Assembly (NCBI GenBank): GCA_963753345.1
Contig: CAVWBU010000049.1
Location: 128,001 to 192,000 of the forward strand
DNA: 64,000 nucleotides
From: an uncultured Fibrobacterota bacterium
GTDB taxonomy: Bacteria > Fibrobacterota > Chitinivibrionia > Chitinivibrionales > FEN-1185
Direction: 5' to 3'
Part shown: in pieces, positions 1 through 64,000 of the stretch
Layout: the number at the start of each line of letters is the position of its first letter
Position numbering within the stretch: the stretch's first letter is position 1
Notes under the pieces: model-generated
What the model saw: the letters and a program-made list of their open reading frames with translations, nothing else
What the model was told of the DNA's origin: nothing
Database searches by the model: none
Translations under genes and position numbers: made by a program

Positions 1-1542
1 CATCTGGCCGTAGGCGTACGATTTTTCCTTGTGGATGATGGTCGAGAACGCGTCCACGAGCGCGCCGTTGATGAGGATGTCGAGCTTGACAAGGTCGTTT
101 TCCTGGAACGAGTCGAACTCGTAATCCATGGAGGCATAGCCCTTTGAAATGCTCTTGAGCGTGTCGAAGAAATCGATGATTATTTCCGAGAGCGGGAGTC
201 TGTAGTTCATGCACACGCGTGTGGGTTCAAGGTATTCCATGGTGCCCATGATCCCGCGCTTGTCCTCGCACAGCTTCATGATGGCGCCCACGAATTCGGT
301 GGGCGTGATGATCTGCACCTTGTCCATCGGCTCCGAAACGGATTCGAGGTAATTGGGAGGCGGGAGCTTGGCCGGGCTCTCGATGTACAGCTCCTCCTTG
401 TTGCGGGTAAGAATCTTGTACCTTACGTTGGGGACCGTGGTGATGATGTTGACATTGTATTCGCGGAACAGCCGCTCCTGCACCACCTCCATGTGGAGGA
501 GGCCGAGAAACCCGGCGCGGAACCCGAACCCAAGCGCCCCGGACGTTTCGGGCACGTAGGAAAGCGACGAGTCGTTGAGCGTGAGTTTTTCCAGCGACGA
601 GCGCAGGTTCTCGTAATCGTCTTTGTCAACCGGGTAAATGCCCGAGAACACCATGGGCTTCACCTCTTTGTAGCCCGCGACCGGCGCATCGGCGCCGCCG
701 GTCTTGAGGGTGATCGTATCGCCGATCTTGATGTCCGACACCGTCTTGATATTCGCGATAACGTAGCCCACCTGGCCGGGGGTGAGCACGTCTTCCGGCG
801 TCCTGCCGAGACGGAAGAATCCAACTTCCATCACCTCATGCTCGCTGCCGCGAAAGAAAAACTTCACCATGTCGCGTGCCTTGATCTGGCCGTCGAACAC
901 GCGCACGTACGCCACGGCGCCGCGGAACGGGTCGAACTTCGAATCGAATATCAGGGCCTTGAGCGGTCGGTCGACGGAACCCGCGGGCGGCGGAACGGCG
1001 GCCACGATACGTTCGAGGATCGCGTCGACCCCCGCGCCTGATTTCGCACTGCACCGCAGGATCGAGGCTGCGTCGACGCCGAGCAGGTCGGAGATCTGCC
1101 GCGCCACGTCGTCGGGGTGGGCCGACGGCAGGTCTATCTTGTTCATCACCGGGATGATCTCGAGGTCGTTGCCGAGCGCAAGGTACACGTTGGTGAGCGT
1201 CTGCGCCTCGATGCCCTGGCTCGCGTCCACCACGAGCACGGCGCCTTCGCATGCCGCAAGCGAGCGCGACACCTCGTACGAAAAGTCAACGTGGCCGGGC
1301 GTGTCGATGAGGTTGAAGCAGTAGTCGCTGCCGTCCTTGGCGCGGTAGGTCATGCGCACGGGGTGCGACTTGATGGTGATCCCGCGCTCGCGCTCGAGAT
1401 CCATGTCGTCGAGGATCTGGTCCTGCATCCGGTCCTTCGCCACCGTGCCGGTGATCTCGAGGAAGCGGTCGGCCAGCGTCGACTTGCCGTGGTCGATGTG
1501 CGCGATGATGCAGAAATTGCGGATAAATTTGGGGTCCTGCAA
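1..1542 (-). CDS. lepA: Elongation factor 4 (LepA), 3' end runs off the window
   Basis: Manual translation from TTG at 1542 (GGAG RBS upstream) gives [26 protein letters not shown], later [12 protein letters not shown] and [14 protein letters not shown]; the frame stays open to position 1. Confidence 0.97.
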
Positions 1543-1640
1543 AAAAAACTCCGGATTTCTATTCTATTTTCTGGATGAATGAGAGTGTTTGCGACAATGG
1601 AAAATACAATAGGGGAGACGGCAAATTAGTTGAAGATTTT

Positions 1641-1830
1641 GGGCGTTCCCCCATGTAGAGTCTCTACATGGGGGCGGCCGTGCTTCCGGTCTCGGCCTCC
1701 GGCCTCGGGCTGCCTGCCACGAATGCCCTGCGGGCCGTGGTCAGGCAGCACCGCGCTCCTGCGCGGCCTCCAGTCCTGCCTAACGCGCGGCAACGGAATT
1801 CTATTCAGTCAACTATTTCTTTCCGCGCCA
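1641..1830 (-). repeat. Structured intergenic repeat family F1, copy A, with upstream spaced motif
   Basis: Reverse complement reads TGGCGC-N12-TTGACT-N17-CGCGCGTTAGG...GACTGGAGG...GAGACCGGAAG...GGGGAACGCCC, matching copies at 5333, 8128, 50589 and 62220. Confidence 0.85.
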
Positions 1831-1873
1831 AAACGCATGCGCACACATCAACTAACGTTTCTTTCTTTACTTT

Positions 1874-1986
1874 TCAACGCTTCAACTATTCAACGTTTCA
1901 ACGCTTTTCTTCTCAACTCATCAACGCTCCAACGCTCGAACGCTCCAACTCTTCAACTTCTCAACTCCTCAACTTCTCAACTTCTT
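1874..1986 (-). repeat. Degenerate tandem octamer tract (TCAACTTC / GAAGTTGA)n
   Basis: Repeated TCAACNNN units visible on the + strand; overlaps the stop codon of the MurC-like gene. Confidence 0.85.
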
Positions 1987-3339
1987 CCTTATCTCCTCCA
2001 CCAGCGCCGGCAAAGAAGGATCTCTTGCGCCCATCACAAGCACAACATCACCAGCCCCGGTGTGCTGCTTGATAAGCGCGACAAGTTCAGCACGGTCGCG
2101 CGGGGCGGATACGGTTTTGCCCTTGTCCCGCACGAGGCCGGCGATAATGTCCGACGAGATGTCCTTCTGTGCGGTGCCGCCCGCGTAATAGATGGGGAGG
2201 AGAAACAGCATGTCGTCGGATGTCAATTCCTCTGCGAACATGGCGACGAATTCGTCCTTGAGGAACCGGGTGGGGCCGAAGCCGTGCGGCTGGAACACTG
2301 CAAGCACGCGAGGGGAGAGCAGGCGTGCGGCACGGATGGCTGCGCGGATTTTTTCCGGGTTGTGGGCGTAATCGTCGATGATGCGGATGCCGTTCTGTAA
2401 AGTCACCACCGAAAACCTGCGCTGCACGCCCTGGTATTCCGCCGCCGCGTGGGCCAGGGACGGCCCGTCGCAGCCGAGCGTGTCGCACACGCACAGCGCG
2501 GCCAGAAGGTTCGACAGGTTGTGCGCTCCGGGCAGCGGAAGGGTGTAGGTGACGCCGCCGCGCGAAAATGAAATCCCGGGCGCAATGGTAAAGCCCTTGT
2601 CGGGCGCGAAGTCTCCCTCGAGACCGAAGGTGCGCTGCGCGCCGAGGACCGCGAGCTGCGGGTCGTCGGCGTTGGCAACGGTGATGTTCGACTGTCTCGC
2701 CAGCGCGGAAAACAGGCAGAGCGTTTCGGGCACGGGCTTGTGGTCCTTGGACACGTTGAGGAACACGCTCAAGTACGGTTTGTATTTTGCGCACGTGCCG
2801 TCACTTTCGTCCGCCTCGATCACAAGGATGTCCGACGTGCCCATAAAGGCGTTGCCCGCAAGCCCCTGCTTTTCCAGGCGCACAAGGCCTGCGCCTGAAA
2901 TGAGCGAGGGCGACTTGCCGCATGCGTCAAGGAACTCCCATATCATTGCCGCGACGGTCGATTTTCCGCTCGTGCCCGCGACCGCGATGGTCGCCTTTGA
3001 TGCCACGACCGCCGCGAGCACATCGGACCGGTGAACGATCGCTATGCCCGCGGCACGCGCGGCCGCGATCTCGGGGTTTGTCTCCTCGATTGCGGTGGAC
3101 ACCACGAGCGCGTCGGTGCCGCGGGTGACGCCGGATCCGTCCTGCGGAACAAGGATGCAGCCGAGCTTGACGAGCTTGTCCTGGAGGTCCAGCACGTCCG
3201 CCGAATTGAGAAGACGGTCTGAGCCGGACACAACCACGCCGTCCCATGCGCAGTACTGGGCGATCGCGCTCATGCCCGAGCCGAGGATGCCCGCGAAATG
3301 CAGGCGGCGGCACGACACGCCGTTAATCGATAACGACAA
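1969..3339 (-). CDS. MurC/Mpl-like Mur ligase paralog
   Basis: GILGSGMSAIA, P-loop AGTSGKST, EADESDG, DDYAHNP and FQPHGFGP motifs; canonical murC lies separately in the dcw cluster. Confidence 0.85.
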   Translation of the reverse strand: MSLSINGVSCRRLHFAGILGSGMSAIAQYCAWDGVVVSGSDRLLNSADVLDLQDKLVKLGCILVPQDGSGVTRGTDALVVSTAIEETNPEIAAARAAGIAIVHRSDVLAAVVASKATIAVAGTSGKSTVAAMIWEFLDACGKSPSLISGAGLVRLEKQGLAGNAFMGTSDILVIEADESDGTCAKYKPYLSVFLNVSKDHKPVPETLCLFSALARQSNITVANADDPQLAVLGAQRTFGLEGDFAPDKGFTIAPGISFSRGGVTYTLPLPGAHNLSNLLAALCVCDTLGCDGPSLAHAAAEYQGVQRRFSVVTLQNGIRIIDDYAHNPEKIRAAIRAARLLSPRVLAVFQPHGFGPTRFLKDEFVAMFAEELTSDDMLFLLPIYYAGGTAQKDISSDIIAGLVRDKGKTVSAPRDRAELVALIKQHTGAGDVVLVMGARDPSLPALVEEIRKKLRS

Positions 3340-3853
3340 GCATACCCTCCGGAACGTGGTCGAACAGTTCCACGATGTCCGCGTTCTTCATGCACACGCA
3401 GCCGTGCGACGCGGGCGCGCCCACGGACTTCTCGTTGTTGGTGCCGTGGATGTAAATGTACCGCTCATAGGAATCGATGCCCTCGCCGCGGTTGATCCCG
3501 TCTTCGCATCCTTCGAGGCGCAATATTCTCGTAAGGATAAGATTCTCGCCCGGGACGCCCACGGTCCATGTTTCTCCTGTGTCAAGGCGGTCCCGAAATA
3601 CCCTGCCCACGGGCGCGCCGTGGCCGTATTTTTCCTTCACCCGGTGCACGCCCGCGGGCGTCATGAGCGAGCCGTCGGCGTTGCCCACGCCGAACCTCGA
3701 CGACGACACCGGGTATTCCTTCACGGCAACGCCGTCAACCAGGCGGTACAGCCTCTGTTTCGCAATGTCGACAAACAGGAATTTCTGCGGCGTTGCGCCG
3801 CACGTCCGTTTGAGGCGCTCCTGGGCGTTCCGCAAACGCACTGCATCGATCAT
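3323..3853 (-). CDS. L,D-transpeptidase (YkuD family)
   Basis: IYIHGT...ASHGCVCM catalytic motif; ATG at 3853 with AGGAGA RBS; overlaps the start of the Mur ligase gene. Confidence 0.88.
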   Translation of the reverse strand: MIDAVRLRNAQERLKRTCGATPQKFLFVDIAKQRLYRLVDGVAVKEYPVSSSRFGVGNADGSLMTPAGVHRVKEKYGHGAPVGRVFRDRLDTGETWTVGVPGENLILTRILRLEGCEDGINRGEGIDSYERYIYIHGTNNEKSVGAPASHGCVCMKNADIVELFDHVPEGMLVVID

Positions 3854-3974
3854 GGACACTTCTCCTGCCGCGCCGGGAGGACGCAAAGTAAACTTGTTGT
3901 AGACATGCGCACCGTAATAAAATATAATCAATATCTGCAACGAGGCTCACACATCAGCGGAAAGGCAGGCCATC

Positions 3975-4655
3975 ATGAACGGTAAACCGGCGCAGCAGCC
4001 ACAGCTTCTCTCGAACGACGACACGTGGCGCATCTTCCGCATCATGGCCGAATTCGTTGAAGGGTTCGAGACCCTGTCGAAAATCGGCCCGTGCGTCACC
4101 ATTTTCGGGTCGGCGCGCACGGCCGCGGGCGACGTGTACTACGAGATGGCCCGTTCGGTGGCTTCGCTTGCCGTCAAGCACGGCTACGGGGTGATCACGG
4201 GCGGAGGCGGCGGCATCATGGAAGGCGCCAACAGGGGGGCATTCGAGGCCAACGGAACGTCGGTGGGGCTCAACATACAATTGCCGTTTGAGCAGGTGCC
4301 CAACAAGTACATCAAGCTCCTGCTGAGCTTTCGGCATTTCTTCTGCCGCAAGGTGATGTTCCTCAAGTACACCTCGGCGGTTGTCGTGCTGCCGGGAGGT
4401 TTCGGCACCATGGACGAACTGTTCGAAACGCTCACGCTCATCCAGACCCACAAGAGCGAAACGCTGCCGCTTGTCATTATGGGAAAAAGCTACTGGGAAG
4501 GGCTCATTGCGTGGCTGCGCGCGGGCATGCTCGGGAAAGGATACATTTCTCCGGAGGATTTCGATCTCGTGAGGCTCACCGACGATCCGCAGGAAACCAT
4601 CGACATCATCAACACGTTTATGAAGAAGCGCAGCACGCAGGTGAATTTTTCCTGA
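3975..4655 (+). CDS. LOG family (TIGR00730-type) nucleotide phosphoribohydrolase
   Basis: FGSAR, TGGGGGIMEGANRGA and PGGFGTMDELFE motifs. Confidence 0.92.
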   Translation: MNGKPAQQPQLLSNDDTWRIFRIMAEFVEGFETLSKIGPCVTIFGSARTAAGDVYYEMARSVASLAVKHGYGVITGGGGGIMEGANRGAFEANGTSVGLNIQLPFEQVPNKYIKLLLSFRHFFCRKVMFLKYTSAVVVLPGGFGTMDELFETLTLIQTHKSETLPLVIMGKSYWEGLIAWLRAGMLGKGYISPEDFDLVRLTDDPQETIDIINTFMKKRSTQVNFS

Positions 4656-4689
4656 CGGGAATCTATTTGTGCAAATAAAAAGTTTGTTG

Positions 4690-4718
4690 TTGACAAATTG
4701 TTTCGTGGAAGATATTAT
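4690..4718 (+). promoter_or_regulatory. Sigma70-type promoter for the small basic peptide gene
   Basis: TTGACA (4690-4695), 17 nt, TATTAT (4713-4718). Confidence 0.8.
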
Positions 4719-4853
4719 TTATATGGAAGCAGGCGGGAACAACGCCCGCTTCCGATAAGTAAACAAACGAAATGGGGCTTGCGGTCCGACGAGTAACGAG
4801 TAAGTCCGCGCAAGTTCCGAGTTTCCCGTCCTCATCCAAAAGGAGGTGCTGCC

Positions 4854-4916
4854 GTGGCAGCGAAGAAGAGGAAAAAAGTCGCGAAGAAAAAAGCGACGAA
4901 GAAAAGGAAAAGATAG
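4854..4916 (+). CDS. 20-aa Lys/Arg-rich peptide MAAKKRKKVAKKKATKKRKR
   Basis: GTG start following AGGAGGTG RBS (4841-4848), TAG stop; flanked by promoter and terminator; below the ORF-track length cutoff. Confidence 0.7.
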   Translation: MAAKKRKKVAKKKATKKRKR

Positions 4917-4949
4917 GTCTTTCGTTCCTGCACGATGTGCGCAGGCAAG

Positions 4950-4985
4950 GCGGGTGGACGTGATGTCCGCCCGCTTTTGATTTTT
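4950..4985 (+). terminator. Intrinsic terminator
   Basis: GCGGGTGGAC-GTGAT-GTCCGCCCGC stem followed by TTTTGATTTTT. Confidence 0.8.
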
Positions 4986-5024
4986 AGGTTAGAGAATGGG
5001 AATCGAAAAGTTACTAATGGTGTC

Positions 5025-5141
5025 GGCGGGGGAAGTTTCCCCCTCGCTCCGGCCGCCTTCGGCGTCCTGCGCTACCCCCTCCTGGGTGCACCCCAAGTGG
5101 AAGCAGTGGCTGAATCAAGCATCTGTGTGGGGGCACCTACG
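5025..5141 (+). repeat. Structured intergenic repeat family F2, copy 1
   Basis: GGGGGAAGTTTCCCCCTCGCTCCGGCC-hairpin-GTCCTGCGCTACCCCCTC-TGGGTG..CCCC...GGGGCACCTACG; homologs at 7909, 50390 and 53014. Confidence 0.85.
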
Positions 5142-5260
5142 TAGAGCAGTTGTGAAGGCATTCCTTTTTCTCACTCAGTTTTGTTTGATCCGCCACAAAA
5201 TGGCGCATTATTTATTGCCGGGGCAACGCCCCGGGGCGACAAACAGAACAATGTATATTT

Positions 5261-5310
5261 CCCCTCTCCACTTTTGGAGAGGGGTGGCCGTGACAACGGC
5301 CGGGGTGAGG
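5261..5310 (+). repeat. REP-like palindrome (CCCTCTCC...GGAGAGGG...GGGGTGAGG family)
   Basis: Hairpin plus GGGGTGAGG tail; related copies at 32723 (minus) and 56607. Confidence 0.7.
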
Positions 5311-5332
5311 CGACGATTCTGAGAATTCCACT

Positions 5333-5508
5333 TGGCGCAACTATTGCAACTTGACAAAATAGATTTCTTCTGCCGCGCGTTAGGTGGACCGGAGGGCGCG
5401 CAAGAGCGCGCTGCCGGTCGACCCGGCCGATAGGCATAGGGCGATCCGGCAACGAGGCGAACAGCAGAGCCCGCAGGGAGACCGACCCCGCGAAGCGGGG
5501 GAACGCCC
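5333..5508 (+). repeat. Repeat family F1, copy B
   Basis: TGGCGC-N12-TTGACA-N17-CGCGCGTTAGG...GCGCGC-AAGA-GCGCGC...GGGGAACGCCC. Confidence 0.8.
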
Positions 5509-5686
5509 TGGTCTTATTTCTCTATTCCCTCCCAGCTATAATTATTGCACCCCGGTCTGGCATCTTTTAGATTTATTCCGCCTTGCGAAAGCATTACCGG
5601 GCAAAGATGTCCGCCGGGATGCCATGCAAATTTGAACGGCATGAGAGCATGGACAGCGCAAGGCTTGATACCCCTTTGTTAAGGTC

Positions 5687-7873
5687 ATGAAAGAATACTC
5701 CGCATACATCTCCGACACGTGGAACATCTCCGAGCCGCTCGCCAAAGAACTGTGCGAATGCTACGAAAAAGGGTATTCCCCGTATTACTGCGCCGACTAC
5801 CGGCCCGCGGTCGCGGTTGAGCTCGACGCCGCCGGCGTGTGGCCGATCTTCGATTTCCTCCGCACTATGGTCGAGCTATCGCCGAAGAAGAAGCGGCTTC
5901 TCAACGCGCTTAAGAAAAGCGGGAAGCTCACCGGCGACCTGGAAAAGCGGATCGTGCACAGCGCGAATTCCTTCGAGCTCGACGATATGCTTTTGCCGGA
6001 ACGGCTCAACCCGCGGAGCAAGGGACAGCTTGCGCTCAAGAAGGGGCTGGGCGAATGCGCCGACGCCATTCTTGCGCAGCAGGAAACAGGCGCTTCCCTC
6101 GATGACCTTGTCGCGCCGTACGTAGGGAAGGACCCTACGGTCGCGACGCAGGACGCCGTAATTGCAAATGTCAAGGACATCATCGCCGAGCGTTTCGCCT
6201 ACGACGAAACCGCGCGCGCCATGGTGCGCGAATTCATGTACGACGACGGCTTCTTCGAAGTCGTGCCCAAGTCGAAAACCGACGAGAGGTTTGCCCGCTT
6301 TGCCGGCAAACCGGCGCCGGTGCGCGAGGTTTCGAAGGAGGATCTCCTGATGCTCCTTGCCGCGGAAGACGGCAAACTTGCGCGCGTCAAGCTCACCGTG
6401 CAGCTCTTCCGCATCACCGAGCTTCTCAAGCACCACTTCGTGGTCAATCCCGACGCCGCCGGCTTCCCGCTCATCAGCGAGGCCATCGACGACAGCTGGG
6501 TGCGCCTGCTGCAGCCCATTGCCGAACGCGACGTCAAGGCGCGCCTGCGCGCCGAAGCCGAAGACTGGGCGCTCGGCGTCATCCGGCCGGACCTGCAGAA
6601 GCGGCTTGCCGGGGAAGGCGAGGAAAAATCGTGCATCGCCTGCGGGGTTCACGACAAGAAGACGTTCGCGGTCGTCGCGTGCAGCACGCGCGGGCGCCTG
6701 TACGGCGCGGCGGTCGAAAAGAAAATCCCGCTTGACAAGCCCGCGGTGAGCGAGCGCCTCAGACAGTTCGTGCTGCGGTACCATCCCGAGCGCATCCTGG
6801 TGGCCGACAACGAAAGCGCCGCGATCGCGGAGGCCATCATAGCAAAATCACTTGACGCGCTCCCGGCGGTCCCCGCGGTCGAGCGGGTCAAGCGGGCCGG
6901 GGGGCTTCCCGACATTGCGGCATCGGAATGGATGAAAAAGGAATGCGCCGATCTCGAAGAACCGATGCAGCACGTATTTGCCGCGGCATTGACCTGCCTT
7001 CAGCCCCTGCGCCTTCTTCCCGTCCTCGGCGCCGAATACTTTTCCCTTCATCCGCTGCAGGCCTGCGTCACGCCCGCCCGTTTTTCGGAATGCGTCGACC
7101 GGATCGTTGTCGGCATGAGCATCGCCCGCGGAATCTCCCCGAACGATCTTTCCGAAACGGTGCTGTCGCCGAACTTCGATCCGTTTGCAGGCGATGCCTT
7201 GCGAAAGGAGATCGCGTCCCGGTGCCAGAAGGCGCCGTTCGCCGCCAAGGACGACCTGCTCAAGGTGCCCGGCATCACCGAAAGCGCGTTCCGCAATCTG
7301 GCGGGCTATGTGGTGATTCCAACGGCCGATTTCGCCCTCGACCGCACCATGGTGCATCCCGACCATTTTTCGTGGATCGGCGAGATGTGCGAGTTTCTGC
7401 AGCTCCCGCCCGACGCGCTTGTGAACGACCCCGAGGCGGTCCGCTCGTTCCCGGAATCCGACTTCGCAAAGAAACTCTTTATCGAAAAGAAACTCATCGA
7501 CCAGCTTGCCGCCGGCCGCAGGTCCGCCGCGGCCGCGCTCGCCAAGCCCCGGCGGAAGCTCAAGCTCACCGAGATCGAGGAAGGTTCGGTGGTGAACGGC
7601 CGGGTGACCAACATCACGCCGTTCGGCGTGTTTGTCAACATCAACGCGGTGTGTGACGGCCTCATCCACATTTCACAGCTCGCCGACACCTATGTCGAAT
7701 CGGCCGACCAGGTGGTGAGCGTGGGCGACGTGATAAATGTCCGCGTTCTCAAGGTGGACATCAAGAAGCGGAGAATCTCGCTGTCGATGAAAGGCCTGGG
7801 CCACCAGGGCCCCAAGGTTTCCCCCTCAAAGCGCCAGCTGTCGGACCTTGCCTCTCATTTTCAGAATCGCTGA
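5687..7873 (+). CDS. Divergent Tex-like protein with C-terminal S1 domain
   Basis: Tex-like N-terminus, HhH-like KVPGITESAFRNLAGY, LDRTMVHPD, and S1 domain GRVTNITPFGVFVNI..DGLIHISQL. Confidence 0.8.
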   Translation: MKEYSAYISDTWNISEPLAKELCECYEKGYSPYYCADYRPAVAVELDAAGVWPIFDFLRTMVELSPKKKRLLNALKKSGKLTGDLEKRIVHSANSFELDDMLLPERLNPRSKGQLALKKGLGECADAILAQQETGASLDDLVAPYVGKDPTVATQDAVIANVKDIIAERFAYDETARAMVREFMYDDGFFEVVPKSKTDERFARFAGKPAPVREVSKEDLLMLLAAEDGKLARVKLTVQLFRITELLKHHFVVNPDAAGFPLISEAIDDSWVRLLQPIAERDVKARLRAEAEDWALGVIRPDLQKRLAGEGEEKSCIACGVHDKKTFAVVACSTRGRLYGAAVEKKIPLDKPAVSERLRQFVLRYHPERILVADNESAAIAEAIIAKSLDALPAVPAVERVKRAGGLPDIAASEWMKKECADLEEPMQHVFAAALTCLQPLRLLPVLGAEYFSLHPLQACVTPARFSECVDRIVVGMSIARGISPNDLSETVLSPNFDPFAGDALRKEIASRCQKAPFAAKDDLLKVPGITESAFRNLAGYVVIPTADFALDRTMVHPDHFSWIGEMCEFLQLPPDALVNDPEAVRSFPESDFAKKLFIEKKLIDQLAAGRRSAAAALAKPRRKLKLTEIEEGSVVNGRVTNITPFGVFVNINAVCDGLIHISQLADTYVESADQVVSVGDVINVRVLKVDIKKRRISLSMKGLGHQGPKVSPSKRQLSDLASHFQNR

Positions 7874-7908
7874 TATCAAGTTTTTCACTTTCTCCCAATG
7901 AATTTGCT

Positions 7909-8055
7909 GGTGGGGGAAGGCTCCCCGTCGCTCCGGCCCTGCGCTCGTCACATCAAAGTTCGTCTTATTCCGCGCAGGTCCTGCGCTGCCCCCTCATGGG
8001 TAGCCGCCTTGACAAAGCAGTGGCAAGACCATGCAATGCTGTGGCGGCACCCACG
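7909..8055 (+). repeat. Repeat family F2, copy 2
   Basis: Same conserved blocks as 5025-5141; terminal stem GCCGCC/GGCGGC replaces CCCC/GGGG. Confidence 0.85.
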
Positions 8056-8127
8056 AAGAATAGTTGAGGAGTTGAGAGGTTGAGAAGTTAATAGGAAAAC
8101 AATGATTTACTCCTTGAAGATTCCGGC

Positions 8128-8323
8128 TGGCGCAATAAGAGTAAATTGACAGAATGGATTTCTCCTGCCGCGCGTTAGGGGCGACTGGAGGTCCCGCTAG
8201 AGCGGGATGCCGCCCGGACACGCCGCGAAGCGGCCTCGTGCCGAGGCGGCCCGAGGCCGAAGGCCGAGACCGGAAGGAGAACCGACCCGAGCCTGAGTCT
8301 TGACGAAGGCGAGGGGAACGCCC
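8128..8323 (+). repeat. Repeat family F1, copy C
   Basis: TGGCGC-N12-TTGACA-N17-CGCGCGTTAGG...TCCCGC-TAGA-GCGGGA...GAGACCGGAAGG...GGGGAACGCCC. Confidence 0.88.
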
Positions 8324-8373
8324 AAGTCCTCTACTAGGAACGCTTGATAACCTGCCATACTTAACAATCGGGA

Positions 8374-10050
8374 TTACATTCTCTCCGGCGCCGAAACACC
8401 CAACAAATCCAATCCTAGTCTGATCACGTTCCTCACGCCGCAAGTGAGCAGCAGCCTCGCGCACGACAGGGGCCTGTTGTCCGTCACGATCCTGTGCTTC
8501 TGGTAGAACGAATGGAACTCCGCGGCGAACGATTCGAGGTAGGCGGTGATGCGCTGGGGCTCCACGAACAGCGCGGTCTGCACGAGCAGGGTGGGGAATT
8601 CCGCGATGCGACGCACCAGGTCGAGCTCTTCCGGCTCGGCAAGCAGGGAGGGCGAGGCGCCGCCGGCATTCCCGTCTGTAAAGCCCTGTTGGCGCGCGTG
8701 GGCAAGCAGGCTGCACGTGCGTGCATGTGCATACTGGACGTAATACACGGGGTTGTCGTCGGATTTCTTCGTGGCGAGCGTCATGTCGAAGTCGAAATGG
8801 CTTGACAGGCGGCGCATGAGGAAGAAGTAGCGCATCGCGTCGACGCCCACCTCGTCGAGCAGGTCGGCCATGGTCACGAAGTCGCCCTTACGCTTGGACA
8901 TGCGGAACGGGACGCCGTCGCGGATCAGGTTAACCTGCTGGATGATGAAATTCTTAAAGACGGTCTTCGACAGTCCGAGTGCGGACACCGCGCCCTCGAG
9001 CCGGGGCAGATACCCGTGATGGTCGGGCCCCCAGAACGTGTACGATTCGTCAAACCCGCGCGACGCCTTGTGCAGGTGGTACGAAAGATCGGCCAGGAAG
9101 TAGGTGGGCGATCCGTCCTGCCGCACGAGTACGCGGTCTTTTTCGTCGCCGAAATTGGTCGAGGCGAACCAGACCGCGCCTTCCTTTTCGAGAACAAGGC
9201 CCTTTTCGCGAAGGAGCGAGAGTGTCTTTGCGGGCGCGTCCGATTTGTGAAGCTCGCTTTCCATAAACCAGCGGTCGTAGTTCACGCCGTACGCGGCAAG
9301 GATTTTTTTCTGGTCTGCCATGATGCGGCCCAGCGCCTCCGCAGTGAACAGCCGTTCGGCTTCGGCGCCGGGCATTGCCGCGACCTCGGGCCTGGCCGCG
9401 GAGATTTCGGCTGCCAGGTCGCGTATGTAATCGCCCTCGTAGCCGCCCTCGGGAATGGCCGCGTCCTTTCCGTGGCCCTGGTAGTACCGGCATGCAATCG
9501 ATTTTCCCAGCAGCTCGACCTGGTTGCCGTAGTCGTTCACGTAGTATTCGCGCTCCACCTCGTGGCCCAGCCACGAATTGACGCGCGCGATGGTGTCGCC
9601 GATTGCCGCGGCGCGTCCGTTGACCACCACCATGGGCCCGGTCGGGTTTGCGCTCACGAACTCGAACAGGATGCGTTTCTTCTGCGGAACCTGGTTGCGG
9701 CCGTATCGCTCCGGCGACAGCGCGGCCTCGGCAAGCACGCCATGCAGATACACGGGGCTCAGACGGAAATTGATGAACCCGCCCGCAATCGTGCTCACAA
9801 GGCCCGGATCGGGCGTCACGAAGCGGTCGTCCCATGCAAATCGCTCCATGAGTTTGCGGGCGACGGCCACGGGATTTTCTTTGAGGATTTTTGCAAGGCC
9901 GAGCGCCATGGGCGACGAAAGGTCGCCGTGCGATTTCTGCTTTGGTTTTTCGATGACGATATCTGGGGCAGCAACCGCTGTCCCGCCGAACGCCGACGCC
10001 GCGGCCGACCGGAGCGCGCCGGCAAGATATGCATACACGGAATCAGGCAT
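8374..10050 (-). CDS. argS: Arginine--tRNA ligase
   Basis: EFVSANPTGP, EYYVNDYGNQ, WGPDHHGY, RMSKRKG and NPVYYVQYAHAR motifs. Confidence 0.96.
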   Translation of the reverse strand: MPDSVYAYLAGALRSAAASAFGGTAVAAPDIVIEKPKQKSHGDLSSPMALGLAKILKENPVAVARKLMERFAWDDRFVTPDPGLVSTIAGGFINFRLSPVYLHGVLAEAALSPERYGRNQVPQKKRILFEFVSANPTGPMVVVNGRAAAIGDTIARVNSWLGHEVEREYYVNDYGNQVELLGKSIACRYYQGHGKDAAIPEGGYEGDYIRDLAAEISAARPEVAAMPGAEAERLFTAEALGRIMADQKKILAAYGVNYDRWFMESELHKSDAPAKTLSLLREKGLVLEKEGAVWFASTNFGDEKDRVLVRQDGSPTYFLADLSYHLHKASRGFDESYTFWGPDHHGYLPRLEGAVSALGLSKTVFKNFIIQQVNLIRDGVPFRMSKRKGDFVTMADLLDEVGVDAMRYFFLMRRLSSHFDFDMTLATKKSDDNPVYYVQYAHARTCSLLAHARQQGFTDGNAGGASPSLLAEPEELDLVRRIAEFPTLLVQTALFVEPQRITAYLESFAAEFHSFYQKHRIVTDNRPLSCARLLLTCGVRNVIRLGLDLLGVSAPERM

Positions 10051-10420
10051 GCCGGACGCCCCGTGGTTCGCTTTTGTCGAGCGGTTCCCACAGCTCTTCG
10101 AGAGCGTAGTACCTTCGGACCTGCGGCGTCATCACGTGGACCACAATGTCCGAGAAGTCAACGAGGATCCAGCGGCCGTCCTGTTCCCCTTCGGAATGCC
10201 ACGGGGAGACGCCGCGGCGTTCGAGCGCGTCCACGATGCCGTCGCGGATCGCGCGCGTATGATTCTGGTTGTCGCCCGAACACACCACGAAGTAGTCGGC
10301 GATGCCGGTTTCCTCCTTAAGGTTGAGGACGACGATGTTCTCTGCCTTCTTGTCAAGGGCAGCCTCGGCAATGAGCGGCAGCAGATTTTTTCCGCGGGGC
10401 AGGTCTTTGCGCGCCGTCAT
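10043..10420 (-). CDS. rsfS: Ribosome silencing factor
   Basis: DKKAENIVVL..IADYFVVCSG..WILVDFSDIVVHVM..RRYYALEELW; ATG at 10420 overlaps the upstream stop. Confidence 0.93.
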   Translation of the reverse strand: MTARKDLPRGKNLLPLIAEAALDKKAENIVVLNLKEETGIADYFVVCSGDNQNHTRAIRDGIVDALERRGVSPWHSEGEQDGRWILVDFSDIVVHVMTPQVRRYYALEELWEPLDKSEPRGVRHA

Positions 10421-10836
10421 CGGACATGCTCCCGGAAGTCGGCGCCCACGTAGACCGCTGCGTCGTAGAGTTCGTCCCCGTTGCGCATGAGAACGACCGA
10501 ACGGATGCCGAGCGCCTGGGCCACCTGGCGCGCAATTGCCTGGTCTTTGGTGCGGGACACCACCAGCGTCTCGGTGTAATTGCTCGTCTTGGCGTTGCTC
10601 TCGTTCTTGACGTCGAATTTCTTCGACCGCAGAAAATCGGCCATTATCTTTGCCGCTCCGTCGATGCCGCACCCGTTGAGCACCTGGATTTTTCCGATAT
10701 ATGGAATGTTCATCCGCGCATCCTCGGATTTCTGCTGGGGGGCGGATTCCGCGGCAGGCTGCTGCCGCCGCAGGCCCAGGGCCAGTGCCGCGACAAGCAC
10801 GGCGCAGGCGATAAGCATGATGACGGTGTTTTTCAC
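10417..10836 (-). CDS. LytR C-terminal domain membrane protein
   Basis: N-terminal TM helix; IQVLNGCGIDGAA and VYVGADF motifs. Confidence 0.8.
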   Translation of the reverse strand: MKNTVIMLIACAVLVAALALGLRRQQPAAESAPQQKSEDARMNIPYIGKIQVLNGCGIDGAAKIMADFLRSKKFDVKNESNAKTSNYTETLVVSRTKDQAIARQVAQALGIRSVVLMRNGDELYDAAVYVGADFREHVR

Positions 10837-10923
10837 GCTGCTCCCGGAAGTAACAACGACGTGCGCGGGGGCGCGCCGCGTACGCAGGTGTGGTGAAGGT
10901 TTTCCGTGTGCAGGAACACGGCG

Positions 10924-11256
10924 CTACTTCCCGCCGCTCACCACGCGCGGAGCGTGGGAAGGTATTTCGTTCTCGGCAAGATGCACAAATGTCAAGACCA
11001 TGATCCTGTCGCCCACCACGCCCATGCGGGCGGCCGGGCCGTTGAGCTCCGCGATGCCGGACCCCCGCTTGCCCTTTATCACATAGGTGCTGAAACGGTT
11101 GCCGTTTTCCATGTTGAGCACCTGGACCTCCTCGTAGGGGAGGATGCCCGCCTTTTCGAGATAGTCTTCGTCAAGCGTGATGCTCCCTTCATAGTCCAGA
11201 TGGGCGCCGGTTACCGCGATGTCGCGTATTTTAGCTTTGAGGAAACTTCTCAGCAT
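10924..11256 (-). CDS. panD: Aspartate 1-decarboxylase
   Basis: YEGSITLD self-cleavage site, NGNRFSTYVI, LNGPAAR. Confidence 0.93.
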   Translation of the reverse strand: MLRSFLKAKIRDIAVTGAHLDYEGSITLDEDYLEKAGILPYEEVQVLNMENGNRFSTYVIKGKRGSGIAELNGPAARMGVVGDRIMVLTFVHLAENEIPSHAPRVVSGGK

Positions 11257-11272
11257 AGAATGACTCCACCAA

Positions 11273-11896
11273 CTAGAATGAGAAACATACCCGCAGGCCG
11301 GCCGTGACGCCCGCCGAAGCGCCCCACACGGGGCTGTTCCAGCGATTCTCCGCAATCTGTATGCTCATGTCAATGCCACTCCACATCATGTCCGGAACAA
11401 GCAGACCCAGTCCGAGCGGCTGGAACCTGCGAGAAGCGGCGCTCCAGCCGACGAACAATCCGGCGCAGCCTGCCGCGGCGGCCGCCATGATCCATCCCCG
11501 GACCGCATGGCCGCTGCGAATCTGGTTCACGCCCGGCACCAGGAAGCTTCCTGCCGCAGTCCAGCTGTCCCCCAACCGTTTCCGCGCATGCATGGACCGC
11601 ACGTCCGCGTCCGAATGTCCCGCCCGCCGGAGCCTGATGTACTCCGCCTCCGGTATGGAAAGCTCTTGCCATGGTCTGCGGTAGTATTCCGATATGGAAA
11701 TCCCGCTTTCGAGCAGCTGGTGCACCTTTACAAGCGGCAGCTTCATTTCCTGTATCTTGTTCCACTCGGTCTCGGAAAGGCCGAGTTTTTCGTAGATTTC
11801 CTTGTCGCCGGGCGATGCCCCCAGCGCAATTGCCATCGGACCGTGCGCGAGCAGCAGAAAAAGGCCGCATTTCACCATCGTTTCCCTGATGGACAT
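11273..11896 (-). CDS. Hypothetical exported/membrane protein
   Basis: Signal-peptide-like N-terminus and SFLVPGVNQ followed by hydrophobic segments; co-oriented with its neighbours. Confidence 0.6.
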   Translation of the reverse strand: MSIRETMVKCGLFLLLAHGPMAIALGASPGDKEIYEKLGLSETEWNKIQEMKLPLVKVHQLLESGISISEYYRRPWQELSIPEAEYIRLRRAGHSDADVRSMHARKRLGDSWTAAGSFLVPGVNQIRSGHAVRGWIMAAAAAGCAGLFVGWSAASRRFQPLGLGLLVPDMMWSGIDMSIQIAENRWNSPVWGASAGVTAGLRVCFSF

Positions 11897-12090
11897 GGGA
11901 TTTCCCCGGAAGAAATCGTTCCGCCGCAGAGCAATCCCCCTTCGATCAAGACACCGAAAATACTTGATGTGCCGGTTGTCGCAAAGGCCGACGCTAAAAA
12001 GAATGGGTTGGATTGATTGACAGGATGCCTCAGGGGTGCGCTCATGAGGGAATGCCATGAAGGCGAACAAGCACCGCATTGTGCGGGAAA

Positions 12091-12672
12091 TCAGTTCGAA
12101 CTCGTCAGCTTCTTGAGCTCGTCCCGGAGCCTGGCCGCGTCTTCGTAGCGCTCTTCCGCGACCGCTTTTTCGAGCTTCTGCCGGAGGGCATCCAGGGGCG
12201 AGGGGGCCGGCGCGGAAATGTTTTTTTCCTCCTGCCGGCCGGGGAAGGGCTGCTGTTGCGCGTCGCCGCCCGTTTCCTCGGCAAGGAGTATTCCTGCTTT
12301 GTCAAGTACCTTCTCCTCCACGAACAGGGGCGCGCCGAAGCGGAGGGCGAGGCAGATCGCGTCGCTCGGCCGTGCGTCGAAATCCAGGGTTTTTCCCTTG
12401 AAGTCGAGTACGAGCCGCGCGTAAAACGTGTCGTCGATGAGGTCCGACACCTCGACCCGCACCATTGCGCACCCGATGGCGTCGAGCACCGATTTGAAGA
12501 GGTCGTGGGTGAGCGGGCGCGGAATTTCCACTTTGTTAATCTGGATGACGATGGACTGCGCCTGCTGGTCGTCGATGAAAATGGGGAGCGCGCGCTTGTC
12601 GGTTGCGCCCTTGAGAAAGATGACGAAGCGCTTGTTGAGCAGCGCGACGTTGACAATTTCAACGGGGATCAT
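12091..12672 (-). CDS. Bifunctional nuclease (DUF151) with C-terminal UVR domain
   Basis: LPIFI, RPLTHDL, DARPSDAI and LEKAVAEERYEDAARLRDE motifs. Confidence 0.9.
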   Translation of the reverse strand: MIPVEIVNVALLNKRFVIFLKGATDKRALPIFIDDQQAQSIVIQINKVEIPRPLTHDLFKSVLDAIGCAMVRVEVSDLIDDTFYARLVLDFKGKTLDFDARPSDAICLALRFGAPLFVEEKVLDKAGILLAEETGGDAQQQPFPGRQEEKNISAPAPSPLDALRQKLEKAVAEERYEDAARLRDELKKLTSSN

Positions 12673-12763
12673 GGTGAAAACCGCTTCCGGGATTGTGGCA
12701 AACCTGAACCGCTTCCAAAATACTTCATGGCGGATAATCGGAATGGTTGAGGGGCAGGGTCGG

Positions 12764-13225
12764 TCAGTTGGGCAGCAGGCAGATCTTCTGCGACGTGTGG
12801 GTGAGCAGGGTTTTCCACCGGGAGTGTTCTTTTATGTAAATCTCGGTCACGATCAGGTCGTTTTTCGTGATGTCCCTGCTGTCGCCGGCGATTTCTTCCT
12901 CTATTTCAAACGTGGCGAAGGCCATCGATTCGTCCTCGGTGATGAACGGCTGGTAGCTGAGGATCGTGCTGAGCTTGACGGGCGTCTCCGCCTCCATAAT
13001 TTCCTTCTTGAGTTCCGCGATGGCCATTTTTACGCCGGCCGAATTGATGAACTGGTATTTTCTGGCGCAAATTCTATTGAGGGCGCCGGTGTCCTTTCTG
13101 GAAATCGCCTCGATCCGTTCCTTGAGCAGGTTCTTCAGAACAAGGGGAAGGTCTGATTGACAGAATACAATTGAGGGAAGAAGAAGAACTGTCAGGGTGA
13201 TGACGGATACGGTGCGGGTCGTCAT
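12764..13225 (-). CDS. NTF2-like (DUF4440-type) secreted protein
   Basis: Signal peptide; VTEIYIKEHSRWKTLLTHTS C-terminus typical of NTF2-like folds; GGAGG RBS. Confidence 0.65.
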   Translation of the reverse strand: MTTRTVSVITLTVLLLPSIVFCQSDLPLVLKNLLKERIEAISRKDTGALNRICARKYQFINSAGVKMAIAELKKEIMEAETPVKLSTILSYQPFITEDESMAFATFEIEEEIAGDSRDITKNDLIVTEIYIKEHSRWKTLLTHTSQKICLLPN

Positions 13226-13276
13226 ACATGCCTCCGGTCGGTAAAGCGCAACGCCGGCGGGCATTGCATGATTGCT

Positions 13277-14578
13277 TTACAGCCCCTTCACCATTTCCTT
13301 CACCATTCTCATCGACTTTGCCGTGGCTTCCCAGAAAAACAGCCCCATCGGGATCGGAATGGAGTTTTCGAAGCCCTTTTCGATCACCACCGCCTGCTTC
13401 TTGGCAAGCACCTGGTGGTTCTGGTCTTCTATGGTTACTTCATTTTCGAGTTTCAAAACGGTCTGCTCCAGTTCGTCCTGCGAATAACTCGACACCTGGC
13501 TTTGAATGGTGAAATACAGATCGGTTCGGCCGCCGGGCTGAGCGGGCGCCATGAAGCAGGAATCGCGGAGAAACTTCGAGATATACCCGTCGCTCGAGAA
13601 TTCTTTTGTCAAGGTGACGGCGTTTGCCGCGTTCGGCTTGTAGGAAATGGCAAACGTTGCGGGAATGGTGTTGAAAAGGATTGTCTGGTCGGGGACGGTA
13701 ACGCCGAGATCGTTCGCGTCGAACTGGCTGGCGCCGAGCACGGCCGCGGCAAAGTCAGGTTTCAGCATCAAGGTGGCGCCTTTTGCCACGTACGGGATCC
13801 TGAAATTTGAAAATGAGATGGAGCCGCGGTTGTCGGATGTTCCGGAGCACAGTTTCTTGCCGCCGGACAGCACGCAGGCAATGGTGATTCCGGGCAGCGG
13901 CACCGTGTCCGCCATCACCTGCACCGTAAACGGGGCTGCGAGGGTGGTGCCCTGCTTGCCGGTGATGATGTATTCCTCCGAGCGCACGGCAAATTTGTTG
14001 AAAAAGTTCTGCAGGATCTTGCGCGTTTCTTCGAGGAGAAAGGAGCGGGGCGTGGATTCGTCGGGCAGTCCTATGGGCGTGCCCATGCGTCCCATGGTAT
14101 AGTAGATGGTGTTGACGCCCAGGTTGTAAAGGTTCGTCGCTGCGTTGTCCTCCAGCGCTTTCTTCATGAGCGTATAGAAACGCAGGGAAATGGAGTAGCA
14201 TTTGTTGTTGTACGCTTCAAGAATGGGCCGCGCATCTTCGCCCGAGAGCGAAATGGTGATGGTGGCGGTGTGGCCCGAACGCGTCTGGTCGATCTTGGCC
14301 CTGGAAAGGCAGGTGTCGGCGAAGGCATTGAAATGGGACCGCTGGATCGCGTTGGTGGTGTCGACGGTGACGTCGGCCTCCTCCCTCAGCCATTCCCATA
14401 AATCAATTTTAAAACTGCCCATCGCCGCGCCCCGGATCTGGTCTGCCACATCCTGCGAGAGGGGTTTGGCGAGCTTGAGGGAATAGACGCCCGAAATGGG
14501 ACGGGAATGCGACTGGATTGCCGCGATAAGGACGACCGCCGCAACAGCGGCGAAACAGCAGTGGGTTCCGCGATGCAT
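13277..14578 (-). CDS. Hypothetical secreted protein
   Basis: 433-aa ORF with signal peptide and AGGAGA RBS, in a co-oriented minus-strand run. Confidence 0.7.
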   Translation of the reverse strand: MHRGTHCCFAAVAAVVLIAAIQSHSRPISGVYSLKLAKPLSQDVADQIRGAAMGSFKIDLWEWLREEADVTVDTTNAIQRSHFNAFADTCLSRAKIDQTRSGHTATITISLSGEDARPILEAYNNKCYSISLRFYTLMKKALEDNAATNLYNLGVNTIYYTMGRMGTPIGLPDESTPRSFLLEETRKILQNFFNKFAVRSEEYIITGKQGTTLAAPFTVQVMADTVPLPGITIACVLSGGKKLCSGTSDNRGSISFSNFRIPYVAKGATLMLKPDFAAAVLGASQFDANDLGVTVPDQTILFNTIPATFAISYKPNAANAVTLTKEFSSDGYISKFLRDSCFMAPAQPGGRTDLYFTIQSQVSSYSQDELEQTVLKLENEVTIEDQNHQVLAKKQAVVIEKGFENSIPIPMGLFFWEATAKSMRMVKEMVKGL

Positions 14579-14682
14579 CTCAATCTCCTTGCGTCAACCG
14601 GCCGCCGCCTCCCGATGTGCGCCCGTTGCCGTTAAAGATATATCCGCCGCGCCAAGGGCGGCAAGCGGAAGGGATGCGGCCT

Positions 14683-16026
14683 TCAGCCCCCGATTTTCTT
14701 CATCACCAGAGCGGCAAGCTCCTGGGCCTGTTCCCGTGTTTTCGCCTCGGCGTAACACCGGATGATCGGCTCGGTGTTCGACGGCCGCACGTGCACCCAC
14801 CCGTAGTCGCGGAGTATCTTGAGGCCGTCCTGCGTGTCGACGGTTTCATTTGAAAAGGCCTTTTCCAGCGCTGCAACGACCGACCGCGCGTCGCCCGCGC
14901 AGGGAATCTTTTCCTTGACAATATAATAGCTTGGCCATGAAGCGGCGAGACGGGTGAGCGGCGCGCGCCGGAGCGCCATGAGCTCGAGGATGAGCGCCAT
15001 GCCGCACAAACCGTCGCGTACCGTGGAAACTTTCGGGTAAATAACGCCGCCGTTGCCCTCGCCGCCTGCGGCGCAGCCGTTTTCCGCCATGGCCTCAACC
15101 ACGTTCGCCTCGCCGATCCTGGCGCGGATCACGCGCACGCCGAACCGGCGCGCCACGTCGTCGACCATCATCGAGGTCGAAAGGTTGGTCGCGACCGGTG
15201 TTCTTGTTTTGGCAAGGATGTTTTCGAGCGCCAAGACGAGCGTGAGTTCCTCGGTGAGCGGCTGTCCCTTTTCGCCCATGAGCGCGAGCCGGTCGGCGTC
15301 CGGGTCGAAGGCGAACCCGCCCCAGAAGCCGTCCGACGAGGCAAGCATGCTTGATAACTGCGAAAGGTGTTCGGGCCGGGGTTCCGGGTTGTGAACGAAA
15401 TTGCCGTCGAGCCCGTTGTTGACGCCCTTCCATGCCACGCCCAGACGTTCGAGCAGAACCGGAACAATCACGCCGGCCGCTCCATTGATGGAATCCACGG
15501 CGATGGTGATACGCGCATCGCGTATTGCCGTTGCGTCAACCGCAGCGAGGATCCGCTCCACATGGGGCAGCACCGCATCTTTAACGAGGGGCTTTGCGCG
15601 GCCGCCGCGCACGATGCCCGCGCCCGTCCATTCCGCAAGAACGGCGCGGTACACCTCGTCGCATTCCTGTCCTGTAAAGAGGCGCCCGCCGGCGCGGATC
15701 ATCTTGTAGCCGTTGTAGGGGAGCGGGTTATGGCTCGCCGTGATCATGACGCCCGAGGCCGCGCCGAAATGCGCCACGGCCACGCATGCCGTGGGCGTCG
15801 GCGCGATGCCGATGTCGAGCGGCGTGCCGCCGGCCGCACTGATGCCGTCGAAGATCGCGGCGGCGAGATCGGGCCCCGACGGCCGCGTGTCGCGCGCGAC
15901 AACAACGGTTCCGCCGCCCGCGAGCCGGGTCTGGACATTGGCCAGGGTGAACGCGAAATCGGGCGTGAACGTTTCGCCCACGATTCCCCGGACGCCGGAG
16001 ACGGTCATGATGGGAAGTTTGTTCAT
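14683..16026 (-). CDS. Phosphohexomutase (GlmM/PMM-PGM family)
   Basis: VSGVRG, catalytic TASHNP, metal-binding DPDADR, GGEGNGG and RPSNTEP motifs. Confidence 0.92.
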   Translation of the reverse strand: MNKLPIMTVSGVRGIVGETFTPDFAFTLANVQTRLAGGGTVVVARDTRPSGPDLAAAIFDGISAAGGTPLDIGIAPTPTACVAVAHFGAASGVMITASHNPLPYNGYKMIRAGGRLFTGQECDEVYRAVLAEWTGAGIVRGGRAKPLVKDAVLPHVERILAAVDATAIRDARITIAVDSINGAAGVIVPVLLERLGVAWKGVNNGLDGNFVHNPEPRPEHLSQLSSMLASSDGFWGGFAFDPDADRLALMGEKGQPLTEELTLVLALENILAKTRTPVATNLSTSMMVDDVARRFGVRVIRARIGEANVVEAMAENGCAAGGEGNGGVIYPKVSTVRDGLCGMALILELMALRRAPLTRLAASWPSYYIVKEKIPCAGDARSVVAALEKAFSNETVDTQDGLKILRDYGWVHVRPSNTEPIIRCYAEAKTREQAQELAALVMKKIGG

Positions 16027-16356
16027 GGATGCCGTTCCTTGGAGAAGTCGAAACAGGTGAGGGATATGTGCGGCGGAGCGTTCATGAACGCTTCGCCCTT
16101 GCAATGCCGTGCGAAAGAAAATAAATCATTTCATGGTTCGGGTTGAACGCGGTCGCCGCGAAGCGGTTCCCGGCGCGCAGCAAAGGTTTCGAAATTCCTG
16201 CGGCTTTTTCTTTCAAATGCTGTATATTATGAATGCAACCCTCCGCAGGCTGTTTGACAGGACAGACTCCAGCCTGCGCACCGACAGGAATCCTGTTTTG
16301 TCAACTCTCTGCACCCGGGACGACCGCCCGGCGCGACAACAACAGAAGAAACACGC

Positions 16357-16914
16357 ATGCCCATAGAATTACTCTATATCATTCCGGTCCTCGCGGTGGC
16401 GTTTCTGGTGTACCGCCTCGTTCTCAACGCACAGAAGCGCGCAGAGGCCGCCGGTGCAGCAGGCACGGTTAAGGCCGGGGACACCAAATCGCAGCAGGCT
16501 GTCCGGTCCACCGAGGAGCGGCTTAACGAATACGAACAGACAATCGCCCAGATCAACAGAACGCTTTCTGCCCAGCAGAAGGTCATCGAGAAATTTCAGG
16601 AGGAAAACACTTCCTGCACCGGCGAAATAGAAAAGCTCAACGCGCAGCTCCGGGAACTACACAAGGAATACGATATTGTTATCAGTGAAAACTTCTCGCT
16701 TCGCGCAAAAGCAAAGAGCCTTCAAAGAAAGCTCGATGGCATTCCCGCCGCGTTTGACTCGGCAGGTCCCGCCGCCGAGTCGGCTCCGCCTTCCGACGGC
16801 GTCAAGGAGACGATGGCGATGAACCTGAACCTGTACGAAGACACCAAGCTCTTCAAATCGTCCTCACTGCTTGACGACACGACACGGTTCGACGAGACCG
16901 AATCCTCAGCCTAA
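16357..16914 (+). CDS. Membrane-anchored coiled-coil protein, function unknown
   Basis: N-terminal TM helix then a heptad-rich helical region. Confidence 0.7.
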   Translation: MPIELLYIIPVLAVAFLVYRLVLNAQKRAEAAGAAGTVKAGDTKSQQAVRSTEERLNEYEQTIAQINRTLSAQQKVIEKFQEENTSCTGEIEKLNAQLRELHKEYDIVISENFSLRAKAKSLQRKLDGIPAAFDSAGPAAESAPPSDGVKETMAMNLNLYEDTKLFKSSSLLDDTTRFDETESSA

Positions 16915-17001
16915 ATCCTCCTGTTTCATTCCGCCAAGCATCTTCCGCCGAAAATTCGCAGTTTTCTGCAATTTTTCCTCTTTTTGTTGATTCCACAAAA
17001 C

Positions 17002-17049
17002 AAACGATATGTAGTATTGCACTATCTTAAGTTACACAACATATTGTGG
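17002..17049. promoter_or_regulatory. Tandem NrdR-box-like operators
   Basis: AAACGATATGTAGTAT (17002-17017) and ACACAACATATTGTGG (17034-17049) fit acaCwAtATaTwGtgt and start 32 bp apart. Confidence 0.6.
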
Positions 17050-17120
17050 TTTTTTGCATTCTGAAGATGTGTTAAGTCAAGAATTACCATAATATTCGGA
17101 CATTTTCATATAGAAAAAAC

Positions 17121-17149
17121 TTGACTTTCTTGGACCTATCTAGTATTGT
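17121..17149 (+). promoter_or_regulatory. Sigma70-type promoter of the mraZ/dcw operon
   Basis: TTGACT, 17 nt, TATTGT; followed by roughly 10-bp-spaced GGTG/GGGG units (17153-17186) that may be MraZ boxes. Confidence 0.65.
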
Positions 17150-17193
17150 ATAGGTGAGAATAGGCTTAATTAGGGTGAAAAAGGGGCAACACA

Positions 17194-17655
17194 ATGTCTC
17201 GATTCCGCGGCCGATTCGATCTCTGTCTTGACAATCAGGGCAGGATCAATGTTCCCGCAAAGTTCCGAAAAGCATTGGATCCTGAAGCTTCGGAAACACT
17301 CGTCATATGCAGAGCGCCGGCCGGATGTCTTCGCGCGTATGCGCAAAACATGTGGAACAAGTATGAAGATGAGATCGCGCATTGGCCTCAGACGGCGGAG
17401 GCGTTGCGGCACAAAACGCTCCTGTATTCAACGCTGTACGAAACCGTGCTTGACGCGCAGGGAAGGATAACGCTGCCGTCTTTACAGATAAGCATAGCCG
17501 GGATCGTGAAGAACGTCACCCTTATCGGACAATACGGCTTCTTTGAGATCTGGGACACCGACCGTCTCGGCACCTACCTCGGAAAGCAGGACGACTTCGA
17601 CGAAGTGTTTTTCAAGTCGGTCGCGTCCGCGTCGGGGAACGTTGAGCGCCGATGA
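17194..17655 (+). CDS. mraZ: Division/cell wall cluster transcriptional repressor MraZ
   Basis: Two DxxGR motifs (LDNQGRINVPAKFR, LDAQGRITLP) and FEIWD; first gene of the dcw cluster. Confidence 0.93.
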   Translation: MSRFRGRFDLCLDNQGRINVPAKFRKALDPEASETLVICRAPAGCLRAYAQNMWNKYEDEIAHWPQTAEALRHKTLLYSTLYETVLDAQGRITLPSLQISIAGIVKNVTLIGQYGFFEIWDTDRLGTYLGKQDDFDEVFFKSVASASGNVERR

Positions 17656-18589
17656 CGTCTATCATGTCCCCGTGCTCCTGGCAGAGAGCATGGAGGCCCT
17701 TGCCGTAAAGCCCGACGGCACGTACCTCGACGCGACGGCGGGGGGCGGCGGACACCTGAGAGAAATACTGGCAAGACTTGATAAAAAAGGAACTGCAATC
17801 GGTATCGACCGGGACCCGGACGCAATCGCATGGCTCGGCGCGCACAGCGCGCACAGGGAACACGGTGCAGCGGCCCTTATTCTGGAACAATGCCCTTTTT
17901 CGCGATTCGACACGGTTCTGTCACATCACGGCATCGGCGCCGTCGACGGCATGCTGCTCGATCTTGGCGTGTCGTCGCATCAGATTGACACACAGGAACG
18001 CGGATTTTCGTACATGAAGCAATCCGACCTCGACATGCGCATGGATCCCGCCTCCGGCATGAGCGCCGCGGATTTCTGCGCGTCGGCGAGCGAGAAGGAA
18101 CTCGCGCGCGTTCTTGCCGACTTCGGGGAAATCACCAACCCGCTCCGCATGGCCCGCGCCATCAAGGGATGCGCACAGCGCCGTCCGCTCCGGACGTCGG
18201 GTGACCTGGTATACTGTCTGAGAAATGAATACGGCGTCTCGTTTCCGGTCAAGGTGATTGCAAAGGTGTTCCAGGCGCTGAGGATAGCCGTGAACGGCGA
18301 GCTTGACGAACTGGCCGCTTGCCTTGCCGCGGCACTATCAAAAGTCAAGCATGGCGGCAGGATCGTGGTAATTTCGTACCATTCGCTCGAAGACAGAATC
18401 GTCAAGAATTTTTTCCGCGACAATGAGCAGGGATGCGTGTGCCCGCCCGTGCTGAAAAAGTGCATGTGCGGCAGAAAAATATTGCTTAAGCGCCTAAACA
18501 AAAAAGTGATAATTCCGTCGGCGGCCGAGGTTGCACGCAACCCGCGCGCGCGTAGCGCGCGCCTGCGCGCCGCCGAGATGGTTGCTTAA
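17642..18589 (+). CDS. rsmH: 16S rRNA m4C1402 methyltransferase
   Basis: HVPVLL, DATAGGGGH, DLGVSSHQID, FQALRIAVN, SYHSLEDRIVK and NPRARSARLR motifs; start inferred at TTG 17642. Confidence 0.96.
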   Translation: MSADDVYHVPVLLAESMEALAVKPDGTYLDATAGGGGHLREILARLDKKGTAIGIDRDPDAIAWLGAHSAHREHGAAALILEQCPFSRFDTVLSHHGIGAVDGMLLDLGVSSHQIDTQERGFSYMKQSDLDMRMDPASGMSAADFCASASEKELARVLADFGEITNPLRMARAIKGCAQRRPLRTSGDLVYCLRNEYGVSFPVKVIAKVFQALRIAVNGELDELAACLAAALSKVKHGGRIVVISYHSLEDRIVKNFFRDNEQGCVCPPVLKKCMCGRKILLKRLNKKVIIPSAAEVARNPRARSARLRAAEMVA

Positions 18590-18608
18590 CACAAGGGAAT
18601 TTTACGCC

Positions 18609-19028
18609 ATGAACAACCGCCCCGACAAAAAGGCTTCCGGGAAACACGGCGGCGCGCAGGCGGCCGCCCCGGTGCTGCGGCTGCGGGAACTTGCCGTTGG
18701 CGTCGCGATCATCGCGCTGCTCATCGCGTGGCCGCTGCTCATGGTGTCGAGGCAGATCTTCATCACTAACCTCTCGGTGCGGGAGAGCGCGCTCGCCGAC
18801 AGCCTTGCCGACGTCGGGCGGCAATGCGCGGCCCAGCGGCTTTACAACGAAAAGCTGTCGAGCACGGCGCGCATTGAGTCGATCATGCGCGAGCACCGCG
18901 GTCTCGAGTATCCGTCGGCCGCCCGGATCATCGTGCTGCGCGAGCCGAAAGAGAGCGCTCCCGGCGGGCGGGCGACACGGGATTTTATCGCGATTATCAA
19001 GAAACCTTTTGTCCGGGAGAAGGGGTAG
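18609..19028 (+). CDS. FtsL-like cell division protein
   Basis: Single TM helix plus coiled coil ending LSSTARIESI; lies between rsmH and ftsI. Confidence 0.65.
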   Translation: MNNRPDKKASGKHGGAQAAAPVLRLRELAVGVAIIALLIAWPLLMVSRQIFITNLSVRESALADSLADVGRQCAAQRLYNEKLSSTARIESIMREHRGLEYPSAARIIVLREPKESAPGGRATRDFIAIIKKPFVREKG

Positions 19029-19033
19029 ACGCC

Positions 19034-21019
19034 ATGTTCAGGGCTCGGGCGTATTTCGTTGCCTGTCTGCTTGCTGCGCTCGGCCTGGGAATCGTTGCCC
19101 GGCTGTTTTACATCCAGATCGTGCACGGCAGTGAATATGCGCAGGAAAGCAGGAGACAGGCGCAGCAGCGCGTGTTGCTTTACGCGAAACGCGGCGACCT
19201 GCTCGACCGAAAGGGCCGTGTCCTGGCGACAACCGGGAGCCAGCTCACGCTCGACGCAACCCTGCTTGCGGCGCAGAACGGCCCCGAGCAGCCCGATTCG
19301 GCTGAGGGCCGGGTGCTGCTCCGGCGGGTGTATCCCTACGGCGATGCCGCGGGCGCGGTGCTCGGCTACGTGGGAAAAGACGGGTACGGCCTCGGCGGCG
19401 CGGAGTTCGTTTTTGACAAGTACCTTCGCGGCGAGAGCGGCTGGGCGATCGTGATGCGCGACGGCCGCAACCGCAGATACCCAACGCTCGACCTTCCGCG
19501 AAAGCAGCCCGAAACCGGCGGCAATGTGTACCTCACCATCGATATCGACGTCCAGAAGATCGCCGAGAACGTGATCCGGCAGACGGTGAATTCCCTGAAT
19601 GCAAAAGGCGCCATGTGCATCGTGATGGAGCCGGCAACGGGCAGGATCCTCGCCATGGTGAACGAGCCGGAGTTCAACCCCAACATGCCCGCACGGTACG
19701 CGCTCGACGCGCGGCTTAACAAGTGCATAGGGTACACCTACGAGCCGGGCTCCACCTTCAAGGCCGTGACCGCCGCCTGCGCCCTCCAGGAAGGCGTAAA
19801 AAAGGAAACGGACATCATCGATGGGAATCACGGCGTGTACGAAATCTTCGACGAGAAGATTCGCGACGAGAAGCCGTACGGAAAGCTGACGTTCTCCGAA
19901 GCGCTCAGCTATTCGAGCAACGTGTGCTTCGCCAAGGTGGCAAACGACATCGGCAACGAGCGGCTTTACAAATACGCACGCGATTTCGGGTTCGGCACCC
20001 GGTGCGGCATCATGCTGCCCGGCGAGGAAAGCGGCGTGGTGCATCCCATCGAGAAGTGGTCGGGTCGCACGCGCGTGACCATGGCGATAGGCCAGGAGGT
20101 GAGCGTGACCCTCCTCCAGATGTCGCTGCTCTTTGCAGCCGTTGCGGACGGCGGCGTCCTCGTGGAGCCGCGCATTCTGGAAGCGGTGCGTTCCCAAGAC
20201 GGCGCGGTTGTCGACAGCGGGGAATACCGGCCGCTGCGGCGGGTGATCGGGGAGGATGTGGCGAAGCGGCTGACGGCCATGCTGTGCGACGTGGTCCGCA
20301 GGGGAACGGGCGTCAAGGCGGCGATCAACGGCGTCACCGTCGCGGGAAAGACCGGCACGGCGCAGAAATTCGACAAGGAGACGGGGTCGTACTCAAACAC
20401 GCGCCAATGGTCATCGTTTATCGGATTCGCGCCGGCCGACCGGCCGCTTCTTTTGTGCGCTGTGGTCATCGACGAGCCGCTGCATGCGGAGATGGGCGGC
20501 GTTGCTGCGGCGCCCGCCTTCCAGAAAATAATGAGCCAGATCATTTCGCATCCTCAACTCGAGTTCGCGGAGAAAATCCTCGGAACGCCCGGCGTCGCAC
20601 TAGCGGCCATCCCGGCCGCCGGGACGGCGGTGCCCGAGTGCACCGGATTGCCTTCCGACAAGGCCGCTTCCCTGTTGACTTCAGAGAATATCCCGTTTGA
20701 AATCGTGGGCGGCGGAAAGGGCACTATTGCGTTTCAGGAACCACGGCCCCAAACTCCGCTCGGCGCTGGGCAGAAACTGATGCTGTATACCACGAATCCC
20801 GGCGTAACCGGACGCGCGGCCGACAACGTCGCCGTGCCCAATTGCACGGGCAAGGACCTGCGCGACGCCGTGAACGCCATGAACCTGAAGGGCCTTTCCC
20901 CCTATGTGATAGGCGCGGGCCTCGTGGCGAGACAGAGTCCTGCGGGAGGCAAATTCGTTCATCGTGCCGAGGCGTGCACGCTTGTGTGCTCGTTCGGCGA
21001 ACCGGCGAAGAAGCTGTAG
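19034..21019 (+). CDS. ftsI: Class B penicillin-binding protein with two PASTA domains
   Basis: EPGSTFK (SxxK), SSN and KTGTAQK motifs; C-terminal VPxCTG PASTA repeats. Confidence 0.93.
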   Translation: MFRARAYFVACLLAALGLGIVARLFYIQIVHGSEYAQESRRQAQQRVLLYAKRGDLLDRKGRVLATTGSQLTLDATLLAAQNGPEQPDSAEGRVLLRRVYPYGDAAGAVLGYVGKDGYGLGGAEFVFDKYLRGESGWAIVMRDGRNRRYPTLDLPRKQPETGGNVYLTIDIDVQKIAENVIRQTVNSLNAKGAMCIVMEPATGRILAMVNEPEFNPNMPARYALDARLNKCIGYTYEPGSTFKAVTAACALQEGVKKETDIIDGNHGVYEIFDEKIRDEKPYGKLTFSEALSYSSNVCFAKVANDIGNERLYKYARDFGFGTRCGIMLPGEESGVVHPIEKWSGRTRVTMAIGQEVSVTLLQMSLLFAAVADGGVLVEPRILEAVRSQDGAVVDSGEYRPLRRVIGEDVAKRLTAMLCDVVRRGTGVKAAINGVTVAGKTGTAQKFDKETGSYSNTRQWSSFIGFAPADRPLLLCAVVIDEPLHAEMGGVAAAPAFQKIMSQIISHPQLEFAEKILGTPGVALAAIPAAGTAVPECTGLPSDKAASLLTSENIPFEIVGGGKGTIAFQEPRPQTPLGAGQKLMLYTTNPGVTGRAADNVAVPNCTGKDLRDAVNAMNLKGLSPYVIGAGLVARQSPAGGKFVHRAEACTLVCSFGEPAKKL

Positions 21020-21040
21020 AAAACGCGAATCGGGGGATTT

Positions 21041-21265
21041 GTGGCAGACGACTTGAAGCGGTTCATGGAAGCGGAAATTTGCATGATGAAGCGTGACATA
21101 GGGTATTGCCGCGACAAGAGCTCGGAATATTTCACCAGAAAGGCAATCGAGTGGATCGAAAAAAACTCGGCCGGGTTCAGGGTGGAATGGGAGAGGAAGA
21201 AACGGATAGAAACGGCCAAAAAATGCGGCGTGCGGAGAAAAGCGGTTGTGTATGACGTGGAATGA
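21041..21265 (+). CDS. Small hypothetical protein inserted in the dcw cluster
   Basis: GTG start after GGGGGA; fills the ftsI-murE gap and overlaps the murE start; AIEWIEKNSAGFRVEW motif. Confidence 0.55.
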   Translation: MADDLKRFMEAEICMMKRDIGYCRDKSSEYFTRKAIEWIEKNSAGFRVEWERKKRIETAKKCGVRRKAVVYDVE

Positions 21266-22730
21266 GCTGAAGATGCGGCTTGCGGTGAAATCAGCCGGGG
21301 GAGAGGCAAACCCCGCCATCGCCGACGTCACCGGTGATTCCCGGGCCGCGTCACCGGGCGCGTTGTTCGTGAGCATCCCGGGGTTCCGCGTGGACGGCGA
21401 CCGTTTCATCCGGAGCGCAATTGACAAAGGCGCATGCGCGGTGCTGTCCGAAAAGCCCCAGCCCTGGTGCCCCGTGCCCTGGGCGCAGATCGACAACACG
21501 AGAAAAACTCTCGGCATCGTGAGCAGAATGGTGTACGGAATAGATTTGTCGGACGTCACTATGACGGCCATCACCGGCACCAACGGCAAGACCACCACGG
21601 CGCATCTGTTCCGTTCGCTCTTGTCGCAGCAATACGATGCGAGCAGGGTGTGGATGTTCGGCACCATCAAGTATGTGGCTGCGGGCACTTCACAGGAAGC
21701 GCACAACACTACGCCTGAGGCGGCGGAAATTTTCCGCAAGATCCGGACCGCTTCCGAAAAGCCGAAGGCCGTGGTGATGGAAGTGTCGTCACATTCGCTT
21801 TCGCTCGACCGCGTGTCGGGCCTCGAGTTCGATTGCGCGGTCTTCACCAACCTCACGCAGGACCACCTTGACTTCCACGAAACCATGGAAAACTACTATC
21901 AGGCGAAGAAGCTATTGTTTGCGGGTTACCTCAAGGCAAACGGCGCAAGCGTGATAAACATCGACGATCCGTGGGGCGCGCGGCTGTCACAGGAGCTTGA
22001 TGGAACAAAAGTCGTCACCTTTGGAAAAAACGCGGCCGCCGATCTGCGCATCACGGGTTGGGAATGCTCGTGGGACCGGACCTCGGTGTCGCTTTCCGTG
22101 GCAGGCGCGCCGGTTTCGTATTCGTCGAAGCTGGCGGGGTTCTTCAACGTGTACAACATGACCGCCCTCGTTGCGGGCGCGCACGCGCTCGGCATGCCGC
22201 CGGACGCAATGCGGCGCTGCTTCGATGCGGTGGACACCGTGGCGGGCCGCATGGACCGGGTGCCGCTCGACGCGCCGTTTTCGGTGTTCGTGGACTACGC
22301 CCACACGCCAGACGCACTTGTCAATGTGCTCTCAACAGCCAAGGACCTCACCGCGGGAAGGCTCATCTGCGTGTTCGGGTGCGGCGGCGACCGCGACACA
22401 AAGAAGCGGCCCCTCATGGCGCAGGCGGTGGCCGAAAACGCCGACGAGGCCGTGGTGACCTCTGATAATCCGCGCAGCGAGGACCCTCACGCGATTCTGA
22501 GGGACGTGCTTGCCGGAATGCCGCTGGATTTTCCCCATACGGTGATCGCCGACCGCAGGGAGGCGATCCGCAAGGCGCTTAAGATCGCCAGGGCCGGTGA
22601 CTGCGTGGTGGTGGCGGGCAAGGGGCACGAGAGCTATCAGGAAGTGAAGGGCGTGCGTTATCATTTCGATGACAAAGAGGAAATCGTGAAAGCGTACAGG
22701 GAGATAAAGGCAGATGCAGTTAAGCGTTGA
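21252..22730 (+). CDS. murE: UDP-MurNAc-tripeptide synthetase (meso-DAP type)
   Basis: TGTNGKTTT, MEVSSH, DYAHTPDAL, CGGDRD, DNPR (mDAP specificity motif), AGKGHE. Confidence 0.96.
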   Translation: MTWNELKMRLAVKSAGGEANPAIADVTGDSRAASPGALFVSIPGFRVDGDRFIRSAIDKGACAVLSEKPQPWCPVPWAQIDNTRKTLGIVSRMVYGIDLSDVTMTAITGTNGKTTTAHLFRSLLSQQYDASRVWMFGTIKYVAAGTSQEAHNTTPEAAEIFRKIRTASEKPKAVVMEVSSHSLSLDRVSGLEFDCAVFTNLTQDHLDFHETMENYYQAKKLLFAGYLKANGASVINIDDPWGARLSQELDGTKVVTFGKNAAADLRITGWECSWDRTSVSLSVAGAPVSYSSKLAGFFNVYNMTALVAGAHALGMPPDAMRRCFDAVDTVAGRMDRVPLDAPFSVFVDYAHTPDALVNVLSTAKDLTAGRLICVFGCGGDRDTKKRPLMAQAVAENADEAVVTSDNPRSEDPHAILRDVLAGMPLDFPHTVIADRREAIRKALKIARAGDCVVVAGKGHESYQEVKGVRYHFDDKEEIVKAYREIKADAVKR

Positions 22731-25521
22731 ACAGAAAAATTCCGGCCTCACGCTCGGCGCTTTCGCCGCCTACAGCGGCGGCGAAACATCGCTGCCCGCT
22801 TCGGCGCTTGACCGGCCGCTCGGTCTCGTGTGGAATGATTCGAGAAAAGTGGGCCCTGGCGATGTGCTTGTTGCCATCGAAACCGAGACGGACGACGGTC
22901 ATAAGTACGTGAGCAAGGCATTTGACCAGGGAGCGGCTGCAGCGCTTGTTTCAAAAAAGAAAATCTCCATGATCCCCGAATCCGTCCGTGAAAAGCTGAT
23001 TATGGTTGCCGATCCCCTGAAGTCTCTTCAGAGGATCGCCTCGAAATACCGCGCGACCCTTTCCTGCGGCATGGTAGGGCTCACCGGAAGCTCGGGCAAG
23101 ACAACGGCGCGCTCTTTTATTTCGGCTGTCCTACGCAAATCACTTGACGTAAGCGAAACACAGGGGAACTGGAACAATCACATCGGCGTGCCGCTGTGCC
23201 TTTTGCGCTTTACGGGAAAGGAAAATGCCGGCGTGCTGGAGATGGGGGCAAACCATTCGCGCGAGATCCACACCCTGTCGAAAATGGTGAGGCCCGACAT
23301 CGGCATCATCATGAACATCGGGTACGCGCACATCGGGTATTTCGGATCGCTTGCAAACATCGCGAAGGCGAAATTCGAGATCGTTGACGGCATGAAAAGA
23401 AGCGGCACGCTCCTGCTCAACGGCGACGACCCGCTCCTGGTGAAGAAGGCGACAACGGTGAAGATGAACGTCGAGTTCTTCGGCACAGCGAAACGCTGCG
23501 CCGTGCGCGCCGAAAACGTGCGGCTCACCGGCGACGGGCGCACCGCGTTCGTTGTTGACGGAGAAGAATACAAGCTACCCATGCCCGGCAGGCACTTTGT
23601 GTATTCGGCGCTTGCGGCCATCGCCGTTGCGCGGCGGTTCAATGTTGACAAAGGCCGCATCAACGCGGCGTTTTCGGCGCTTGCACCCGGCCCCCTGCGC
23701 GGCACCATAGAGAAGAAAGCGGGCGCCACGTTCGTGGTCGATTGCTACAATGCGAACCCTTCGTCGATGAAGAGCGGCATCGAGCTTCTCGGCGAGGTCG
23801 CGGGAAAAAGTCCGAAAGTCGCCATTGTGGGCGACATGCTCGAACTTGGAAAATTTGCTCCGCGGCTTCATACTGCGCTCGGCAGGCATCTTGCCGCGGC
23901 GCGCGTCCGGCGCATTCTTGCGGTCGGCGAATATGCGTCGGCAGTTGCAAGGGGCGCGGCCGCGGGCGGCGTGGCCCGGAAAAACATCGTGACCGCGCCC
24001 GACAGTTCTTCCGCCGCGCCGATTGCGCAAAAAATGGTAAGGGCCGGCGACGTGGTCCTGCTCAAGGGGTCGCGCGGCGTCCATCTCGAAACCGTGTATG
24101 AGGGAATCGGCGCGGCCGAGAAAACCGCTGCGATTCCGAGGCCCGTTTCCTATCCAAGGTCGTACGTTCCGCGGCGCGCCTCCATTATCGGCGCGGCAAG
24201 GAGCGGCATCGGCGCGGCAAGATTCCTTAAAAGTAAAGGCACGGAGGTATTTGTGAGCGACACATGTACGGCGGAGAAACTTGACAGGGTGCTTGCCGAC
24301 GGCGGACTGACCGGCGTTGCCCGTGAAGCGGGCGTTCACACGGCGGCCGTGCTTGACGCCGACGTGATCGTGCTGTCGCCCGGCGTGCGGTCCGACCTGG
24401 CGGTGCTTGTGGAGGCCGGGCGCAGGGGCATTCCGGTGTGGTCCGAGGTGGAACTCGCCTACAGGTTTACGGGTGCGAAATTCCTTGCCGTCACCGGGTC
24501 AAGCGGGAAAAGCACGACCGTCAGCATGCTCGGCGCGGTCATGGCGGCGGCGGGAACACCGCATGCCATGGCGGGAAACATCGGGATTCCGCTGGTGGAG
24601 GTGATCGATTCCGTTCCCGCCGACGGTTTTGTGGTTGCCGAGATTTCAAGCTTTCAGCTCGAAACCATCGATCTGTTCAGGCCGCAGGCCGCCGCCGTGC
24701 TCAACTTCACCAAGAACCATCTCGACCGCTACGGCAGTGAAGAGGCCTACTACAACGCCAAGAAGGAAATCGCCAGGAACTTCACCTTTGACAACCATCT
24801 CGTGCTGAACAGCCGCGATCCCCGGCTCGTGGCATGGGCAAAGGAAATGAGCGCCAGAACCAATGTCGTCTTCTTCGGCGCGCAGGTAAGGGGCCGCGAC
24901 TGCGTGTGGCACCGCGACGGCGTCGTGTGGGCCACCATGAACGGCGCAACCCGCGCCGTTTTCGAAACCGCGGCCATGCATTTGAGCGGCCCGCACAATT
25001 ACGACAATGCCTGCGCCGCTGCCGCGCTTGCGATGGCGGCCGGCGTCGGCGACGAGGCGATTGCTCAGGGAGTGTGCGGGTTCAAGGGGCTTCCGCACCG
25101 CCTGCAATACGTTGACGAAATCGGCGGCGTGAAATTTTACGACGATTCCAAGGCGACGACGGCCGAGTCGGTGCTGTGCGCCGTCACCGCGTTCGCGAGA
25201 AACGTGCACCTCATCGCCGGCGGACGCGACAAGGGCTGCGACTTCTCTATCGTCAAGGACGCCATCCGCATGCGCTCGAAGGGCGTTTATCTTATCGGCG
25301 AGGCGGCCGCGAGAATCTCCCGCGAATGGGAAGGCCTGGCGCCGCAGGAGACATTCGATTCGCTGGAAACGGCCATGCGCGCGGCCCTGCGGAACGCGAA
25401 ACCCGGCGAGGTTGTGGTCCTGTCGCCCGGGTGTTCGAGTTTCGACATGTTCGAGAACTACGAAAAGCGCGGTGAGGCGTTCGCCGCAATCGTGCGCACG
25501 CTCAAGCAGGAGGCGCGGTGA
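22714..25521 (+). CDS. murF/murD: MurF-MurD fusion protein
   Basis: N-terminal half: TGSSGKTT, GNWNNHIGVP, DCYNANPSSM, GDMLELG, LKGSRG (MurF). C-terminal half: IIGAARSG, SPGV, GNIGIPL, EISSFQLE, DDSKAT, SPGCSSFDMF (MurD). No stop between them. Confidence 0.9.
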   Translation: MQLSVEQKNSGLTLGAFAAYSGGETSLPASALDRPLGLVWNDSRKVGPGDVLVAIETETDDGHKYVSKAFDQGAAAALVSKKKISMIPESVREKLIMVADPLKSLQRIASKYRATLSCGMVGLTGSSGKTTARSFISAVLRKSLDVSETQGNWNNHIGVPLCLLRFTGKENAGVLEMGANHSREIHTLSKMVRPDIGIIMNIGYAHIGYFGSLANIAKAKFEIVDGMKRSGTLLLNGDDPLLVKKATTVKMNVEFFGTAKRCAVRAENVRLTGDGRTAFVVDGEEYKLPMPGRHFVYSALAAIAVARRFNVDKGRINAAFSALAPGPLRGTIEKKAGATFVVDCYNANPSSMKSGIELLGEVAGKSPKVAIVGDMLELGKFAPRLHTALGRHLAAARVRRILAVGEYASAVARGAAAGGVARKNIVTAPDSSSAAPIAQKMVRAGDVVLLKGSRGVHLETVYEGIGAAEKTAAIPRPVSYPRSYVPRRASIIGAARSGIGAARFLKSKGTEVFVSDTCTAEKLDRVLADGGLTGVAREAGVHTAAVLDADVIVLSPGVRSDLAVLVEAGRRGIPVWSEVELAYRFTGAKFLAVTGSSGKSTTVSMLGAVMAAAGTPHAMAGNIGIPLVEVIDSVPADGFVVAEISSFQLETIDLFRPQAAAVLNFTKNHLDRYGSEEAYYNAKKEIARNFTFDNHLVLNSRDPRLVAWAKEMSARTNVVFFGAQVRGRDCVWHRDGVVWATMNGATRAVFETAAMHLSGPHNYDNACAAAALAMAAGVGDEAIAQGVCGFKGLPHRLQYVDEIGGVKFYDDSKATTAESVLCAVTAFARNVHLIAGGRDKGCDFSIVKDAIRMRSKGVYLIGEAAARISREWEGLAPQETFDSLETAMRAALRNAKPGEVVVLSPGCSSFDMFENYEKRGEAFAAIVRTLKQEAR

Positions 25522-26672
25522 AAACGAAGCTGTCGCGCATCGACTTCGGGCTGCTCGCCGCCGTGCTCGTTATGGTCGGGGTGAGCATCGTGATGGTGTA
25601 CAGCGCGTCGTTCGCAGTCGCGCAGAGCAAGTACGGCGGCGCCGATTTCTTCCTGATGCGCCAGGCGGTGCGGGCCGGCCTCGCGCTCGGGTGCTTCATG
25701 GTGTTCATCAACGTGGATTACCACTTCTGGGGAAAACAGAGCGCCATCGCCTACGCGGCGGTCATCGTGATGCTGGTGTACGTGATGGTGGCGCCCGCTG
25801 CACGCGCTATTCACGGCGCGCGGCGGTGGATATCCCTCGGGTTCGTCCAGTTTCAGGTGTCGGAACTCGCGCTTCTGGTCCTCGTGGCGATGCTGGCGAC
25901 GCAGCTCGCGAACGACGGCGAGGAAGTGAAGGACGGCAAGAAGTTCATGGGATATCTTGTCAAGATTGGAATCGTGTGCGGGCTTATCGGCCTGGAACCG
26001 AATTTCTCCACGGCCGCGCTGGTGGGGTTTTTGGGGATCTGCCTCGTTTTCGCGGCGGGCGCGCGCCTGTCGCACCTCGCGTTGCTGTGCGGCGCTGCGG
26101 TGCCGCTGGCCGTTGTCGCCGCGTTCGGCGCAGGATACCGCAGGCACAGGATACTTGCGTTCCTTCACACATCGGACCACAGGGGAGACATCGGGTACCA
26201 GGCGTACCAAGCGCTTATCGGGCTGGGAAACGGCGGGCTGTTCGGCGTGGGCATAGGCCAGGGCGGCCAGAAGTACTTCTACCTGCCCGAGCCGCACACC
26301 GATTTCGTGTTCTCCATCCTCGGCGAGGAACTGGGCTTCGCGGGGGCGGTGATGGTTCTCCTGCTGTTCGCGTTTATTGTGTATTGCGGAATAAGAATCG
26401 CGCTGAACGCGCCCGACAAGATGGGACAGCTTATGGCGTTCGGGTTCACCTTTGTCCTGGCGATTTACGTATTGATACACGCGGCTGTCAACGTGGGCCT
26501 TGTCCCCACCACCGGCATACCGATGCCGTTTTTGAGCTACGGCGGCATGAGCCTTTTGTTCACCATGAGCAGCATGGGAATACTCCTCAATATTTCGAGC
26601 CAGGCGGGACAATCGTACCGGATGCCGGCGGTGAAACCGTATCGGCCGCTCCATGCCGCCGGGAGAGCGTAG
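25518..26672 (+). CDS. ftsW: SEDS peptidoglycan polymerase FtsW
   Basis: GARRWI, FQVSE, YLPEPHTDFVF and MPFLSYGG motifs; multiple TM helices. Confidence 0.95.
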   Translation: MKTKLSRIDFGLLAAVLVMVGVSIVMVYSASFAVAQSKYGGADFFLMRQAVRAGLALGCFMVFINVDYHFWGKQSAIAYAAVIVMLVYVMVAPAARAIHGARRWISLGFVQFQVSELALLVLVAMLATQLANDGEEVKDGKKFMGYLVKIGIVCGLIGLEPNFSTAALVGFLGICLVFAAGARLSHLALLCGAAVPLAVVAAFGAGYRRHRILAFLHTSDHRGDIGYQAYQALIGLGNGGLFGVGIGQGGQKYFYLPEPHTDFVFSILGEELGFAGAVMVLLLFAFIVYCGIRIALNAPDKMGQLMAFGFTFVLAIYVLIHAAVNVGLVPTTGIPMPFLSYGGMSLLFTMSSMGILLNISSQAGQSYRMPAVKPYRPLHAAGRA

Positions 26673-26673
26673 C

Positions 26674-27769
26674 GTGAACGCAACGGCAACAACAATCGTG
26701 GTGGCGGCGGGCGGAACAGGCGGCCACATTTTTCCGGCGCTCAGCGTGGCGCTCGAGCTGCAAAAGAGGCGGCCCGCGCCGGCGCTTCTGTGGGTGGGCA
26801 CGGGCCGGAGCAGGGAAAAGGAACTGTGTGATGCAAACGGTATTCCGATTATGATTCTTGACGTTGAGGGAATCCGCCGATCCCTGAGCCTCGCCGCGAT
26901 GCGCGCCGCGTTCAGGTTTGTGGCCGCACTTTTTCGCATGTTGTCGCTGTTCGGAAAGTCAAGGCCGCAGGCGGTGGTGGCGTTCGGCGGGTACGTGTGC
27001 GCTCCCGTGCTCGGCGCGGCGCGCTTAAGACGGGTGCCGTATTTCCTGCAGGAGCAGAACACCGTTCCCGGGCTTGTGAACCGGTTTTTCGCAAAGGGCG
27101 CGCGCCGGGCGTTTCTGGGACTGCCGCTTGCAAACGGGCGGACATTGGGCTGCGCGAGCGAAGTGACGGGCACGCCGGTGCGCGTCAGGGCGACATCGTA
27201 CGAAAGGTTCGGCTATCCCGCGGGGTTTTCGAAAACGAAGACGACGGTGCTCATCTGCGGCGGGAGCCAGGGCGCGCAGTCGATGAACGACGCGCTTATC
27301 GCGGTTGTCAAGAAATGGGCGGCGTCGGGCATTCAGGTGGTGTGGCAGACGGGCGCGGCGTCGGTTGAAGCGATTAAAGCGGCATTTGTCAATAACGAAA
27401 GCGTGTTTGTGTTTTCCACGCTCGCCGACCTGTACCCGTACTACGCGGCGGCCCGCGTGGTGGTCGGCAGGGCCGGAGCGTCCACGCTCGCCGAAGCGAG
27501 CCTGTTCGGACTGCCCGCGGTGCTGGTGCCGCTGCCCTGGGCGGCAGAGAATCACCAGTGGTTCAACGCCGGTCTTGCGCAGGAGCAGGGGTGGGCGATC
27601 CGCATTGCGCAAGACAGCGGCACCGGTGCGAATGTGGAGAAAGCAATGGAGAAAATATTGTCGGATAAGAATACCTACGACGCCATGCGCGCCCGGGCGT
27701 TTGAGAACAGCCCTGCGCAGGCGGCGGCTAAGCATTGTCGGCACGGTTGCCAAGGAACTCGGCGTATGA
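26674..27769 (+). CDS. murG: MurG glycosyltransferase (apparent +1 insertion near 27730 fuses it to murC)
   Basis: GGTGGHIFPA, GGYV, EQN, GGSQGA and RAGAST motifs; a natural C-terminus SIVGTVAKELGV-TGA lies in the +1 frame and ends at 27769. Confidence 0.9.
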
Positions 27770-29145
27770 TCGGCCTTAACAGACGCAACAAGGTGCACTT
27801 TGTGGGCATCGGCGGCGTGGGCATGAGCGGCCTTGCCGAGCTTCTGCGGGCCGCAAACTACCCCGTGACCGGCAGCGACCGGCAGGCCTCCGCCATCACG
27901 AAAAGGCTGGAGTCGCTCGGCATTGCAATACAGTACCATCATACGCCGTCGCTCATCAAGGACGCGGACCTTGCGGTGTACTCCAGCGCCATACGCGAGG
28001 ACAACGCCGAGCGCGTCTTCGCGGCGCAGCACAAAATCCCCCTCATGCGTCGCGCGGAAATGCTGGGCGAGCTCATGCGCATGAAATTCTCGGTGGCGAT
28101 CGCCGGCACGCACGGCAAGACCACCACCACGTCGCTTATCGGGCAGATCCTCAGCGACGCGGGAAAGAAGCCCACGGTGATCGTCGGCGGCATCCTGAAA
28201 CGGCTCGACACCAACGCCATTTCCGGCGCGGGAGACCTTCTGGTCGCGGAGGCCGACGAATTCGACCGGTCGTTCCTCAGGATGTACCCGTCGATTGCCG
28301 TGGTGACGAACATCGAAGAGGACCACCTCGATTGCTATTCGGGAATAGAGGACATCAAGGCCGCGTTCTTGCAGTTTGCCAATCTGGTGCCGTTCTACGG
28401 CGCGCTGGTCGCCTGCGCGGACGATCCGCACGTGCGCGAGATCCTGTCTTCGTATTCCAAGCCGGTCATTACCTATGGAACGGAGCATGAGGCAGACTAC
28501 TTTGCGCGGGACATAACGTTTGCAGGGGGGAAAACTGCGTTTTCGGTGTTCAAAAAGGCCGAACGGCTCGGTGCGCTTGCGCTTGCCATACCCGGACTCC
28601 ACAACGTGAAGAACGCGCTCGCGGCCTGCGCCGTTGCAACGGAGCTTGGCGTTGATTTTAACGGCATCGCGAAAAGCCTGTCCACGTTCGGCGGCGTGAA
28701 GCGCAGGTTCGAGGTTGTCGGCGAGAAACAGGGAATAACGGTCATCGACGATTACGCGCACCACCCGAGCGAGATCCGCGCGACCCTGTCTGCGGCCAAA
28801 AGCGCGGGGTTCGGCAGGGTGGTGGCGGTGTTCCAGCCGCATTTGTACACCCGCACGCGCGATTTCCTGTCCGGGTTTGCGGCCGCGCTGTGCCTGGCCG
28901 ACGAATTCGTGGTGACCGCCATATACAAATCGCGCGAGGAGCCTATCGCGGGCGTGAACGGCCGCGCGATCGTCGACGCCGCGGCCGCGCTGGGCTGCCG
29001 CCAGGCGGCATATGTTGACAGAAAAGAAGACGTGCCGGCCATGCTCGCCCCGAAGCTTAAACGGGGCGACGCCGTGGTGGTGATGGGCGCCGGCGACATC
29101 AACGAGATCTGCAAAGGAATTCTCGAAAGGATCGCGCATGCATAG
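27766..29145 (+). CDS. murC: UDP-MurNAc--L-alanine ligase
   Basis: Own ATG at 27766; HFVGIGGVGMSGLA, AGTHGKTTTT, EADEFD, DDYAHHPSEI, FQPHLYTRT. Confidence 0.95.
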   Translation: MIGLNRRNKVHFVGIGGVGMSGLAELLRAANYPVTGSDRQASAITKRLESLGIAIQYHHTPSLIKDADLAVYSSAIREDNAERVFAAQHKIPLMRRAEMLGELMRMKFSVAIAGTHGKTTTTSLIGQILSDAGKKPTVIVGGILKRLDTNAISGAGDLLVAEADEFDRSFLRMYPSIAVVTNIEEDHLDCYSGIEDIKAAFLQFANLVPFYGALVACADDPHVREILSSYSKPVITYGTEHEADYFARDITFAGGKTAFSVFKKAERLGALALAIPGLHNVKNALAACAVATELGVDFNGIAKSLSTFGGVKRRFEVVGEKQGITVIDDYAHHPSEIRATLSAAKSAGFGRVVAVFQPHLYTRTRDFLSGFAAALCLADEFVVTAIYKSREEPIAGVNGRAIVDAAAALGCRQAAYVDRKEDVPAMLAPKLKRGDAVVVMGAGDINEICKGILERIAHA

Positions 29146-29947
29146 GCGGATGGGCGCGAACAGGCGCAGGATCCACGGTGAGCGCCGGCAAGCGGCCGGG
29201 AGCGCGGTGAAAAAGGCGGCGGCGAGAGCGGCTTCCTTTTCCACCGCTGCCATTGTCGCGGTGTGCGTGTGCGGCGGCGCCGTGATCGGCGCGGTCAAGG
29301 CGGTCGCGTGGGTCAACCGGTCGCCGCTCTTTACCGTTGCGACAATCCGGGTGGAAGGCGCCGTGCGGGTCGACCAGGCCGAGGCGGTGCGGCTTTCGGG
29401 CATCAAGCCCGGCATCCGCATGACCGCGGTGAATCCCCGCGCCTGCGAGCAGGGAATATGCCGCAACGCATGGGTGCGCGGCGCGAAGGTGTCGCGGCAT
29501 TTTCCGAACACCGTGGTTCTGCGGCTCACCGAAAGGACGCCGATAGCGCTTGTCAACGCCGGCCGCGTGCGGTACACCGACGACTGCGGCGTGCTGCTGC
29601 CGCTGTTTGCCTGCACCTATTCGAACCTGCCGGTGGTCTCGGGCCTGGGCCGCGATTCGGCCGGGTGCCTTGCCGGCGCGTCGGTGGCGCGGCTGAAACG
29701 GTTTCTTGACGATTGCAACAATGAGGCCCCGCTGCTGGCGAAAAGGATTTCGCAGATCGATTTTGCGCAGCCCGGCGCGGTGATGCTGAGGATGGAGGAG
29801 CTGGACGCGACGGTGGAAATGAACGACGCCCAGGCGCGGGTCGGGATGCGCAGGCTGGCGCGGCTCGCGGACGTTGCCGCGGCAGGGCCGTCGGCGCAGC
29901 AGAAAAGGATCAACCTGTGCTACGAGAATCTTGCGTTTGTCCAGTAA
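29138..29947 (+). CDS. ftsQ: Cell division protein FtsQ/DivIB
   Basis: TM helix plus POTRA-like WVRGAKVSRHFPNTVVLRLTERTPIA; lies between murC and ftsA. Confidence 0.85.
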   Translation: MHRRMGANRRRIHGERRQAAGSAVKKAAARAASFSTAAIVAVCVCGGAVIGAVKAVAWVNRSPLFTVATIRVEGAVRVDQAEAVRLSGIKPGIRMTAVNPRACEQGICRNAWVRGAKVSRHFPNTVVLRLTERTPIALVNAGRVRYTDDCGVLLPLFACTYSNLPVVSGLGRDSAGCLAGASVARLKRFLDDCNNEAPLLAKRISQIDFAQPGAVMLRMEELDATVEMNDAQARVGMRRLARLADVAAAGPSAQQKRINLCYENLAFVQ

Positions 29948-30015
29948 CAGGGTGAAATAACCTGTCCCGCCGCGGGGCGGGATGTTTTCATACTTTTTCA
30001 GCGCGGAGGATAAGC

Positions 30016-31254
30016 ATGGAAGACAACACCTTTATCGGCCTCGACATAGGCACAACCAAAATCGCCTGCATCATCTCGGAGCTCGGCGCCAACGACGAGC
30101 TCAAGATCGTGGGCGTCGGCGTAAGCCCGTCGGACGGCCTGCGCAAAGGCGTGGTTGTCAATATCGATAAGACGGTCCATTCGATCCAGAAGGCGGTGGA
30201 GGAGGCCGAGCTCATGGCCGGCATCGACGTGGAATCGGTGTATGTGGGCATCGCCGGCGACCACATACGGGCGATAAACTCCAAAGGCGTGGTGGCGATC
30301 TCGCGCCAGGACAACGAGATCACCGAGCTTGACGTGGTGCGCGCCATCGACGCGGCCAAGGCCGTTTCGATCCCCATGGACCGGGAAATCCTCCACGTGA
30401 TTCCCCAGGAATTCATCGTTGACGACCAGAAGGGCATCAAGGACCCCATCGGCATGTGCGGGGTGCGGCTCGAGACGCAGGTGCACATCATCACCGGCGC
30501 GGTGACGAGCGCCCAGAACATCTACCGGAGCGTCGAGAAGGCGGACCTCAAAGTGCGCGACCTCGTGCTCGAGCCGCTCGCGTCGAGCTATGCGGTGCTG
30601 GAAAAGGACGAGAAGGAGCTCGGCGTGGCGCTCGTCGACATGGGAGGCGGCACCACCGACATCGCGATTTACTTTGACGAAAGCATCCGCCACACCGCGG
30701 TGGTGGGTCTCGGCGGCAAGAACGTGACGAGCGACATCGCCATCGGCATACGGACGCCCATCGAGCGCGCCGAGGAGATCAAGAAGGAACACGGATGCGC
30801 CTACGCGCCGCTGGTGAAGGCCGACCAGTTCATCAGCGTGCCGGGCGTAGGCGGCCGCGAGCAGCGCGAGGTGTCCAAGGCGGTGCTCTCCTCGATCATC
30901 GAGCCGCGTCTCGAGGAGATCCTGTCGCTTGCTTTGCGGGAAATCAAGCGCACCGAATACGCCGACATGCTCGGCGCGGGCGTGGTGCTCACGGGCGGCG
31001 GCGCGCTTATGGACGGCATACAGGAGCTTGCCGAAAAAGTGTTTGAGATGCCGGTGAAGATCGGTTTTCCCACCGGGTTCGGCGGGCTCACCGAGGCGGC
31101 GAAATCCCCCATACACGCCACCGGCGTGGGGCTGTGCATCTACGGGGTCAAGCACGGCAGGGGGACCAAAAAGAGCAAAAAGAGCTTTGGCGGCGAGGAC
31201 AGTTTCAAGAAGATTTTCGAGCACATGAAAGTCTGGGTGAAGGAGTTCTTTTAA
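30016..31254 (+). CDS. ftsA: Cell division protein FtsA
   Basis: GLDIGTTKI, VDMGGGTTDI and GVVLTGGG motifs; amphipathic C-terminus KVWVKEFF. Confidence 0.97.
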   Translation: MEDNTFIGLDIGTTKIACIISELGANDELKIVGVGVSPSDGLRKGVVVNIDKTVHSIQKAVEEAELMAGIDVESVYVGIAGDHIRAINSKGVVAISRQDNEITELDVVRAIDAAKAVSIPMDREILHVIPQEFIVDDQKGIKDPIGMCGVRLETQVHIITGAVTSAQNIYRSVEKADLKVRDLVLEPLASSYAVLEKDEKELGVALVDMGGGTTDIAIYFDESIRHTAVVGLGGKNVTSDIAIGIRTPIERAEEIKKEHGCAYAPLVKADQFISVPGVGGREQREVSKAVLSSIIEPRLEEILSLALREIKRTEYADMLGAGVVLTGGGALMDGIQELAEKVFEMPVKIGFPTGFGGLTEAAKSPIHATGVGLCIYGVKHGRGTKKSKKSFGGEDSFKKIFEHMKVWVKEFF

Positions 31255-31320
31255 TTGCCCTATGAGAACACCATCGACGATTGATTGCCATACACACCAA
31301 ACCTTCAGAAGGGGGTTGTT

Positions 31321-32700
31321 ATGATCTTTTCATTGGATGAAGACTTTGGCGCCAAGGCCAAGATGAAGGTCATCGGCGTCGGAGGAGCAGGCGGAAACGC
31401 CGTGAACCGCATGGTGGCGGCCGGCTTGAGCGGCGTGGAGTTCATCGCGATCAACACCGACGCGATGGCGCTTGACAACAACAAAGCGGACAACCGCGTC
31501 CAGATCGGCGACAAGATCACCAAGGGTCTCGGCGCAGGAGCCAACCCCGAGATCGGCCGCATCGCCATGGAGGAGGACCGCGAGAAGGTGGCGGCGATGC
31601 TCGAAGGCGCGGACATGGTGTTCATCACCGCAGGCATGGGCGGCGGGACGGGCACGGGCGGCGCGCCCGTGGTGGCCGAAATCGCGCGCGAGCTCGGCAT
31701 TCTCACGGTTGCCATCGTGACAAGGCCCTTTCTGTTTGAGGGCAAGGTCCGCGACCGCAACGCGCGCAAGGGCATCGACGATCTGCGCAAGAGCGTGGAC
31801 ACCATCATCGTGATCCCCAACCAGAAGCTGCTTTCCATTGTGGACCGCACCACGTCGCTCATCGACGCCTTCAAGATCGCCGACGACGTGCTGTACCAGG
31901 CGACCAAGGGCATTTCCGACCTCATCTCGGTGCACGGACTCGTCAACCTGGACTTTGCCGACGTGCGCACCATCATGAACGGCATGGGCGACGCGCTCAT
32001 GGGAACCGGCTATGCCGAAGGCGAAAACCGCGCCACCACGGCGGCCGACAACGCCATCCACAGCCCGCTGCTCGACGATATTTCCATCGTGGGCGCCAAG
32101 GGCATTCTCATCAATATCACGGGCGGCGACGACATGACATTGTACGATGTCAACGACGCCACGCAGACCATCTACGACGCGGTGGGCGAGGACGTTGAAA
32201 CCAACATCATCTTCGGCGCAGTCACCGACACGTCGATGAGCGGCAAGATCCGCGTGACCGTCATCGCGACCGGGTTCAGCGAGGAGAAGCTGGAAAAGAA
32301 GAAGGAGGAATCGAACGCCGCGAAACTCGGGCTCAAGCTTCCGGCGCAGAAATGCGCGCCGGCCATGGAGCGCCAGGCCGAGCAGATGTCGTTTGCGCTT
32401 GCCGCGGCCGTCCCCAAAACGGATGAAAAACAATTTGTGGACGCGGTTCTCAGGGAAGACAAGATCGATGATGTGGTCGGAACGGTCTCTTCGGTCGCCG
32501 ACGAAACCCAGCGGGCAGTCGCAACGTCGCTCGGCGGCCATGCAGCCGGATCGTCCCAGCAGCTTGATTTTCCCGCGTTTCTCAAGAAGGAAAAGGTTGC
32601 CAAGAAAGACCCGCATTTCGTAGTCTCAAAAGGCAACATCATCGAGCACTACGAGGACGACATGGACGTGCCGACGTTTTTAAGAAAACAGATGCAATAA
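31321..32700 (+). CDS. ftsZ: Cell division protein FtsZ
   Basis: [27 protein letters not shown] motifs; C-terminal DVPTFLRKQ. Confidence 0.98.
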
Positions 32701-32770
32701 CTCATCCCCCCGGCCCCCTTGACCTCACCCCTGCCCCCTCTCCCGCGGGGAGAGGGGAAGAGGGGAAAGG
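32701..32770 (-). repeat. Nested REP-like palindromes after ftsZ
   Basis: CCTCACCCC..CCCTCTCCC-GCG-GGGAGAGGG (32723-32757) inside a related CTCATCCCC..CCCCTT/GAAGAGGGG frame. Confidence 0.65.
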
Positions 32771-32801
32771 AACCGAAGGCACCGGATTACAAGGAGCGCC
32801 C

Positions 32802-33005
32802 ATGACCACTCTTGAAGCGAAGCTGATGGATCAGGCGACCGCGATACACGACAGGATATTTCCGTGTTCCTCGCGGAACGGGTTTGAGCATTGCTTTACG
32901 CAGGAGCAGGGGAAACTGTGCTTCTGGTACAATACGGAAGACGAAAGCACACACCTGCTTATCGCTGACGAACTGGGCAGGATTGTGCAGACGATGCCGA
33001 ACTAG
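32802..33005 (+). CDS. Small hypothetical protein (67 aa)
   Basis: AAGGAG RBS and ATG start; protein-like composition (IFPC..CFT..FWYNTEDESTH); followed by GC hairpins. Confidence 0.6.
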   Translation: MTTLEAKLMDQATAIHDRIFPCSSRNGFEHCFTQEQGKLCFWYNTEDESTHLLIADELGRIVQTMPN

Positions 33006-33420
33006 CAGTTCTGTAATTATCGGATAAGAACTCCCACCGCCCGGGTTGTTTCCAGGGTACCCGGGCATCTCCGCTGGAGCGGGGGCCTGATTATGGGCTC
33101 CCGCACCCCCTTTACAAATGTAGAATGCGGATTGCGAATGTAGATTGAAAAAGAGGATGACCAGTTTTACCTTGATGGGTTATCGGCAAACCGCGAATGT
33201 CTTTCTTAACGTTTTGCCATTGCCTTCACACACGAGCTGATAGGAACCGGAGGCAATGCGAGGCAACCTCATGGTGTCTCGTATCATTTTGTCAAGAACA
33301 TCAGCGTTTCCTCATGATGATCGCCGGTTTCGAGGACAACCAGACGCGCTCCTGCCCGGCGGGTGCGCCGGTTACGTACCGTCGCCGGTAAGACAAGAAG
33401 GGCGGGAGATCGGCGCAATT

Positions 33421-34605
33421 TTACCGTATGACCTCTACGTCTTTCCTGTAGACCTTGCCATTCGCCGGGAGCATGACCAGGTATTTTCCGGTACGGCACG
33501 TAGCCGTGTTCCAGGTGACAGTCGACTGGCCTGGGCGGACGGCCTCGGAGAAAACTCTGCGGCCCTGCAAGTTGTAGATAGACACATTTGCATCAGATGA
33601 AACTCTTGGTAACTGTAGTGTTGCAATGCCACGGATCGGGTTGGAACATGTGAATTCATCACCACAGTATTCTTCAGATTTAGCCTCCCTGATCAGGTTT
33701 TCTGCAGTTTGAAAGTATGCGAAGTATGCACTGCCTACAATCATAAACATGCCGTTACCGTATGCGACAGAATAGAGGGCAGGAAAGCCCGCGCCTTTTC
33801 TTGTCCAGGTTATGCCATCTGAAGAAGTCCAAACTGCACCCTCTGTTTTTGTTGAATGGTATGGTGTATACCACCCTACGGCCATAAACTGGCCGTTGCC
33901 ATAGGCCACGGAACTGATACTGGTATCGGAAGTTATCCCAGAACTTGCTTTTGTCCATGTGATGCCATCAGACGAGATTATAGTGTTGGAACTACCAAAG
34001 GCCATAAATTGATTTTTGGCATAAATTATGGAAGCACAGTCATCAGTTGTATCTGAATATCTTATTGACCATGCCATACCATCAGATGAAGTTAGGATAA
34101 CAAGGGGATAATAACTCGCGGCCACATATAAGCTGTCCTCGTAAGTAACGAAATAAAGATTGTTAGTTATGTTTAAAATGTTTTCTGCCCAGGTCAAGGC
34201 GTCCGGGGAGGTCAAGATTACACAATTACCACCCAGAGTACCGCCCACGGCGACAAATTGGCCATTGCCGTAGGTAATGGAATTAGGAGATGCAGCAGAT
34301 ATACCCAAATTTCTTGTTGCCCAGGTCGAGCCATCAGATGAAGTTAGCACAAGTACACCACTATTAGTCCATCCAATAGCTACGAACTGCCCATTCCCAT
34401 AAACGATAGAGGTTATGTATCCTTCGATGCCCATGCTTTTGTACCCTCCATTGTTGGGAGAATAAACAAAAACCGAGCCCAATGGATCGGCACTTTCACC
34501 TACAGCCACAAACTGATTATCGCCATAGGTCACAGATGTCAGGTTAATAGATTGTCCGAAACATATACTTGCACATAAAAGCAACAACAACATTATCTTT
34601 TTCAT
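33421..34605 (-). CDS. Secreted repeat (beta-propeller-like) protein with C-terminal sorting-type domain
   Basis: Signal peptide; about 6 repeats of SxxYGNGQFVAVG...TSSDGxTW; C-terminal SIYNLQGRRV...GKYLV; AAGGAGG RBS; lower GC. Confidence 0.85.
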   Translation of the reverse strand: MKKIMLLLLLCASICFGQSINLTSVTYGDNQFVAVGESADPLGSVFVYSPNNGGYKSMGIEGYITSIVYGNGQFVAIGWTNSGVLVLTSSDGSTWATRNLGISAASPNSITYGNGQFVAVGGTLGGNCVILTSPDALTWAENILNITNNLYFVTYEDSLYVAASYYPLVILTSSDGMAWSIRYSDTTDDCASIIYAKNQFMAFGSSNTIISSDGITWTKASSGITSDTSISSVAYGNGQFMAVGWYTPYHSTKTEGAVWTSSDGITWTRKGAGFPALYSVAYGNGMFMIVGSAYFAYFQTAENLIREAKSEEYCGDEFTCSNPIRGIATLQLPRVSSDANVSIYNLQGRRVFSEAVRPGQSTVTWNTATCRTGKYLVMLPANGKVYRKDVEVIR

Positions 34606-34630
34606 AGCTAACCTCCTTAAAGAATCATGA

Positions 34631-34813
34631 TCAACTCCCTATTACATACCACACATTTCCAGTTCCAGCAACAACCTGCAAAAAGTCGTATCGATTTACG
34701 AGATGCTTACCAACGCTTGTGTCGTCAATCAAATCTCCGGGGTATGGTATAATTCTACAAGAACAACCACTATTGTCTACTCTTTTAATAAAGTAGACTC
34801 TGCTGATCGCCAA
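34631..34813 (-). pseudogene. Probable C-terminal gene fragment
   Basis: RVYFIKRVDNS..IIP..DLID..YDFLQVV..NVWYVI reads as a real domain but has no good start; low GC like its neighbour. Confidence 0.4.
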
Positions 34814-35565
34814 CCTTGAGAATGACGGCTAATCTGTCAAAGGACATGGGTGCCTCCTTTGGACATTTAGGGTATCTTATTTCTCTGTCAGGCGTTAAAT
34901 TTCAGGAAAGGAACTCGTTGCACCGTCTCAAAGCTGTTGTCAAGCAAGATGTTTCAATGGCCTCCTGAGGTTTTCATTTCCGCGCTTGGTCAGGCCATTG
35001 GGAGGTTTTTGTTCGTGCGCGCAAGGAAGGTGTTTGAGCCCCCATCTATCACAATAATATATCCATATTCTCCGGAATGTGAAGATATATCTTCGGCGCT
35101 TGAAAAAAAGTGTTTTCTCTCAGAAACCGCCTGTTCGCGTCAAGACATCATCAACCCGCAACCGGCACCGGTCGCGTCAACTGGAATCCTGAGCAAGGAT
35201 CACCCATCACCGGTTAAAAGTCTGTTTCCATTCATGTTTCCAACGCGCCGTCATTTATTATCATCAACCTTACTAATTTTTTCAAACTTTTTCCCCGGAA
35301 CTTAAATATATTATACCTATATCAGTATCAGTATCCGGCACGCGTGCTTTTCATGATAAGGCACATTGCAGGGAAAAGAACCTGCAGTCCGTTGATACTG
35401 AAGGATCATCCAAGAAGATCCAATTTCTTAATCGGTTAACCAGACTTTTAAAGGGGGAGCATGGTTGACGGAAAAACCGCATCCAGTTCACGTGACTGCT
35501 TTTCTTCCGCCGATTTCCTTCCCAAAAACTTAGTAATCAATTCAACCCAACAAAGGAGGGGGACA

Positions 35566-35970
35566 ATGGTTTTTCACAAACTCGCAATGGCAGGACTCAT
35601 CCTGTTGCTCGCATCAGGGGCGCTTTTTGCGCAGACGGTTGAGAAATTCAGCGCGTCATTCACGTTTCCCTCAACGATCACCTCCGCGGTGGGCAAGCAG
35701 TTGCAACCTTCACAGGTTTCGTTCTTCCGCGCGGCGGGTGTCGTCCTGCACAGGGGAATTTTCCTGCTCGACTGGAGCGTTCCCCCGGCAGCCGGTCAGG
35801 GACGGATTTCCGTGTATTCGGTGTCGGGTCATCTGGTGAAGAATTTTGTGATCACGAAGAATATCGGTTCACAGACATGCGATCTGTCCCGATCGGCGGC
35901 CGGCATCTATCTGGTCACAATTTCCTACGGCTTGTATGAGCAGAAACTCAAACTCGCGTTATACAGGTAG
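35566..35970 (+). CDS. Small secreted protein made mainly of a C-terminal sorting-type domain
   Basis: AAGGAGG RBS; signal peptide; ISVYSVSGHLVK...AAGIYLVTI. Confidence 0.75.
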   Translation: MVFHKLAMAGLILLLASGALFAQTVEKFSASFTFPSTITSAVGKQLQPSQVSFFRAAGVVLHRGIFLLDWSVPPAAGQGRISVYSVSGHLVKNFVITKNIGSQTCDLSRSAAGIYLVTISYGLYEQKLKLALYR

Positions 35971-35979
35971 GGGGAAACC

Positions 35980-38262
35980 ATGTTGAAAAAAATCCTTCTT
36001 ACCATTGTCCTGGCCGCGGGACTGCTGTATTCGCAGCCGGCCTCAGACATCGACACGGTGCTCGTGACGCCCGTGTTTCTCAAGCTGGTCGACAACTCGA
36101 ATAACGTTTTCAAGTACGTCGGCAAGGTGACCTACCAGCTCGTCGGCTGGTCCAACGACCAGTTCACCGCGTCGCTCTCGATCATCCAGGACGGCTCCGG
36201 CACGGTGGTGCCGCTTACCTCGGTGAAAGGCGACGGTTACGGTTCATTTACAAGATGGGGACTAAAGGGAATCTTTTTCGCGTGCCAGTTCAACGGCCCG
36301 CCGAGCGGGACCTACAAGGCGAAGGTGAGCGTGATCGCCTCGCAGAGCGACTCAGCCAAGTTTGTTGAAAGTAAGATCAACAGCCTTTCCAATGGCGACA
36401 AGCAGACCATCATCAATGGCGGATCGGCCGGCGGCGTGCCGGCAGTGGCATGGCAGGACGGCCCGTATGGCGTCCGCGGCGGGTATGCATACCCGGCCGG
36501 CGAGGGCATGGCGTCCACGTGGGACACCGCAATCGCCGAACAAGGCGGATATTACAAGGGTCAGGATTTCAGGGGCGTGGGCTCCTTCAACATCATGCTC
36601 GGCACCACCGTGAACCTGGTGCGCGACGCACGGGGCGGCCGCACGTTCGAGAGCTACGGCGAAGATCCGTTTCTCCAGGGCAAGATGGCAGCGGCGGACT
36701 GCCGCGGGTGCAGCAAGAGCGGCCTCATGGTTACTGTAAAGCATTTCTGCTGCAACAACGAGGAGCGTGCGCGAGGAAATTACCCGGTGTGGGCCACAGA
36801 GCGGACCCTGCGCGAACTGTATACCTATCAATTCGGCATGGCTGCGCTTGAGGGCGAGGCAACCGGCTTCATGACCGCGTACAATGCGGTGAACGGCTTC
36901 CATAACGCTCACAACAAGCACACGATAACCGATATTATCAAGAACTCATGGGGTATGAAGGGATACTTCCTTACAGACTGGGACGATGGCGGCGGCAATT
37001 ATCCTGATGCCGCCCAGGCCGGGCTTGACCTGCCTACCCCGGACACATGGGGCGGCGCTCTGGCGGCCATGGTGCCCGGCACCATTTCGCAAGCCTTTTT
37101 CGACGACAAGGCACGGCGCTGGCTATGGGCGCGCTATAGGACGCACTGCTTTGAGCCGGGATATACGATCCAGTCGACCTACCATGACTCCATCGACAAT
37201 ACAACGCACTACAATTACATGCGCCAGGCAACGCGCGAGGCAATGGTGCTGATGAAGAACGACAACAACATCCTGCCGATTGACAGAAATTCAAGCCCCG
37301 TGACGATTGCCTGCGTGGGTACGTATGCGAACAATATGCAATGGTTCGTTTCCGCAAGCAGCCTGGTGAATCCGAAGCATTTGACGACTGCCTCTGCCGC
37401 GATAAAAAAGATCGGCGGCACAAACGTGACCGTCAACACCGATTATGCGAACGCCGATTATGCAGTGGTCTGCATAGGGCCCATTGACATGGGCGAGGGA
37501 AACGACAGGGTGAATGTCAGCTTGCCGGATTCCGACAACGCGCTGGTTGCCAAGGTGCTTGCCGCGAATCCGCACACCATCGTGTTTTATGAAGGCGGAA
37601 GCTGGGCGGATTCCGGCGCATGGAACAAAGCGCCGGGGATCATCGCGGAGTTTTTTGCCGGCGAAGATCATACGCTTGCCTTTGCCGAGGTTCTGTTCGG
37701 CGACTACAATCCTGCCGGCAGGTTGTCCATGACCTTTCCCGCAGACTCGACGCAGCTTCCCGTGTGGGGCATCGGCGCTCCATGGAACACCTCGGGCGCG
37801 ACCAAGGATTTTTATGAGGACGCCTGGGAAGGCAGGGGATACCCGTATTACGACTATCATAAAATGACGCCGCTGTTCTACTTCGGCCACGGCCTGAGTT
37901 ACACGACGTTCCAATACAGCAACCTCTCAATAACGCCGGCCGGCGGATATCCGGGCGACACGTTCCACGTAAGCGTGGACGTGAAGAACACGGGCACGCG
38001 CGACGGCGACGAAGTGGTGCAGCTGTACCTGCACGACGAGCAGAGCGCTTTGCCTCGGCGGTACAAGGACCTGCGCGGCTTTGCCAGGGTTCCGCTCACC
38101 GCGGGCCAGACAAAGACCGTGAACTTCGGGATCACGGAACGCGACATGGAATACTATGACACCACGCAGACCGCGTGGGTGGTCGAGCCGGGCCCGATCG
38201 ACGTGCTCGTGGGCGCGTCATCGCACGACATTAGGCAGACAGGAACGATAACGCTGTATTAG
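35980..38262 (+). CDS. GH3 beta-glucosidase-like hydrolase (paralog 1)
   Basis: GRTFESYGEDP, KHF, FLTDW (nucleophile), GEGNDR, FGHGLSYTTF and an Fn3-like C-terminus. Confidence 0.93.
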   Translation: MLKKILLTIVLAAGLLYSQPASDIDTVLVTPVFLKLVDNSNNVFKYVGKVTYQLVGWSNDQFTASLSIIQDGSGTVVPLTSVKGDGYGSFTRWGLKGIFFACQFNGPPSGTYKAKVSVIASQSDSAKFVESKINSLSNGDKQTIINGGSAGGVPAVAWQDGPYGVRGGYAYPAGEGMASTWDTAIAEQGGYYKGQDFRGVGSFNIMLGTTVNLVRDARGGRTFESYGEDPFLQGKMAAADCRGCSKSGLMVTVKHFCCNNEERARGNYPVWATERTLRELYTYQFGMAALEGEATGFMTAYNAVNGFHNAHNKHTITDIIKNSWGMKGYFLTDWDDGGGNYPDAAQAGLDLPTPDTWGGALAAMVPGTISQAFFDDKARRWLWARYRTHCFEPGYTIQSTYHDSIDNTTHYNYMRQATREAMVLMKNDNNILPIDRNSSPVTIACVGTYANNMQWFVSASSLVNPKHLTTASAAIKKIGGTNVTVNTDYANADYAVVCIGPIDMGEGNDRVNVSLPDSDNALVAKVLAANPHTIVFYEGGSWADSGAWNKAPGIIAEFFAGEDHTLAFAEVLFGDYNPAGRLSMTFPADSTQLPVWGIGAPWNTSGATKDFYEDAWEGRGYPYYDYHKMTPLFYFGHGLSYTTFQYSNLSITPAGGYPGDTFHVSVDVKNTGTRDGDEVVQLYLHDEQSALPRRYKDLRGFARVPLTAGQTKTVNFGITERDMEYYDTTQTAWVVEPGPIDVLVGASSHDIRQTGTITLY

Positions 38263-38265
38263 CAG

Positions 38266-38331
38266 GTTGAACGTTGACGGTTGACAAGCGGGGTACGTAG
38301 CAATGCCTTTCTGTCAACGGTCAACCGTTAA
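38266..38331. repeat. Heptamer-built inverted repeat between the GH3 genes
   Basis: GTTGAACGTTGACGGTTGACA ... TGTCAACGGTCAACCGTTAAC. Confidence 0.65.
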
Positions 38332-38356
38332 CTTTCTCCAACATGAGGGGGAGGAC

Positions 38357-40630
38357 ATGAAATTCAGATTCATAGCAGCCGCGCTTTGTGCATGCGCGGT
38401 AATCGTTTCCGGCCAGCCGCTCACCCAGATAGACACGGTGCAGGTGACGCCGGTTTTTCTCAAGCTCGTCGACAACTCCGGCGGCGTCTACAAGTACAGG
38501 GGAAAGGTGTCCTACCGCATCATCGGGTGGGCGTACGACCGGTTCAACGTTTCCTTGTCGCTCATACAGGACGGCACCGGAACGGTCGTGCCGCTCACCA
38601 TGACCAAGGGCGACATCGGCCAGCTCACATGGCAGGGCGACAAAGGAATCCATTTCGCCTGCCAGTTCAACGGCCAGCCCACGGGCACCTACAAGGCAAA
38701 GATTTCGATCGCTTTGTCACAGAGCGACACCGCTGTTTTTATCGAAAACAAGATTGCATCGATGTCGAACGGTGACAAACAAACCATCGTAAACGGCGGG
38801 AGCGCGGCGGGCGTCGTGGGTCTGAACTGGCGCGACGGCCCGTACGGCCTTGGCGGCACCTGGTCCTTCCCCACGGGCCTCGCAATGGCCGCCACGTGGG
38901 ACACGGCCATCGTCGAAGAGGGCGGCCGTTTCATGGGAATGTGCTTCCGGGGACACGATTATAACGTCCAGCTGGGACCTTCCTGCAATCTTTGCCGCGA
39001 CAGCCGCGCCGGACGGACCACCGAATCATACGGCGAAGATCCCTTTGTAAACGGCAAAGGCGCCACCGCAGCCGTTAAGGGCGTGATGCGGGGCGGCACC
39101 ATTCCGACGCTCAAGCATTACTGCTGCAACAATGTGGAGCGCGCGCGGGGGTTCTACCCCGTGCACGTTTCGGAGCGGGGACTTCGCGAGCTTTACACAT
39201 ACCACTTCGGCATGGCTGCTCATGACGGCGGTACCGCCGCCATCATGGTAGCCTACAATTCGGTGAACGGCCTCCATAATGCGCAAAATCATCACACCAT
39301 GACCGACATCCTCAAGAACTCCTGGGGCCTGAAGGGATTCATCCTCACGGACTGGGACAACGGCGGCACCGGCAATGCTTCCATATTGGCATTGGCAGGA
39401 CTCGACCTGCCCACCCCGGGAACCTGGGGCGGCGGTCTGGAGGGACTGGTGCCTGGTACCATTACGCAGGGATTTTTCGACGACAAGGCGCGCCGCTCGC
39501 TGTGGGCGCGGTACAAAACAGGTTGTTTCGATCCCGGATACACAAGGACAATGTACACGGATTCCATCAACAGCACGAACATGTACAACTACGCGCGCCG
39601 GGTCTCGCGCGAATGCTATATCCTTCTCAAGAACGACAACAACCTGCTTCCGCTTGACAGAAGCGTCCCGATGACCATTGCCATGGTGGGGCCATGGGCC
39701 AATGAAATCCGGTGCGGTCCGGTCGGCAGCGCCCAGAACTGTCCCAGCAAGCACTACACCGCGCCGACGGCGGCGGTAAAACAGATCGGCGGCTCGAACA
39801 TCACGGTCAACAGCGATTACAATAATTGCGACTATGCGATCGTGTGCATCGGCCCCAACGATGAGGGCGAGGGCTTTGACCGCAACGAAGTATCACTGCC
39901 CGATACGCAGGATAAGCTGGCTGGAACAGTGCTCGCCGCAAATCCCGGCCATACTATTGTGTGGTATACCGGAGGCAGCACCGCGGACACGGGTAACTGG
40001 AACAAAGTCCCGGCGATTATCATGTCGTCTTATCCCGGTGAAGACCATGCCATGGCCCTGGCCGAGGTTCTGTTCGGCGACTACAATCCGGGCGGGAAAA
40101 CCCCGTTAACGTTCCCGCTGGACTCGACCCAGCTCCCGAGGTTCGGCGTGAACACTCCGTGGGGCGATACCGGCGATCCCTACGAGCCAGTGTGGGAGGG
40201 ACGGGGATATCCCTACTACGACTTCCACCATCTGACGCCGCTGTTCTGCTTCGGTTACGGCCTCAGTTACACCACGTTTGCGTACAGCGGTCTTTCGATC
40301 TCACCGGCCGGAGGGTATCCGGGCGACACATTTGCCGTTTCTGTGAATGTCCAGAACACCGGCAGCCGCGCCGGCGACGAAGTGGTGCAGCTGTACCTGC
40401 ACGACGAACAGAGTGTCCAGCCCAGGCGGTACAAAGACCTGCGCGGGTTCAGGCGCGTTCCTCTTAACGTCGGAGAGACAAAGACCGTCACCTTCAATCT
40501 TGTGGAGCGCGACTTCGAGTACTACGACACCACGCAGACGGCGTGGGTTATAGAGCCCGGGGCGGTGGACGTCCTCGTAGGATCATCGTCTCTCGACATC
40601 AGGCAGCAGGGGACGATTACGTTTTATTAA
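38357..40630 (+). CDS. GH3 beta-glucosidase-like hydrolase (paralog 2)
   Basis: GRTTESYGEDP, KHY, ILTDW, GEGFDR, FGYGLSYTTF; collinear with paralog 1; GGAGG RBS. Confidence 0.93.
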   Translation: MKFRFIAAALCACAVIVSGQPLTQIDTVQVTPVFLKLVDNSGGVYKYRGKVSYRIIGWAYDRFNVSLSLIQDGTGTVVPLTMTKGDIGQLTWQGDKGIHFACQFNGQPTGTYKAKISIALSQSDTAVFIENKIASMSNGDKQTIVNGGSAAGVVGLNWRDGPYGLGGTWSFPTGLAMAATWDTAIVEEGGRFMGMCFRGHDYNVQLGPSCNLCRDSRAGRTTESYGEDPFVNGKGATAAVKGVMRGGTIPTLKHYCCNNVERARGFYPVHVSERGLRELYTYHFGMAAHDGGTAAIMVAYNSVNGLHNAQNHHTMTDILKNSWGLKGFILTDWDNGGTGNASILALAGLDLPTPGTWGGGLEGLVPGTITQGFFDDKARRSLWARYKTGCFDPGYTRTMYTDSINSTNMYNYARRVSRECYILLKNDNNLLPLDRSVPMTIAMVGPWANEIRCGPVGSAQNCPSKHYTAPTAAVKQIGGSNITVNSDYNNCDYAIVCIGPNDEGEGFDRNEVSLPDTQDKLAGTVLAANPGHTIVWYTGGSTADTGNWNKVPAIIMSSYPGEDHAMALAEVLFGDYNPGGKTPLTFPLDSTQLPRFGVNTPWGDTGDPYEPVWEGRGYPYYDFHHLTPLFCFGYGLSYTTFAYSGLSISPAGGYPGDTFAVSVNVQNTGSRAGDEVVQLYLHDEQSVQPRRYKDLRGFRRVPLNVGETKTVTFNLVERDFEYYDTTQTAWVIEPGAVDVLVGSSSLDIRQQGTITFY

Positions 40631-40654
40631 AAAGAAACACGCGAGTCGGATGTT

Positions 40655-40710
40655 AAAGGTTGAAAGTTGAAAGCTGGAAGAAGAATTCCCTTTCAACTTT
40701 CAGCTTTTTT
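40655..40710 (+). terminator. Heptamer-built hairpin with T tail, probable terminator
   Basis: AAAGGTTGAAAGTTGAAAG ... CTTTCAACTTTCAGCTTTTTT. Confidence 0.55.
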
Positions 40711-40831
40711 AGATGGGTTCAAGTTGTTTTTGTTGCGTAGAGGGTGTGCAATAACGATTTTTTTTCATGTTGTCCAACAGGCAAACAAGAGACAAATCCG
40801 TTCATATACAAAATTTTCATAGGGGGAATTC

Positions 40832-42463
40832 ATGAATCCAACAAAATTATTGTTCCTGGCGCTTTTTCAATTGGGCCTGATTTCGTTTGTTTTGGGACAG
40901 ACGGTCAATATCACCGGCACCGTCACGGACCAAAACAGCAAAAAAGTGGTGGGCGCCGGCGTCAAATTAAAGAACCTGGCGCTCAGAACCGTAACGGACA
41001 CAGCCGGTCACTTTGCTTTTTCCGTGGCCGCTGCAGGTATTGCAAAAACGCCGCCTGCCTATGTCATGCCGTTTTTTTCAGGCAATTTTCTTAACTTTAC
41101 CGTCGCAAAGAATAACGACCGTGTTTTGGTGGAAACGTTCGATTGCAAAGGGAGATGTGTCCGTGTGGCGCTTGACAGGGCGATGCAAGCCGGAACGTAC
41201 AAGACCCTGCCGTTTCCCGCTGGTTTTTCGTCGCAGATATACCTATGCCGGGTGACAATAGGAAACACCGTGTCTCGCCTTTTGAAAACGCCTCTTATGG
41301 GCAAATCCATTGGAGAAGGTTCCGGTGCCTGCTTGAGCAAGCAATCCACGCAAACGTATTTGGCCAAGCGAGCCGCTGCCGTGGATACATTAATAGTCAC
41401 CCGTTCGGGATATGCCACCCAGAGGCAGCCATTGGATTCGTATGTCGGCACCTTTCCCATTACGCTACAGTGGGCGATTTCGGTTGTCACGGACCTGGAC
41501 TCCTACCAGGGCATCGATAACCCGATGTACGTCACTGCCTGGGACCTCTCCCTTTCCACCGCAACGACGGTTTCCGCCACTATCGCTTCAACCACGTATC
41601 CGACGCCCATCGCCCTGACGCTGGCAAAAGACACGAGCAACCCGGGGAGCTTCACGGGCGCCGTCAATTTCACCGTAAGCAAGGCCACTACGCTCGGTGA
41701 CACGGTTCGCGTAACGGACGGCGACACGGTCACGGTCTCCTATGTGAAGGCCGGGGTCGTGGCGGCTTTTGCAAAAGCGGTGTGGGCCGCCCTGGCGCCG
41801 AGCGTACGGCCCAGCGTATCGATTTACCTCGGACTCCGGAACCTCATCAACATCAACGCCGATGACCACAATATTACCGATGACTCGATCACCATTCACC
41901 TGTCTTCCCATAAGGACACGGTGGGCATTAACGTTGTTCTGTACGCCATTCCCGGATCGCCCGGCTCGTATTCGGGATCGGTTTACCCTTCGTTGACACA
42001 GTCAACTCCGGGCAAGGTTATTGCGGTGCGGCCGCCGATCGATACCTTGACCACTGTTTATCAGAGCCCGGCGCTCCATTATCCGATAGTAAGCTCCGCA
42101 CTTCAAGGCACCGCGCTGCTGTGGAAATGCAATCAGGTATCCATCATGCCCGATTCGATCGGGACCGGGTATCACGGCACGTCCAGCAAAATGAAGATTG
42201 CCATGGAAAACGACCACATCGTGGCCAACTCGGTGAACGTCAACGTGAAGAGCAAAAAGGACCCCACGGGCATTACCGTGCCCCTGGCCGTAACCGACAC
42301 GTCGTTCATCTTCAAGGGGACGGTCGGGTTCACCACGGGAGCCTCGGACCCTGCCGCAATGACGATTTCGGTCGCGGGCAGCGACACGGTCACCTTATTG
42401 TACTATGACCCGATCGTGGTCCCGCCGCAGACCGACAGCGTCAAGGTGACCTGGAATCAGTAA
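40832..42463 (+). CDS. Secreted surface protein with three Ig-like repeats
   Basis: Signal peptide; carboxypeptidase-regulatory-like start ITGTVTDQ; three Thr/Val-rich repeats ending GDTVTVSY / DTLTTVY / SDTVTLLY. Confidence 0.75.
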   Translation: MNPTKLLFLALFQLGLISFVLGQTVNITGTVTDQNSKKVVGAGVKLKNLALRTVTDTAGHFAFSVAAAGIAKTPPAYVMPFFSGNFLNFTVAKNNDRVLVETFDCKGRCVRVALDRAMQAGTYKTLPFPAGFSSQIYLCRVTIGNTVSRLLKTPLMGKSIGEGSGACLSKQSTQTYLAKRAAAVDTLIVTRSGYATQRQPLDSYVGTFPITLQWAISVVTDLDSYQGIDNPMYVTAWDLSLSTATTVSATIASTTYPTPIALTLAKDTSNPGSFTGAVNFTVSKATTLGDTVRVTDGDTVTVSYVKAGVVAAFAKAVWAALAPSVRPSVSIYLGLRNLININADDHNITDDSITIHLSSHKDTVGINVVLYAIPGSPGSYSGSVYPSLTQSTPGKVIAVRPPIDTLTTVYQSPALHYPIVSSALQGTALLWKCNQVSIMPDSIGTGYHGTSSKMKIAMENDHIVANSVNVNVKSKKDPTGITVPLAVTDTSFIFKGTVGFTTGASDPAAMTISVAGSDTVTLLYYDPIVVPPQTDSVKVTWNQ

Positions 42464-42912
42464 ACGGCGGAAGGGTGCGATTGTCAATACGTCGTCGCTG
42501 GACATGCGGCGGAGAGGAACGCGGGCGATTCACTGACAGATAGTGCAAAGTCTGAAAATTATCTTTTCCCGCCCTGGTAACTACTGATTGAAGTGTTGCC
42601 GGGGCGGTTCTATTTTTTTCTTGACAATGAATTCCAGTCAGATTCCGAATGAGTCTTCGCCGGATGAAGTGCACCAGGGGTAGGGGAAGCCGGAGGGAGG
42701 GATTTGTTTCATATCATTTATTGAACTTCTGTTAGTTGCGTGATTCCTTGGTGCACATAACAGGTGGTCTCATAGTGGGTGATGAGGAATGCAGTTTATA
42801 CCAACGTTCCACGCACCGCCCGCCGTGCCCGCCTACAATCTCGCCAACCGACGGAAGCCACGACGGAGTCTTCGACATGACTGGCTGACATGACGGGCGC
42901 ATGTAGAATATT

Positions 42913-43833
42913 TTAAGCAACTAAAGACGAATACTCGTGTTTTACCTGAAGATAAAAATCGAGCATTTCGCCATTGATTTTCTTTTTTGCGGGGTTCAGG
43001 CGAAGGAAGGAAGATGTTTTGAAAAGGGAATTGTGATCTAACCGATGTTCAATGAGGGTGCAATATTCCGGATCAATTTCAATTCCGATACTATGCCGAC
43101 CAGCTTTCATGGCTGCCAGCATGCTTGTACCTGACCCGCAAAAGGGATCAACAACAACGTCACCAACAAAAGAAAACATTCTGACTAATCGGTCAGCAAG
43201 TTCCAAAGGGTAGGGTGCCGGATGCTCTCGCGTCGATTCGCCGGTAATATTCCAAATTTGACTGAACCATAAGTCAAATTTATCCTTAGGAATCATGCTT
43301 AATTTTCTTTGAATTTCTGAAGGCTGCCTGTAGCCCCCGGGTTTCCTTTGCATGAGAATAAATTCAATGTCATTCTTAATTATTGCATTTGGTTCATAAG
43401 GTTTTCCGAGAAATTTTGCACTGGTGTTCGCTTCGAATTTGGCATTAGAAATTTTGTGCCAAATAATAGGATTCAAATTGTCGAGGCCAATTTTTCTGCA
43501 GATTACTTGAATGTCAGCATGTAAAGGCATTACTAGATGTCTACCATTTTCTCTTCTCGAAAGACAAACGTCCCCAACAACACATACCAACCTGCCTCCG
43601 GGAACCAGAATGCGGTAGACTTCTTTCCAGACACGGGACAATTCTTTCAGAAATTCTTCATAATCGTTAATATGGCCCATTTGTGCTGGACTATCATTAT
43701 AACGTTTGAGATTCCAATAAGGGGGAGACGTGATTACCAAATGCACGGATTCATCATTAACGAAAGACAAGTCTCGAGCATCACCGTTAATCAGGCAGTG
43801 CGAGGTATGGATTTCATTAACTGTCTTTTGCAT
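42913..43833 (-). CDS. Beta-class N4/N6 DNA methyltransferase
   Basis: TSPPY precedes DPFCGSGTS; HPAPYP; low GC. Confidence 0.92.
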   Translation of the reverse strand: MQKTVNEIHTSHCLINGDARDLSFVNDESVHLVITSPPYWNLKRYNDSPAQMGHINDYEEFLKELSRVWKEVYRILVPGGRLVCVVGDVCLSRRENGRHLVMPLHADIQVICRKIGLDNLNPIIWHKISNAKFEANTSAKFLGKPYEPNAIIKNDIEFILMQRKPGGYRQPSEIQRKLSMIPKDKFDLWFSQIWNITGESTREHPAPYPLELADRLVRMFSFVGDVVVDPFCGSGTSMLAAMKAGRHSIGIEIDPEYCTLIEHRLDHNSLFKTSSFLRLNPAKKKINGEMLDFYLQVKHEYSSLVA

Positions 43834-43834
43834 A

Positions 43835-44563
43835 CTATTTATCTCCATATGCGGTCAATTGACCAATCATTGACCGAACAAACATTTCAAAATTTAGGTC
43901 GGCAGCAGGTTCCTTATATTCGCCCTTCATTCCACTCGTTTTCGATGAAAGTAAAAACGATGATGCTGTATAATGCCTTTCTCTGACAAGTTTTCTGCAG
44001 AATAGTTCATACCGTTTCGCGTACGAGGCATTTACAAATTCGGGAAAAACCTTAAAATGCGGCTCTTGAACTTTTACCGGTCTATTGGAATTTCCACAAT
44101 CTTCGAGCATGAAAAAATATCCGAGCCAAGGCTTGATTGTGGAGTTGAATGCCCCTTCACGGTATGCTGTCCACAAGTCGAGGGCGCTCCCCATGGCCTC
44201 TTCTGTACGGTTATTAAAGTTGTTTCCAAAAGAAGGTCCGACCTGAGATTTTGCTTCAAGTGCGAGGAGAAGTTGACCTTTTTTGACAACAAGTAAATCC
44301 CATTCTTTCGTAGGCCGAAAGAATCCCGGAAGTTGTAAAAATTGGTTATGGTAAATACAGCGAGAAGAAATACCAGTTTCAGAAATTATTTCGGTAAGAA
44401 AATTAATTATGCCATCCATTTGCGCGCCACCAGTCACTGCACTGCGTGCACCTTGATCGCTGTTACCCTGATTTTTCTGCTTTTTACTCTGATCTTCACG
44501 AGTTTGCCAATAAAAGGCTATTGCTTTCGTTAGCCTGCCTTGCAAGTCAGTGATATTTATCAT
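43835..44563 (-). CDS. PaeR7I/XhoI-family type II restriction endonuclease
   Basis: DQGARSAVTGG, LPGFFRPTKEWDLLV and EAKSQVGPSFGNNFNNRTEEAMG motifs. Confidence 0.9.
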   Translation of the reverse strand: MINITDLQGRLTKAIAFYWQTREDQSKKQKNQGNSDQGARSAVTGGAQMDGIINFLTEIISETGISSRCIYHNQFLQLPGFFRPTKEWDLLVVKKGQLLLALEAKSQVGPSFGNNFNNRTEEAMGSALDLWTAYREGAFNSTIKPWLGYFFMLEDCGNSNRPVKVQEPHFKVFPEFVNASYAKRYELFCRKLVRERHYTASSFLLSSKTSGMKGEYKEPAADLNFEMFVRSMIGQLTAYGDK

Positions 44564-44661
44564 TATTTAATTGCTCCTGTATCACTAAAATAAATCGAAG
44601 TGAGTTTTTTCGCAGAATAATTTTCAGATTGGTTGCCATTCATTAGCATCCACACATAAAA

Positions 44662-47129
44662 TTACCTCACCACCACAAACCTCCCCGTCACCACCCTTCC
44701 CCCCGCACTAACCTCACAAACATACTCTCCATCCGCCACCCGTTTCGAATACCTTTCACACAGATCCCAGAAAATGCAATGGCTACCTGCTCCCAGCTCT
44801 TCACGGCCAAGATTCTTCACCAAGTTTCCTCTTGCATCATAAATTGAAATGGAGACTTTCCCGCTGTTCGCAACCGTAAAGGAGATTTCTATTCGGGTGC
44901 TCAGCGGATTCCTTTTTACAATCAGCTTGGTTTGATTAAAAAGAAAATTCGCACTCTTGTTATTGACAACTGCTGTCGAAATCTCGCCGTACGCGTAACC
45001 CGATCCTGAAAATCCGGCATACACCTTGCCATAGGTGTTCATGTCGCCCGAAATGGTTTTTATCATATCAAGACTGCCGAGCGGCCAATCGCAGATCTGT
45101 GTCCAGTTCTGGCCCTGGTTGTCCGAGCGCCAGATGCCGTAAACATTGCTGACCCAGCCGCAAATGTAAATGGCAGGATAGCCGCCTGTGGCCGCAGGCG
45201 CGCCGAAGCCGAAGCACCACGCTTCAAGAACATTCGGAACAGCGGTCCAGGTCGCGCCGCCGTCTGTGGAGTGCATGAACGGCTCGCTTGCCGGATGAGG
45301 ATCACCGCTGCCGCCCTGCGGGCCGCCGGTAAAGAACAGGTGGCCTGTCTGGCCCGGCACGGCCTTGAGTTCCGCGTTGTAGCTTGACCACGGGGTTATT
45401 TCGCCTGTGTGAACAAGTGTCCAGGTCGCGGCGCTGTCTGTTGATTTGTAAACGCCCTTGAGGTAATTGTATAGGTAGAAGGTGCCGATGGTCACCCTGT
45501 CTGCGGCAACGATGTGGCGGTTGAGATAATAGGCAAAGCCCCAGCCGGTCTCGCCCGTGGTTGCCGCGCCGGGAGCATTCACCGCTGTCCAGGTTGTTCC
45601 GCCGTTTTTGGTGTAGTAGGGGACAAGGTTGTTCTCCGGCACCCAGACAATGTTGTTCGGAGATGCAGCGGCGATGGAGCCGCCCTCACCCTCATTTGAC
45701 GGATGCGCGGCAAAGGTGTGCCAGGTTTGCCCGTTGTCATTGGAATAGCCTGATTTCTCCACCGCGCCCCAATTGAAAAGGCCGGCGATGAACGCAGGGT
45801 TGCTCGACGCCCAGTCAAGCGCCCAGCCCGCGACAATCGCGTTCTGATTGTCGGGACCATGCGTTGAAGGATATACGTCGGGATCGTTGACATAAAAGAC
45901 CGGCCGGTCCCACGAAGCGACAACCGGTTTTCTGCCCGGAGGGGAGACAATTTCGTTGGCGACCAGTTGTTCTATGCCGGCACTCTGCGAGTTCCAGACA
46001 ACTCCCATGTCCCACGTCTGGGTTGTTGAAAGGTTCGTATACCAGACGCCGATTCCTTCCGAGAAAAAGAGCTTGTTGGAGACCAGAGGGATCAAAGATC
46101 ATGTTGCCGTTCGACATGTAGCTTTCGTTGGTCCATGCCAGCCAGGGAACATCGGTCGCCACTCTGGTTTGAGGATGGGCTGTTGACCCCCAGATCGTTC
46201 CGCTCCACGTTGCGCCCCGGTCAAGCGATTGGTCAAGGTAACCTCCGTCGCTGCCCGTTATCACGCGGGCAGGGTTTGACGGATCCACCGCGACCGTGTG
46301 CCATCCGCCCGAGGCGTTGATGTTGGTCCAGGCGCCGGCCGCGCACTTCCATGCAGCGGTCCCGTCTGCCGCATAGTACACGCCGTCGCCTGCGACGATC
46401 GCATTATTCACCGTTGTCGGGCCGCCTGTTGTTTTTGTAAAGCTGGCGCCGGCATTTGCGGAAACATACACGCCGTTGCCCCAGCTGCAAATGTAAACCG
46501 TGTTCGTTTTTCCGGCAGTGGTGCCGGAAGTCAGGATCAAACGCGATGCCGGTGATGCCGCCTGCTCCGCCAAGGGGAATCGTGGCCACCTGCGCCCAGG
46601 CGGCGCCGCCATTGGACGTGTACCACACGCCGTTGAGCGTGGTGCCGGCATAGACCACATCGGGATTCGCCGGGTCGATCGCCATTTTCTGGCCATTGAT
46701 GCGGTAGTTGTCATTGGCGTCACAGCCGCTAACTGTTGCAAAGGCGGTTTTGGACCATGTCGATCCCTTGTTGTCGCTCCTGTAAACGCTGCCGTTATAT
46801 ATCATGTAAAGACGGTTGGAATTTCCCGGCGCGATTCTTATCTCGTAAACGCCCGCGGCGTTGTAGACCGTCACATCCGCGGCGGGCATGCTGGTCGAGG
46901 TGACCAGTTGCTGCCACTGGGTCCCGTTCCACAGGTATGCGCCGTAGGTGTCGGCGCGGACCACTTTGGTGCCGTCCGGCGCGATGTCCATGCCGACCAG
47001 CCAGCCGCCAGCGCCGATTCTGAGTGGCTGCCAGGTGTAGGAGAATGCGGCATAGGCTTGGGTAAGGGTTGATGACAAGAGAAGAAGGAAAATGAGCTGC
47101 GCTTTCATGCAAGGAAGGTACTTTTTCAT
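44662..47129 (-). pseudogene. GH74-like/BNR-repeat glycoside hydrolase with C-terminal sorting-type domain, split by two +1 frameshifts
   Basis: WQPLRIGAGG, RADTYGAY, multiple SxDxGxTW Asp-boxes; three overlapping ORFs join if single bases near 46532 and 46087 are removed. Confidence 0.85.
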
Positions 47130-47299
47130 ATCATAGCCACCTTATGTTTTTGATTTCTCTTCGTATTCCTCTCTGAACATGGTGTGGTTCCCAGTTTCAC
47201 GTGGTCGAGGAAACTTCCTGTTCCCGCGCCCGGTCAGTTTTCATGATTTGCTTTCAACTTCCAACTTTCAACCTTTAACCTCTTCCCGCATCCACCCCC

Positions 47300-48148
47300 T
47301 CAACCCATCAACAACTTCCATCCTTCATCCAGCGCCAGTGCAGCAAGACCGCAGAGCATTTCGTATTTGATAAGAGAGGAAATCCGTGCGGCAGACTTTT
47401 CCCAGTCCGATTTGTAAAACAGCAGGGACCAGCGGACATGCAGGGGGACAACGGTTGCCAGGCAAATTGCCGCGTACACCATGCCGAAGTCGCGGGAGAG
47501 AAAGGGCACGGTAACAAGAATTGCGTAGAGCAGGCCGCACACGGCAACCACCGCGGTGAGCAGCCGGCGGGAGAGCGCCGCCGAGGTGACGTATCCTGCC
47601 GCGGCGTCGCCCTGCCTGTCCTGGACGTCCTTGACGATTTCGCGCGGCAGGTTGAGCAGAAACGCGAGCGCCGCCGGCGCGATCAGGCGGTGCAGGCCGG
47701 GACCCAAGAGCCCGCCAAAGATAATGCCGTAGGCGACAAGCAGGCTCACCAGGACATTGCCCGCAAGCGGGGTTGCTTTGAAAAACAGGGCATAGGCGAG
47801 CAGTAGACAAAGGGGAACAACGGCGCCAGCGCCGTGGGGAATGGAGACCGCGAATGCGGCGGCAGCGGAGGTCGCGGCAAGGACCGTCGCATAGACAACG
47901 GCGGCATTTTTCTTTATCGCCCCGGACGCCAGCGGCCTACCGGGATGGCTTATCCTGTCGGTTACGATGTCGGCGATGTCGTTGACCACGTTGCCGAACC
48001 CCGCGGCGGCCGCCGCTGCGAGCGCGAGAAGGGCAAGCGCCGTCACGCCGCCGGGCGCGGACGCAAGCCAGAACCCCAGGGCCACGCCGAGCGCGAGCAT
48101 GAGCAGGTTTACGGGCCGCAGAATTCGTACAAAGGCCGCAGGTCTCAT
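47300..48148 (-). CDS. UbiA-family prenyltransferase, DGGGP-synthase-like
   Basis: RPVN, NDIADIVTDRISHPGRPLASG and REIVKDVQDRQGD motifs; multiple TM helices. Confidence 0.82.
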   Translation of the reverse strand: MRPAAFVRILRPVNLLMLALGVALGFWLASAPGGVTALALLALAAAAAAGFGNVVNDIADIVTDRISHPGRPLASGAIKKNAAVVYATVLAATSAAAAFAVSIPHGAGAVVPLCLLLAYALFFKATPLAGNVLVSLLVAYGIIFGGLLGPGLHRLIAPAALAFLLNLPREIVKDVQDRQGDAAAGYVTSAALSRRLLTAVVAVCGLLYAILVTVPFLSRDFGMVYAAICLATVVPLHVRWSLLFYKSDWEKSAARISSLIKYEMLCGLAALALDEGWKLLMG

Positions 48149-48302
48149 GACAACCTTTGCCTGTTGAAAAAAAATTCGGATGACAAGCGATGATTTATTT
48201 TCTGTGACGAGATTTTTCAGTGTCACGCTGCCCCGGACACGTTCGTTGACATCAATATACGATTATTCCGCATGGAGTTGCGCTACAATTTCGGAGGAAA
48301 CC

Positions 48303-48833
48303 GTGCCGCTCAAGATCGAAAAGAAATGGCTCCTGTTTGTCATCGTGACCGTTGTCGGGTTCAGCCTTGACATGTTCACCAAGCAGCTTGCCGTCACGCA
48401 TTTGAGGGTCGGCATGCCGGTCAACGTAATCGGCCCGTACGCGCAGTTTCTGCTCGTCTTCAACAAGGCCGCCATCTGGGGCTTTGATCCCCGCACGCTG
48501 GTGCCATGGTTCCCGCTCAACGGTTTTTTCACGGTCTTTACCGCCGTTGCGGCAGTGGTGATAGTATTGTACTACGTGACGCTCAAGAAGTCCGACGTCC
48601 TGATGCAGTGGGGCATTTCGCTGGTGATGCCGGGTGCGCTCGGAAATTTGTGGGACCGGGTGATGCACGCAAGGCTCGGCGTGGTCGACTTTGTACGGCT
48701 CGGCATTTCCGACAACATCTACTGGGCCATCTTCAACATGGCCGACGCCTATGTCACCATCGGGGTTGCGCTCATGCTGCTCAATTTTGTGCTGGAAGGC
48801 AGGAGAGCGAAGAAGTTGAAAGTTCAAAGTTGA
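48303..48833 (+). CDS. lspA: Lipoprotein signal peptidase II
   Basis: LDMFTK, NKAAIWG, GALGNLWDR, VVDF and FNMAD motifs; GTG start after GGAGG. Confidence 0.92.
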   Translation: MPLKIEKKWLLFVIVTVVGFSLDMFTKQLAVTHLRVGMPVNVIGPYAQFLLVFNKAAIWGFDPRTLVPWFPLNGFFTVFTAVAAVVIVLYYVTLKKSDVLMQWGISLVMPGALGNLWDRVMHARLGVVDFVRLGISDNIYWAIFNMADAYVTIGVALMLLNFVLEGRRAKKLKVQS

Positions 48834-48888
48834 GAGTTGAAAGCAGGACTCAGAAAGACCGTACGTTCCACAATCTGGAATCTGGAAT

Positions 48889-49890
48889 TTGAACCCTGAA
48901 ACAAATTCTGTTCACCTGACCGCCGGACCCGAAGCTTCCGGCAAGCGGCTTGACGTTTTTCTCGCCAGCAGTCTTTCATCCTTTTCCCGCGCAAAGGTCC
49001 AGCGCATCATCGAAAACGGGCGCGTGCTCCATAACGGCAGAATCGCGGTCAAAAAGACCCTGCTTGACACCGGCGACACGGTCGACATCGACCTGGCGGC
49101 TCTTCCCAACGACGGTCCTTCCATTCCTGTTCCGCAAGATATCCCGCTTGACATTCTGTACGAAGACGAGGTGTTGTGCGCCGTAAACAAGCCGGCGGGC
49201 ATGGTGGTGCATCCCGGCAGCGGCGTGAGGGAAGGGACGCTGGTCAACGCCCTGCTCCATCATGTCAAGAGCCTTTCGGCCGGGTGGGAGGCGGGCCGGC
49301 CCGGCATCGTGCACCGGCTCGACAAGGACACCTCGGGCGTTGTGCTCGCGGCAAAGACCGACGAAGCGCATGCCGCGCTTGGACGCATGTTTGCGCAGCG
49401 CGAAATACGCAAGGAGTACGTGGGCATCTGCGCTGGCAGGCGGCCCGCGGCCGAAGGAAGCATGCGCGAATCGCTGGGCAGGTCGCGCCGCAACCCCGTC
49501 AAGCGCTCGGTGCGCAGCGACGGCAAGGACGCGCTCACCGAGTATCGCCTTGCGGCGCACCATTGCGGCATTTCGGTGGTGCAATTTTTTCCCCGCACCG
49601 GCCGCACGCACCAGATCCGCGTGCACGCGAGCGCGGCCGGGTTCTCCATTGTTGCGGACCGGATGTACGGCGGGGGAGTGGACGCGGCTTCTCGTGTACC
49701 GCCGCTGTGCAGGCCCTTCGCGGCAAGCATTTGCAAATGCTTTGCCCGCCAGGCACTGCACGCGCGCCGCATCTCGTTTGTCCATCCGACAAAGGGCGTG
49801 GAGCTTTCCATTGCCGCGCCGTTTCCGGAGGACTTTACAAAGGCCTTAGGGTTGTTCAAAAAGGTGGGGGAGCCTGCAAACGGGCTGTAA
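48889..49890 (+). CDS. RluA/RluD-family pseudouridine synthase
   Basis: S4-like RLDVFL, NKPAGMVVHP, HRLDKDTSG, TGRTHQIRVH, RQALHA. Confidence 0.95.
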   Translation: MNPETNSVHLTAGPEASGKRLDVFLASSLSSFSRAKVQRIIENGRVLHNGRIAVKKTLLDTGDTVDIDLAALPNDGPSIPVPQDIPLDILYEDEVLCAVNKPAGMVVHPGSGVREGTLVNALLHHVKSLSAGWEAGRPGIVHRLDKDTSGVVLAAKTDEAHAALGRMFAQREIRKEYVGICAGRRPAAEGSMRESLGRSRRNPVKRSVRSDGKDALTEYRLAAHHCGISVVQFFPRTGRTHQIRVHASAAGFSIVADRMYGGGVDAASRVPPLCRPFAASICKCFARQALHARRISFVHPTKGVELSIAAPFPEDFTKALGLFKKVGEPANGL

Positions 49891-49898
49891 GGCGCGCG

Positions 49899-50363
49899 CT
49901 ACTTTTCTTCCTGGCGCTGCTGTTCGATCTGCGATGCCGCGCGCTGGGTCCTTGCGCGCAGCCGCGCGCACAGTTTTCCGCATTTGGCGGGACATTTCTT
50001 CGAGATGTTGAGGAGAATCTGCCTGACAGCTTCGTAGTCTGCAGTCGCGTCGATATGAATCAGGACGAAATCGAGGAACGTTGAATCGGATGCCGCGAGC
50101 GCCTGCAATTCTGGAAGCGTCTCCCATTTCTTGACAAGGGTCTTGATGATTCCGGTTGAAAACGCCTCGGAGAAGTAGATGTTTTCGTCGCAGCGTTCGT
50201 ATGCCCGGTACACGCGGTAAATCACGGGCCACGAATACTCGATCCTCAGGGAATCCTGCGCCCGCACCGATCCCTTGCTGGCGCAGCTGAGCTGGCCTGC
50301 ATTAATTGGTATTGACGCAAGCGTGGTAATAAGCGCGGCGGATAATAGAATAATTCGTATCAA
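49899..50363 (-). CDS. Hypothetical secreted Cys-containing protein
   Basis: Signal peptide; GGAGA RBS; helical domain ending CPAKCGKLC. Confidence 0.6.
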   Translation of the reverse strand: MIRIILLSAALITTLASIPINAGQLSCASKGSVRAQDSLRIEYSWPVIYRVYRAYERCDENIYFSEAFSTGIIKTLVKKWETLPELQALAASDSTFLDFVLIHIDATADYEAVRQILLNISKKCPAKCGKLCARLRARTQRAASQIEQQRQEEK

Positions 50364-50389
50364 ACCCTATCTCCATTCAAGACAATTTT

Positions 50390-50502
50390 GGTGGGGGAGG
50401 TTTCCCCCTGCTTGCGGCCCTACGGTCCTCCAGCACCCCCTCTTGGGTGGCCCCCAAGTAAGTTGGTTGCGAGAAACATGCTTCTGCTGGGGGGCACCCA
50501 CG
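50390..50502 (+). repeat. Repeat family F2, copy 3
   Basis: GGGGGAGGTTTCCCCCTGC..GGCC-CTACGG-TCC..CACCCCCTC-TGGGTGGCCCCC...GGGGGGCACCCACG. Confidence 0.85.
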
Positions 50503-50588
50503 AAAAATAGTTGAGAAGTTGAGGAGGTGAGAAGTTGAAAAGTCGAGAACGAAAAAAATGTTTTTCCTGGTTCACGGCAGATGCCGAT

Positions 50589-50645
50589 TGGCCCGAGAGG
50601 AAGAGCTTGACTGAACGGAAATCTGTTGTCGCGCGTTAGGGATTG
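50589..50645 (+). repeat. Repeat family F1, copy E (5' part only)
   Basis: TGGCCC-N12-TTGACT-N17-CGCGCGTTAGG, ending at the stop codon of the ceramidase-like gene. Confidence 0.7.
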
Positions 50646-51281
50646 TTAAGACCGCTCCGGCATGTTCGTAATCATTCCCCGCATCAGCAGGTACAGCATC
50701 ACGCCGGTAAACACGTGCCACAGAAAATGCGTGCCGCACGGCACACAGGGGCACAGGATGAGGTCTACGGTGCGGAAAGCGGCTGCTGCGGCAAAGGACA
50801 GCCAGGCGAAGAACAACGCAAACCTCTCCCGGAGGCACACTTGGTGATGGACGAATGCGAATGCAAGCAGGAGAACAAGGCTCGGCGCATAGGAGAGCGA
50901 CCCGTTGAGGATGCGGTGAAAGTGGCTCGAGAGCCCGAGCGCGGCGAGGAAGGCGACCAGCACGAAGATGGTCGCAGGCACGGTGAATCGTGCCACCGAC
51001 CGGCCGTACAGCCAGACAAAAGCGATCTCGAACAGGAAGATCGGTCCGGCATCGAATGCCAGCGCCCAGCCTGTGGCAAGCATGTGGAACAGCGCACTGC
51101 CCAGGCCGATGGCGACGATCAGCCAGACAAGCATCGTCACGCCGTGTGTTGACTTTGAGGAACGGTGAGCCAGACGCCACACCGCCCATGCGGCGGCGAG
51201 AATAACGAGATTGCTCGCGACGTTGAGGGGCTCGCCCAAAAGGCCTTGTGTTGTTCGTTCGCAGTATGCGGGAGGGATCAT
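50646..51281 (-). CDS. Ceramidase-domain (CREST superfamily) membrane hydrolase
   Basis: YCER..EPLN..SN, GSALFH (SxxxH) and THFLWH (HxxxH); about 7 TM helices. Confidence 0.85.
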   Translation of the reverse strand: MIPPAYCERTTQGLLGEPLNVASNLVILAAAWAVWRLAHRSSKSTHGVTMLVWLIVAIGLGSALFHMLATGWALAFDAGPIFLFEIAFVWLYGRSVARFTVPATIFVLVAFLAALGLSSHFHRILNGSLSYAPSLVLLLAFAFVHHQVCLRERFALFFAWLSFAAAAAFRTVDLILCPCVPCGTHFLWHVFTGVMLYLLMRGMITNMPERS

Positions 51282-51313
51282 GACGTTCCGGATGTTCCCG
51301 GCAGACGGCTTTC

Positions 51314-51535
51314 CTAGAAATCAAGCGGATTGTTGTTGAAGAACAGGCCGAACGAGAACGCCGTCGTGAACGCGAGCCAGAGATACAGCAGGAGGTTGTT
51401 GAGGATGGATTCGCTTATCGATTGCTCCGAGTTCCTGTTCTGTCTGAGTTCACGGACGTGCTTCCAGACGGAACGACACGTCCATGCAAGGAGAAGGACC
51501 CCGGCGATCTTGGCAAGGAGAATCGACAATGGCAT
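51314..51535 (-). CDS. Small two-TM membrane protein
   Basis: GAGGA RBS; two hydrophobic helices; co-oriented with its neighbours. Confidence 0.55.
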   Translation of the reverse strand: MPLSILLAKIAGVLLLAWTCRSVWKHVRELRQNRNSEQSISESILNNLLLYLWLAFTTAFSFGLFFNNNPLDF

Positions 51536-51574
51536 TGTGTGCGTCCTCGAAAAGCTGTTAGCGATCCGCGGCGG

Positions 51575-52024
51575 CTATTCTTCGGCCGGACTCACACCCG
51601 GCGTTTGCTGCTGCGGAGGCGGCATGGGCGCGTCGAACGGAACCTTCACCGCCGCGAGCCTTCTTGAAAATATTTCCGCGCCGTCCCAGTTGACCACGAA
51701 TTCGTAGAACCCCTCCTCGGGAAGGGGCAGGCCGTTGATGTTGCCGCCGATTTCTATCACCGAGCGTCTGCTGTCGGCGGGCTCCACGTCCCAGGGCGGA
51801 AGGGTCATGGAGAACGATCCGCCTTCCTTGCGGAACACGAGCTGGAGCTGGCCTTTTTTCGCGACGTCGGTGATCGCGATGTATATCGCGCAGTTCCCGT
51901 GTTTCGAGGGAAAAAGCGGGCTGTTGATCGAGCTGAACGTGCCCGCGAGAACGCTCTTGCCGGTGTGCACGTCCCTGTAGTAGTAGTCGCACACGATCAT
52001 TGCAAGGACAATGGGCTTCATCAA
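51575..52024 (-). CDS. DUF6941-like hypothetical protein
   Basis: LAMIVCD..D..TGK..LAGTF start and LPLPEEGFYEF end. Confidence 0.65.
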   Translation of the reverse strand: MMKPIVLAMIVCDYYYRDVHTGKSVLAGTFSSINSPLFPSKHGNCAIYIAITDVAKKGQLQLVFRKEGGSFSMTLPPWDVEPADSRRSVIEIGGNINGLPLPEEGFYEFVVNWDGAEIFSRRLAAVKVPFDAPMPPPQQQTPGVSPAEE

Positions 52025-52304
52025 GGGTCTTCTTTCGCAAACATTCCCGCGCCGGCGAAGGGAATAAAATAATTCCTTCCATCCAACGGCAAAACCGCGG
52101 CGCGATAAAAAACGAACAAAGAGATCCGACGCCGGAGGTATTTTTATTCACGTATCGACTGCTTACCGCAGGCCGCTGCAACGGAGAAATACTTGCGTAA
52201 CATCGGCGACAGTAACTATACTTTTTCGTTCCCGTCCGCCGATGGGGGTTTCGTTTCCGTGTTTTCGCCGGGCCGCGATAGGATCCAGAGGTAGAGAGAC
52301 AACA

Positions 52305-52988
52305 ATGGCATTGCGAAGAGAAGAAGTGTATCGGAAGATTCTGCATTTTATATTCGGCACCATCATTCCGCTCGGAATATTCTACATACCCCGGTTCGCG
52401 GAGAAGCTTTCGTGGAGTCTCTTGCCGCCGTGGACCCTTCCGCCCCTCATCCTTGCGTTTTTCCTGATCATCTTCATCGCCATGGAGGCGCTTCGTTTCC
52501 GCGTGCCTGCCGTGCAGAACGTCTTCCACAGGGTTTTCGGCAGCATGCTGCGTCATTCGGAAAAGGAGAAGGCCACGGGCGCGACCTACATTCTCGCTTC
52601 GTCAATGCTCTGCTCGATCATTTTCAAGAACTACCCGCATGTGTCCCTCATGGCGCTTTCTTCCTTCATCTGGGGCGACGCCGTGGCTGCGCTGGTCGGC
52701 CAGAGCATAGGGAGGACTCGAATCAAGAGCAAGTCGCTCGAAGGATCAATCGGCTGCCTGGTGGTATGCCTCGTGTTCTTTCTTGCGGTTTTTCCGCACC
52801 TGCCGTCCCTCCTTGGCGACTGGAAGGGAAGGATCCCGCTCTCCCTTTCCATCATAGCATCACTGTGCATAACCGTGATGGAACTGTTTCCGATAAGGAT
52901 CGGAAAGTTCGAAATCAACGATAATTTCTCCGTGCCGATTATTACGGGGATAGTGATGATTATTCTTATATCCATTGTTATAAATTGA
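52305..52988 (+). CDS. SEC59/DGK1/VTE5-family CTP-dependent lipid/polyprenol kinase
   Basis: EVYRKILH, GDAVAALVG, KSLEGS and DNFSVP motifs; multiple TM helices. Confidence 0.85.
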   Translation: MALRREEVYRKILHFIFGTIIPLGIFYIPRFAEKLSWSLLPPWTLPPLILAFFLIIFIAMEALRFRVPAVQNVFHRVFGSMLRHSEKEKATGATYILASSMLCSIIFKNYPHVSLMALSSFIWGDAVAALVGQSIGRTRIKSKSLEGSIGCLVVCLVFFLAVFPHLPSLLGDWKGRIPLSLSIIASLCITVMELFPIRIGKFEINDNFSVPIITGIVMIILISIVIN

Positions 52989-53013
52989 GATATTCAAGAA
53001 CGAATTCTTCATG

Positions 53014-53168
53014 CGGGTACGGAGGGTTCCCCCTCGCTCCAGCCCGGCGCGCGGTTCCAATCGGTTGCTCATGTCAATTGCGCGCCGGTCTTTCGCTACC
53101 CCCTCCAGGGTGGCCCCCAAGTGAGGTGATTTGCGAGAATAAGTTGCTGCGGTTGGGGGGCACCCGCG
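53014..53168 (+). repeat. Repeat family F2, copy 4
   Basis: TTCCCCCTCGCTCC..CCGGCGCGC/GCGCGCCGG..CGCTACCCCCTCCAGGGTGGCCCCCAAG...GGGGGCACCCGCG. Confidence 0.8.
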
Positions 53169-53227
53169 GAGAATTGTCGAAGAGATTTCCAATGGATCTG
53201 TCATCATCCCACCTTTGAGAAGAAGAA

Positions 53228-54077
53228 GTGTTGCTTTCAACCAAATCCATAAAAACCTTCCAAAAAGAAATTCTTGGCTATTATCAAAAACATGGCAGGA
53301 GAAATGACGTGGAGGGAAACGAACGATCCGTATCGCATCCTGGTTTCAGAAATCATGCTGCAGCAGACGCAGGTTGCAAGGGTCGAGGAGAAGTACCCGC
53401 AGTTTGTGAAGGCCTTTCCCGGTTTCAAGGCTCTCGACAGGGCAGCGCTTGCTAAAGTGTACGGCGTGTGGCAGGGAATGGGCTACAACCGGCGCGCCCT
53501 TGCATTAAAGAAAACAGCCCGCATTGTTGTCAACGATTACAAGGGCGCGCTGCCGCGCACGCACGAAGAACTGTGCGCCCTGCCAGGGATAGGCAAGGCA
53601 ACTGCGTCGTCGATCATGGCGTTTGCATTCAACCTGCCTGCGGTTTTTGTTGAAACGAACATCCGCACGGTTTTCATCCATTTTTTTTTCAAAGGCAACA
53701 ATAAAGTTGCGGATGAAGAGATTCTGCCGCTTGTTGAACAGTGCCTGTACAAGAAAAATCCGTGCATGTGGTACTGGGCGCTCATGGATTACGGGACCAT
53801 GCTGAAGAAGAGCGGCGAGGATAAGAATGCGAGAAGCAAACATTACAAAAAGCAGAGCAGGTTTGAGGGGTCGAGGAGGCAGAAAAGGGGAAAGGTGATT
53901 AGGATTTTGCTTGATTGTAATAGCTTGACATTAAAAGAGATATGTGATAGGATGAAGGTTGGAAATGAGGTTAAAAATGAAGAGTTGAGAGTTGAGAGTG
54001 AAGAAATAAGAACCATTGTTGCTGAGTTGACGAGGGAGGGGATGGTGAGAGAGAAAAAGGGTAGGTATTTTCTGTGA
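53228..54077 (+). CDS. MutY-like A/G-specific adenine glycosylase (HhH-GPD), with apparent +1 frameshift near 53300
   Basis: FQKEILGYYQKHGR in one frame continues as MTWRETNDPYRILVSEIMLQQTQV..WQGMGYNRRA..LPGIG in the next. Confidence 0.85.
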
Positions 54078-54177
54078 ACGAGTGGGTGAGATGGCTGTTG
54101 ACAGGAAGGATGGAGAAAATGGTTTTTTGGGAAGGAAGAGCTGGTTTCTTAAGGATTCAATAGGAGTGATACAAACC

Positions 54178-54321
54178 ATGAAAAGCAGAAAAAAGTCTTT
54201 CGCCAGGCGTGTCACTATTGATGGACTCTGGAACCGGATAGGGCGGACTTTAAAACGCAAGGGGTATTGCAAAGCGGATATTCCCGAGCTCATCAAACAA
54301 GCCCGCAAGGCAGAAAAATAG
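54178..54321 (+). CDS. Small basic hypothetical protein (47 aa)
   Basis: AGGAG RBS and ATG start; KGYCKADIPELIKQAR. Confidence 0.45.
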   Translation: MKSRKKSFARRVTIDGLWNRIGRTLKRKGYCKADIPELIKQARKAEK

Positions 54322-54342
54322 GGGCGGTGATCGAGACATTTA

Positions 54343-54374
54343 TTGACTTGTTGAACGGTGAGAATTAAGTTCCT
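54343..54374 (+). promoter_or_regulatory. Promoter-like element shared with 59749-59781
   Basis: TTGACT-17-TAAGTT, containing GGTGAGAATTAAGTTCCT. Confidence 0.6.
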
Positions 54375-54376
54375 GC

Positions 54377-56377
54377 ATGACTGCCAAGGACACTCTCGAT
54401 GACACCAACCTGCCGGTGCAGAAAAATTTCATGAACCAATCGAACCGTTCGAAACTAACCCTGATTGCCGCTGTCACGGCCGCTGCCGCGGTCGTCCTCG
54501 TCGCTGTCCTCGTTCTTCTTCCCCGGCTCCTGCCGCAACAGAAAATCCATTACACCGGCATTACGGTGGAGTACCCGTACGCGGGAAGTCTGTTTCCCGC
54601 GGATATTATCGCCCCGACTTTCAAATGGCGGGATATCATTCTGGAGGCGGATCTCTGGAAAATCACCGTGACGTTCGAAGACGGCAAGGCGCCTTTGGAA
54701 TACCGTACCGATGAAAGACAGTGGCGGCCCTCAAAAGAGGTATGGGAAACCATTAAAAAACGATCCATCGAGAAGAGTGTCACTGTTAGGATTCGCGGCT
54801 TTATCAGCGAAAAACCGAAAACGGTCGTGTCGGAAGGAGCCGTCGAATTCGGCACGTCGAAGGACCCTGTGGCCGCTCCCATTTTTTACCGCGAAGTCAA
54901 CCTGCCCTTCGAGGAGGCGGTCAAGGACCCCACGAATATCCAATGGCGCTTCGGCACGGTCGCATCCGACAATCCGCCGCGGATCGTGCTCCGGAAGCTG
55001 CCCGTGTGCGGCAACTGCCATTCGTTTTCCAAGGACGGCCGCACCATCGGCCTGGAGGTGGACTCCGGCAACGACAAGGGCGCCTATGCGGTTATGCCGA
55101 TCGTGCAGGACATCCTTCTTGACAGAACGAAAATCATCAGCTGGTCTTCGTACAAAAAGGAAGAAAAGGACCCCACCTTCGGCCTTCTCTGCCAGGTTTC
55201 GCCCGACGGCAGGTACGTGGTCGGAACGGTCAAGGACCAGGCGCTCGCGGTCTATCGTCCGGACCTCATGTTTTCCCAGCTGTTTTTCCTTATCAAGGGA
55301 ATCCTTGCGATTTACGACAGACAAGCCAGAACGTTCGCCGCGCTTCCCGGCGCGGACGACCGGCGCTTCGTGCAGACCAACGCCACCTGGAGCCCGGACG
55401 GGAATTACCTCGTTTATCCCCGCAGCAAGGCGTACGACATCGAGGCGATCCGGCGGCTGCACACCGCGCTCGTGGGCGGGCCGATGGCCGAAGCTTTCAT
55501 CGCAAACCAGGGCAAGTCGTACAAGTACGATCTGTACAAAATTCCATTCAACGGCGGCAAGGGCGGAACGGCCCAGCCCCTTGCGGGCGCGAGCAGCGAC
55601 AGCATGAGCAACTATTTCGCGAAGTACTCGCCCGACGGCAAATGGATTGTTTTTTGCAAAGCCAAGAACTATATGCTGCTCCAGCCGGACAGCAAACTGT
55701 ATATCATGCCCTCACAGGGAGGCGAGGCGCGGCAGCTTGCCTGCAACACGGCGATGATGAACTCCTGGCACAGCTTTTCGCCCAATGGACGATGGCTGGT
55801 GTTCTCATCGAAGGTGAACGGCCCCTTTACCCAACTTTTTCTGGCGCACCTCGACGAGAACGGGAACAGCGCGCCGCCCGTCGCGCTTGAGAACTTTACA
55901 AGCGCAAACAGGGCCGCGAACATTCCCGAGTTCGTGAATACCGATCCCGACGCGCTGATGAAAATCGAGGCGGATTATCTGGACGCCTATTCGTATTACC
56001 GGATCGCCAATACGTTTCATATGTGCGGCGATTTGGAACGGGCGATTCCCGCCTACCGCCTCGCGCTCAAGTATAATCCCAAGGACTACCACGCGCACAA
56101 CAACCTCGGCGCGCTGTTGTATCATTTTGGACAGTACGAGCAGGCGGTTAAGGAATTCACCGCCGCCAACGACCTCCATATCGACGACGAAGATCATTAC
56201 CAGGCCCATACCAACTACGGCAAGTACCTGATCGACCAGGGGGAATTCGGCAAGGCCGTGGAGGAATTGACAAAAGCATATAAACTGCACCCGGACAGCC
56301 TCACGAAGAAGAACCTCGAAACGGCGCGCAATCATAAAAAAACGATTGTCGAGCAGAAGGCGCTTCAGTATCAGTAG
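54377..56377 (+). CDS. Membrane-anchored TolB-like (PD40 repeat) protein with CxxCH motif and C-terminal TPRs
   Basis: TM anchor; CGNCHSFS; SPDG/SPNG repeats; AHNNLG and AHTNYG TPR helices; start could be a later ATG. Confidence 0.85.
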   Translation: MTAKDTLDDTNLPVQKNFMNQSNRSKLTLIAAVTAAAAVVLVAVLVLLPRLLPQQKIHYTGITVEYPYAGSLFPADIIAPTFKWRDIILEADLWKITVTFEDGKAPLEYRTDERQWRPSKEVWETIKKRSIEKSVTVRIRGFISEKPKTVVSEGAVEFGTSKDPVAAPIFYREVNLPFEEAVKDPTNIQWRFGTVASDNPPRIVLRKLPVCGNCHSFSKDGRTIGLEVDSGNDKGAYAVMPIVQDILLDRTKIISWSSYKKEEKDPTFGLLCQVSPDGRYVVGTVKDQALAVYRPDLMFSQLFFLIKGILAIYDRQARTFAALPGADDRRFVQTNATWSPDGNYLVYPRSKAYDIEAIRRLHTALVGGPMAEAFIANQGKSYKYDLYKIPFNGGKGGTAQPLAGASSDSMSNYFAKYSPDGKWIVFCKAKNYMLLQPDSKLYIMPSQGGEARQLACNTAMMNSWHSFSPNGRWLVFSSKVNGPFTQLFLAHLDENGNSAPPVALENFTSANRAANIPEFVNTDPDALMKIEADYLDAYSYYRIANTFHMCGDLERAIPAYRLALKYNPKDYHAHNNLGALLYHFGQYEQAVKEFTAANDLHIDDEDHYQAHTNYGKYLIDQGEFGKAVEELTKAYKLHPDSLTKKNLETARNHKKTIVEQKALQYQ

Positions 56378-56606
56378 GACATTGCGGCCATCGATGGTGA
56401 TCGGCTGATAAACGCTAGCTTGGTATGAGTTAAACGCAAACAACAAGATCAGGAGTGACAAAAGTATTATTTCCTATTGCCACTTGTGTAGTGATTGTAT
56501 TCACCTGACACCTAAAATGCTCTGGGCTTGAACTGATACAACATCTTCACTTCACAACTGCCGCTCCAAGGGTGCGCGCTTGTGTAAATCCATTTCCATA
56601 TTTTCT

Positions 56607-56637
56607 CCCTCTCCCCGCGGGAGAGGGCGGGGTGAGG
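56607..56637 (+). repeat. REP-like palindrome
   Basis: CCCTCTCCC-CGC-GGGAGAGGG-CGGGGTGAGG. Confidence 0.7.
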
Positions 56638-56858
56638 TTGTTTCGGTCTTGCCACAGGTCCAACCACGCCGCACCCCGCGAAGCTCTCAAAAGCATTTCA
56701 ATTTATTCATTTATCAAGTGTAGAATTCGATTGTCGGATGAATATTATATCAGGACAATTTATCAAATAAATTTGTATCTGTCCCGTCAAAAACCATATA
56801 TTCTATTGTTAGTGTTGTCAGGGTGAAGTAGAAACTTCTTTAAAAGGGGGAGGGTTCT

Positions 56859-59687
56859 ATGTCAGGAAGAGTTTCATTGTTAATCGCTTTAGCGGTCTGC
56901 ATCTTCACACAAAACGGCCTTGCGGAAACATATCAGGGCGAACCCAGCAACCGGATCAAGATCAACCTCGGCGCGACGGCCTGGAAACTCATCAAATCCG
57001 ACGCGATCGGCGGGCAAACCCTGGCATACAACGATGCGTCCGGCGTAGACATCGGCGTGCCATACTGCATGGCCGAGAACGATGTATTTGTCAACAACAC
57101 CTCGGGTGGCGGCAATCTTACCGGCGGGCCCTATTGGTACCGCAAGAAGTTCAAACTTTCTCCGGCTTTTCAGGGCAAAAAGGTGTTTCTTGAAATCGAG
57201 GGAGCCCATCTCGGATGTCAGGTCTATTTCAACGAAACAATGATGCCCACCTCAAGCGCGGAAAATCCCCAGGCAACGCACGTCGTGGGTTTCATCGGGA
57301 CCATTCACGACGTGACCAGCCTGGCGAAATTCGACGGCTCGGACAATCTCGTGGCGATACGCGTGGGCATGGGGGGCGGATTTTTTGCCGATCCGGGTTT
57401 CTCGACCGTGTTCAGGTTCGGCCAGGGCGACGCGGGCGTTTTCAGGCCCGTGTGGCTGCACATCACCGACAATGTCCACGTGCCTTCGAACGTCTATTCG
57501 AACCTCAAACAGTGGGGCACCTACGTGGCAACCACATCGGTTGCGACTGACCTCTCCTCCGCCGTGGTGAGGGTCCTCACCAACGTGATGAACGAGAACG
57601 CAACCGACCAGACCGTCACGCTCACCACCAAGATCGTAGACGTATCGAACAATAATGTCGTGGCCTCCAAAGACGCGACCCATCTGATCCCCGCGGGCCA
57701 GACCTGGGAGTTCGACCAGGCCGACACCATCGCCAATCCCAAGCTGTGGTGGCCCAACAACAGCATTTACGGCAAGCCCAACATGCACACGGTGTACCAC
57801 ATTGTCAAGGTCGGCGGCGTGACCGTTGACGTGTTTACGAGCCCGCTGGGAATACGCACCATCACCTGGGACAAAAACTTTCCGTATATTAACGGCAAGG
57901 TTCACCACCTGTACGGCGGCGCGTCGCGCTACGACTATCCGGCGCTGGGCACCGGGCTTCCGCCCGGCATCGAATTCCGTGACGCCAAGCTGATGGCCGA
58001 CGTGGGCGGCAACCTCTGGCGGCCGGGCCATTCGTCGTGCTCGATCGGCTTCGTGAACGCGTGCGACGTCTACGGCATCATGCTCATCGACCCGAGCGGC
58101 GAGGGCGAGGGAGCGTTCGGCGGCTCGTCGCCTTCCGATGCCAAGGGCACCCTGAAATGCGAACTCCACCGCGACATGATCATCCGCGACCGGAACCATC
58201 CCTCGCTCCTTGCCTGGGAGGCATCCAATGGCGACATGGCGCAGGCCATGGCCGACTCGCTCCGAGGCCTGTCAAACGTGTGGGACTCGCTCAGTCCCCG
58301 GGCCCAGAACCTCCGGGGCGCTCCGTTTGAAGAAGGCTTCGACGATCTGCATTCCTGTACCTTGACAGGATGCGATGCCCAGCAGAAGCCGTTCCATCCG
58401 GACTGGCCCTGGTGGGGCGCCGAGTACTGGGGATCCCCCACGTCGCGCTTCGCATACGACTACCAGATCCAGTTTTCGGCGGGATTCCTGCACGACTGGG
58501 CCGGCGGCATCACGAACAACTGCTTCGGCATGGTGCAGTGGTATTTCGCGGAAACGCCCGGAGAGGTCCAGACGTTCCTCGGCGGCGGCGGAACGGCCCG
58601 CTCGTTCGGCTCCTCCATGTGCGATTTCAACCGCCTGCCGAAATTTCTCTATTATCAATACGGCGTGTGCTGGGTGCCTTACAGCCTGCAGCCGCGGATC
58701 GCCATCGCCAACCACTGGAACCGCTCCGGCGGCAGTGTGCGGGTCGACGTGTGGAGCAACTGTCCCAAGGTGCGTCTCAGCGTGAACGGGACCGCGGTCG
58801 CAACACAGGCGCCCAACGGCAGGCTTGGCGCGGCCGGCGGCATCAACGACGTGACCAACACCACCACGCAGCTGCCGTACCAGTGCACGTTCCAGAACGT
58901 GACGTGGGCAGCCGGGACGCTCAAGGCCGAGGGGCTTGACTCGACCGGAAATGTGGTCTGCACCGACCAGCAGATCACGGCAGGCACGGCCGACCACGTC
59001 GTGCTCTGGGTCGATACCAACATGCAGCGGCCCGGGCACGTCAAGATCCCCATCACCGCCAACGGCACCGACGTCGCGCTCATCAAGGCAACGGTTGTCG
59101 ACGCGAATGGAAACTGGTGCCCCACCGCGAGCGGGATCGTCTCGTGGCATGTGACCGGGCCGGCCACATACCGCGGCGGATCAGACCAGTTCGTGGGGCC
59201 GGGCGGCCTCGGGTACCACGCGCCGGGCGACACGAACCTCAACATCGAGGGCGGCATGGCCATGGTGGCGGTGCGGTCGCAGTTTACAACCGGCACCGTC
59301 ACGGTGGGCGCAACGGTTGCGGGACTGCCGAATCCCTCCGCATCGGTATCCTACGATATCACGCCCGTTCTCGACATCGTAAGAACCGATACGGTTCCTG
59401 TAACCGGCGTCAGGGTGGCGCCCGCGTATCGCACCATGCCCGCAGTGAAACTGGCAATGACCGGCAGGGTCCTGAAATATTATCTGAGTACGACAGCGGT
59501 CGTCGGGGTCGACATTATGAATGCATCGGGAAGACTGGTGCAGAAGATTCCAGCAACGAGGCAGATGGAAGGATGGCATCCGATAGGACTGACGGCGCGT
59601 CAGGTCCAGGGAAGTGGTATGCTGCTGTTCAGGTTTACGGTTGACGGAGTAGCGTTGAAGGTGAAGCAGTTTGTGGTTATGAGATGA
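56859..59687 (+). CDS. Secreted GH2-family glycoside hydrolase with C-terminal sorting-type domain
   Basis: WYRKKF, KVFLEIEGA, GVFRPVWL, PKLWWP, GIRTITW, RDRNHPSLLAWEASN and Ig-like C-terminal domains. Confidence 0.9.
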   Translation: MSGRVSLLIALAVCIFTQNGLAETYQGEPSNRIKINLGATAWKLIKSDAIGGQTLAYNDASGVDIGVPYCMAENDVFVNNTSGGGNLTGGPYWYRKKFKLSPAFQGKKVFLEIEGAHLGCQVYFNETMMPTSSAENPQATHVVGFIGTIHDVTSLAKFDGSDNLVAIRVGMGGGFFADPGFSTVFRFGQGDAGVFRPVWLHITDNVHVPSNVYSNLKQWGTYVATTSVATDLSSAVVRVLTNVMNENATDQTVTLTTKIVDVSNNNVVASKDATHLIPAGQTWEFDQADTIANPKLWWPNNSIYGKPNMHTVYHIVKVGGVTVDVFTSPLGIRTITWDKNFPYINGKVHHLYGGASRYDYPALGTGLPPGIEFRDAKLMADVGGNLWRPGHSSCSIGFVNACDVYGIMLIDPSGEGEGAFGGSSPSDAKGTLKCELHRDMIIRDRNHPSLLAWEASNGDMAQAMADSLRGLSNVWDSLSPRAQNLRGAPFEEGFDDLHSCTLTGCDAQQKPFHPDWPWWGAEYWGSPTSRFAYDYQIQFSAGFLHDWAGGITNNCFGMVQWYFAETPGEVQTFLGGGGTARSFGSSMCDFNRLPKFLYYQYGVCWVPYSLQPRIAIANHWNRSGGSVRVDVWSNCPKVRLSVNGTAVATQAPNGRLGAAGGINDVTNTTTQLPYQCTFQNVTWAAGTLKAEGLDSTGNVVCTDQQITAGTADHVVLWVDTNMQRPGHVKIPITANGTDVALIKATVVDANGNWCPTASGIVSWHVTGPATYRGGSDQFVGPGGLGYHAPGDTNLNIEGGMAMVAVRSQFTTGTVTVGATVAGLPNPSASVSYDITPVLDIVRTDTVPVTGVRVAPAYRTMPAVKLAMTGRVLKYYLSTTAVVGVDIMNASGRLVQKIPATRQMEGWHPIGLTARQVQGSGMLLFRFTVDGVALKVKQFVVMR

Positions 59688-59710
59688 TAGGGTGATGAGA
59701 TTAAAGGGTG

Positions 59711-59746
59711 AAATGCCGTGGGCGAAAGTCCGCGGCATTTTTTTAT
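59711..59746 (+). terminator. Intrinsic terminator after the GH2 gene
   Basis: AAATGCCGTGGGC-GAAA-GTCCGCGGCATTT followed by a T run. Confidence 0.85.
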
Positions 59747-59748
59747 TG

Positions 59749-59781
59749 TTGACTTGTGGCATAGGTGAGAATTAAGTTCCT
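59749..59781 (+). promoter_or_regulatory. Promoter-like element shared with 54343-54374
   Basis: TTGACT-18-TAAGTT, containing the identical 18-mer GGTGAGAATTAAGTTCCT. Confidence 0.6.
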
Positions 59782-59809
59782 CCTTGACAGTCAACAAAGG
59801 ATGGTTACG

Positions 59810-60493
59810 ATGAAGCCGCGTCTAATCTCCATAGCCCTTGGACTGTTTCTGCTTGTTCCCCCTGTTCATCTATTCGCGGCTGACACAATATCCTTATCCA
59901 TCGATGTTTTTACCTGCCAGACATCCGACCCGGGAGACTGCTCATATATCAAGTGGCAGAATCATCTTGCGGATACCTCCTGCGACAGCGTTCTGAAGCA
60001 CTACCCGCTGTATATTGTTAAATTCTATGCGCGTCCTGCCAGCGGGTATGCGCTCTCACCATCGATACATATCGGCGACTTTACAGTAGGGGAAACGGGA
60101 AGCTCCACTCTCGGCGGGACTTTCTTTATATTTTACAAAGTGTATACCGATTCTTTATTCAGATGTTTTGCCGGAAAGACGGTGTGGATTCTGCCGGCGT
60201 ATCCGCAGGATCCTGTGCAGAAGGGAATATTCCCGGATTCGATTGCACTTTCCCGCATTGATTCGTTGGTCGGTTGCGGGGTCCAATTTTTGCCGACCTA
60301 TTCCGAGGTTTTCGACAGTTCAACAGGAATCAGCAGCGGCAAACCCTCATTTCGAAATCGATTATCTTTCACGAATACCTGTGCTGCACAAAATCGTTTG
60401 GCGGAATTCAATCTTAGGGGACAGAGGACAGGGCATCCGGAAGTTTCTGGAGCGGTTATTTCCAAGGGCAGGGTGATGATGAACTGGCAATAG
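59810..60493 (+). CDS. Hypothetical secreted protein
   Basis: Signal peptide MKPRLISIALGLFLL..AA; C-terminal FNLRGQR motif resembling the sorting-type tails. Confidence 0.65.
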   Translation: MKPRLISIALGLFLLVPPVHLFAADTISLSIDVFTCQTSDPGDCSYIKWQNHLADTSCDSVLKHYPLYIVKFYARPASGYALSPSIHIGDFTVGETGSSTLGGTFFIFYKVYTDSLFRCFAGKTVWILPAYPQDPVQKGIFPDSIALSRIDSLVGCGVQFLPTYSEVFDSSTGISSGKPSFRNRLSFTNTCAAQNRLAEFNLRGQRTGHPEVSGAVISKGRVMMNWQ

Positions 60494-60580
60494 AGACTAT
60501 CGATACTCTTTAACATTATGAGCGCGGATATCCTCACCAATAGCATAAAAAGCTAAATCCTTCTTCTGTGCCATGATCAT

Positions 60581-60617
60581 CACTTCGACAAAGCTTGTCC
60601 TGTCGAAGTGCTCAGTG
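60581..60617. repeat. CTTCGACA-type palindromic repeat
   Basis: Perfect 10-bp inverted repeat CACTTCGACA/TGTCGAAGTG followed by CTCAGTG. Confidence 0.55.
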
Positions 60618-60946
60618 CAGGCCTTGATCGCGCTGCAAAGTCAACCCAATAATCCTTGCTCTCTGTCAATGGCTCCTTGAATAAGCTCCTTGGTCCTGTC
60701 TCTCATCAATCTATCTTTTTCCGCTTTGATGATTTTTCATTGCCGAAATTCTCCGGGTACAGCGCCGGCTCAATGACAATCCGCACGCACGGCGGGAGCC
60801 GCGCCACCGCATGCAACGAAGCCAAATCCTTTTCCTATGCCGCAATCGCTCTTGATCGTGCTGTAAATTCAATTTGCATGAGCGATTCAAAGCCATACGC
60901 GTGTCTTTAGGAGAGGGAACAGGATCCATCCACGGAGGGAAATGCC

Positions 60947-62017
60947 ATGAAAAGCCGGAAGACCGTCATTCTCATCGCCGTTCTCGGGCTCTGTTCGATC
61001 GGCTCAAGGCTTGACAGCGGGGGCACGTACAGTTCAGTCATCAATCCGGTGAACATTTACCTGTACGACACGCTCCTGCTCATTGCCGATTCCGTCGCGG
61101 GAATCCACGTGTATTCCGTCAAGAACAGCGCGGCGCCCGTATTCCGGATGCGCATCCCCCTCCGCGGCAACAGCGGCGTTGCAATGAAGGGCGACGTTGT
61201 CTTCGCCAATTCGTATGGGTCAATCCTTGCGATACGGCTCACGGGCCCGTCGACCTATGAAATTTCCTCGTACATAAAGCACGAGCCCGGATACTTCCCG
61301 CTCGACGACGGCACAGGCGGCCTGGGCTGCGGTTGCAGCGGTCCGGAGCAGCCCGTGGCGGCGGGAACGGAAGGGGTCGGCGGGTCGTATGCCCTGTTCG
61401 CCGTCATCGGTTCCTACCTTTATTATCTCGATGGAGCTAACGTTATCACGCTCGACATTTCGAACCCCGAAAGCCCGCAGCAGTTGTCCCAGACCTACAT
61501 CGACTGGACCGCCGAAACGCTGTTTCCGACCGACAAGTACCTGTTCGTGGGCGGTTCGAGCGGCATGTACGTGCTTGACAGAAGCAATCCGTCGAACCCC
61601 GTGCCCATCGGGACCACGTCGCATTTCCGGGCCTACGACCCGGTGGTGGCGCTCGATTCGGTCGCGTTTGTCACGCTGCGCACCGGCAACGACTACCAGG
61701 CAATGCAGGACGAGCTTCTCGCCGTGAGCCTGGATACCATAACCGCGCCTTCGGTCATTTCGGAGACGCCGGTCACCACGCCGTGGGGCCTTGCCCTGTC
61801 CGACTCGCTGCTGTACGTTGCGAAAGGCTACAACGGCTTCGCATTGTACAATGTAAAGGACCCGCGGAACGTTGCTTCGCTCGGCGACTGGGCAACGCCT
61901 TCGGTGAGGGACTTCATATGGGCGGGAACCAGGCTGTACGTGATGACGTTCGGGGAGATCATGATTTACGACGTGACGGACCCGAAGGGACCGGTGCTGC
62001 TATCGACGATACAATAA
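60947..62017 (+). CDS. LVIVD-repeat protein
   Basis: Repeats such as ITLDISNPESP, YVLDRSNPSNP, LYNVKDPRN, IYDVTDPKGP; GVGGSYALF. Confidence 0.85.
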   Translation: MKSRKTVILIAVLGLCSIGSRLDSGGTYSSVINPVNIYLYDTLLLIADSVAGIHVYSVKNSAAPVFRMRIPLRGNSGVAMKGDVVFANSYGSILAIRLTGPSTYEISSYIKHEPGYFPLDDGTGGLGCGCSGPEQPVAAGTEGVGGSYALFAVIGSYLYYLDGANVITLDISNPESPQQLSQTYIDWTAETLFPTDKYLFVGGSSGMYVLDRSNPSNPVPIGTTSHFRAYDPVVALDSVAFVTLRTGNDYQAMQDELLAVSLDTITAPSVISETPVTTPWGLALSDSLLYVAKGYNGFALYNVKDPRNVASLGDWATPSVRDFIWAGTRLYVMTFGEIMIYDVTDPKGPVLLSTIQ

Positions 62018-62219
62018 TTGAAGAGAATGGAGTGCAAATTACAAATTGAAAATTCCGGATTGATGGATGAACGACCGGAATGAGTTAATGCCTTTCCCTA
62101 AAGCACCTTGAGCATGTTTTGTCAGCCAAGAAGTACGCCTGACAAGATGTAAGTTTTAACAGTCCTCAATCCACGTTACAACTGCACACGAACTATCTCA
62201 ATTTTCTTTCGGGAGTTTT

Positions 62220-62390
62220 CGCGTTAGGCTGGACCGGAGGTCCCGCTGGAGCGGGATGCCGCCCGGACCCGCCTTTTGTAGAGACGCAGCGGCGCTGCGT
62301 CTCTACAAAAGGAATAGGGCCGTGGCGGCCCGAGGCCTGTGGCCGAGACCGGAGGGAGGGCCGCCACCGGCTTTAGCCGGTGGAACGCCC
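62220..62390 (+). repeat. Repeat family F1, copy D
   Basis: CGCGTTAGG..GGACCGGAGG-TCCCGC-TGGA-GCGGGA..GAGACCGGAGGG..GGAACGCCC; lies between convergent genes. Confidence 0.88.
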
Positions 62391-62405
62391 AGATTCAATT
62401 AGTAT

Positions 62406-63878
62406 CTATAACTTGTTTTCAATCGCCTTAATCACCGTCTTCATCGTTTTTATCCTCGCATAGTACTTGCTATTGGCCTCCACCACGGTCCACGGCGCGT
62501 TTTTCGTGCTTGTCCTGTATATCATTTCGTCAACCGCGGTTTTATACGCGCCCCACTTTTTCCTGTTGCGCCAGTCTTCATCCGTGATTTTCCACCGTTT
62601 CCACGACAGTTCCTCGCGCTGCTCGAACCGCTTCAGCTGTTCTTCCGGGCTGATGTGCAGCCAGAACTTGACAATCACCATGCCGAAGCTCGCGCAATCG
62701 GACTCGAACTCGCATATTTCCCTGTACGCGCGCTTCCATTCGGTTTCGCTGCAGAAGCCCTCGACGCGCTCCACCATCACGCGGCCGTACCACGACCTGT
62801 CGAAAATGGTGATGTGGCCGGCCTTGGGGACCTTCTGCCAGAAGCGCCAGAGAAAATGGTGCGCCTTTTCGACGTCGTTGGGCGGGCCCACGGGGACGAC
62901 TTCGTAGACGCGCGGGTCAAGGGCCTGCGCCAGTCGACGGATGTTGCCGCCCTTTCCCGCAGCGTCCCATCCCTCGTACACGATGAGCACGGGAATGCGC
63001 CTGACATAAATCTCGTTCTCCATTTCGCGCAGACGTTCCTGGTATTTTTTGAGGCTTGCTTCGTAGTTCTCCTTTGTCATGGAAGCGGAAAGGCCGACCC
63101 TGTCGAGAAGGGGTAGGACTTTGCCCGGCAGAACCGGCGGCCTGGCCCTATGGCCCGGTCTTGCTTTTTTTGCGCAGGCATCAGACAACACCGTAATGAG
63201 CGTCCTGGTGATTTTCACCGAGGCAAAACGGTGGTCGGTGGCCTCGATAACGGTCCACGGCGCGTTGGGGCGCGACGTATGCCCGAGCATGTCGTCAACG
63301 CATTTCTTGAGATGGTTGTAGTGCCGGTGCTGTTTCCAGTCGTCCCTTGACACCTTCCATGCCGTGGCGGGATCCTCCGCCAGCGCTTTGAAACGTTTCT
63401 TCTGCTCCTTCTTGCTGATATGCAGAAAGAATTTAACCATAATGGCGCCGTCGTCGGTCAGCTGGCGCTCAAACGACCGGATTTCCCGGAAGGTCCTGGT
63501 CCATTCCCCTTTGTCAGCGGTTCTTCCCGGCCGGTCGTGAAGCACGCCCCGGTACCAGCTCCGGTCGAAAATGGCGATGCGGCCGGCCGCGGGCAGCCTG
63601 AGCCAGAAGCGCCACAAAAACGGCCGCATATATTCCTCTTCGTCGGCGGCCCTGGTGAGATTGACGTTAAATCCGCGCGGGTCAAGCGCGAGCATGAGGT
63701 TGTTGATCTGCGTACCCTTGCCTGCCGCGCCCCATCCTTCGAACACGATGATGACCGGGATTCCCAGGTCACGCGCCTTGCGCTGCAATTCGCCTATTTT
63801 GAGCTGCATCGCAGGCATGATCGCCTTGTATTTGCGCTTGTCAATTTTTGTCGAAAGATCAAGCTTGTCCAGGTCCAT
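62406..63878 (-). CDS. ppk2: Two-domain polyphosphate kinase 2 (polyphosphate:AMP phosphotransferase)
   Basis: Two EGWxAAGKG Walker A motifs and two FDRSWY motifs; AGGAG RBS before the ATG at 63878. Confidence 0.93.
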   Translation of the reverse strand: MDLDKLDLSTKIDKRKYKAIMPAMQLKIGELQRKARDLGIPVIIVFEGWGAAGKGTQINNLMLALDPRGFNVNLTRAADEEEYMRPFLWRFWLRLPAAGRIAIFDRSWYRGVLHDRPGRTADKGEWTRTFREIRSFERQLTDDGAIMVKFFLHISKKEQKKRFKALAEDPATAWKVSRDDWKQHRHYNHLKKCVDDMLGHTSRPNAPWTVIEATDHRFASVKITRTLITVLSDACAKKARPGHRARPPVLPGKVLPLLDRVGLSASMTKENYEASLKKYQERLREMENEIYVRRIPVLIVYEGWDAAGKGGNIRRLAQALDPRVYEVVPVGPPNDVEKAHHFLWRFWQKVPKAGHITIFDRSWYGRVMVERVEGFCSETEWKRAYREICEFESDCASFGMVIVKFWLHISPEEQLKRFEQREELSWKRWKITDEDWRNRKKWGAYKTAVDEMIYRTSTKNAPWTVVEANSKYYARIKTMKTVIKAIENKL

Positions 63879-64000
63879 CGGCACACTCCTGTCTGGATGT
63901 GGAATCAACAGGTGTCTTTAATATTTATAGTATAAAACCCGGCAAAAACCAAGGAGTTTTGTGTTCTTTTGCAGGTCCGGTCCATGATATATTTTTAGAA

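Follow-up and report, generated by a model that had tools for sequence, protein, structure and literature searches.

The 64-kb window (the whole stretch of DNA analysed, 64,000 nucleotides) contains two unrelated families of structured repeats, F1 and F2, which are linked in one prevailing order and relative orientation. F1 is best explained as an element of ~150 nt with seven helices, and F2 as a local, amplified version of a compact element of ~80 nt with three hairpins. The block found in the genus is best described as a purine-rich leader, F2, a tandem tract of a C-poor 8-nt unit, an F1 5' module of ~50 nt, the F1 core and, often, a T-rich trailer. We think that F1 and F2 are probably non-autonomous, strand-specifically folded interspersed repeats that spread horizontally, resemble REP, BIME and BOX elements and are tolerated next to gene 3' ends.

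Profiles for F1 and F2, each made from the four copies in the window, were used in nhmmer searches (Table 1). These recovered all six loci at which a preliminary description had reported F1 and/or F2, with coordinates that had been correct within a few bases. At three loci F2 is followed by F1 in the same order and orientation, the third F1 being partial. The tract linkers described for the loci at 7909 and 50390 were found, the inverted tract and F1 without F2 at 1641-1986 were borne out, and the lone F2 and the lone F1 could be placed. Unrelated genes do adjoin the loci, all 12 flanking proteins being ordinary or housekeeping ones by Pfam. The statement that the window has no transposase holds for these 12 neighbours, and a few DDE and IS110 genes are present elsewhere in the genome.

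Table 1. Repeats, tracts and linkers in the window
Feature	Position	Strand	Context	Basis
F1, full length (5' module and folded core)	1632..1842	-	upstream of LepA/TypA-like GTPase gene	nhmmer E 8.5e-51, profile 2-205; Pfam of neighbour
Long C-poor tract of 8-nt period, GTTGA units	1850..1985	-	from stop codon of Mur-ligase-like gene into F1; locus without F2	sequence; inverted-repeat matches to tracts 8062-8089 and 50509-50549
F2 of first composite	5021..5153	+		nhmmer E 1.5e-32
Atypical 167-nt linker	5154..5319	+	other small hairpin repeats replace the tract	sequence
F1 of first composite	5320..5518	+		nhmmer E 4.4e-46
F2 of second composite	7905..8068	+	starts ~32 nt past Tex stop codon (7873)	nhmmer E 1.5e-44; ORF table, Pfam
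(GTTGAGAA)-like tract, GTTGA units	8060..8089	+	linker of second composite	sequence, repeat matches
F1 of second composite	8115..8332	+	3' end ~40 nt from stop of convergent ArgRS gene (8374)	nhmmer E 2.1e-52; ORF table, Pfam
Stand-alone tract of the same kind	47249..47285	-	14 nt past stop of gene 47300-48226(-)	inverted-repeat pairs I8, I10; ORF table
Stand-alone tract	48809..48845	+	across stop of ORF 48180-48833	repeat matches; ORF table
Third composite, F2 and first 64 nt of F1	50386-50641	+		nhmmer
F2 of third composite	50386..50515	+		nhmmer E 3.2e-32
(GTTGAGAA)-like tract, GTTGA units	50509..50549	+	third composite	sequence, repeat matches
Truncated F1, 5' module and first core bases (profile 3-66)	50578..50641	+		nhmmer E 2.4e-4; direct-repeat family D7
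Solo F2	53012..53180	+		nhmmer E 5.4e-40
Solo F1, core intact, 5' part unconserved, extra hairpin insert	62163..62399	+	3' end 7 nt from stop of convergent PPK2 gene (62406)	nhmmer E 9.9e-48; alignment; ORF table, Pfam

The arrangement recurs across the 4.52-Mb genome (G000), in which nhmmer at E<=1e-3 gave 409 matches to F1 and 278 to F2; the matched repeat sequence amounts to ~119 kb, or 2.6% of the 4.5 Mb. For 206 of the 409 F1 copies an F2 lay on the same strand within 600 nt upstream (median gap 64 nt). Other placements of F2 around F1 were rare, with none upstream on the opposite strand, six downstream or overlapping on the same strand and one downstream on the opposite strand. Viewed from F2, 203 of 278 copies had an F1 downstream on the same strand and two on the opposite strand. 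With 206 pairs in the fixed order genome-wide, and no other arrangement exceeding 7, F2 and F1 are paired above chance, which answers in its favour the adjacency test that the preliminary description had set for itself. The tract unit is near-identical when read backwards, making the reversed or complemented control for the tract count (64 matches) meaningless.

That the pattern arose from assembly or binning errors, or from chance similarity, has a vanishingly small probability. G000 is a metagenome-assembled genome (MAG; 94% complete, 4.8% contamination) with co-assembled strain variants, which would allow for such errors, but the copies sit inside long contigs between intact housekeeping genes (423 of 484 units on contigs of at least 25 kb), are mutually diverged rather than collapsed, and have counterparts in four other genomes of the genus, with a reversed-pattern control of 0.

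F1 and F2 both have conserved multi-helix folds with compensatory changes. The F1 helices were paired in 92.2% of cells, compared with 82.3% after shuffling (reached by 0 of 500 shuffles) and 36-47% when the partners were slid, and 13 F1 pairs showed two-sided changes. Among 222 F1 copies, single pairs alternated between CG (109) and TA (103), or between CG (130) and GC (77). Pairing in the compact element was 92.4%, against 85.6% in shuffled (0 of 500) and 46-65% in slid alignments. Its helix 2 covaries (CG 11, GC 9, UA 3, AU 2), and its first hairpin did not vary among the 32 copies compared, which come from several phyla. G.U outnumbered A.C by 359 to 28 in the F1 helices. A thermodynamic strand test by single-sequence folding did not favour the sense strand, the F1 z score being -1.9 for sense and -3.2 for antisense.

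We counted F2 across genomes with a 27-letter signature, using the reversed pattern as control. Of 151 Fibrobacterota genomes, 69 had the signature; the controls gave 0. Within the genus, the counts were 137 in G000, 91 in G001, 25 in G005, 20 in G004, 7 in G002 and 0 in G003; one congener lacks both F1 and F2. The compact element also occurs in Treponema (Spirochaetota), Prevotellaceae (Bacteroidota) and other phyla, with 1 to 311 copies among carriers, the covariance-model copy numbers outside G000 being lower bounds. The 311 copies are in one 2.1-Mb Prevotellaceae MAG (G157) and are 91-97% alike, and 0 of 20 relatives gave a match. Eight plasmid records (sphingomonad/Alphaproteobacteria, mobilizable) and four viral (phage) contigs carry the element as well, and in genomes with few copies it is found within operons, flanked by unrelated genes and pointing either way. 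Other genera of the same order have short F1-like elements, and weak resemblances extend to Treponema and Fibrobacter. This distribution is best explained if the F2-type compact element spreads horizontally between phyla and amplifies in some lineages.

Close relatives and strains differ in the presence of the repeats. The orthologous site in G001 lacks a block at ~4984-5536 that includes the composite at 5021-5518; the flanks are 92% identical, and G001 contig C214 joins query position 4983 to 5537 with ~6 nt between them. G003 and G004 are likewise empty at the 5021-5518 site, and G005 has an oppositely oriented F1 on each side of the same gene. Co-assembled strain contigs with 99% identical flanks carried either F2 alone or F2, tract and F1, the breakpoints falling at the F2 3' end and the next start codon. 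One site carries either an F1 allele or a simple terminator-like hairpin allele. What differs between the strains is a replaced segment rather than a clean insertion. By eye, no target-site duplication was seen at the G000/G001 indel, at the strain-variant junctions or around 20 near-identical G157 copies, and the contigs of four DNA runs, mapped over 1400-8600, gave chimeric joints and pile-ups from other copies but no clean empty-site joint. The Prevotellaceae burst offered no empty site and no relative with alignable flanks; the upstream flanks of the 20 G157 copies were purine-rich, with no fixed word by eye and no empty site with defined ends for comparison. The best explanation for the differences within the genus is that gain, loss and exchange affect the F2-tract-F1 block as a whole. 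From the presence and absence among relatives and strains, together with the patchy spread across phyla and lineage-specific bursts, we infer that F1 and F2 may be mobile.

A search for a mobilising partner across the genus covered five Pfam families (Y1_Tnp, Cas12f1-like_TNB, RVT_1, DEDD_Tnp_IS110 and DDE_Tnp_1), none of which follows copy number. Y1_Tnp (PF01797) had 0 matches in G000, G001 and G003 and was present in G002, G004 and G005, absence from a MAG by Pfam search being unproven. It was also absent from the 311-copy MAG G157 and from Treponema sp. JC4 and two Fibrobacter-family genomes (G153, G092, G096). G000 had no TnpB-type (Cas12f1-like_TNB, PF07282) and no RVT_1 match, and the numbers of DDE_Tnp_1 and DEDD_Tnp_IS110 genes in the genus genomes did not follow those of the repeats. 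No multi-copy transposase emerged when ~3,700 crude ORFs were compared all against all, although one could be unassembled, since the genomes are MAGs; the only large multi-copy ORF family was a set of secreted glycosidase-like paralogues (labelled by eye). No F2...ORF...F1 spacing or ORF was recurrent, a solo F1 lying within 9 kb of 20 of 75 solo F2 copies and all of these cases being different. With neither a recurrent F2...ORF...F1 unit nor a multi-copy transposase family, F1 and F2 are not the ends of a recognisable IS or MITE. The preliminary description had proposed a modular, non-autonomous mobile element or a multi-copy structured ncRNA system with a trans-acting partner. The modularity and the lack of an autonomous copy or IS/MITE parent agree with this proposal, but no partner was evident and transposition was not observed.

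The description of the system as new agrees with our comparisons, as neither an Rfam match nor a relevant paper was found for F1, F2 or the compact element. The window had 0 matches at gathering score to 4227 Rfam families. Twenty composites and 13 loci from other Fibrobacterota gave only scattered, chance-level Rfam matches at E<=1, and plasmid, viral and Treponema copies gave nothing relevant at E<=0.1; the sole Rfam match was a DUF3800-XI RNA that adjoins, and does not lie on, one Fibrobacter-family copy. Literature searches for Fibrobacterota or Chitinivibrionales repeats returned nothing on F1 or F2, those for short compact-element strings nothing relevant, and those for Fibrobacter intergenic or structured elements only Weinberg 2010/2017. 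Weinberg et al. 2017 report candidate structured RNAs, including the DUF3800, drum and skipping-rope motifs, from a screen that included Fibrobacteres intergenic regions (PMC5737381). These motifs are similar to F1 and F2 in having complex conserved folds without an assigned function, often followed by terminators and not in 5' UTRs (PMC5737381). F1, F2 and the compact element match none of the 4227 Rfam families.

Several known types of repeat resemble the composites in part. The REP/BIME elements and the REPINs moved by RAYT transposases in Enterobacteria and Pseudomonas (PMC2817692, PMC3116915, PMC3337134) too are high-copy, extragenic, non-autonomous and diverged, fold as single strands, form composite mosaics, and lie between convergent genes or where genes have their 3' ends. 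REPINs are inverted REP pairs, and the genomes that carry them have a RAYT gene. A REP is a single imperfect palindrome of 20-40 nt (PMC3733652). The units here are 80-200 nt long with three to seven helices, follow each other in direct rather than alternating order, occur in G000, G001, G003 and G157 without a Y1_Tnp match, and, unlike REP, include a compact element that crosses phyla; a REP/REPIN-RAYT assignment is not supported. BOX elements have a modular boxA-boxB(n)-boxC layout. Pneumococcal BOX (PMC3049150) shares with the composites distinct boxes in fixed order, a variable number of a short middle unit, an intergenic location and the lack of its own transposase; it is known from one genus only and has simpler predicted folds. 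In contrast to BOX, two independently distributed families are joined here, with an 8-nt C-poor tract as the middle unit.

PATEs (PMC6006769) and other IS200/IS605-derived, single-stranded HUH elements are similar in their end hairpins, lack of target duplication, strand-specific structure and conserved short tail past the 3' hairpin, a possible cleavage site. G000 has no match to TnpA(Y1) (PF01797) or TnpB (PF07282), which speaks against this assignment; no conserved target tetranucleotide was identified. A DDE-derived MITE is not supported either: one end is an A/purine-rich leader and the other a GC hairpin with tail, no target duplication was seen, and no recurrent F2...ORF...F1 unit was found that could be a full-length parent. 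An integron attC site (RYYYAAC 5', GTTRRRY 3') does not fit the F1 closing helix, which is reversed, with the GTT arm 5' and the AAC arm 3'. A sigma-54 promoter, an HDV-like or twister ribozyme and an ssoA-type single-strand origin were dropped on reading the alignments alone.

The repeats lie close to stop codons. We picked genes as crude ORFs and used no gene finder, so that distances to start codons are unreliable and those to stop codons trustworthy. The 5' end of composites lay at a median of 24-26 nt past the stop of a co-oriented gene, and the F1 3' end at a median of 22-28 nt from a convergent stop. The upstream gene was in sense orientation for 130 of 192 composites, and for 41 of 49 stand-alone intergenic tracts, which start at a median of 8-9 nt past the stop. 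Such co-orientation is not required of a purely selfish element and counts against a mobile-element reading. The downstream gene was in sense orientation for only 111 of 192 composites; this, the unrelated flanking genes and the hundreds of copies led us to reject a riboswitch or cis-regulatory 5' leader. Composites agreed with the local GC skew by 82 to 45, a bias that we compared with that of PATEs and that may simply follow gene orientation, from which it is inseparable because genes are biased likewise (974 to 717).

In E. coli, REP/BIME elements serve in 3'-end protection or in transcription termination or insulation. The blocks could similarly be host-serving 3'-end RNA modules that are co-transcribed with the upstream gene and spread as a by-product of their usefulness, the C-poor tract halting stray ribosomes in every frame and F2 and F1 protecting the 3' end or terminating or insulating transcription. 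We regard this possibility as rather unlikely. The positions past co-oriented stop codons of both composites and tracts speak for it, as does the site at which F1 alternates with a plain terminator-like hairpin. The excess of G.U over A.C is expected for sense-strand RNA, and compensatory changes keep the folds in diverged copies. The copies within G000 have a median pairwise identity of 0.68-0.70 (0.85 to the nearest neighbour), a divergence that fits maintained functional elements as well as slow transposition. Stops in all three frames were present in 180 of 185 tracts and also support a 3'-end role, but are near-automatic for a C-poor unit that contains TGA and has a period not divisible by 3. 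Furthermore, the upstream gene is not in sense orientation for 62 of 192 composites, and 30 lie between divergent genes, a setting that offers no gene 3' end; a run of at least four T is near the 3' end of only 162 of 359 intact F1 copies; and copy number ranges from 0 to 137 in one genus, with a congener devoid of both families.

Very unlikely, in our view, is that the F1 copies are independent genes for a small RNA, with the ~50-nt 5' module as promoter, the core as RNA and the T-rich trailer as terminator. The 5' module is conserved and has a TTGACA-like hexamer, a T-rich trailer follows many copies, and the complex fold is kept at the order level. However, no -10-like hexamer was seen 17 nt from the TTGACA-like hexamer (by eye against a canonical promoter, at the small gene at ~4700-4750). 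The 5' module is present in 194 of the 206 composite F1, but 94 of the 203 solo F1 lack it and begin at profile position 41-60. One F1-like copy in Treponema sp. JC4 fills an operon spacer from the stop codon to the ribosome-binding site and has no T run, and we know of no precedent for ~400 gene copies of one small RNA.

For the favoured reading of F1 and F2 as horizontally spreading, non-autonomous repeats, we propose that a trans-acting enzyme would copy them as a single strand (ssDNA or RNA), recognising the invariant first hairpin and/or the shared GC hairpin with its 7-nt tail. Insertions would survive mainly where they are harmless, just past gene 3' ends, and the surviving copies might then be shuffled among strains as the flanking genes undergo homologous recombination. 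Any benefit to the host, through 3'-end structure or three-frame stops, would be secondary. A bolder version, which we consider unlikely, is that the compact (~80-nt) and F1-type elements form one undescribed self-propagating superfamily, which a ubiquitous host enzyme, not a dedicated transposase, would copy via a single-stranded intermediate. Both types have an A-rich leader, followed by GC-rich hairpins, a terminal hairpin and a common 7-nt tail. Copying by a host enzyme would explain how the elements cross phyla without a gene of their own, and would account for the invariant first hairpin and for the lack of a transposase that tracks them. The C-poor tract may then halt translation in all frames or block Rho loading on the sense strand, rendering insertions past stop codons harmless.

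The repeats take up much of the intergenic space in a genome from a little-studied phylum and hence affect its assembly and annotation and, probably, the 3' ends of its transcripts. Matches in cultured hosts (Treponema sp. JC4 and complete Fibrobacter-family genomes) make the question testable at the bench. The compact element is a gene-less 80-nt unit of three hairpins, one of them invariant, that is present in several phyla with no known transposase accompanying it. A mobilising factor, if found, would represent a new mechanism or a new class of substrate in bacterial mobile DNA; if the compact element is instead a functional RNA, it would be a widespread class as yet unnamed.

Sequence reading, a repeat finder and nhmmer profiles, each profile built from four window copies, placed two unrelated folded repeat families, F1 and F2, at the six places in the window where the preliminary description had sited them.

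Copies of F1 and F2 in the window, with composites denoting F2, a linker and F1 on the same strand
Feature	Window coordinates	Strand	Basis
F1	1632-1842	-	profile match
F2-F1 composite	5021-5518	+	profile match
F2-F1 composite	7905-8332	+	profile match
F2 + 64-nt F1 stump	50386-50641	+	profile match
Solo F2	53012-53180	+	profile match
Solo F1	62163-62399	+	profile match

We searched the whole assembly holding the window (G000, 4.52 Mb) with both profiles (E ≤ 1e-3) and obtained 409 matches to F1 and 278 to F2, covering ∼119 kb. For 206 of the 409 F1 matches, an F2 in the same orientation was present in the upstream 600 nt (median gap, 64 nt), while the three remaining arrangements had 0, 6, and 1 cases; hence, the composite is not a chance product of crowded intergenic space. 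Seen from F2, the downstream F1 was on the same strand for 203 of 278 copies and on the opposite strand for 2. Contigs of at least 25 kb, a cut-off that strips most co-assembled strain duplicates from the counts, contained 176 composites, 179 solo F1, and 68 solo F2. The preliminary description had allowed for adjacency no higher than expected from intergenic density, and the observed adjacency exceeds that expectation.

Flank profiles and profile start positions divide F1 into a conserved ∼50-nt 5′ module and a ∼150-nt GC-rich core. The 5′ module belongs to the composite, because 194 of 206 composite F1 copies begin within the first 20 profile positions and 94 of 203 solo copies begin only at positions 41-60, where the core starts. 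The core is predicted to form a 5-bp closing helix around three hairpins, probably an inner helix, and a 3′ hairpin that varies. This fold paired 92.2% of cells across 24 copies (G000 plus four congeners) compared with 82.3% in column shuffles, none of 500 of which reached the observed value, and pairing fell to 36-47% when the partners were slid. Thirteen pairs were altered on both sides; an automatically derived structure gave 11 of 27. Among 222 distinct full-length G000 copies, single pairs alternated between CG (109) and TA (103), between GT (105), TA (61), and CG (48), and between CG (130) and GC (77). A long-range pair was GC 196 times and AT 22 times, with zero exceptions. The excess of G.U over A.C in F1 helices (359 vs 28) assigns the fold to the strand as written. 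Single-sequence folding energy of the F1 copy at 8166-8325 (z = -1.9 sense, -3.2 antisense) gave no support for a sense-strand fold. Median pairwise identity among G000 copies was 0.68 for F1 and 0.70 for F2, with nearest neighbours at ∼0.85.

The usual composite linker is a run of 8-nt units, each containing GTTGA. Among the 185 runs of at least three units in G000, 93 lie within composites, 22 directly upstream of solo F1, and 8 directly after solo F2, always in the orientation of the element, and 56 stand alone. Between ORF calls and away from contig ends there are 49 stand-alone runs, 41 of them sense to the upstream gene, at a median of 8-9 nt past its stop codon. Cytosine is scarce in these runs (4.4%), and stops in all three frames occur in 180 of the 185, which is nearly automatic because the TGA-bearing unit has a period of 8. 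A distinct small repeat composed of two short GC hairpins lies inside the linker of the 5021-5518 composite (5262-5312) and recurs in other G000 composite linkers and in the congener G005 (L011, near 3990-4040).

All 12 proteins examined next to the elements are ordinary, and they are unrelated to one another (LepA/TypA-like GTPase, Mur ligase, LOG, Tex, ArgRS, RluD-like, PPK2, and others). Gene positions come from crude ORF calls made without a gene finder, so that only distances to stop codons are robust. Where the upstream gene is co-oriented, composites begin at a median of 24-26 nt past its stop (n = 129 and n = 81 in two counts); where a convergent gene follows, the median distance between its stop and the F1 3′ end is 22-28 nt. 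Leaving out 14 composites at contig edges, 130 of 192 were sense to the upstream gene by these ORF calls; relative to upstream and downstream genes, 81 were same/same, 49 same/opposite, 32 opposite/opposite, and 30 lay between divergent genes. The elements therefore hug gene 3′ ends with a moderate sense bias, and one third cannot be in a sense 3′ UTR. Two other features of the window concern its genes. Between LOG and tex (∼4700-4990) lies a tiny conserved gene with a canonical TTGACA/TATTAT-type promoter, a ribosome-binding site, a predicted Lys/Arg-rich peptide of ∼20 residues, and a clean hairpin terminator at its end; it is kept in the congeners G001, G003, and G004 and lost in G005. Tandem paralogues of ∼760-775 aa with ∼74% DNA identity occupy 35980-38262 and 38303-40630 (repeat families D1-D5).

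Of five congeneric genomes besides G000, four had F1 by BLAST; the 25 genomes from other genera of the order gave no F1 match. In G003 (99% complete), both families were missing whether sought with BLAST, with covariance models, or with a signature consisting of the first F2 hairpin and the next bases. The flanks in G001 share 92% identity with the window; there, window position 4983 is joined directly to 5537 and the whole F2-linker-F1 block is missing. At this conserved LOG-Tex-ArgRS locus, G003 and G004 are likewise empty at the 5021-5518 site, and in G005 F1 flanks tex on both sides in the opposite orientation. G000 itself holds co-assembled strain variants, 4-9-kb duplicates of 89-99.9% identity (contigs C4/C5 vs C16, C44/C45 vs C46, C55 vs C15, C38/C42 vs C19, and others), which slightly inflate raw repeat counts and are usable as a natural population sample. 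C4 and C16 have 99% identical flanks and an identical F2; past it, C16 and C5 have a tract, the nested small repeat, and F1 (∼480 nt), and C4 has 63 unrelated bases, with breakpoints at the F2 3′ end and the ATG of the next gene. At a second strain-variant site two alleles occur, one of 330 nt with F1 and one of 40 nt with a simple hairpin. Target duplications, for which the preliminary description had proposed comparing filled and empty sites, were not seen at the G000/G001, C4/C16, or F1/simple-hairpin junctions. The junctions look like replacement of whole intergenic segments, the expected outcome of homologous recombination in flanking genes. Empty and replaced sites thus point to block gain and loss on a species and strain time scale. 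The allele swap, the sense bias of composites, and the tracts close to stop codons would also suit a host-serving role at transcript 3′ ends, a serious rival that would be compatible with a repeat-element reading. A third view, that F1 is a family of sRNA genes, is unlikely.

We searched for a mobilising partner. G000 had no match to Y1_Tnp (RAYT/IS200), a TnpB-type domain, or RVT_1, and Y1_Tnp was also absent from a Prevotellaceae MAG rich in F2-like copies (G157), Treponema sp. JC4, and two Fibrobacter-family genomes. G000 itself contains a single IS110-type gene and seven DDE_Tnp_1 matches; the congener G002 had 147 DDE_Tnp_1 matches vs only 7 F2 signatures. The G002 matches fall into several near-identical families, which indicates a massive IS expansion in one congener. 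The sole sizeable multi-copy ORF family in G000 comprises 14 secreted glycosidase-like paralogues of ∼930 aa (labelled by eye from one sequence), several in tandem (C18:62076-71316, C32:36554-46138, and others) with composites in the gaps, whose F2 begins 12-28 nt past the paralogues' stop codons. No recurrent F2...ORF...F1 arrangement, as expected of an autonomous form, occurs in G000. Nearly all genomes in this search are MAGs, so a multi-copy gene may have escaped assembly.

A covariance model of the F1 core (R1) had strong matches in the genus only and weaker, convincing matches (33-62 bits) in other genera of the order, where the closing helix (with one compensatory change) and the conserved single-stranded stretches are kept and the variable helices are shorter. 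R1 matched 17 of 151 genomes of the phylum overall. Treponema sp. JC4 had six weak matches (28-31 bits) to a 113-117-nt version, and one Fibrobacter-family genome had one. One of the Treponema copies takes up the whole of an operon spacer, with a stop codon at one edge and the next ribosome-binding site at the other; one Prevotellaceae MAG searched with R1 had no match.

The F2 model (R2) reached further: it had matches in 79 of the 151 genomes searched in the phylum, and 48 of the 55 from the family with complete Fibrobacter-type genomes were among them. The 21-letter signature occurred in 69 of the 151 (reversed control, 0), with 137 copies in G000, 91 in G001, 25 in G005, 20 in G004, 7 in G002, 0 in G003, and 1-22 in the Fibrobacter-type family. 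A 27-letter version, scanned in one genome per species, gave at least 118 stretches; those listed include Treponema, Spirochaetaceae, Spirochaetota, Prevotellaceae, Tannerella, Bacteroidales, Zixibacteria, Nitrospirae, Leptospira ainazelensis, Collinsella, Candidatus Ancillula, Fibrobacter, Chitinispirillia, and Chitinivibrionales. The common core of ∼80 nt has three hairpins, and F2 is its local amplified form. In 32 copies of mixed sources 92.4% of cells were paired vs 85.6% when shuffled (0 of 500 as high) and 46-65% with partners slid; helix 2 covaries (CG 11, GC 9, UA 3, AU 2), the first hairpin is invariant in all 32, and the minimum-energy fold of one compact copy has the three alignment-based hairpins. 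Compact and F1-type elements end alike, in a GC hairpin followed by an identical 7-nt tail; G000 has 212 occurrences of the 11-mer that contains this tail, and 186 coincide with an F1 3′ end.

Exact signatures numbered 311 in the 2.1-Mb Prevotellaceae MAG, 3 in Treponema sp. JC4, and 1 each in the Leptospira, Nitrospirae, and Collinsella genomes. The MAG copies are 91-97% identical across ∼103 nt and the element matched none of its 20 nearest relatives, which indicates a recent lineage-specific burst. These copies follow a purine-rich leader and precede a 7-nt C-poor tandem tract, so the layout is common to this MAG and G000 and the tract sequence is different. Many copies (L204, L207, L210) are preceded by a degenerate 5′ half-copy ending at one same internal 7-nt word, and in some pairs the two copies face opposite ways across a long hairpin built of 7-nt tracts, a hint that the element may insert, nested, into its own copies at that word. 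In low-copy genomes the compact element lies between unrelated housekeeping genes (Rnf subunits, hisF|hisH, flgG|a methylase), in both orientations and with no shared neighbours. It also occurs on 4 IMG/VR contigs and, at 76-78% identity over its full length, on eight plasmid records, seven from Sphingomonadaceae (six predicted mobilizable, one conjugative) and one from Treponema saccharophilum. On the Tardibacter plasmid pHSL1 (L224, 3501-3586) it has a serine-recombinase/DUF6771 pair on one side and a Tn3-family transposase gene on the other, not far from the plasmid's replication genes. Searches against the 4227 Rfam families gave no match for F1, F2, or the compact element. In a Fibrobacter-family genome (G137), a compact copy is followed closely, on the other strand, by a DUF3800-XI RNA (Rfam RF02975; L066:233-279) that scores 48.8 bits, more than the gathering threshold, and whose last hairpin resembles the element's first.

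Overall, our sequence analysis fits best with F1 and F2 being non-autonomous structured repeats of the REP/BIME/BOX kind. They share with these gene-less units, a fold specific to one strand, a mosaic of composites, residence beside gene 3′ ends, copy numbers from 0 to hundreds among close relatives, and horizontal spread on plasmids. They differ from the described members compared in size and fold complexity, in a direct instead of inverted arrangement, in the lack of a RAYT, and in the cross-phylum range of the small F2-type unit. New here are the genome-wide adjacency test, the link between 5′ module and composite, the sites where the block is missing or replaced, the partner searches with their negative outcome, and the finding that the cross-phylum family is the smaller one, F2.

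Follow-up and report, generated by a model that had tools for sequence, protein, structure and literature searches.

The window, by which we mean the whole 64-kb stretch of DNA that was analysed, belongs to the genome G000 (4.5 Mb in 55 contigs, 56% G+C, 94% complete) and harbours four full copies of a structured repeat unit, designated F1. Further modules are found 5′ of some of these copies, namely a leader, an 8-base tandem tract and a second structured repeat, X. The features are as follows, with scores from R1, a covariance model of F1 that has a broader counterpart, R2.

1642-1788, minus strand: F1 copy A, 127.6 bits; CCGCGC-AGGA-GCGCGG and GCTGCC/GGCAGC
~1790-1968, minus strand: long run of the tandem tract (GTTGARRN)n
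5023-5146: X of copy B
5320-5374: leader of copy B
5375-5507, plus strand: F1 copy B, 93.2 bits; GCGCGC-AAGA-GCGCGC
7901-8061, plus strand: X module 5′ of copy C, the second structured repeat
8063-8089, plus strand: 8-base tandem tract (GTTGARRN)n between X and the leader of copy C
8115-8169, plus strand: leader of copy C, TGGCG ... TTGAC ... TGCC, conserved in the genus
8170-8322, plus strand: F1 copy C, 129.5 bits; TCCCGC-TAGA-GCGGGA
8172-8176/8317-8321: helix P1 of copy C
8178-8187/8274-8283: helix P1b of copy C, irregular and G.A-rich
8192-8207: P2 of copy C
8209-8250: P3 of copy C
8255-8265: P4 of copy C
8286-8316: P5 of copy C
~50390-50500: X 5′ of the F1 stub
~50505-50550: further (GTTGARRN)n tract
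50576-50640, plus strand: F1 stub, a leader followed by the first 10 F1 bases only (50631-50640)
~53020-53170, plus strand: X module without F1
62219-62389, plus strand: F1 copy D, 110.6 bits; TCCCGC-TGGA-GCGGGA

All the strings that an earlier, sequence-only reading of this DNA quoted for its four full copies were located in the window, and so were the closing stem GCGTT/AACGC, the GGCC-NNN-GGCC hairpin and the two GACYGGA motifs that it described. Its total of four full copies stands for the window, but the family is much larger, comprising the 5′ stub as well and some 380-400 members in the genome. Copy D contains a long insert hairpin within P3 and has neither leader nor X 5′ of it.

The X module, of about 160 bases, begins with a GGGGG-AAGNNT-CCCCC hairpin, ends with a long GGGTG...CACCC hairpin and has no Rfam match. 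The tandem tract consists of 3 to ~17 units, and its opposite strand is C-rich and almost free of G. An intrinsic terminator (14-bp stem and T run) is found at 4947-4977, ~45 nt 5′ of the X module that starts at 5023. Another hairpin repeat, present at 5261-5306 and in many F1 flanks, reads CCCCTCTCC...GGAGAGGGG and then GGCCG...CGGCC GGGGTGAGG, and gives a chance match to Histone3. Elsewhere in the window, 36265-40461 holds two tandem paralogous stretches of ~2.37 kb with 72-83% identity (repeat families D1-D4 and D11), which belong to a three-member paralogue family.

A conserved multi-helix fold

The F1 unit is a junction of six to seven helices, closed by P1, whose conserved fold comprises this closing stem, an irregular helix (P1b), the hairpins P2, P3 and P4, and a variable P5. 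P1 takes the form GCGTT/AACGC in 226 copies of G000 and GCGCC/GGCGC in 96. The earlier proposal of a multi-stem fold with compensated changes is borne out by the pairing and double-change counts, and could be extended. With 29 hand-placed pairs in 75 copies aligned by MAFFT (alignment A1), 92.0% of cells hold standard pairs, compared with 34-45% when the partners are slid, while double-change cells number 227 against 75 in shuffles, none of the 500 shuffles reaching the observed value. As predicted helices, P1, P2, P3 and P4 are supported by covariation in these alignments.

The irregular helix P1b was indicated by mutual information on an alignment of 102 rows that was not fitted to those positions. 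It would pair G9G10 with CC, continue with three variable pairs (C-G, U-A, G.A) and then with an invariant G.A and A.G, C16-G, Y17-R and a closing G.A. The C16-G pair is present in 96/96 of the rows with letters on both sides, and Y17-R105/106 appears as UA in 68 rows, CG in 18 and other combinations in 5, with a gap in 11. Support for the helix as a whole is moderate, standard pairs making up 73.8% as opposed to 27-66% with slid partners. The two GACYGGA motifs, previously described as unpaired, most likely pair with each other, facing one another in an irregular, purine- and G.A-rich helix in which Y17-R105/106 covaries and C16-G is invariant.

Changes from the cluster consensus within clusters of closely related copies (138 copies, 15 clusters) affect 17.1% of loop positions, 2.5% of stems, 2.4% of the junction J1/2 and 3.0% of J4/5, so that loops are about seven times as changeable as stems; the same clusters contain 29 compensated pairs, alongside 23 G.U, 14 A.C and 27 other changes. 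Single-sequence folding neither reproduces the covariation-backed fold nor separates the strands (z -2.27 for sense, -3.24 for antisense). As to wobble counts, G.U and A.C number 22 and 19 in A5, 58 and 33 in A3, where 26 of the 58 G.U fall at a single pair, and 280 and 132 in the nhmmer alignment, where 175 of the 280 G.U fall in P2.

The string GCGNAGC is found 109 times on the sense strand and 14 times on the antisense strand of 358 copies, and this bias, together with the invariant G.A pairs, points to the sense strand as the folded one. It also forms the P3 loops of copies in Saprospiraceae. An excerpt of PMC13037366 describes GCGNAGC as a 'mini-hairpin DNA' motif whose RNA version is considerably less stable, and places the motif at single-strand initiation sites. 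These strings provide a lead towards a fold at the DNA level, short of proof.

Copy number and boundaries in the genome

The element of 155 bases belongs to a family that occupies about 400 gene gaps of G000 and retains its elaborate fold from copy to copy. By blastn, 294 places are found, and nhmmer gives 217, rising to 398 after one iteration; of the nhmmer hits, 378 have a 5′ end that can be anchored, and for 358 of them a rule-based search finds a closed P1. R1 recognises at least 150 of the G000 candidates, that is, 150/150 of those scored. Variable hairpins in P3 and P5, and an extra hairpin after P4 in some copies, account for a length range of ~130 to 200 bases. The unit is estimated to make up ~1.3% of the genome (~400 copies of ~150 bases).

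Metagenome data, in the form of DNA contigs broken at the repeats, agree with this abundance: summed over the contigs of four runs, the repeat is covered ~90 times as deeply as the genes beside it (for run X1, 1031 versus 11.7). Loose contig ends delimit X on its left, at 5025/5028, and F1 on its right, at 8324. A clean joint across an empty site was not found in the contigs of the four runs. Copy C matches its closest counterpart at 94%, and no near-identical pair of copies exists, duplicated contigs aside, which gives no indication of a very recent burst. Neither terminal inverted repeats nor target duplications are seen, the ends consisting only of GCGTT... and ...AACGCCCAA, and the junctions in site comparisons between G000 and its congener G001 are likewise free of target duplications.

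Placement in gene gaps and modular organization

According to a crude gene caller (3137 genes), F1 is intergenic in 374 of the 378 anchored copies and lies inside genes in four. The gene 3′ of F1 is co-oriented in 185 cases, at a median of 106 nt, and convergent in 188, with its stop codon at a median of 33 nt. On the 5′ side, 231 neighbouring genes share the orientation of F1 and 135 oppose it, a bias towards the upstream gene, and divergent gene gaps hold 64 of 365 copies. Orientation relative to GC skew is 180:128 (79:47 at an absolute skew above 0.02), compared with 790:530 for genes, and follows no replication-strand rule. Antisense copies between co-directional genes (n=71) have a median score of 83.9 bits, set against ~70, and a closed P1 in 91.5%, set against 93-98%. 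Taken together, these undecayed antisense copies and the near equality of G.U and A.C argue against a dependence on co-transcription.

F1 forms a mosaic with its upstream modules. X has 288 nhmmer hits in G000 and precedes F1 in 195 of the 378 copies, in the same orientation every time (none opposite), across a median gap of 121 nt that is made up of the 8-base tandem tract and the ~45-nt leader. The 5′ end of X follows the stop codon of a co-oriented gene in 177 of 261 cases, at a median distance of 15 nt. F1 alone, X alone and tract plus F1 are also seen. A long hairpin element of TGTAGATT tandem units and their complement is located inside the P3 loop of two F1 copies; its sites include contig C21 near 231606 and contig C26 near 126931 of G000, and it is also present 5′ of tRNA-Glu genes.

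Column conservation in the leader spans -45 to -1, with TTGAC in 217/378 copies and TGGCG in 205/378. Some copies have TAGATTTC 8-15 nt 5′ of the core; head-to-head pairs exist in which each F1 is complete with its own leader, and the 3′ flank is T-rich. The tRNA genes of G000 are preceded by TTGACA-N17-18-TAnnTTT, a Bacteroidota-like -7 box combined with the canonical -35 hexamer. The leader is probably not a usable promoter, its TTGAC standing only 3-4 nt from the TA box and a well-placed TAnnTTT occurring in 35/378 copies, and a scan of 4900-8500 with a sigma-70-type consensus returned 0 sites. Pairing between the leader and the 3′ flank (TTGG/CCAA) was rejected, as it displays no covariation by eye.

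Turnover at orthologous sites

The congeners compared share 72-83% protein identity, and the G001 flanks are ~89-95% identical. Downstream of the gene at 1969-3339, at the site of copy A, G000, G004 and G005 all carry an F1 of like orientation; numerous paired differences separate these copies, and their flanks have diverged. The sites of copies B and C, in turn, lack F1 in G004, whereas G005 has F1 there in inverted orientation, and also an extra F1 at a site where G000 has an 11-base gap. G002 possesses copy C, but an insertion sequence splits its X. This insertion sequence (L104, ~2560-3860, at the site orthologous to 7901-8061 of the window) contains a 369-aa ORF for a putative DDE transposase.

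In G001, whose flanks at this site are ~90-93% identical, 6 bases stand in place of the 553-base block 4984-5536 with its X, leader and copy B. As unique bases lie inside the missing block, this allele, the one clean empty one, may reflect a deletion and not a site that was never filled. The intrinsic terminator described above is also found in G001, with the downstream flank directly after it. One shared site is occupied by tract, leader and F1 in G001 but by another G+C-rich structured repeat (C19:74688-74884) in G000; at another, the two genomes have P5 and the 3′ end in common, while the F1 bodies and upstream modules differ. These comparisons of orthologous sites indicate that F1 copies are gained, lost, inverted and recombined. 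In G005, one F1 copy contains within its 5′ end a classical MITE of ~130 bases that has terminal inverted repeats and is accompanied by a short target duplication (L106, ~16380-16515).

Distribution across genomes

Within the genus, five of six genomes, G000 included, contain many copies, and four of the five others are saturated; the congener G003, 99% complete, has 0 matches. High copy numbers mark G000, G001, G002, G004, G005 and G041, and G007, like G003, has none. R2 matches 18 of 121 genomes in a Fibrobacterota sample that includes G000, and 13 of these lie outside the genus, with 1-20 matches each. One of the latter contains a single copy by blastn, and four of 46 genomes in a family of another order have R2 matches. 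Public contigs labelled Chitinivibrionales bacterium or Fibrobacteres bacterium also carry high-scoring F1.

An exact 23-base core pattern occurs in at least 84 stretches of GTDB species genomes. R1 was applied to 80 of these loci and gave 21 matches, made up of 15 on Fibrobacterota-labelled contigs, three in a Saprospiraceae MAG, two in a Proteobacteria-labelled MAG and a borderline one in Sinorhizobium that a whole-genome search did not confirm. The Saprospiraceae MAG, from the phylum Bacteroidota, harbours at least 53 copies, with matches in four of 61 genomes of a sample of that family, and the MAG labelled Proteobacteria at least seven. The Saprospiraceae copies are ~104 bases long, have the same core as F1 and show P1 in six complementary forms as well as compensated changes in P1b pairs. 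In an independent MAFFT alignment, P1 appears as TT/AA, TG/CA, CT/AG, CA/TG, CC/GG and GGCCT/AGGCC. The cross-phylum alignment A5, which was fitted to the model, is 89.3% paired versus 34-48% with slid partners, with P1 paired in 47/47 rows and double changes in 27 of 29 pairs. Some copies in Saprospiraceae and in the genome G042 lie only 3-30 nt from the genes on both sides.

The 23-base core pattern has 0 matches in viral contigs, and blastn found no F1 on plasmids. Single matches in high-G+C genomes were set aside as being at chance level (~35 expected, by an estimate from 18 specified bases in 2 x 596 Gb). The many pattern matches in Pseudomonadales and Pseudohongiella were also discarded, since they belong to another repeat, with a long hairpin, that goes unmatched by R1. 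That repeat has a perfect ~29-bp stem capped by a ~75-base conserved region, shares the 23-base CGAGGC-N5-GCCGAGCCCGGA with F1 and is found at L117, L123, L125, L134, L143, L163, L178, L181 and other loci of Pseudomonadales and Pseudohongiella MAGs. The distribution of F1 is patchy, with lineage-specific bursts, one of them in another phylum.

Known RNA classes and candidate partner genes

The termini of F1 had been likened to the Flavo-1 motif, but the Rfam 15 model gives no match, terminal or otherwise, even at E≤10 over 4900-8500, and the suggestion of a sister family of Flavo-1 is unsupported; F1 is an uncatalogued family. Cmscan with Rfam 15 over the whole 64-kb window returned 0 matches at gathering scores. 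At E≤10, the region 4900-8500 with copies B and C gave only chance matches to Histone3 and SNORD75 and none to Flavo-1, and the loci of seven relatives yielded no Flavo-1 and nothing real at E≤1. Literature searches on Chitinivibrionales repeats and on the Flavo-1 motif turned up no account of the F1 family.

The search for a mobilizing or partner gene was largely negative. PF01797 (Y1/RAYT) has 0 matches in G000 (94% complete) and G003, and its eight matches in G002 represent an IS200-like multi-copy element. PF07282 (TnpB) is absent from all five genomes searched and PF00078 (reverse transcriptase) from G000 and G005. PF01548 (IS110) has one match in G000 and none in G004 despite the many F1 copies there, so that IS110 does not track F1. 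A paralogue search found no linked multi-copy gene, the sole large family being 14 GH2 glycosidases, and the genes adjoining distant F1 copies have no family in common among 10 proteins.

Several assignments were rejected on these grounds. A riboswitch or other cis-regulatory leader does not fit downstream genes that run with F1 in 185 cases and against it in 188, nor neighbours that are unrelated. For the omega RNA of TnpB/IscB, the bridge RNA of IS110, a retron or a group II intron RNA, no linked cognate gene was found. Membership in a REPIN-RAYT system was dismissed because G000 has no Y1 gene and the unit is not a short palindrome pair, and membership in the MITEs because terminal inverted repeats and a target duplication are missing. 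The X-F1 mosaic does display the features of BIMEs and NIMEs: modules in a fixed order, placed in gene gaps and in varying combinations.

Possible explanations for the repeat

The explanation to which we give about an even chance is that F1 constitutes the chief module of a structured repeat that is non-autonomous, recombines and is propagated through its folded sense strand. X, the 8-base tandem tract, the leader and F1 would together form an intergenic mosaic element, whose sense-strand fold, as RNA or as single-stranded DNA, would be kept as the substrate of a putative unlinked enzyme of the host or of a mobile element. This enzyme would recognise the F1 fold when copying the element into new gene gaps, and the inserted copies would then exchange parts through their conserved cores, by recombination or gene conversion. 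They would be tolerated because they lie outside coding sequence, and their G+C-rich hairpins may act as passive barriers at transcript ends. In its favour stand the copy number and boundaries, the covarying fold, the patchy distribution, the turnover at orthologous sites, the sense-strand motifs and the independence from transcription context. What weakens this reading is that no mobilizing enzyme was found (G000 being 94% complete), that terminal inverted repeats and target duplications are missing, that the one clean empty allele may be a deletion, that no copies are near-identical, and that orientation is biased towards the upstream gene (231 versus 135). The contrast in rate between loops and stems and the site kept in three species, moreover, fit selection on resident copies, and hence a host function; the pattern of changes within clusters also fits many active lineages with module exchange. 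These observations favour the rather unlikely alternative of a host-serving, cis-acting RNA module of untranslated regions, its copies maintained by selection, whose fold would bind a conserved protein or block RNases or RNA polymerase, and would so insulate, terminate or stabilise transcripts as an elaborate analogue of REP/BIME function. Besides the sevenfold excess of variation in loops over stems and junctions, it draws support from the excess of compensated pairs, from the copy A site that stays occupied in G000, G004 and G005 while its flanks diverged, from the start of X just past co-oriented stops and the 3′ end of F1 close to convergent ones, and from the copies of Saprospiraceae and G042 that are so close to both neighbours that they must be co-transcribed. 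Only 63% of copies, however, are co-directional with the upstream gene, and the 71 antisense copies are not more decayed; sporadic G.U and A.C mismatches are about equal, simple hairpins would suffice for termination or stabilisation, the congener G003 does without the family, and orthologous sites are often empty or inverted.

The near equality of G.U and A.C and an intactness that is independent of transcription context point instead towards a fold that acts as a single-stranded DNA site, for example for a primase or primosome, a tyrosine recombinase or an HUH enzyme, and the sense-strand excess of GCGNAGC, the mini-hairpin DNA motif of the PMC13037366 excerpt, points the same way. We regard this as improbable, given that the orientation bias relative to GC skew is no stronger than that of genes, that G000 has no HUH/Y1 gene, and that G.A-rich internal loops and triloops occur in RNA too. 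Quite improbable is an independently transcribed small RNA gene in hundreds of copies with its promoter in the leader, which might serve, for instance, as a sponge for a protein or for the ribosome through GGAGG/AAGGAG motifs. The conserved leader with its TTGAC, the TAGATTTC of some copies, the head-to-head pairs with their own leaders and the T-rich 3′ flank would suit such a gene; the 3-4 nt between TTGAC and the TA box, compared with N17-18 at tRNA genes, the rarity of a well-placed TAnnTTT and the empty sigma-70-type scan do not, and the Saprospiraceae copies, copy D and a second upstream type have no leader, while the GGAGG motifs appear engaged in the G.A-rich helix. Assignment to a known RNA class (Flavo-1, a transposon guide RNA, part of a retron or group II intron, or a riboswitch) is largely refuted and very improbable: the likeness suggested for the termini, the occurrence in many copies and the one IS110-type gene of G000 are outweighed by the lack of Rfam matches at gathering scores or E≤10, by the absence of TnpB and reverse transcriptase from G000 and of IS110 from the copy-rich G004, and by neighbours that are unrelated housekeeping genes in every orientation to F1. 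Somewhat apart stands the proposal that F1 represents a widespread and uncatalogued class of structured nucleic acids of Fibrobacterota, Bacteroidota and at least one other lineage, in which a specific biochemical activity of the junction and of the G.A helix would move it between gene gaps and between phyla with no need of a known transposase. F1 would then be the substrate or partner of a putative recombinase or nuclease, or else a catalytic, self-mobilizing RNA or single-stranded DNA; we consider this proposal unlikely.

Comparison with known systems and significance

BIMEs are the enterobacterial mosaics of REP units, and NIMEs are the neisserial intergenic mosaic elements. F1 resembles both in its hundreds of copies confined to gene gaps, its ordered modules, its abutment on stop codons and its module swaps. 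It differs from them in being a multi-helix junction of 135-200 bases with conserved unpaired or non-canonical nucleotides rather than a palindrome of 20-40 bases, in its presence in divergent gaps as well (64/365), and in the recurrence of its fold in another phylum. MITEs and Correia elements fall into the same range of size and copy number as F1 and are likewise intergenic and co-transcribed with their neighbours, but F1 lacks terminal inverted repeats beyond the 5-bp P1, as well as a target duplication, and the classical MITE within the G005 copy looks quite different from it.

REPINs, as portrayed in excerpts of PMC3116915, PMC3337134 and the RAREFAN preprint, are likewise non-autonomous, present in hundreds of copies and persistent in lineages, and F1, like them, would need a single-copy enzyme acting in trans. 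F1 is unlike a REPIN in that it is not an inverted pair of REPs, is not accompanied by a Y1/RAYT gene in G000 or G003, and is patchy across phyla and not mostly vertical. With Flavo-1, F1 has in common that it is an uncharacterised structured motif of the Fibrobacterota-Chlorobiota-Bacteroidota group, but the Rfam model fails on F1 and on its Saprospiraceae relatives at every threshold tried.

The bacterial interspersed repeats that have been described so far are, to our knowledge, either short palindromes or elements with terminal inverted repeats, and their transposase is identified or suspected. F1 is instead a unit of 135-200 bases whose multi-helix fold is kept by compensatory change in at least two phyla, with no known mobilizing enzyme present. 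The family merits a public covariance model, because the repeat fragments the assemblies of these peat and sediment bacteria. If it is true that the fold is the substrate of a copying mechanism, that mechanism would be new; if, on the other hand, F1 serves its host, it would represent an unusually complex module of untranslated regions, used hundreds of times.
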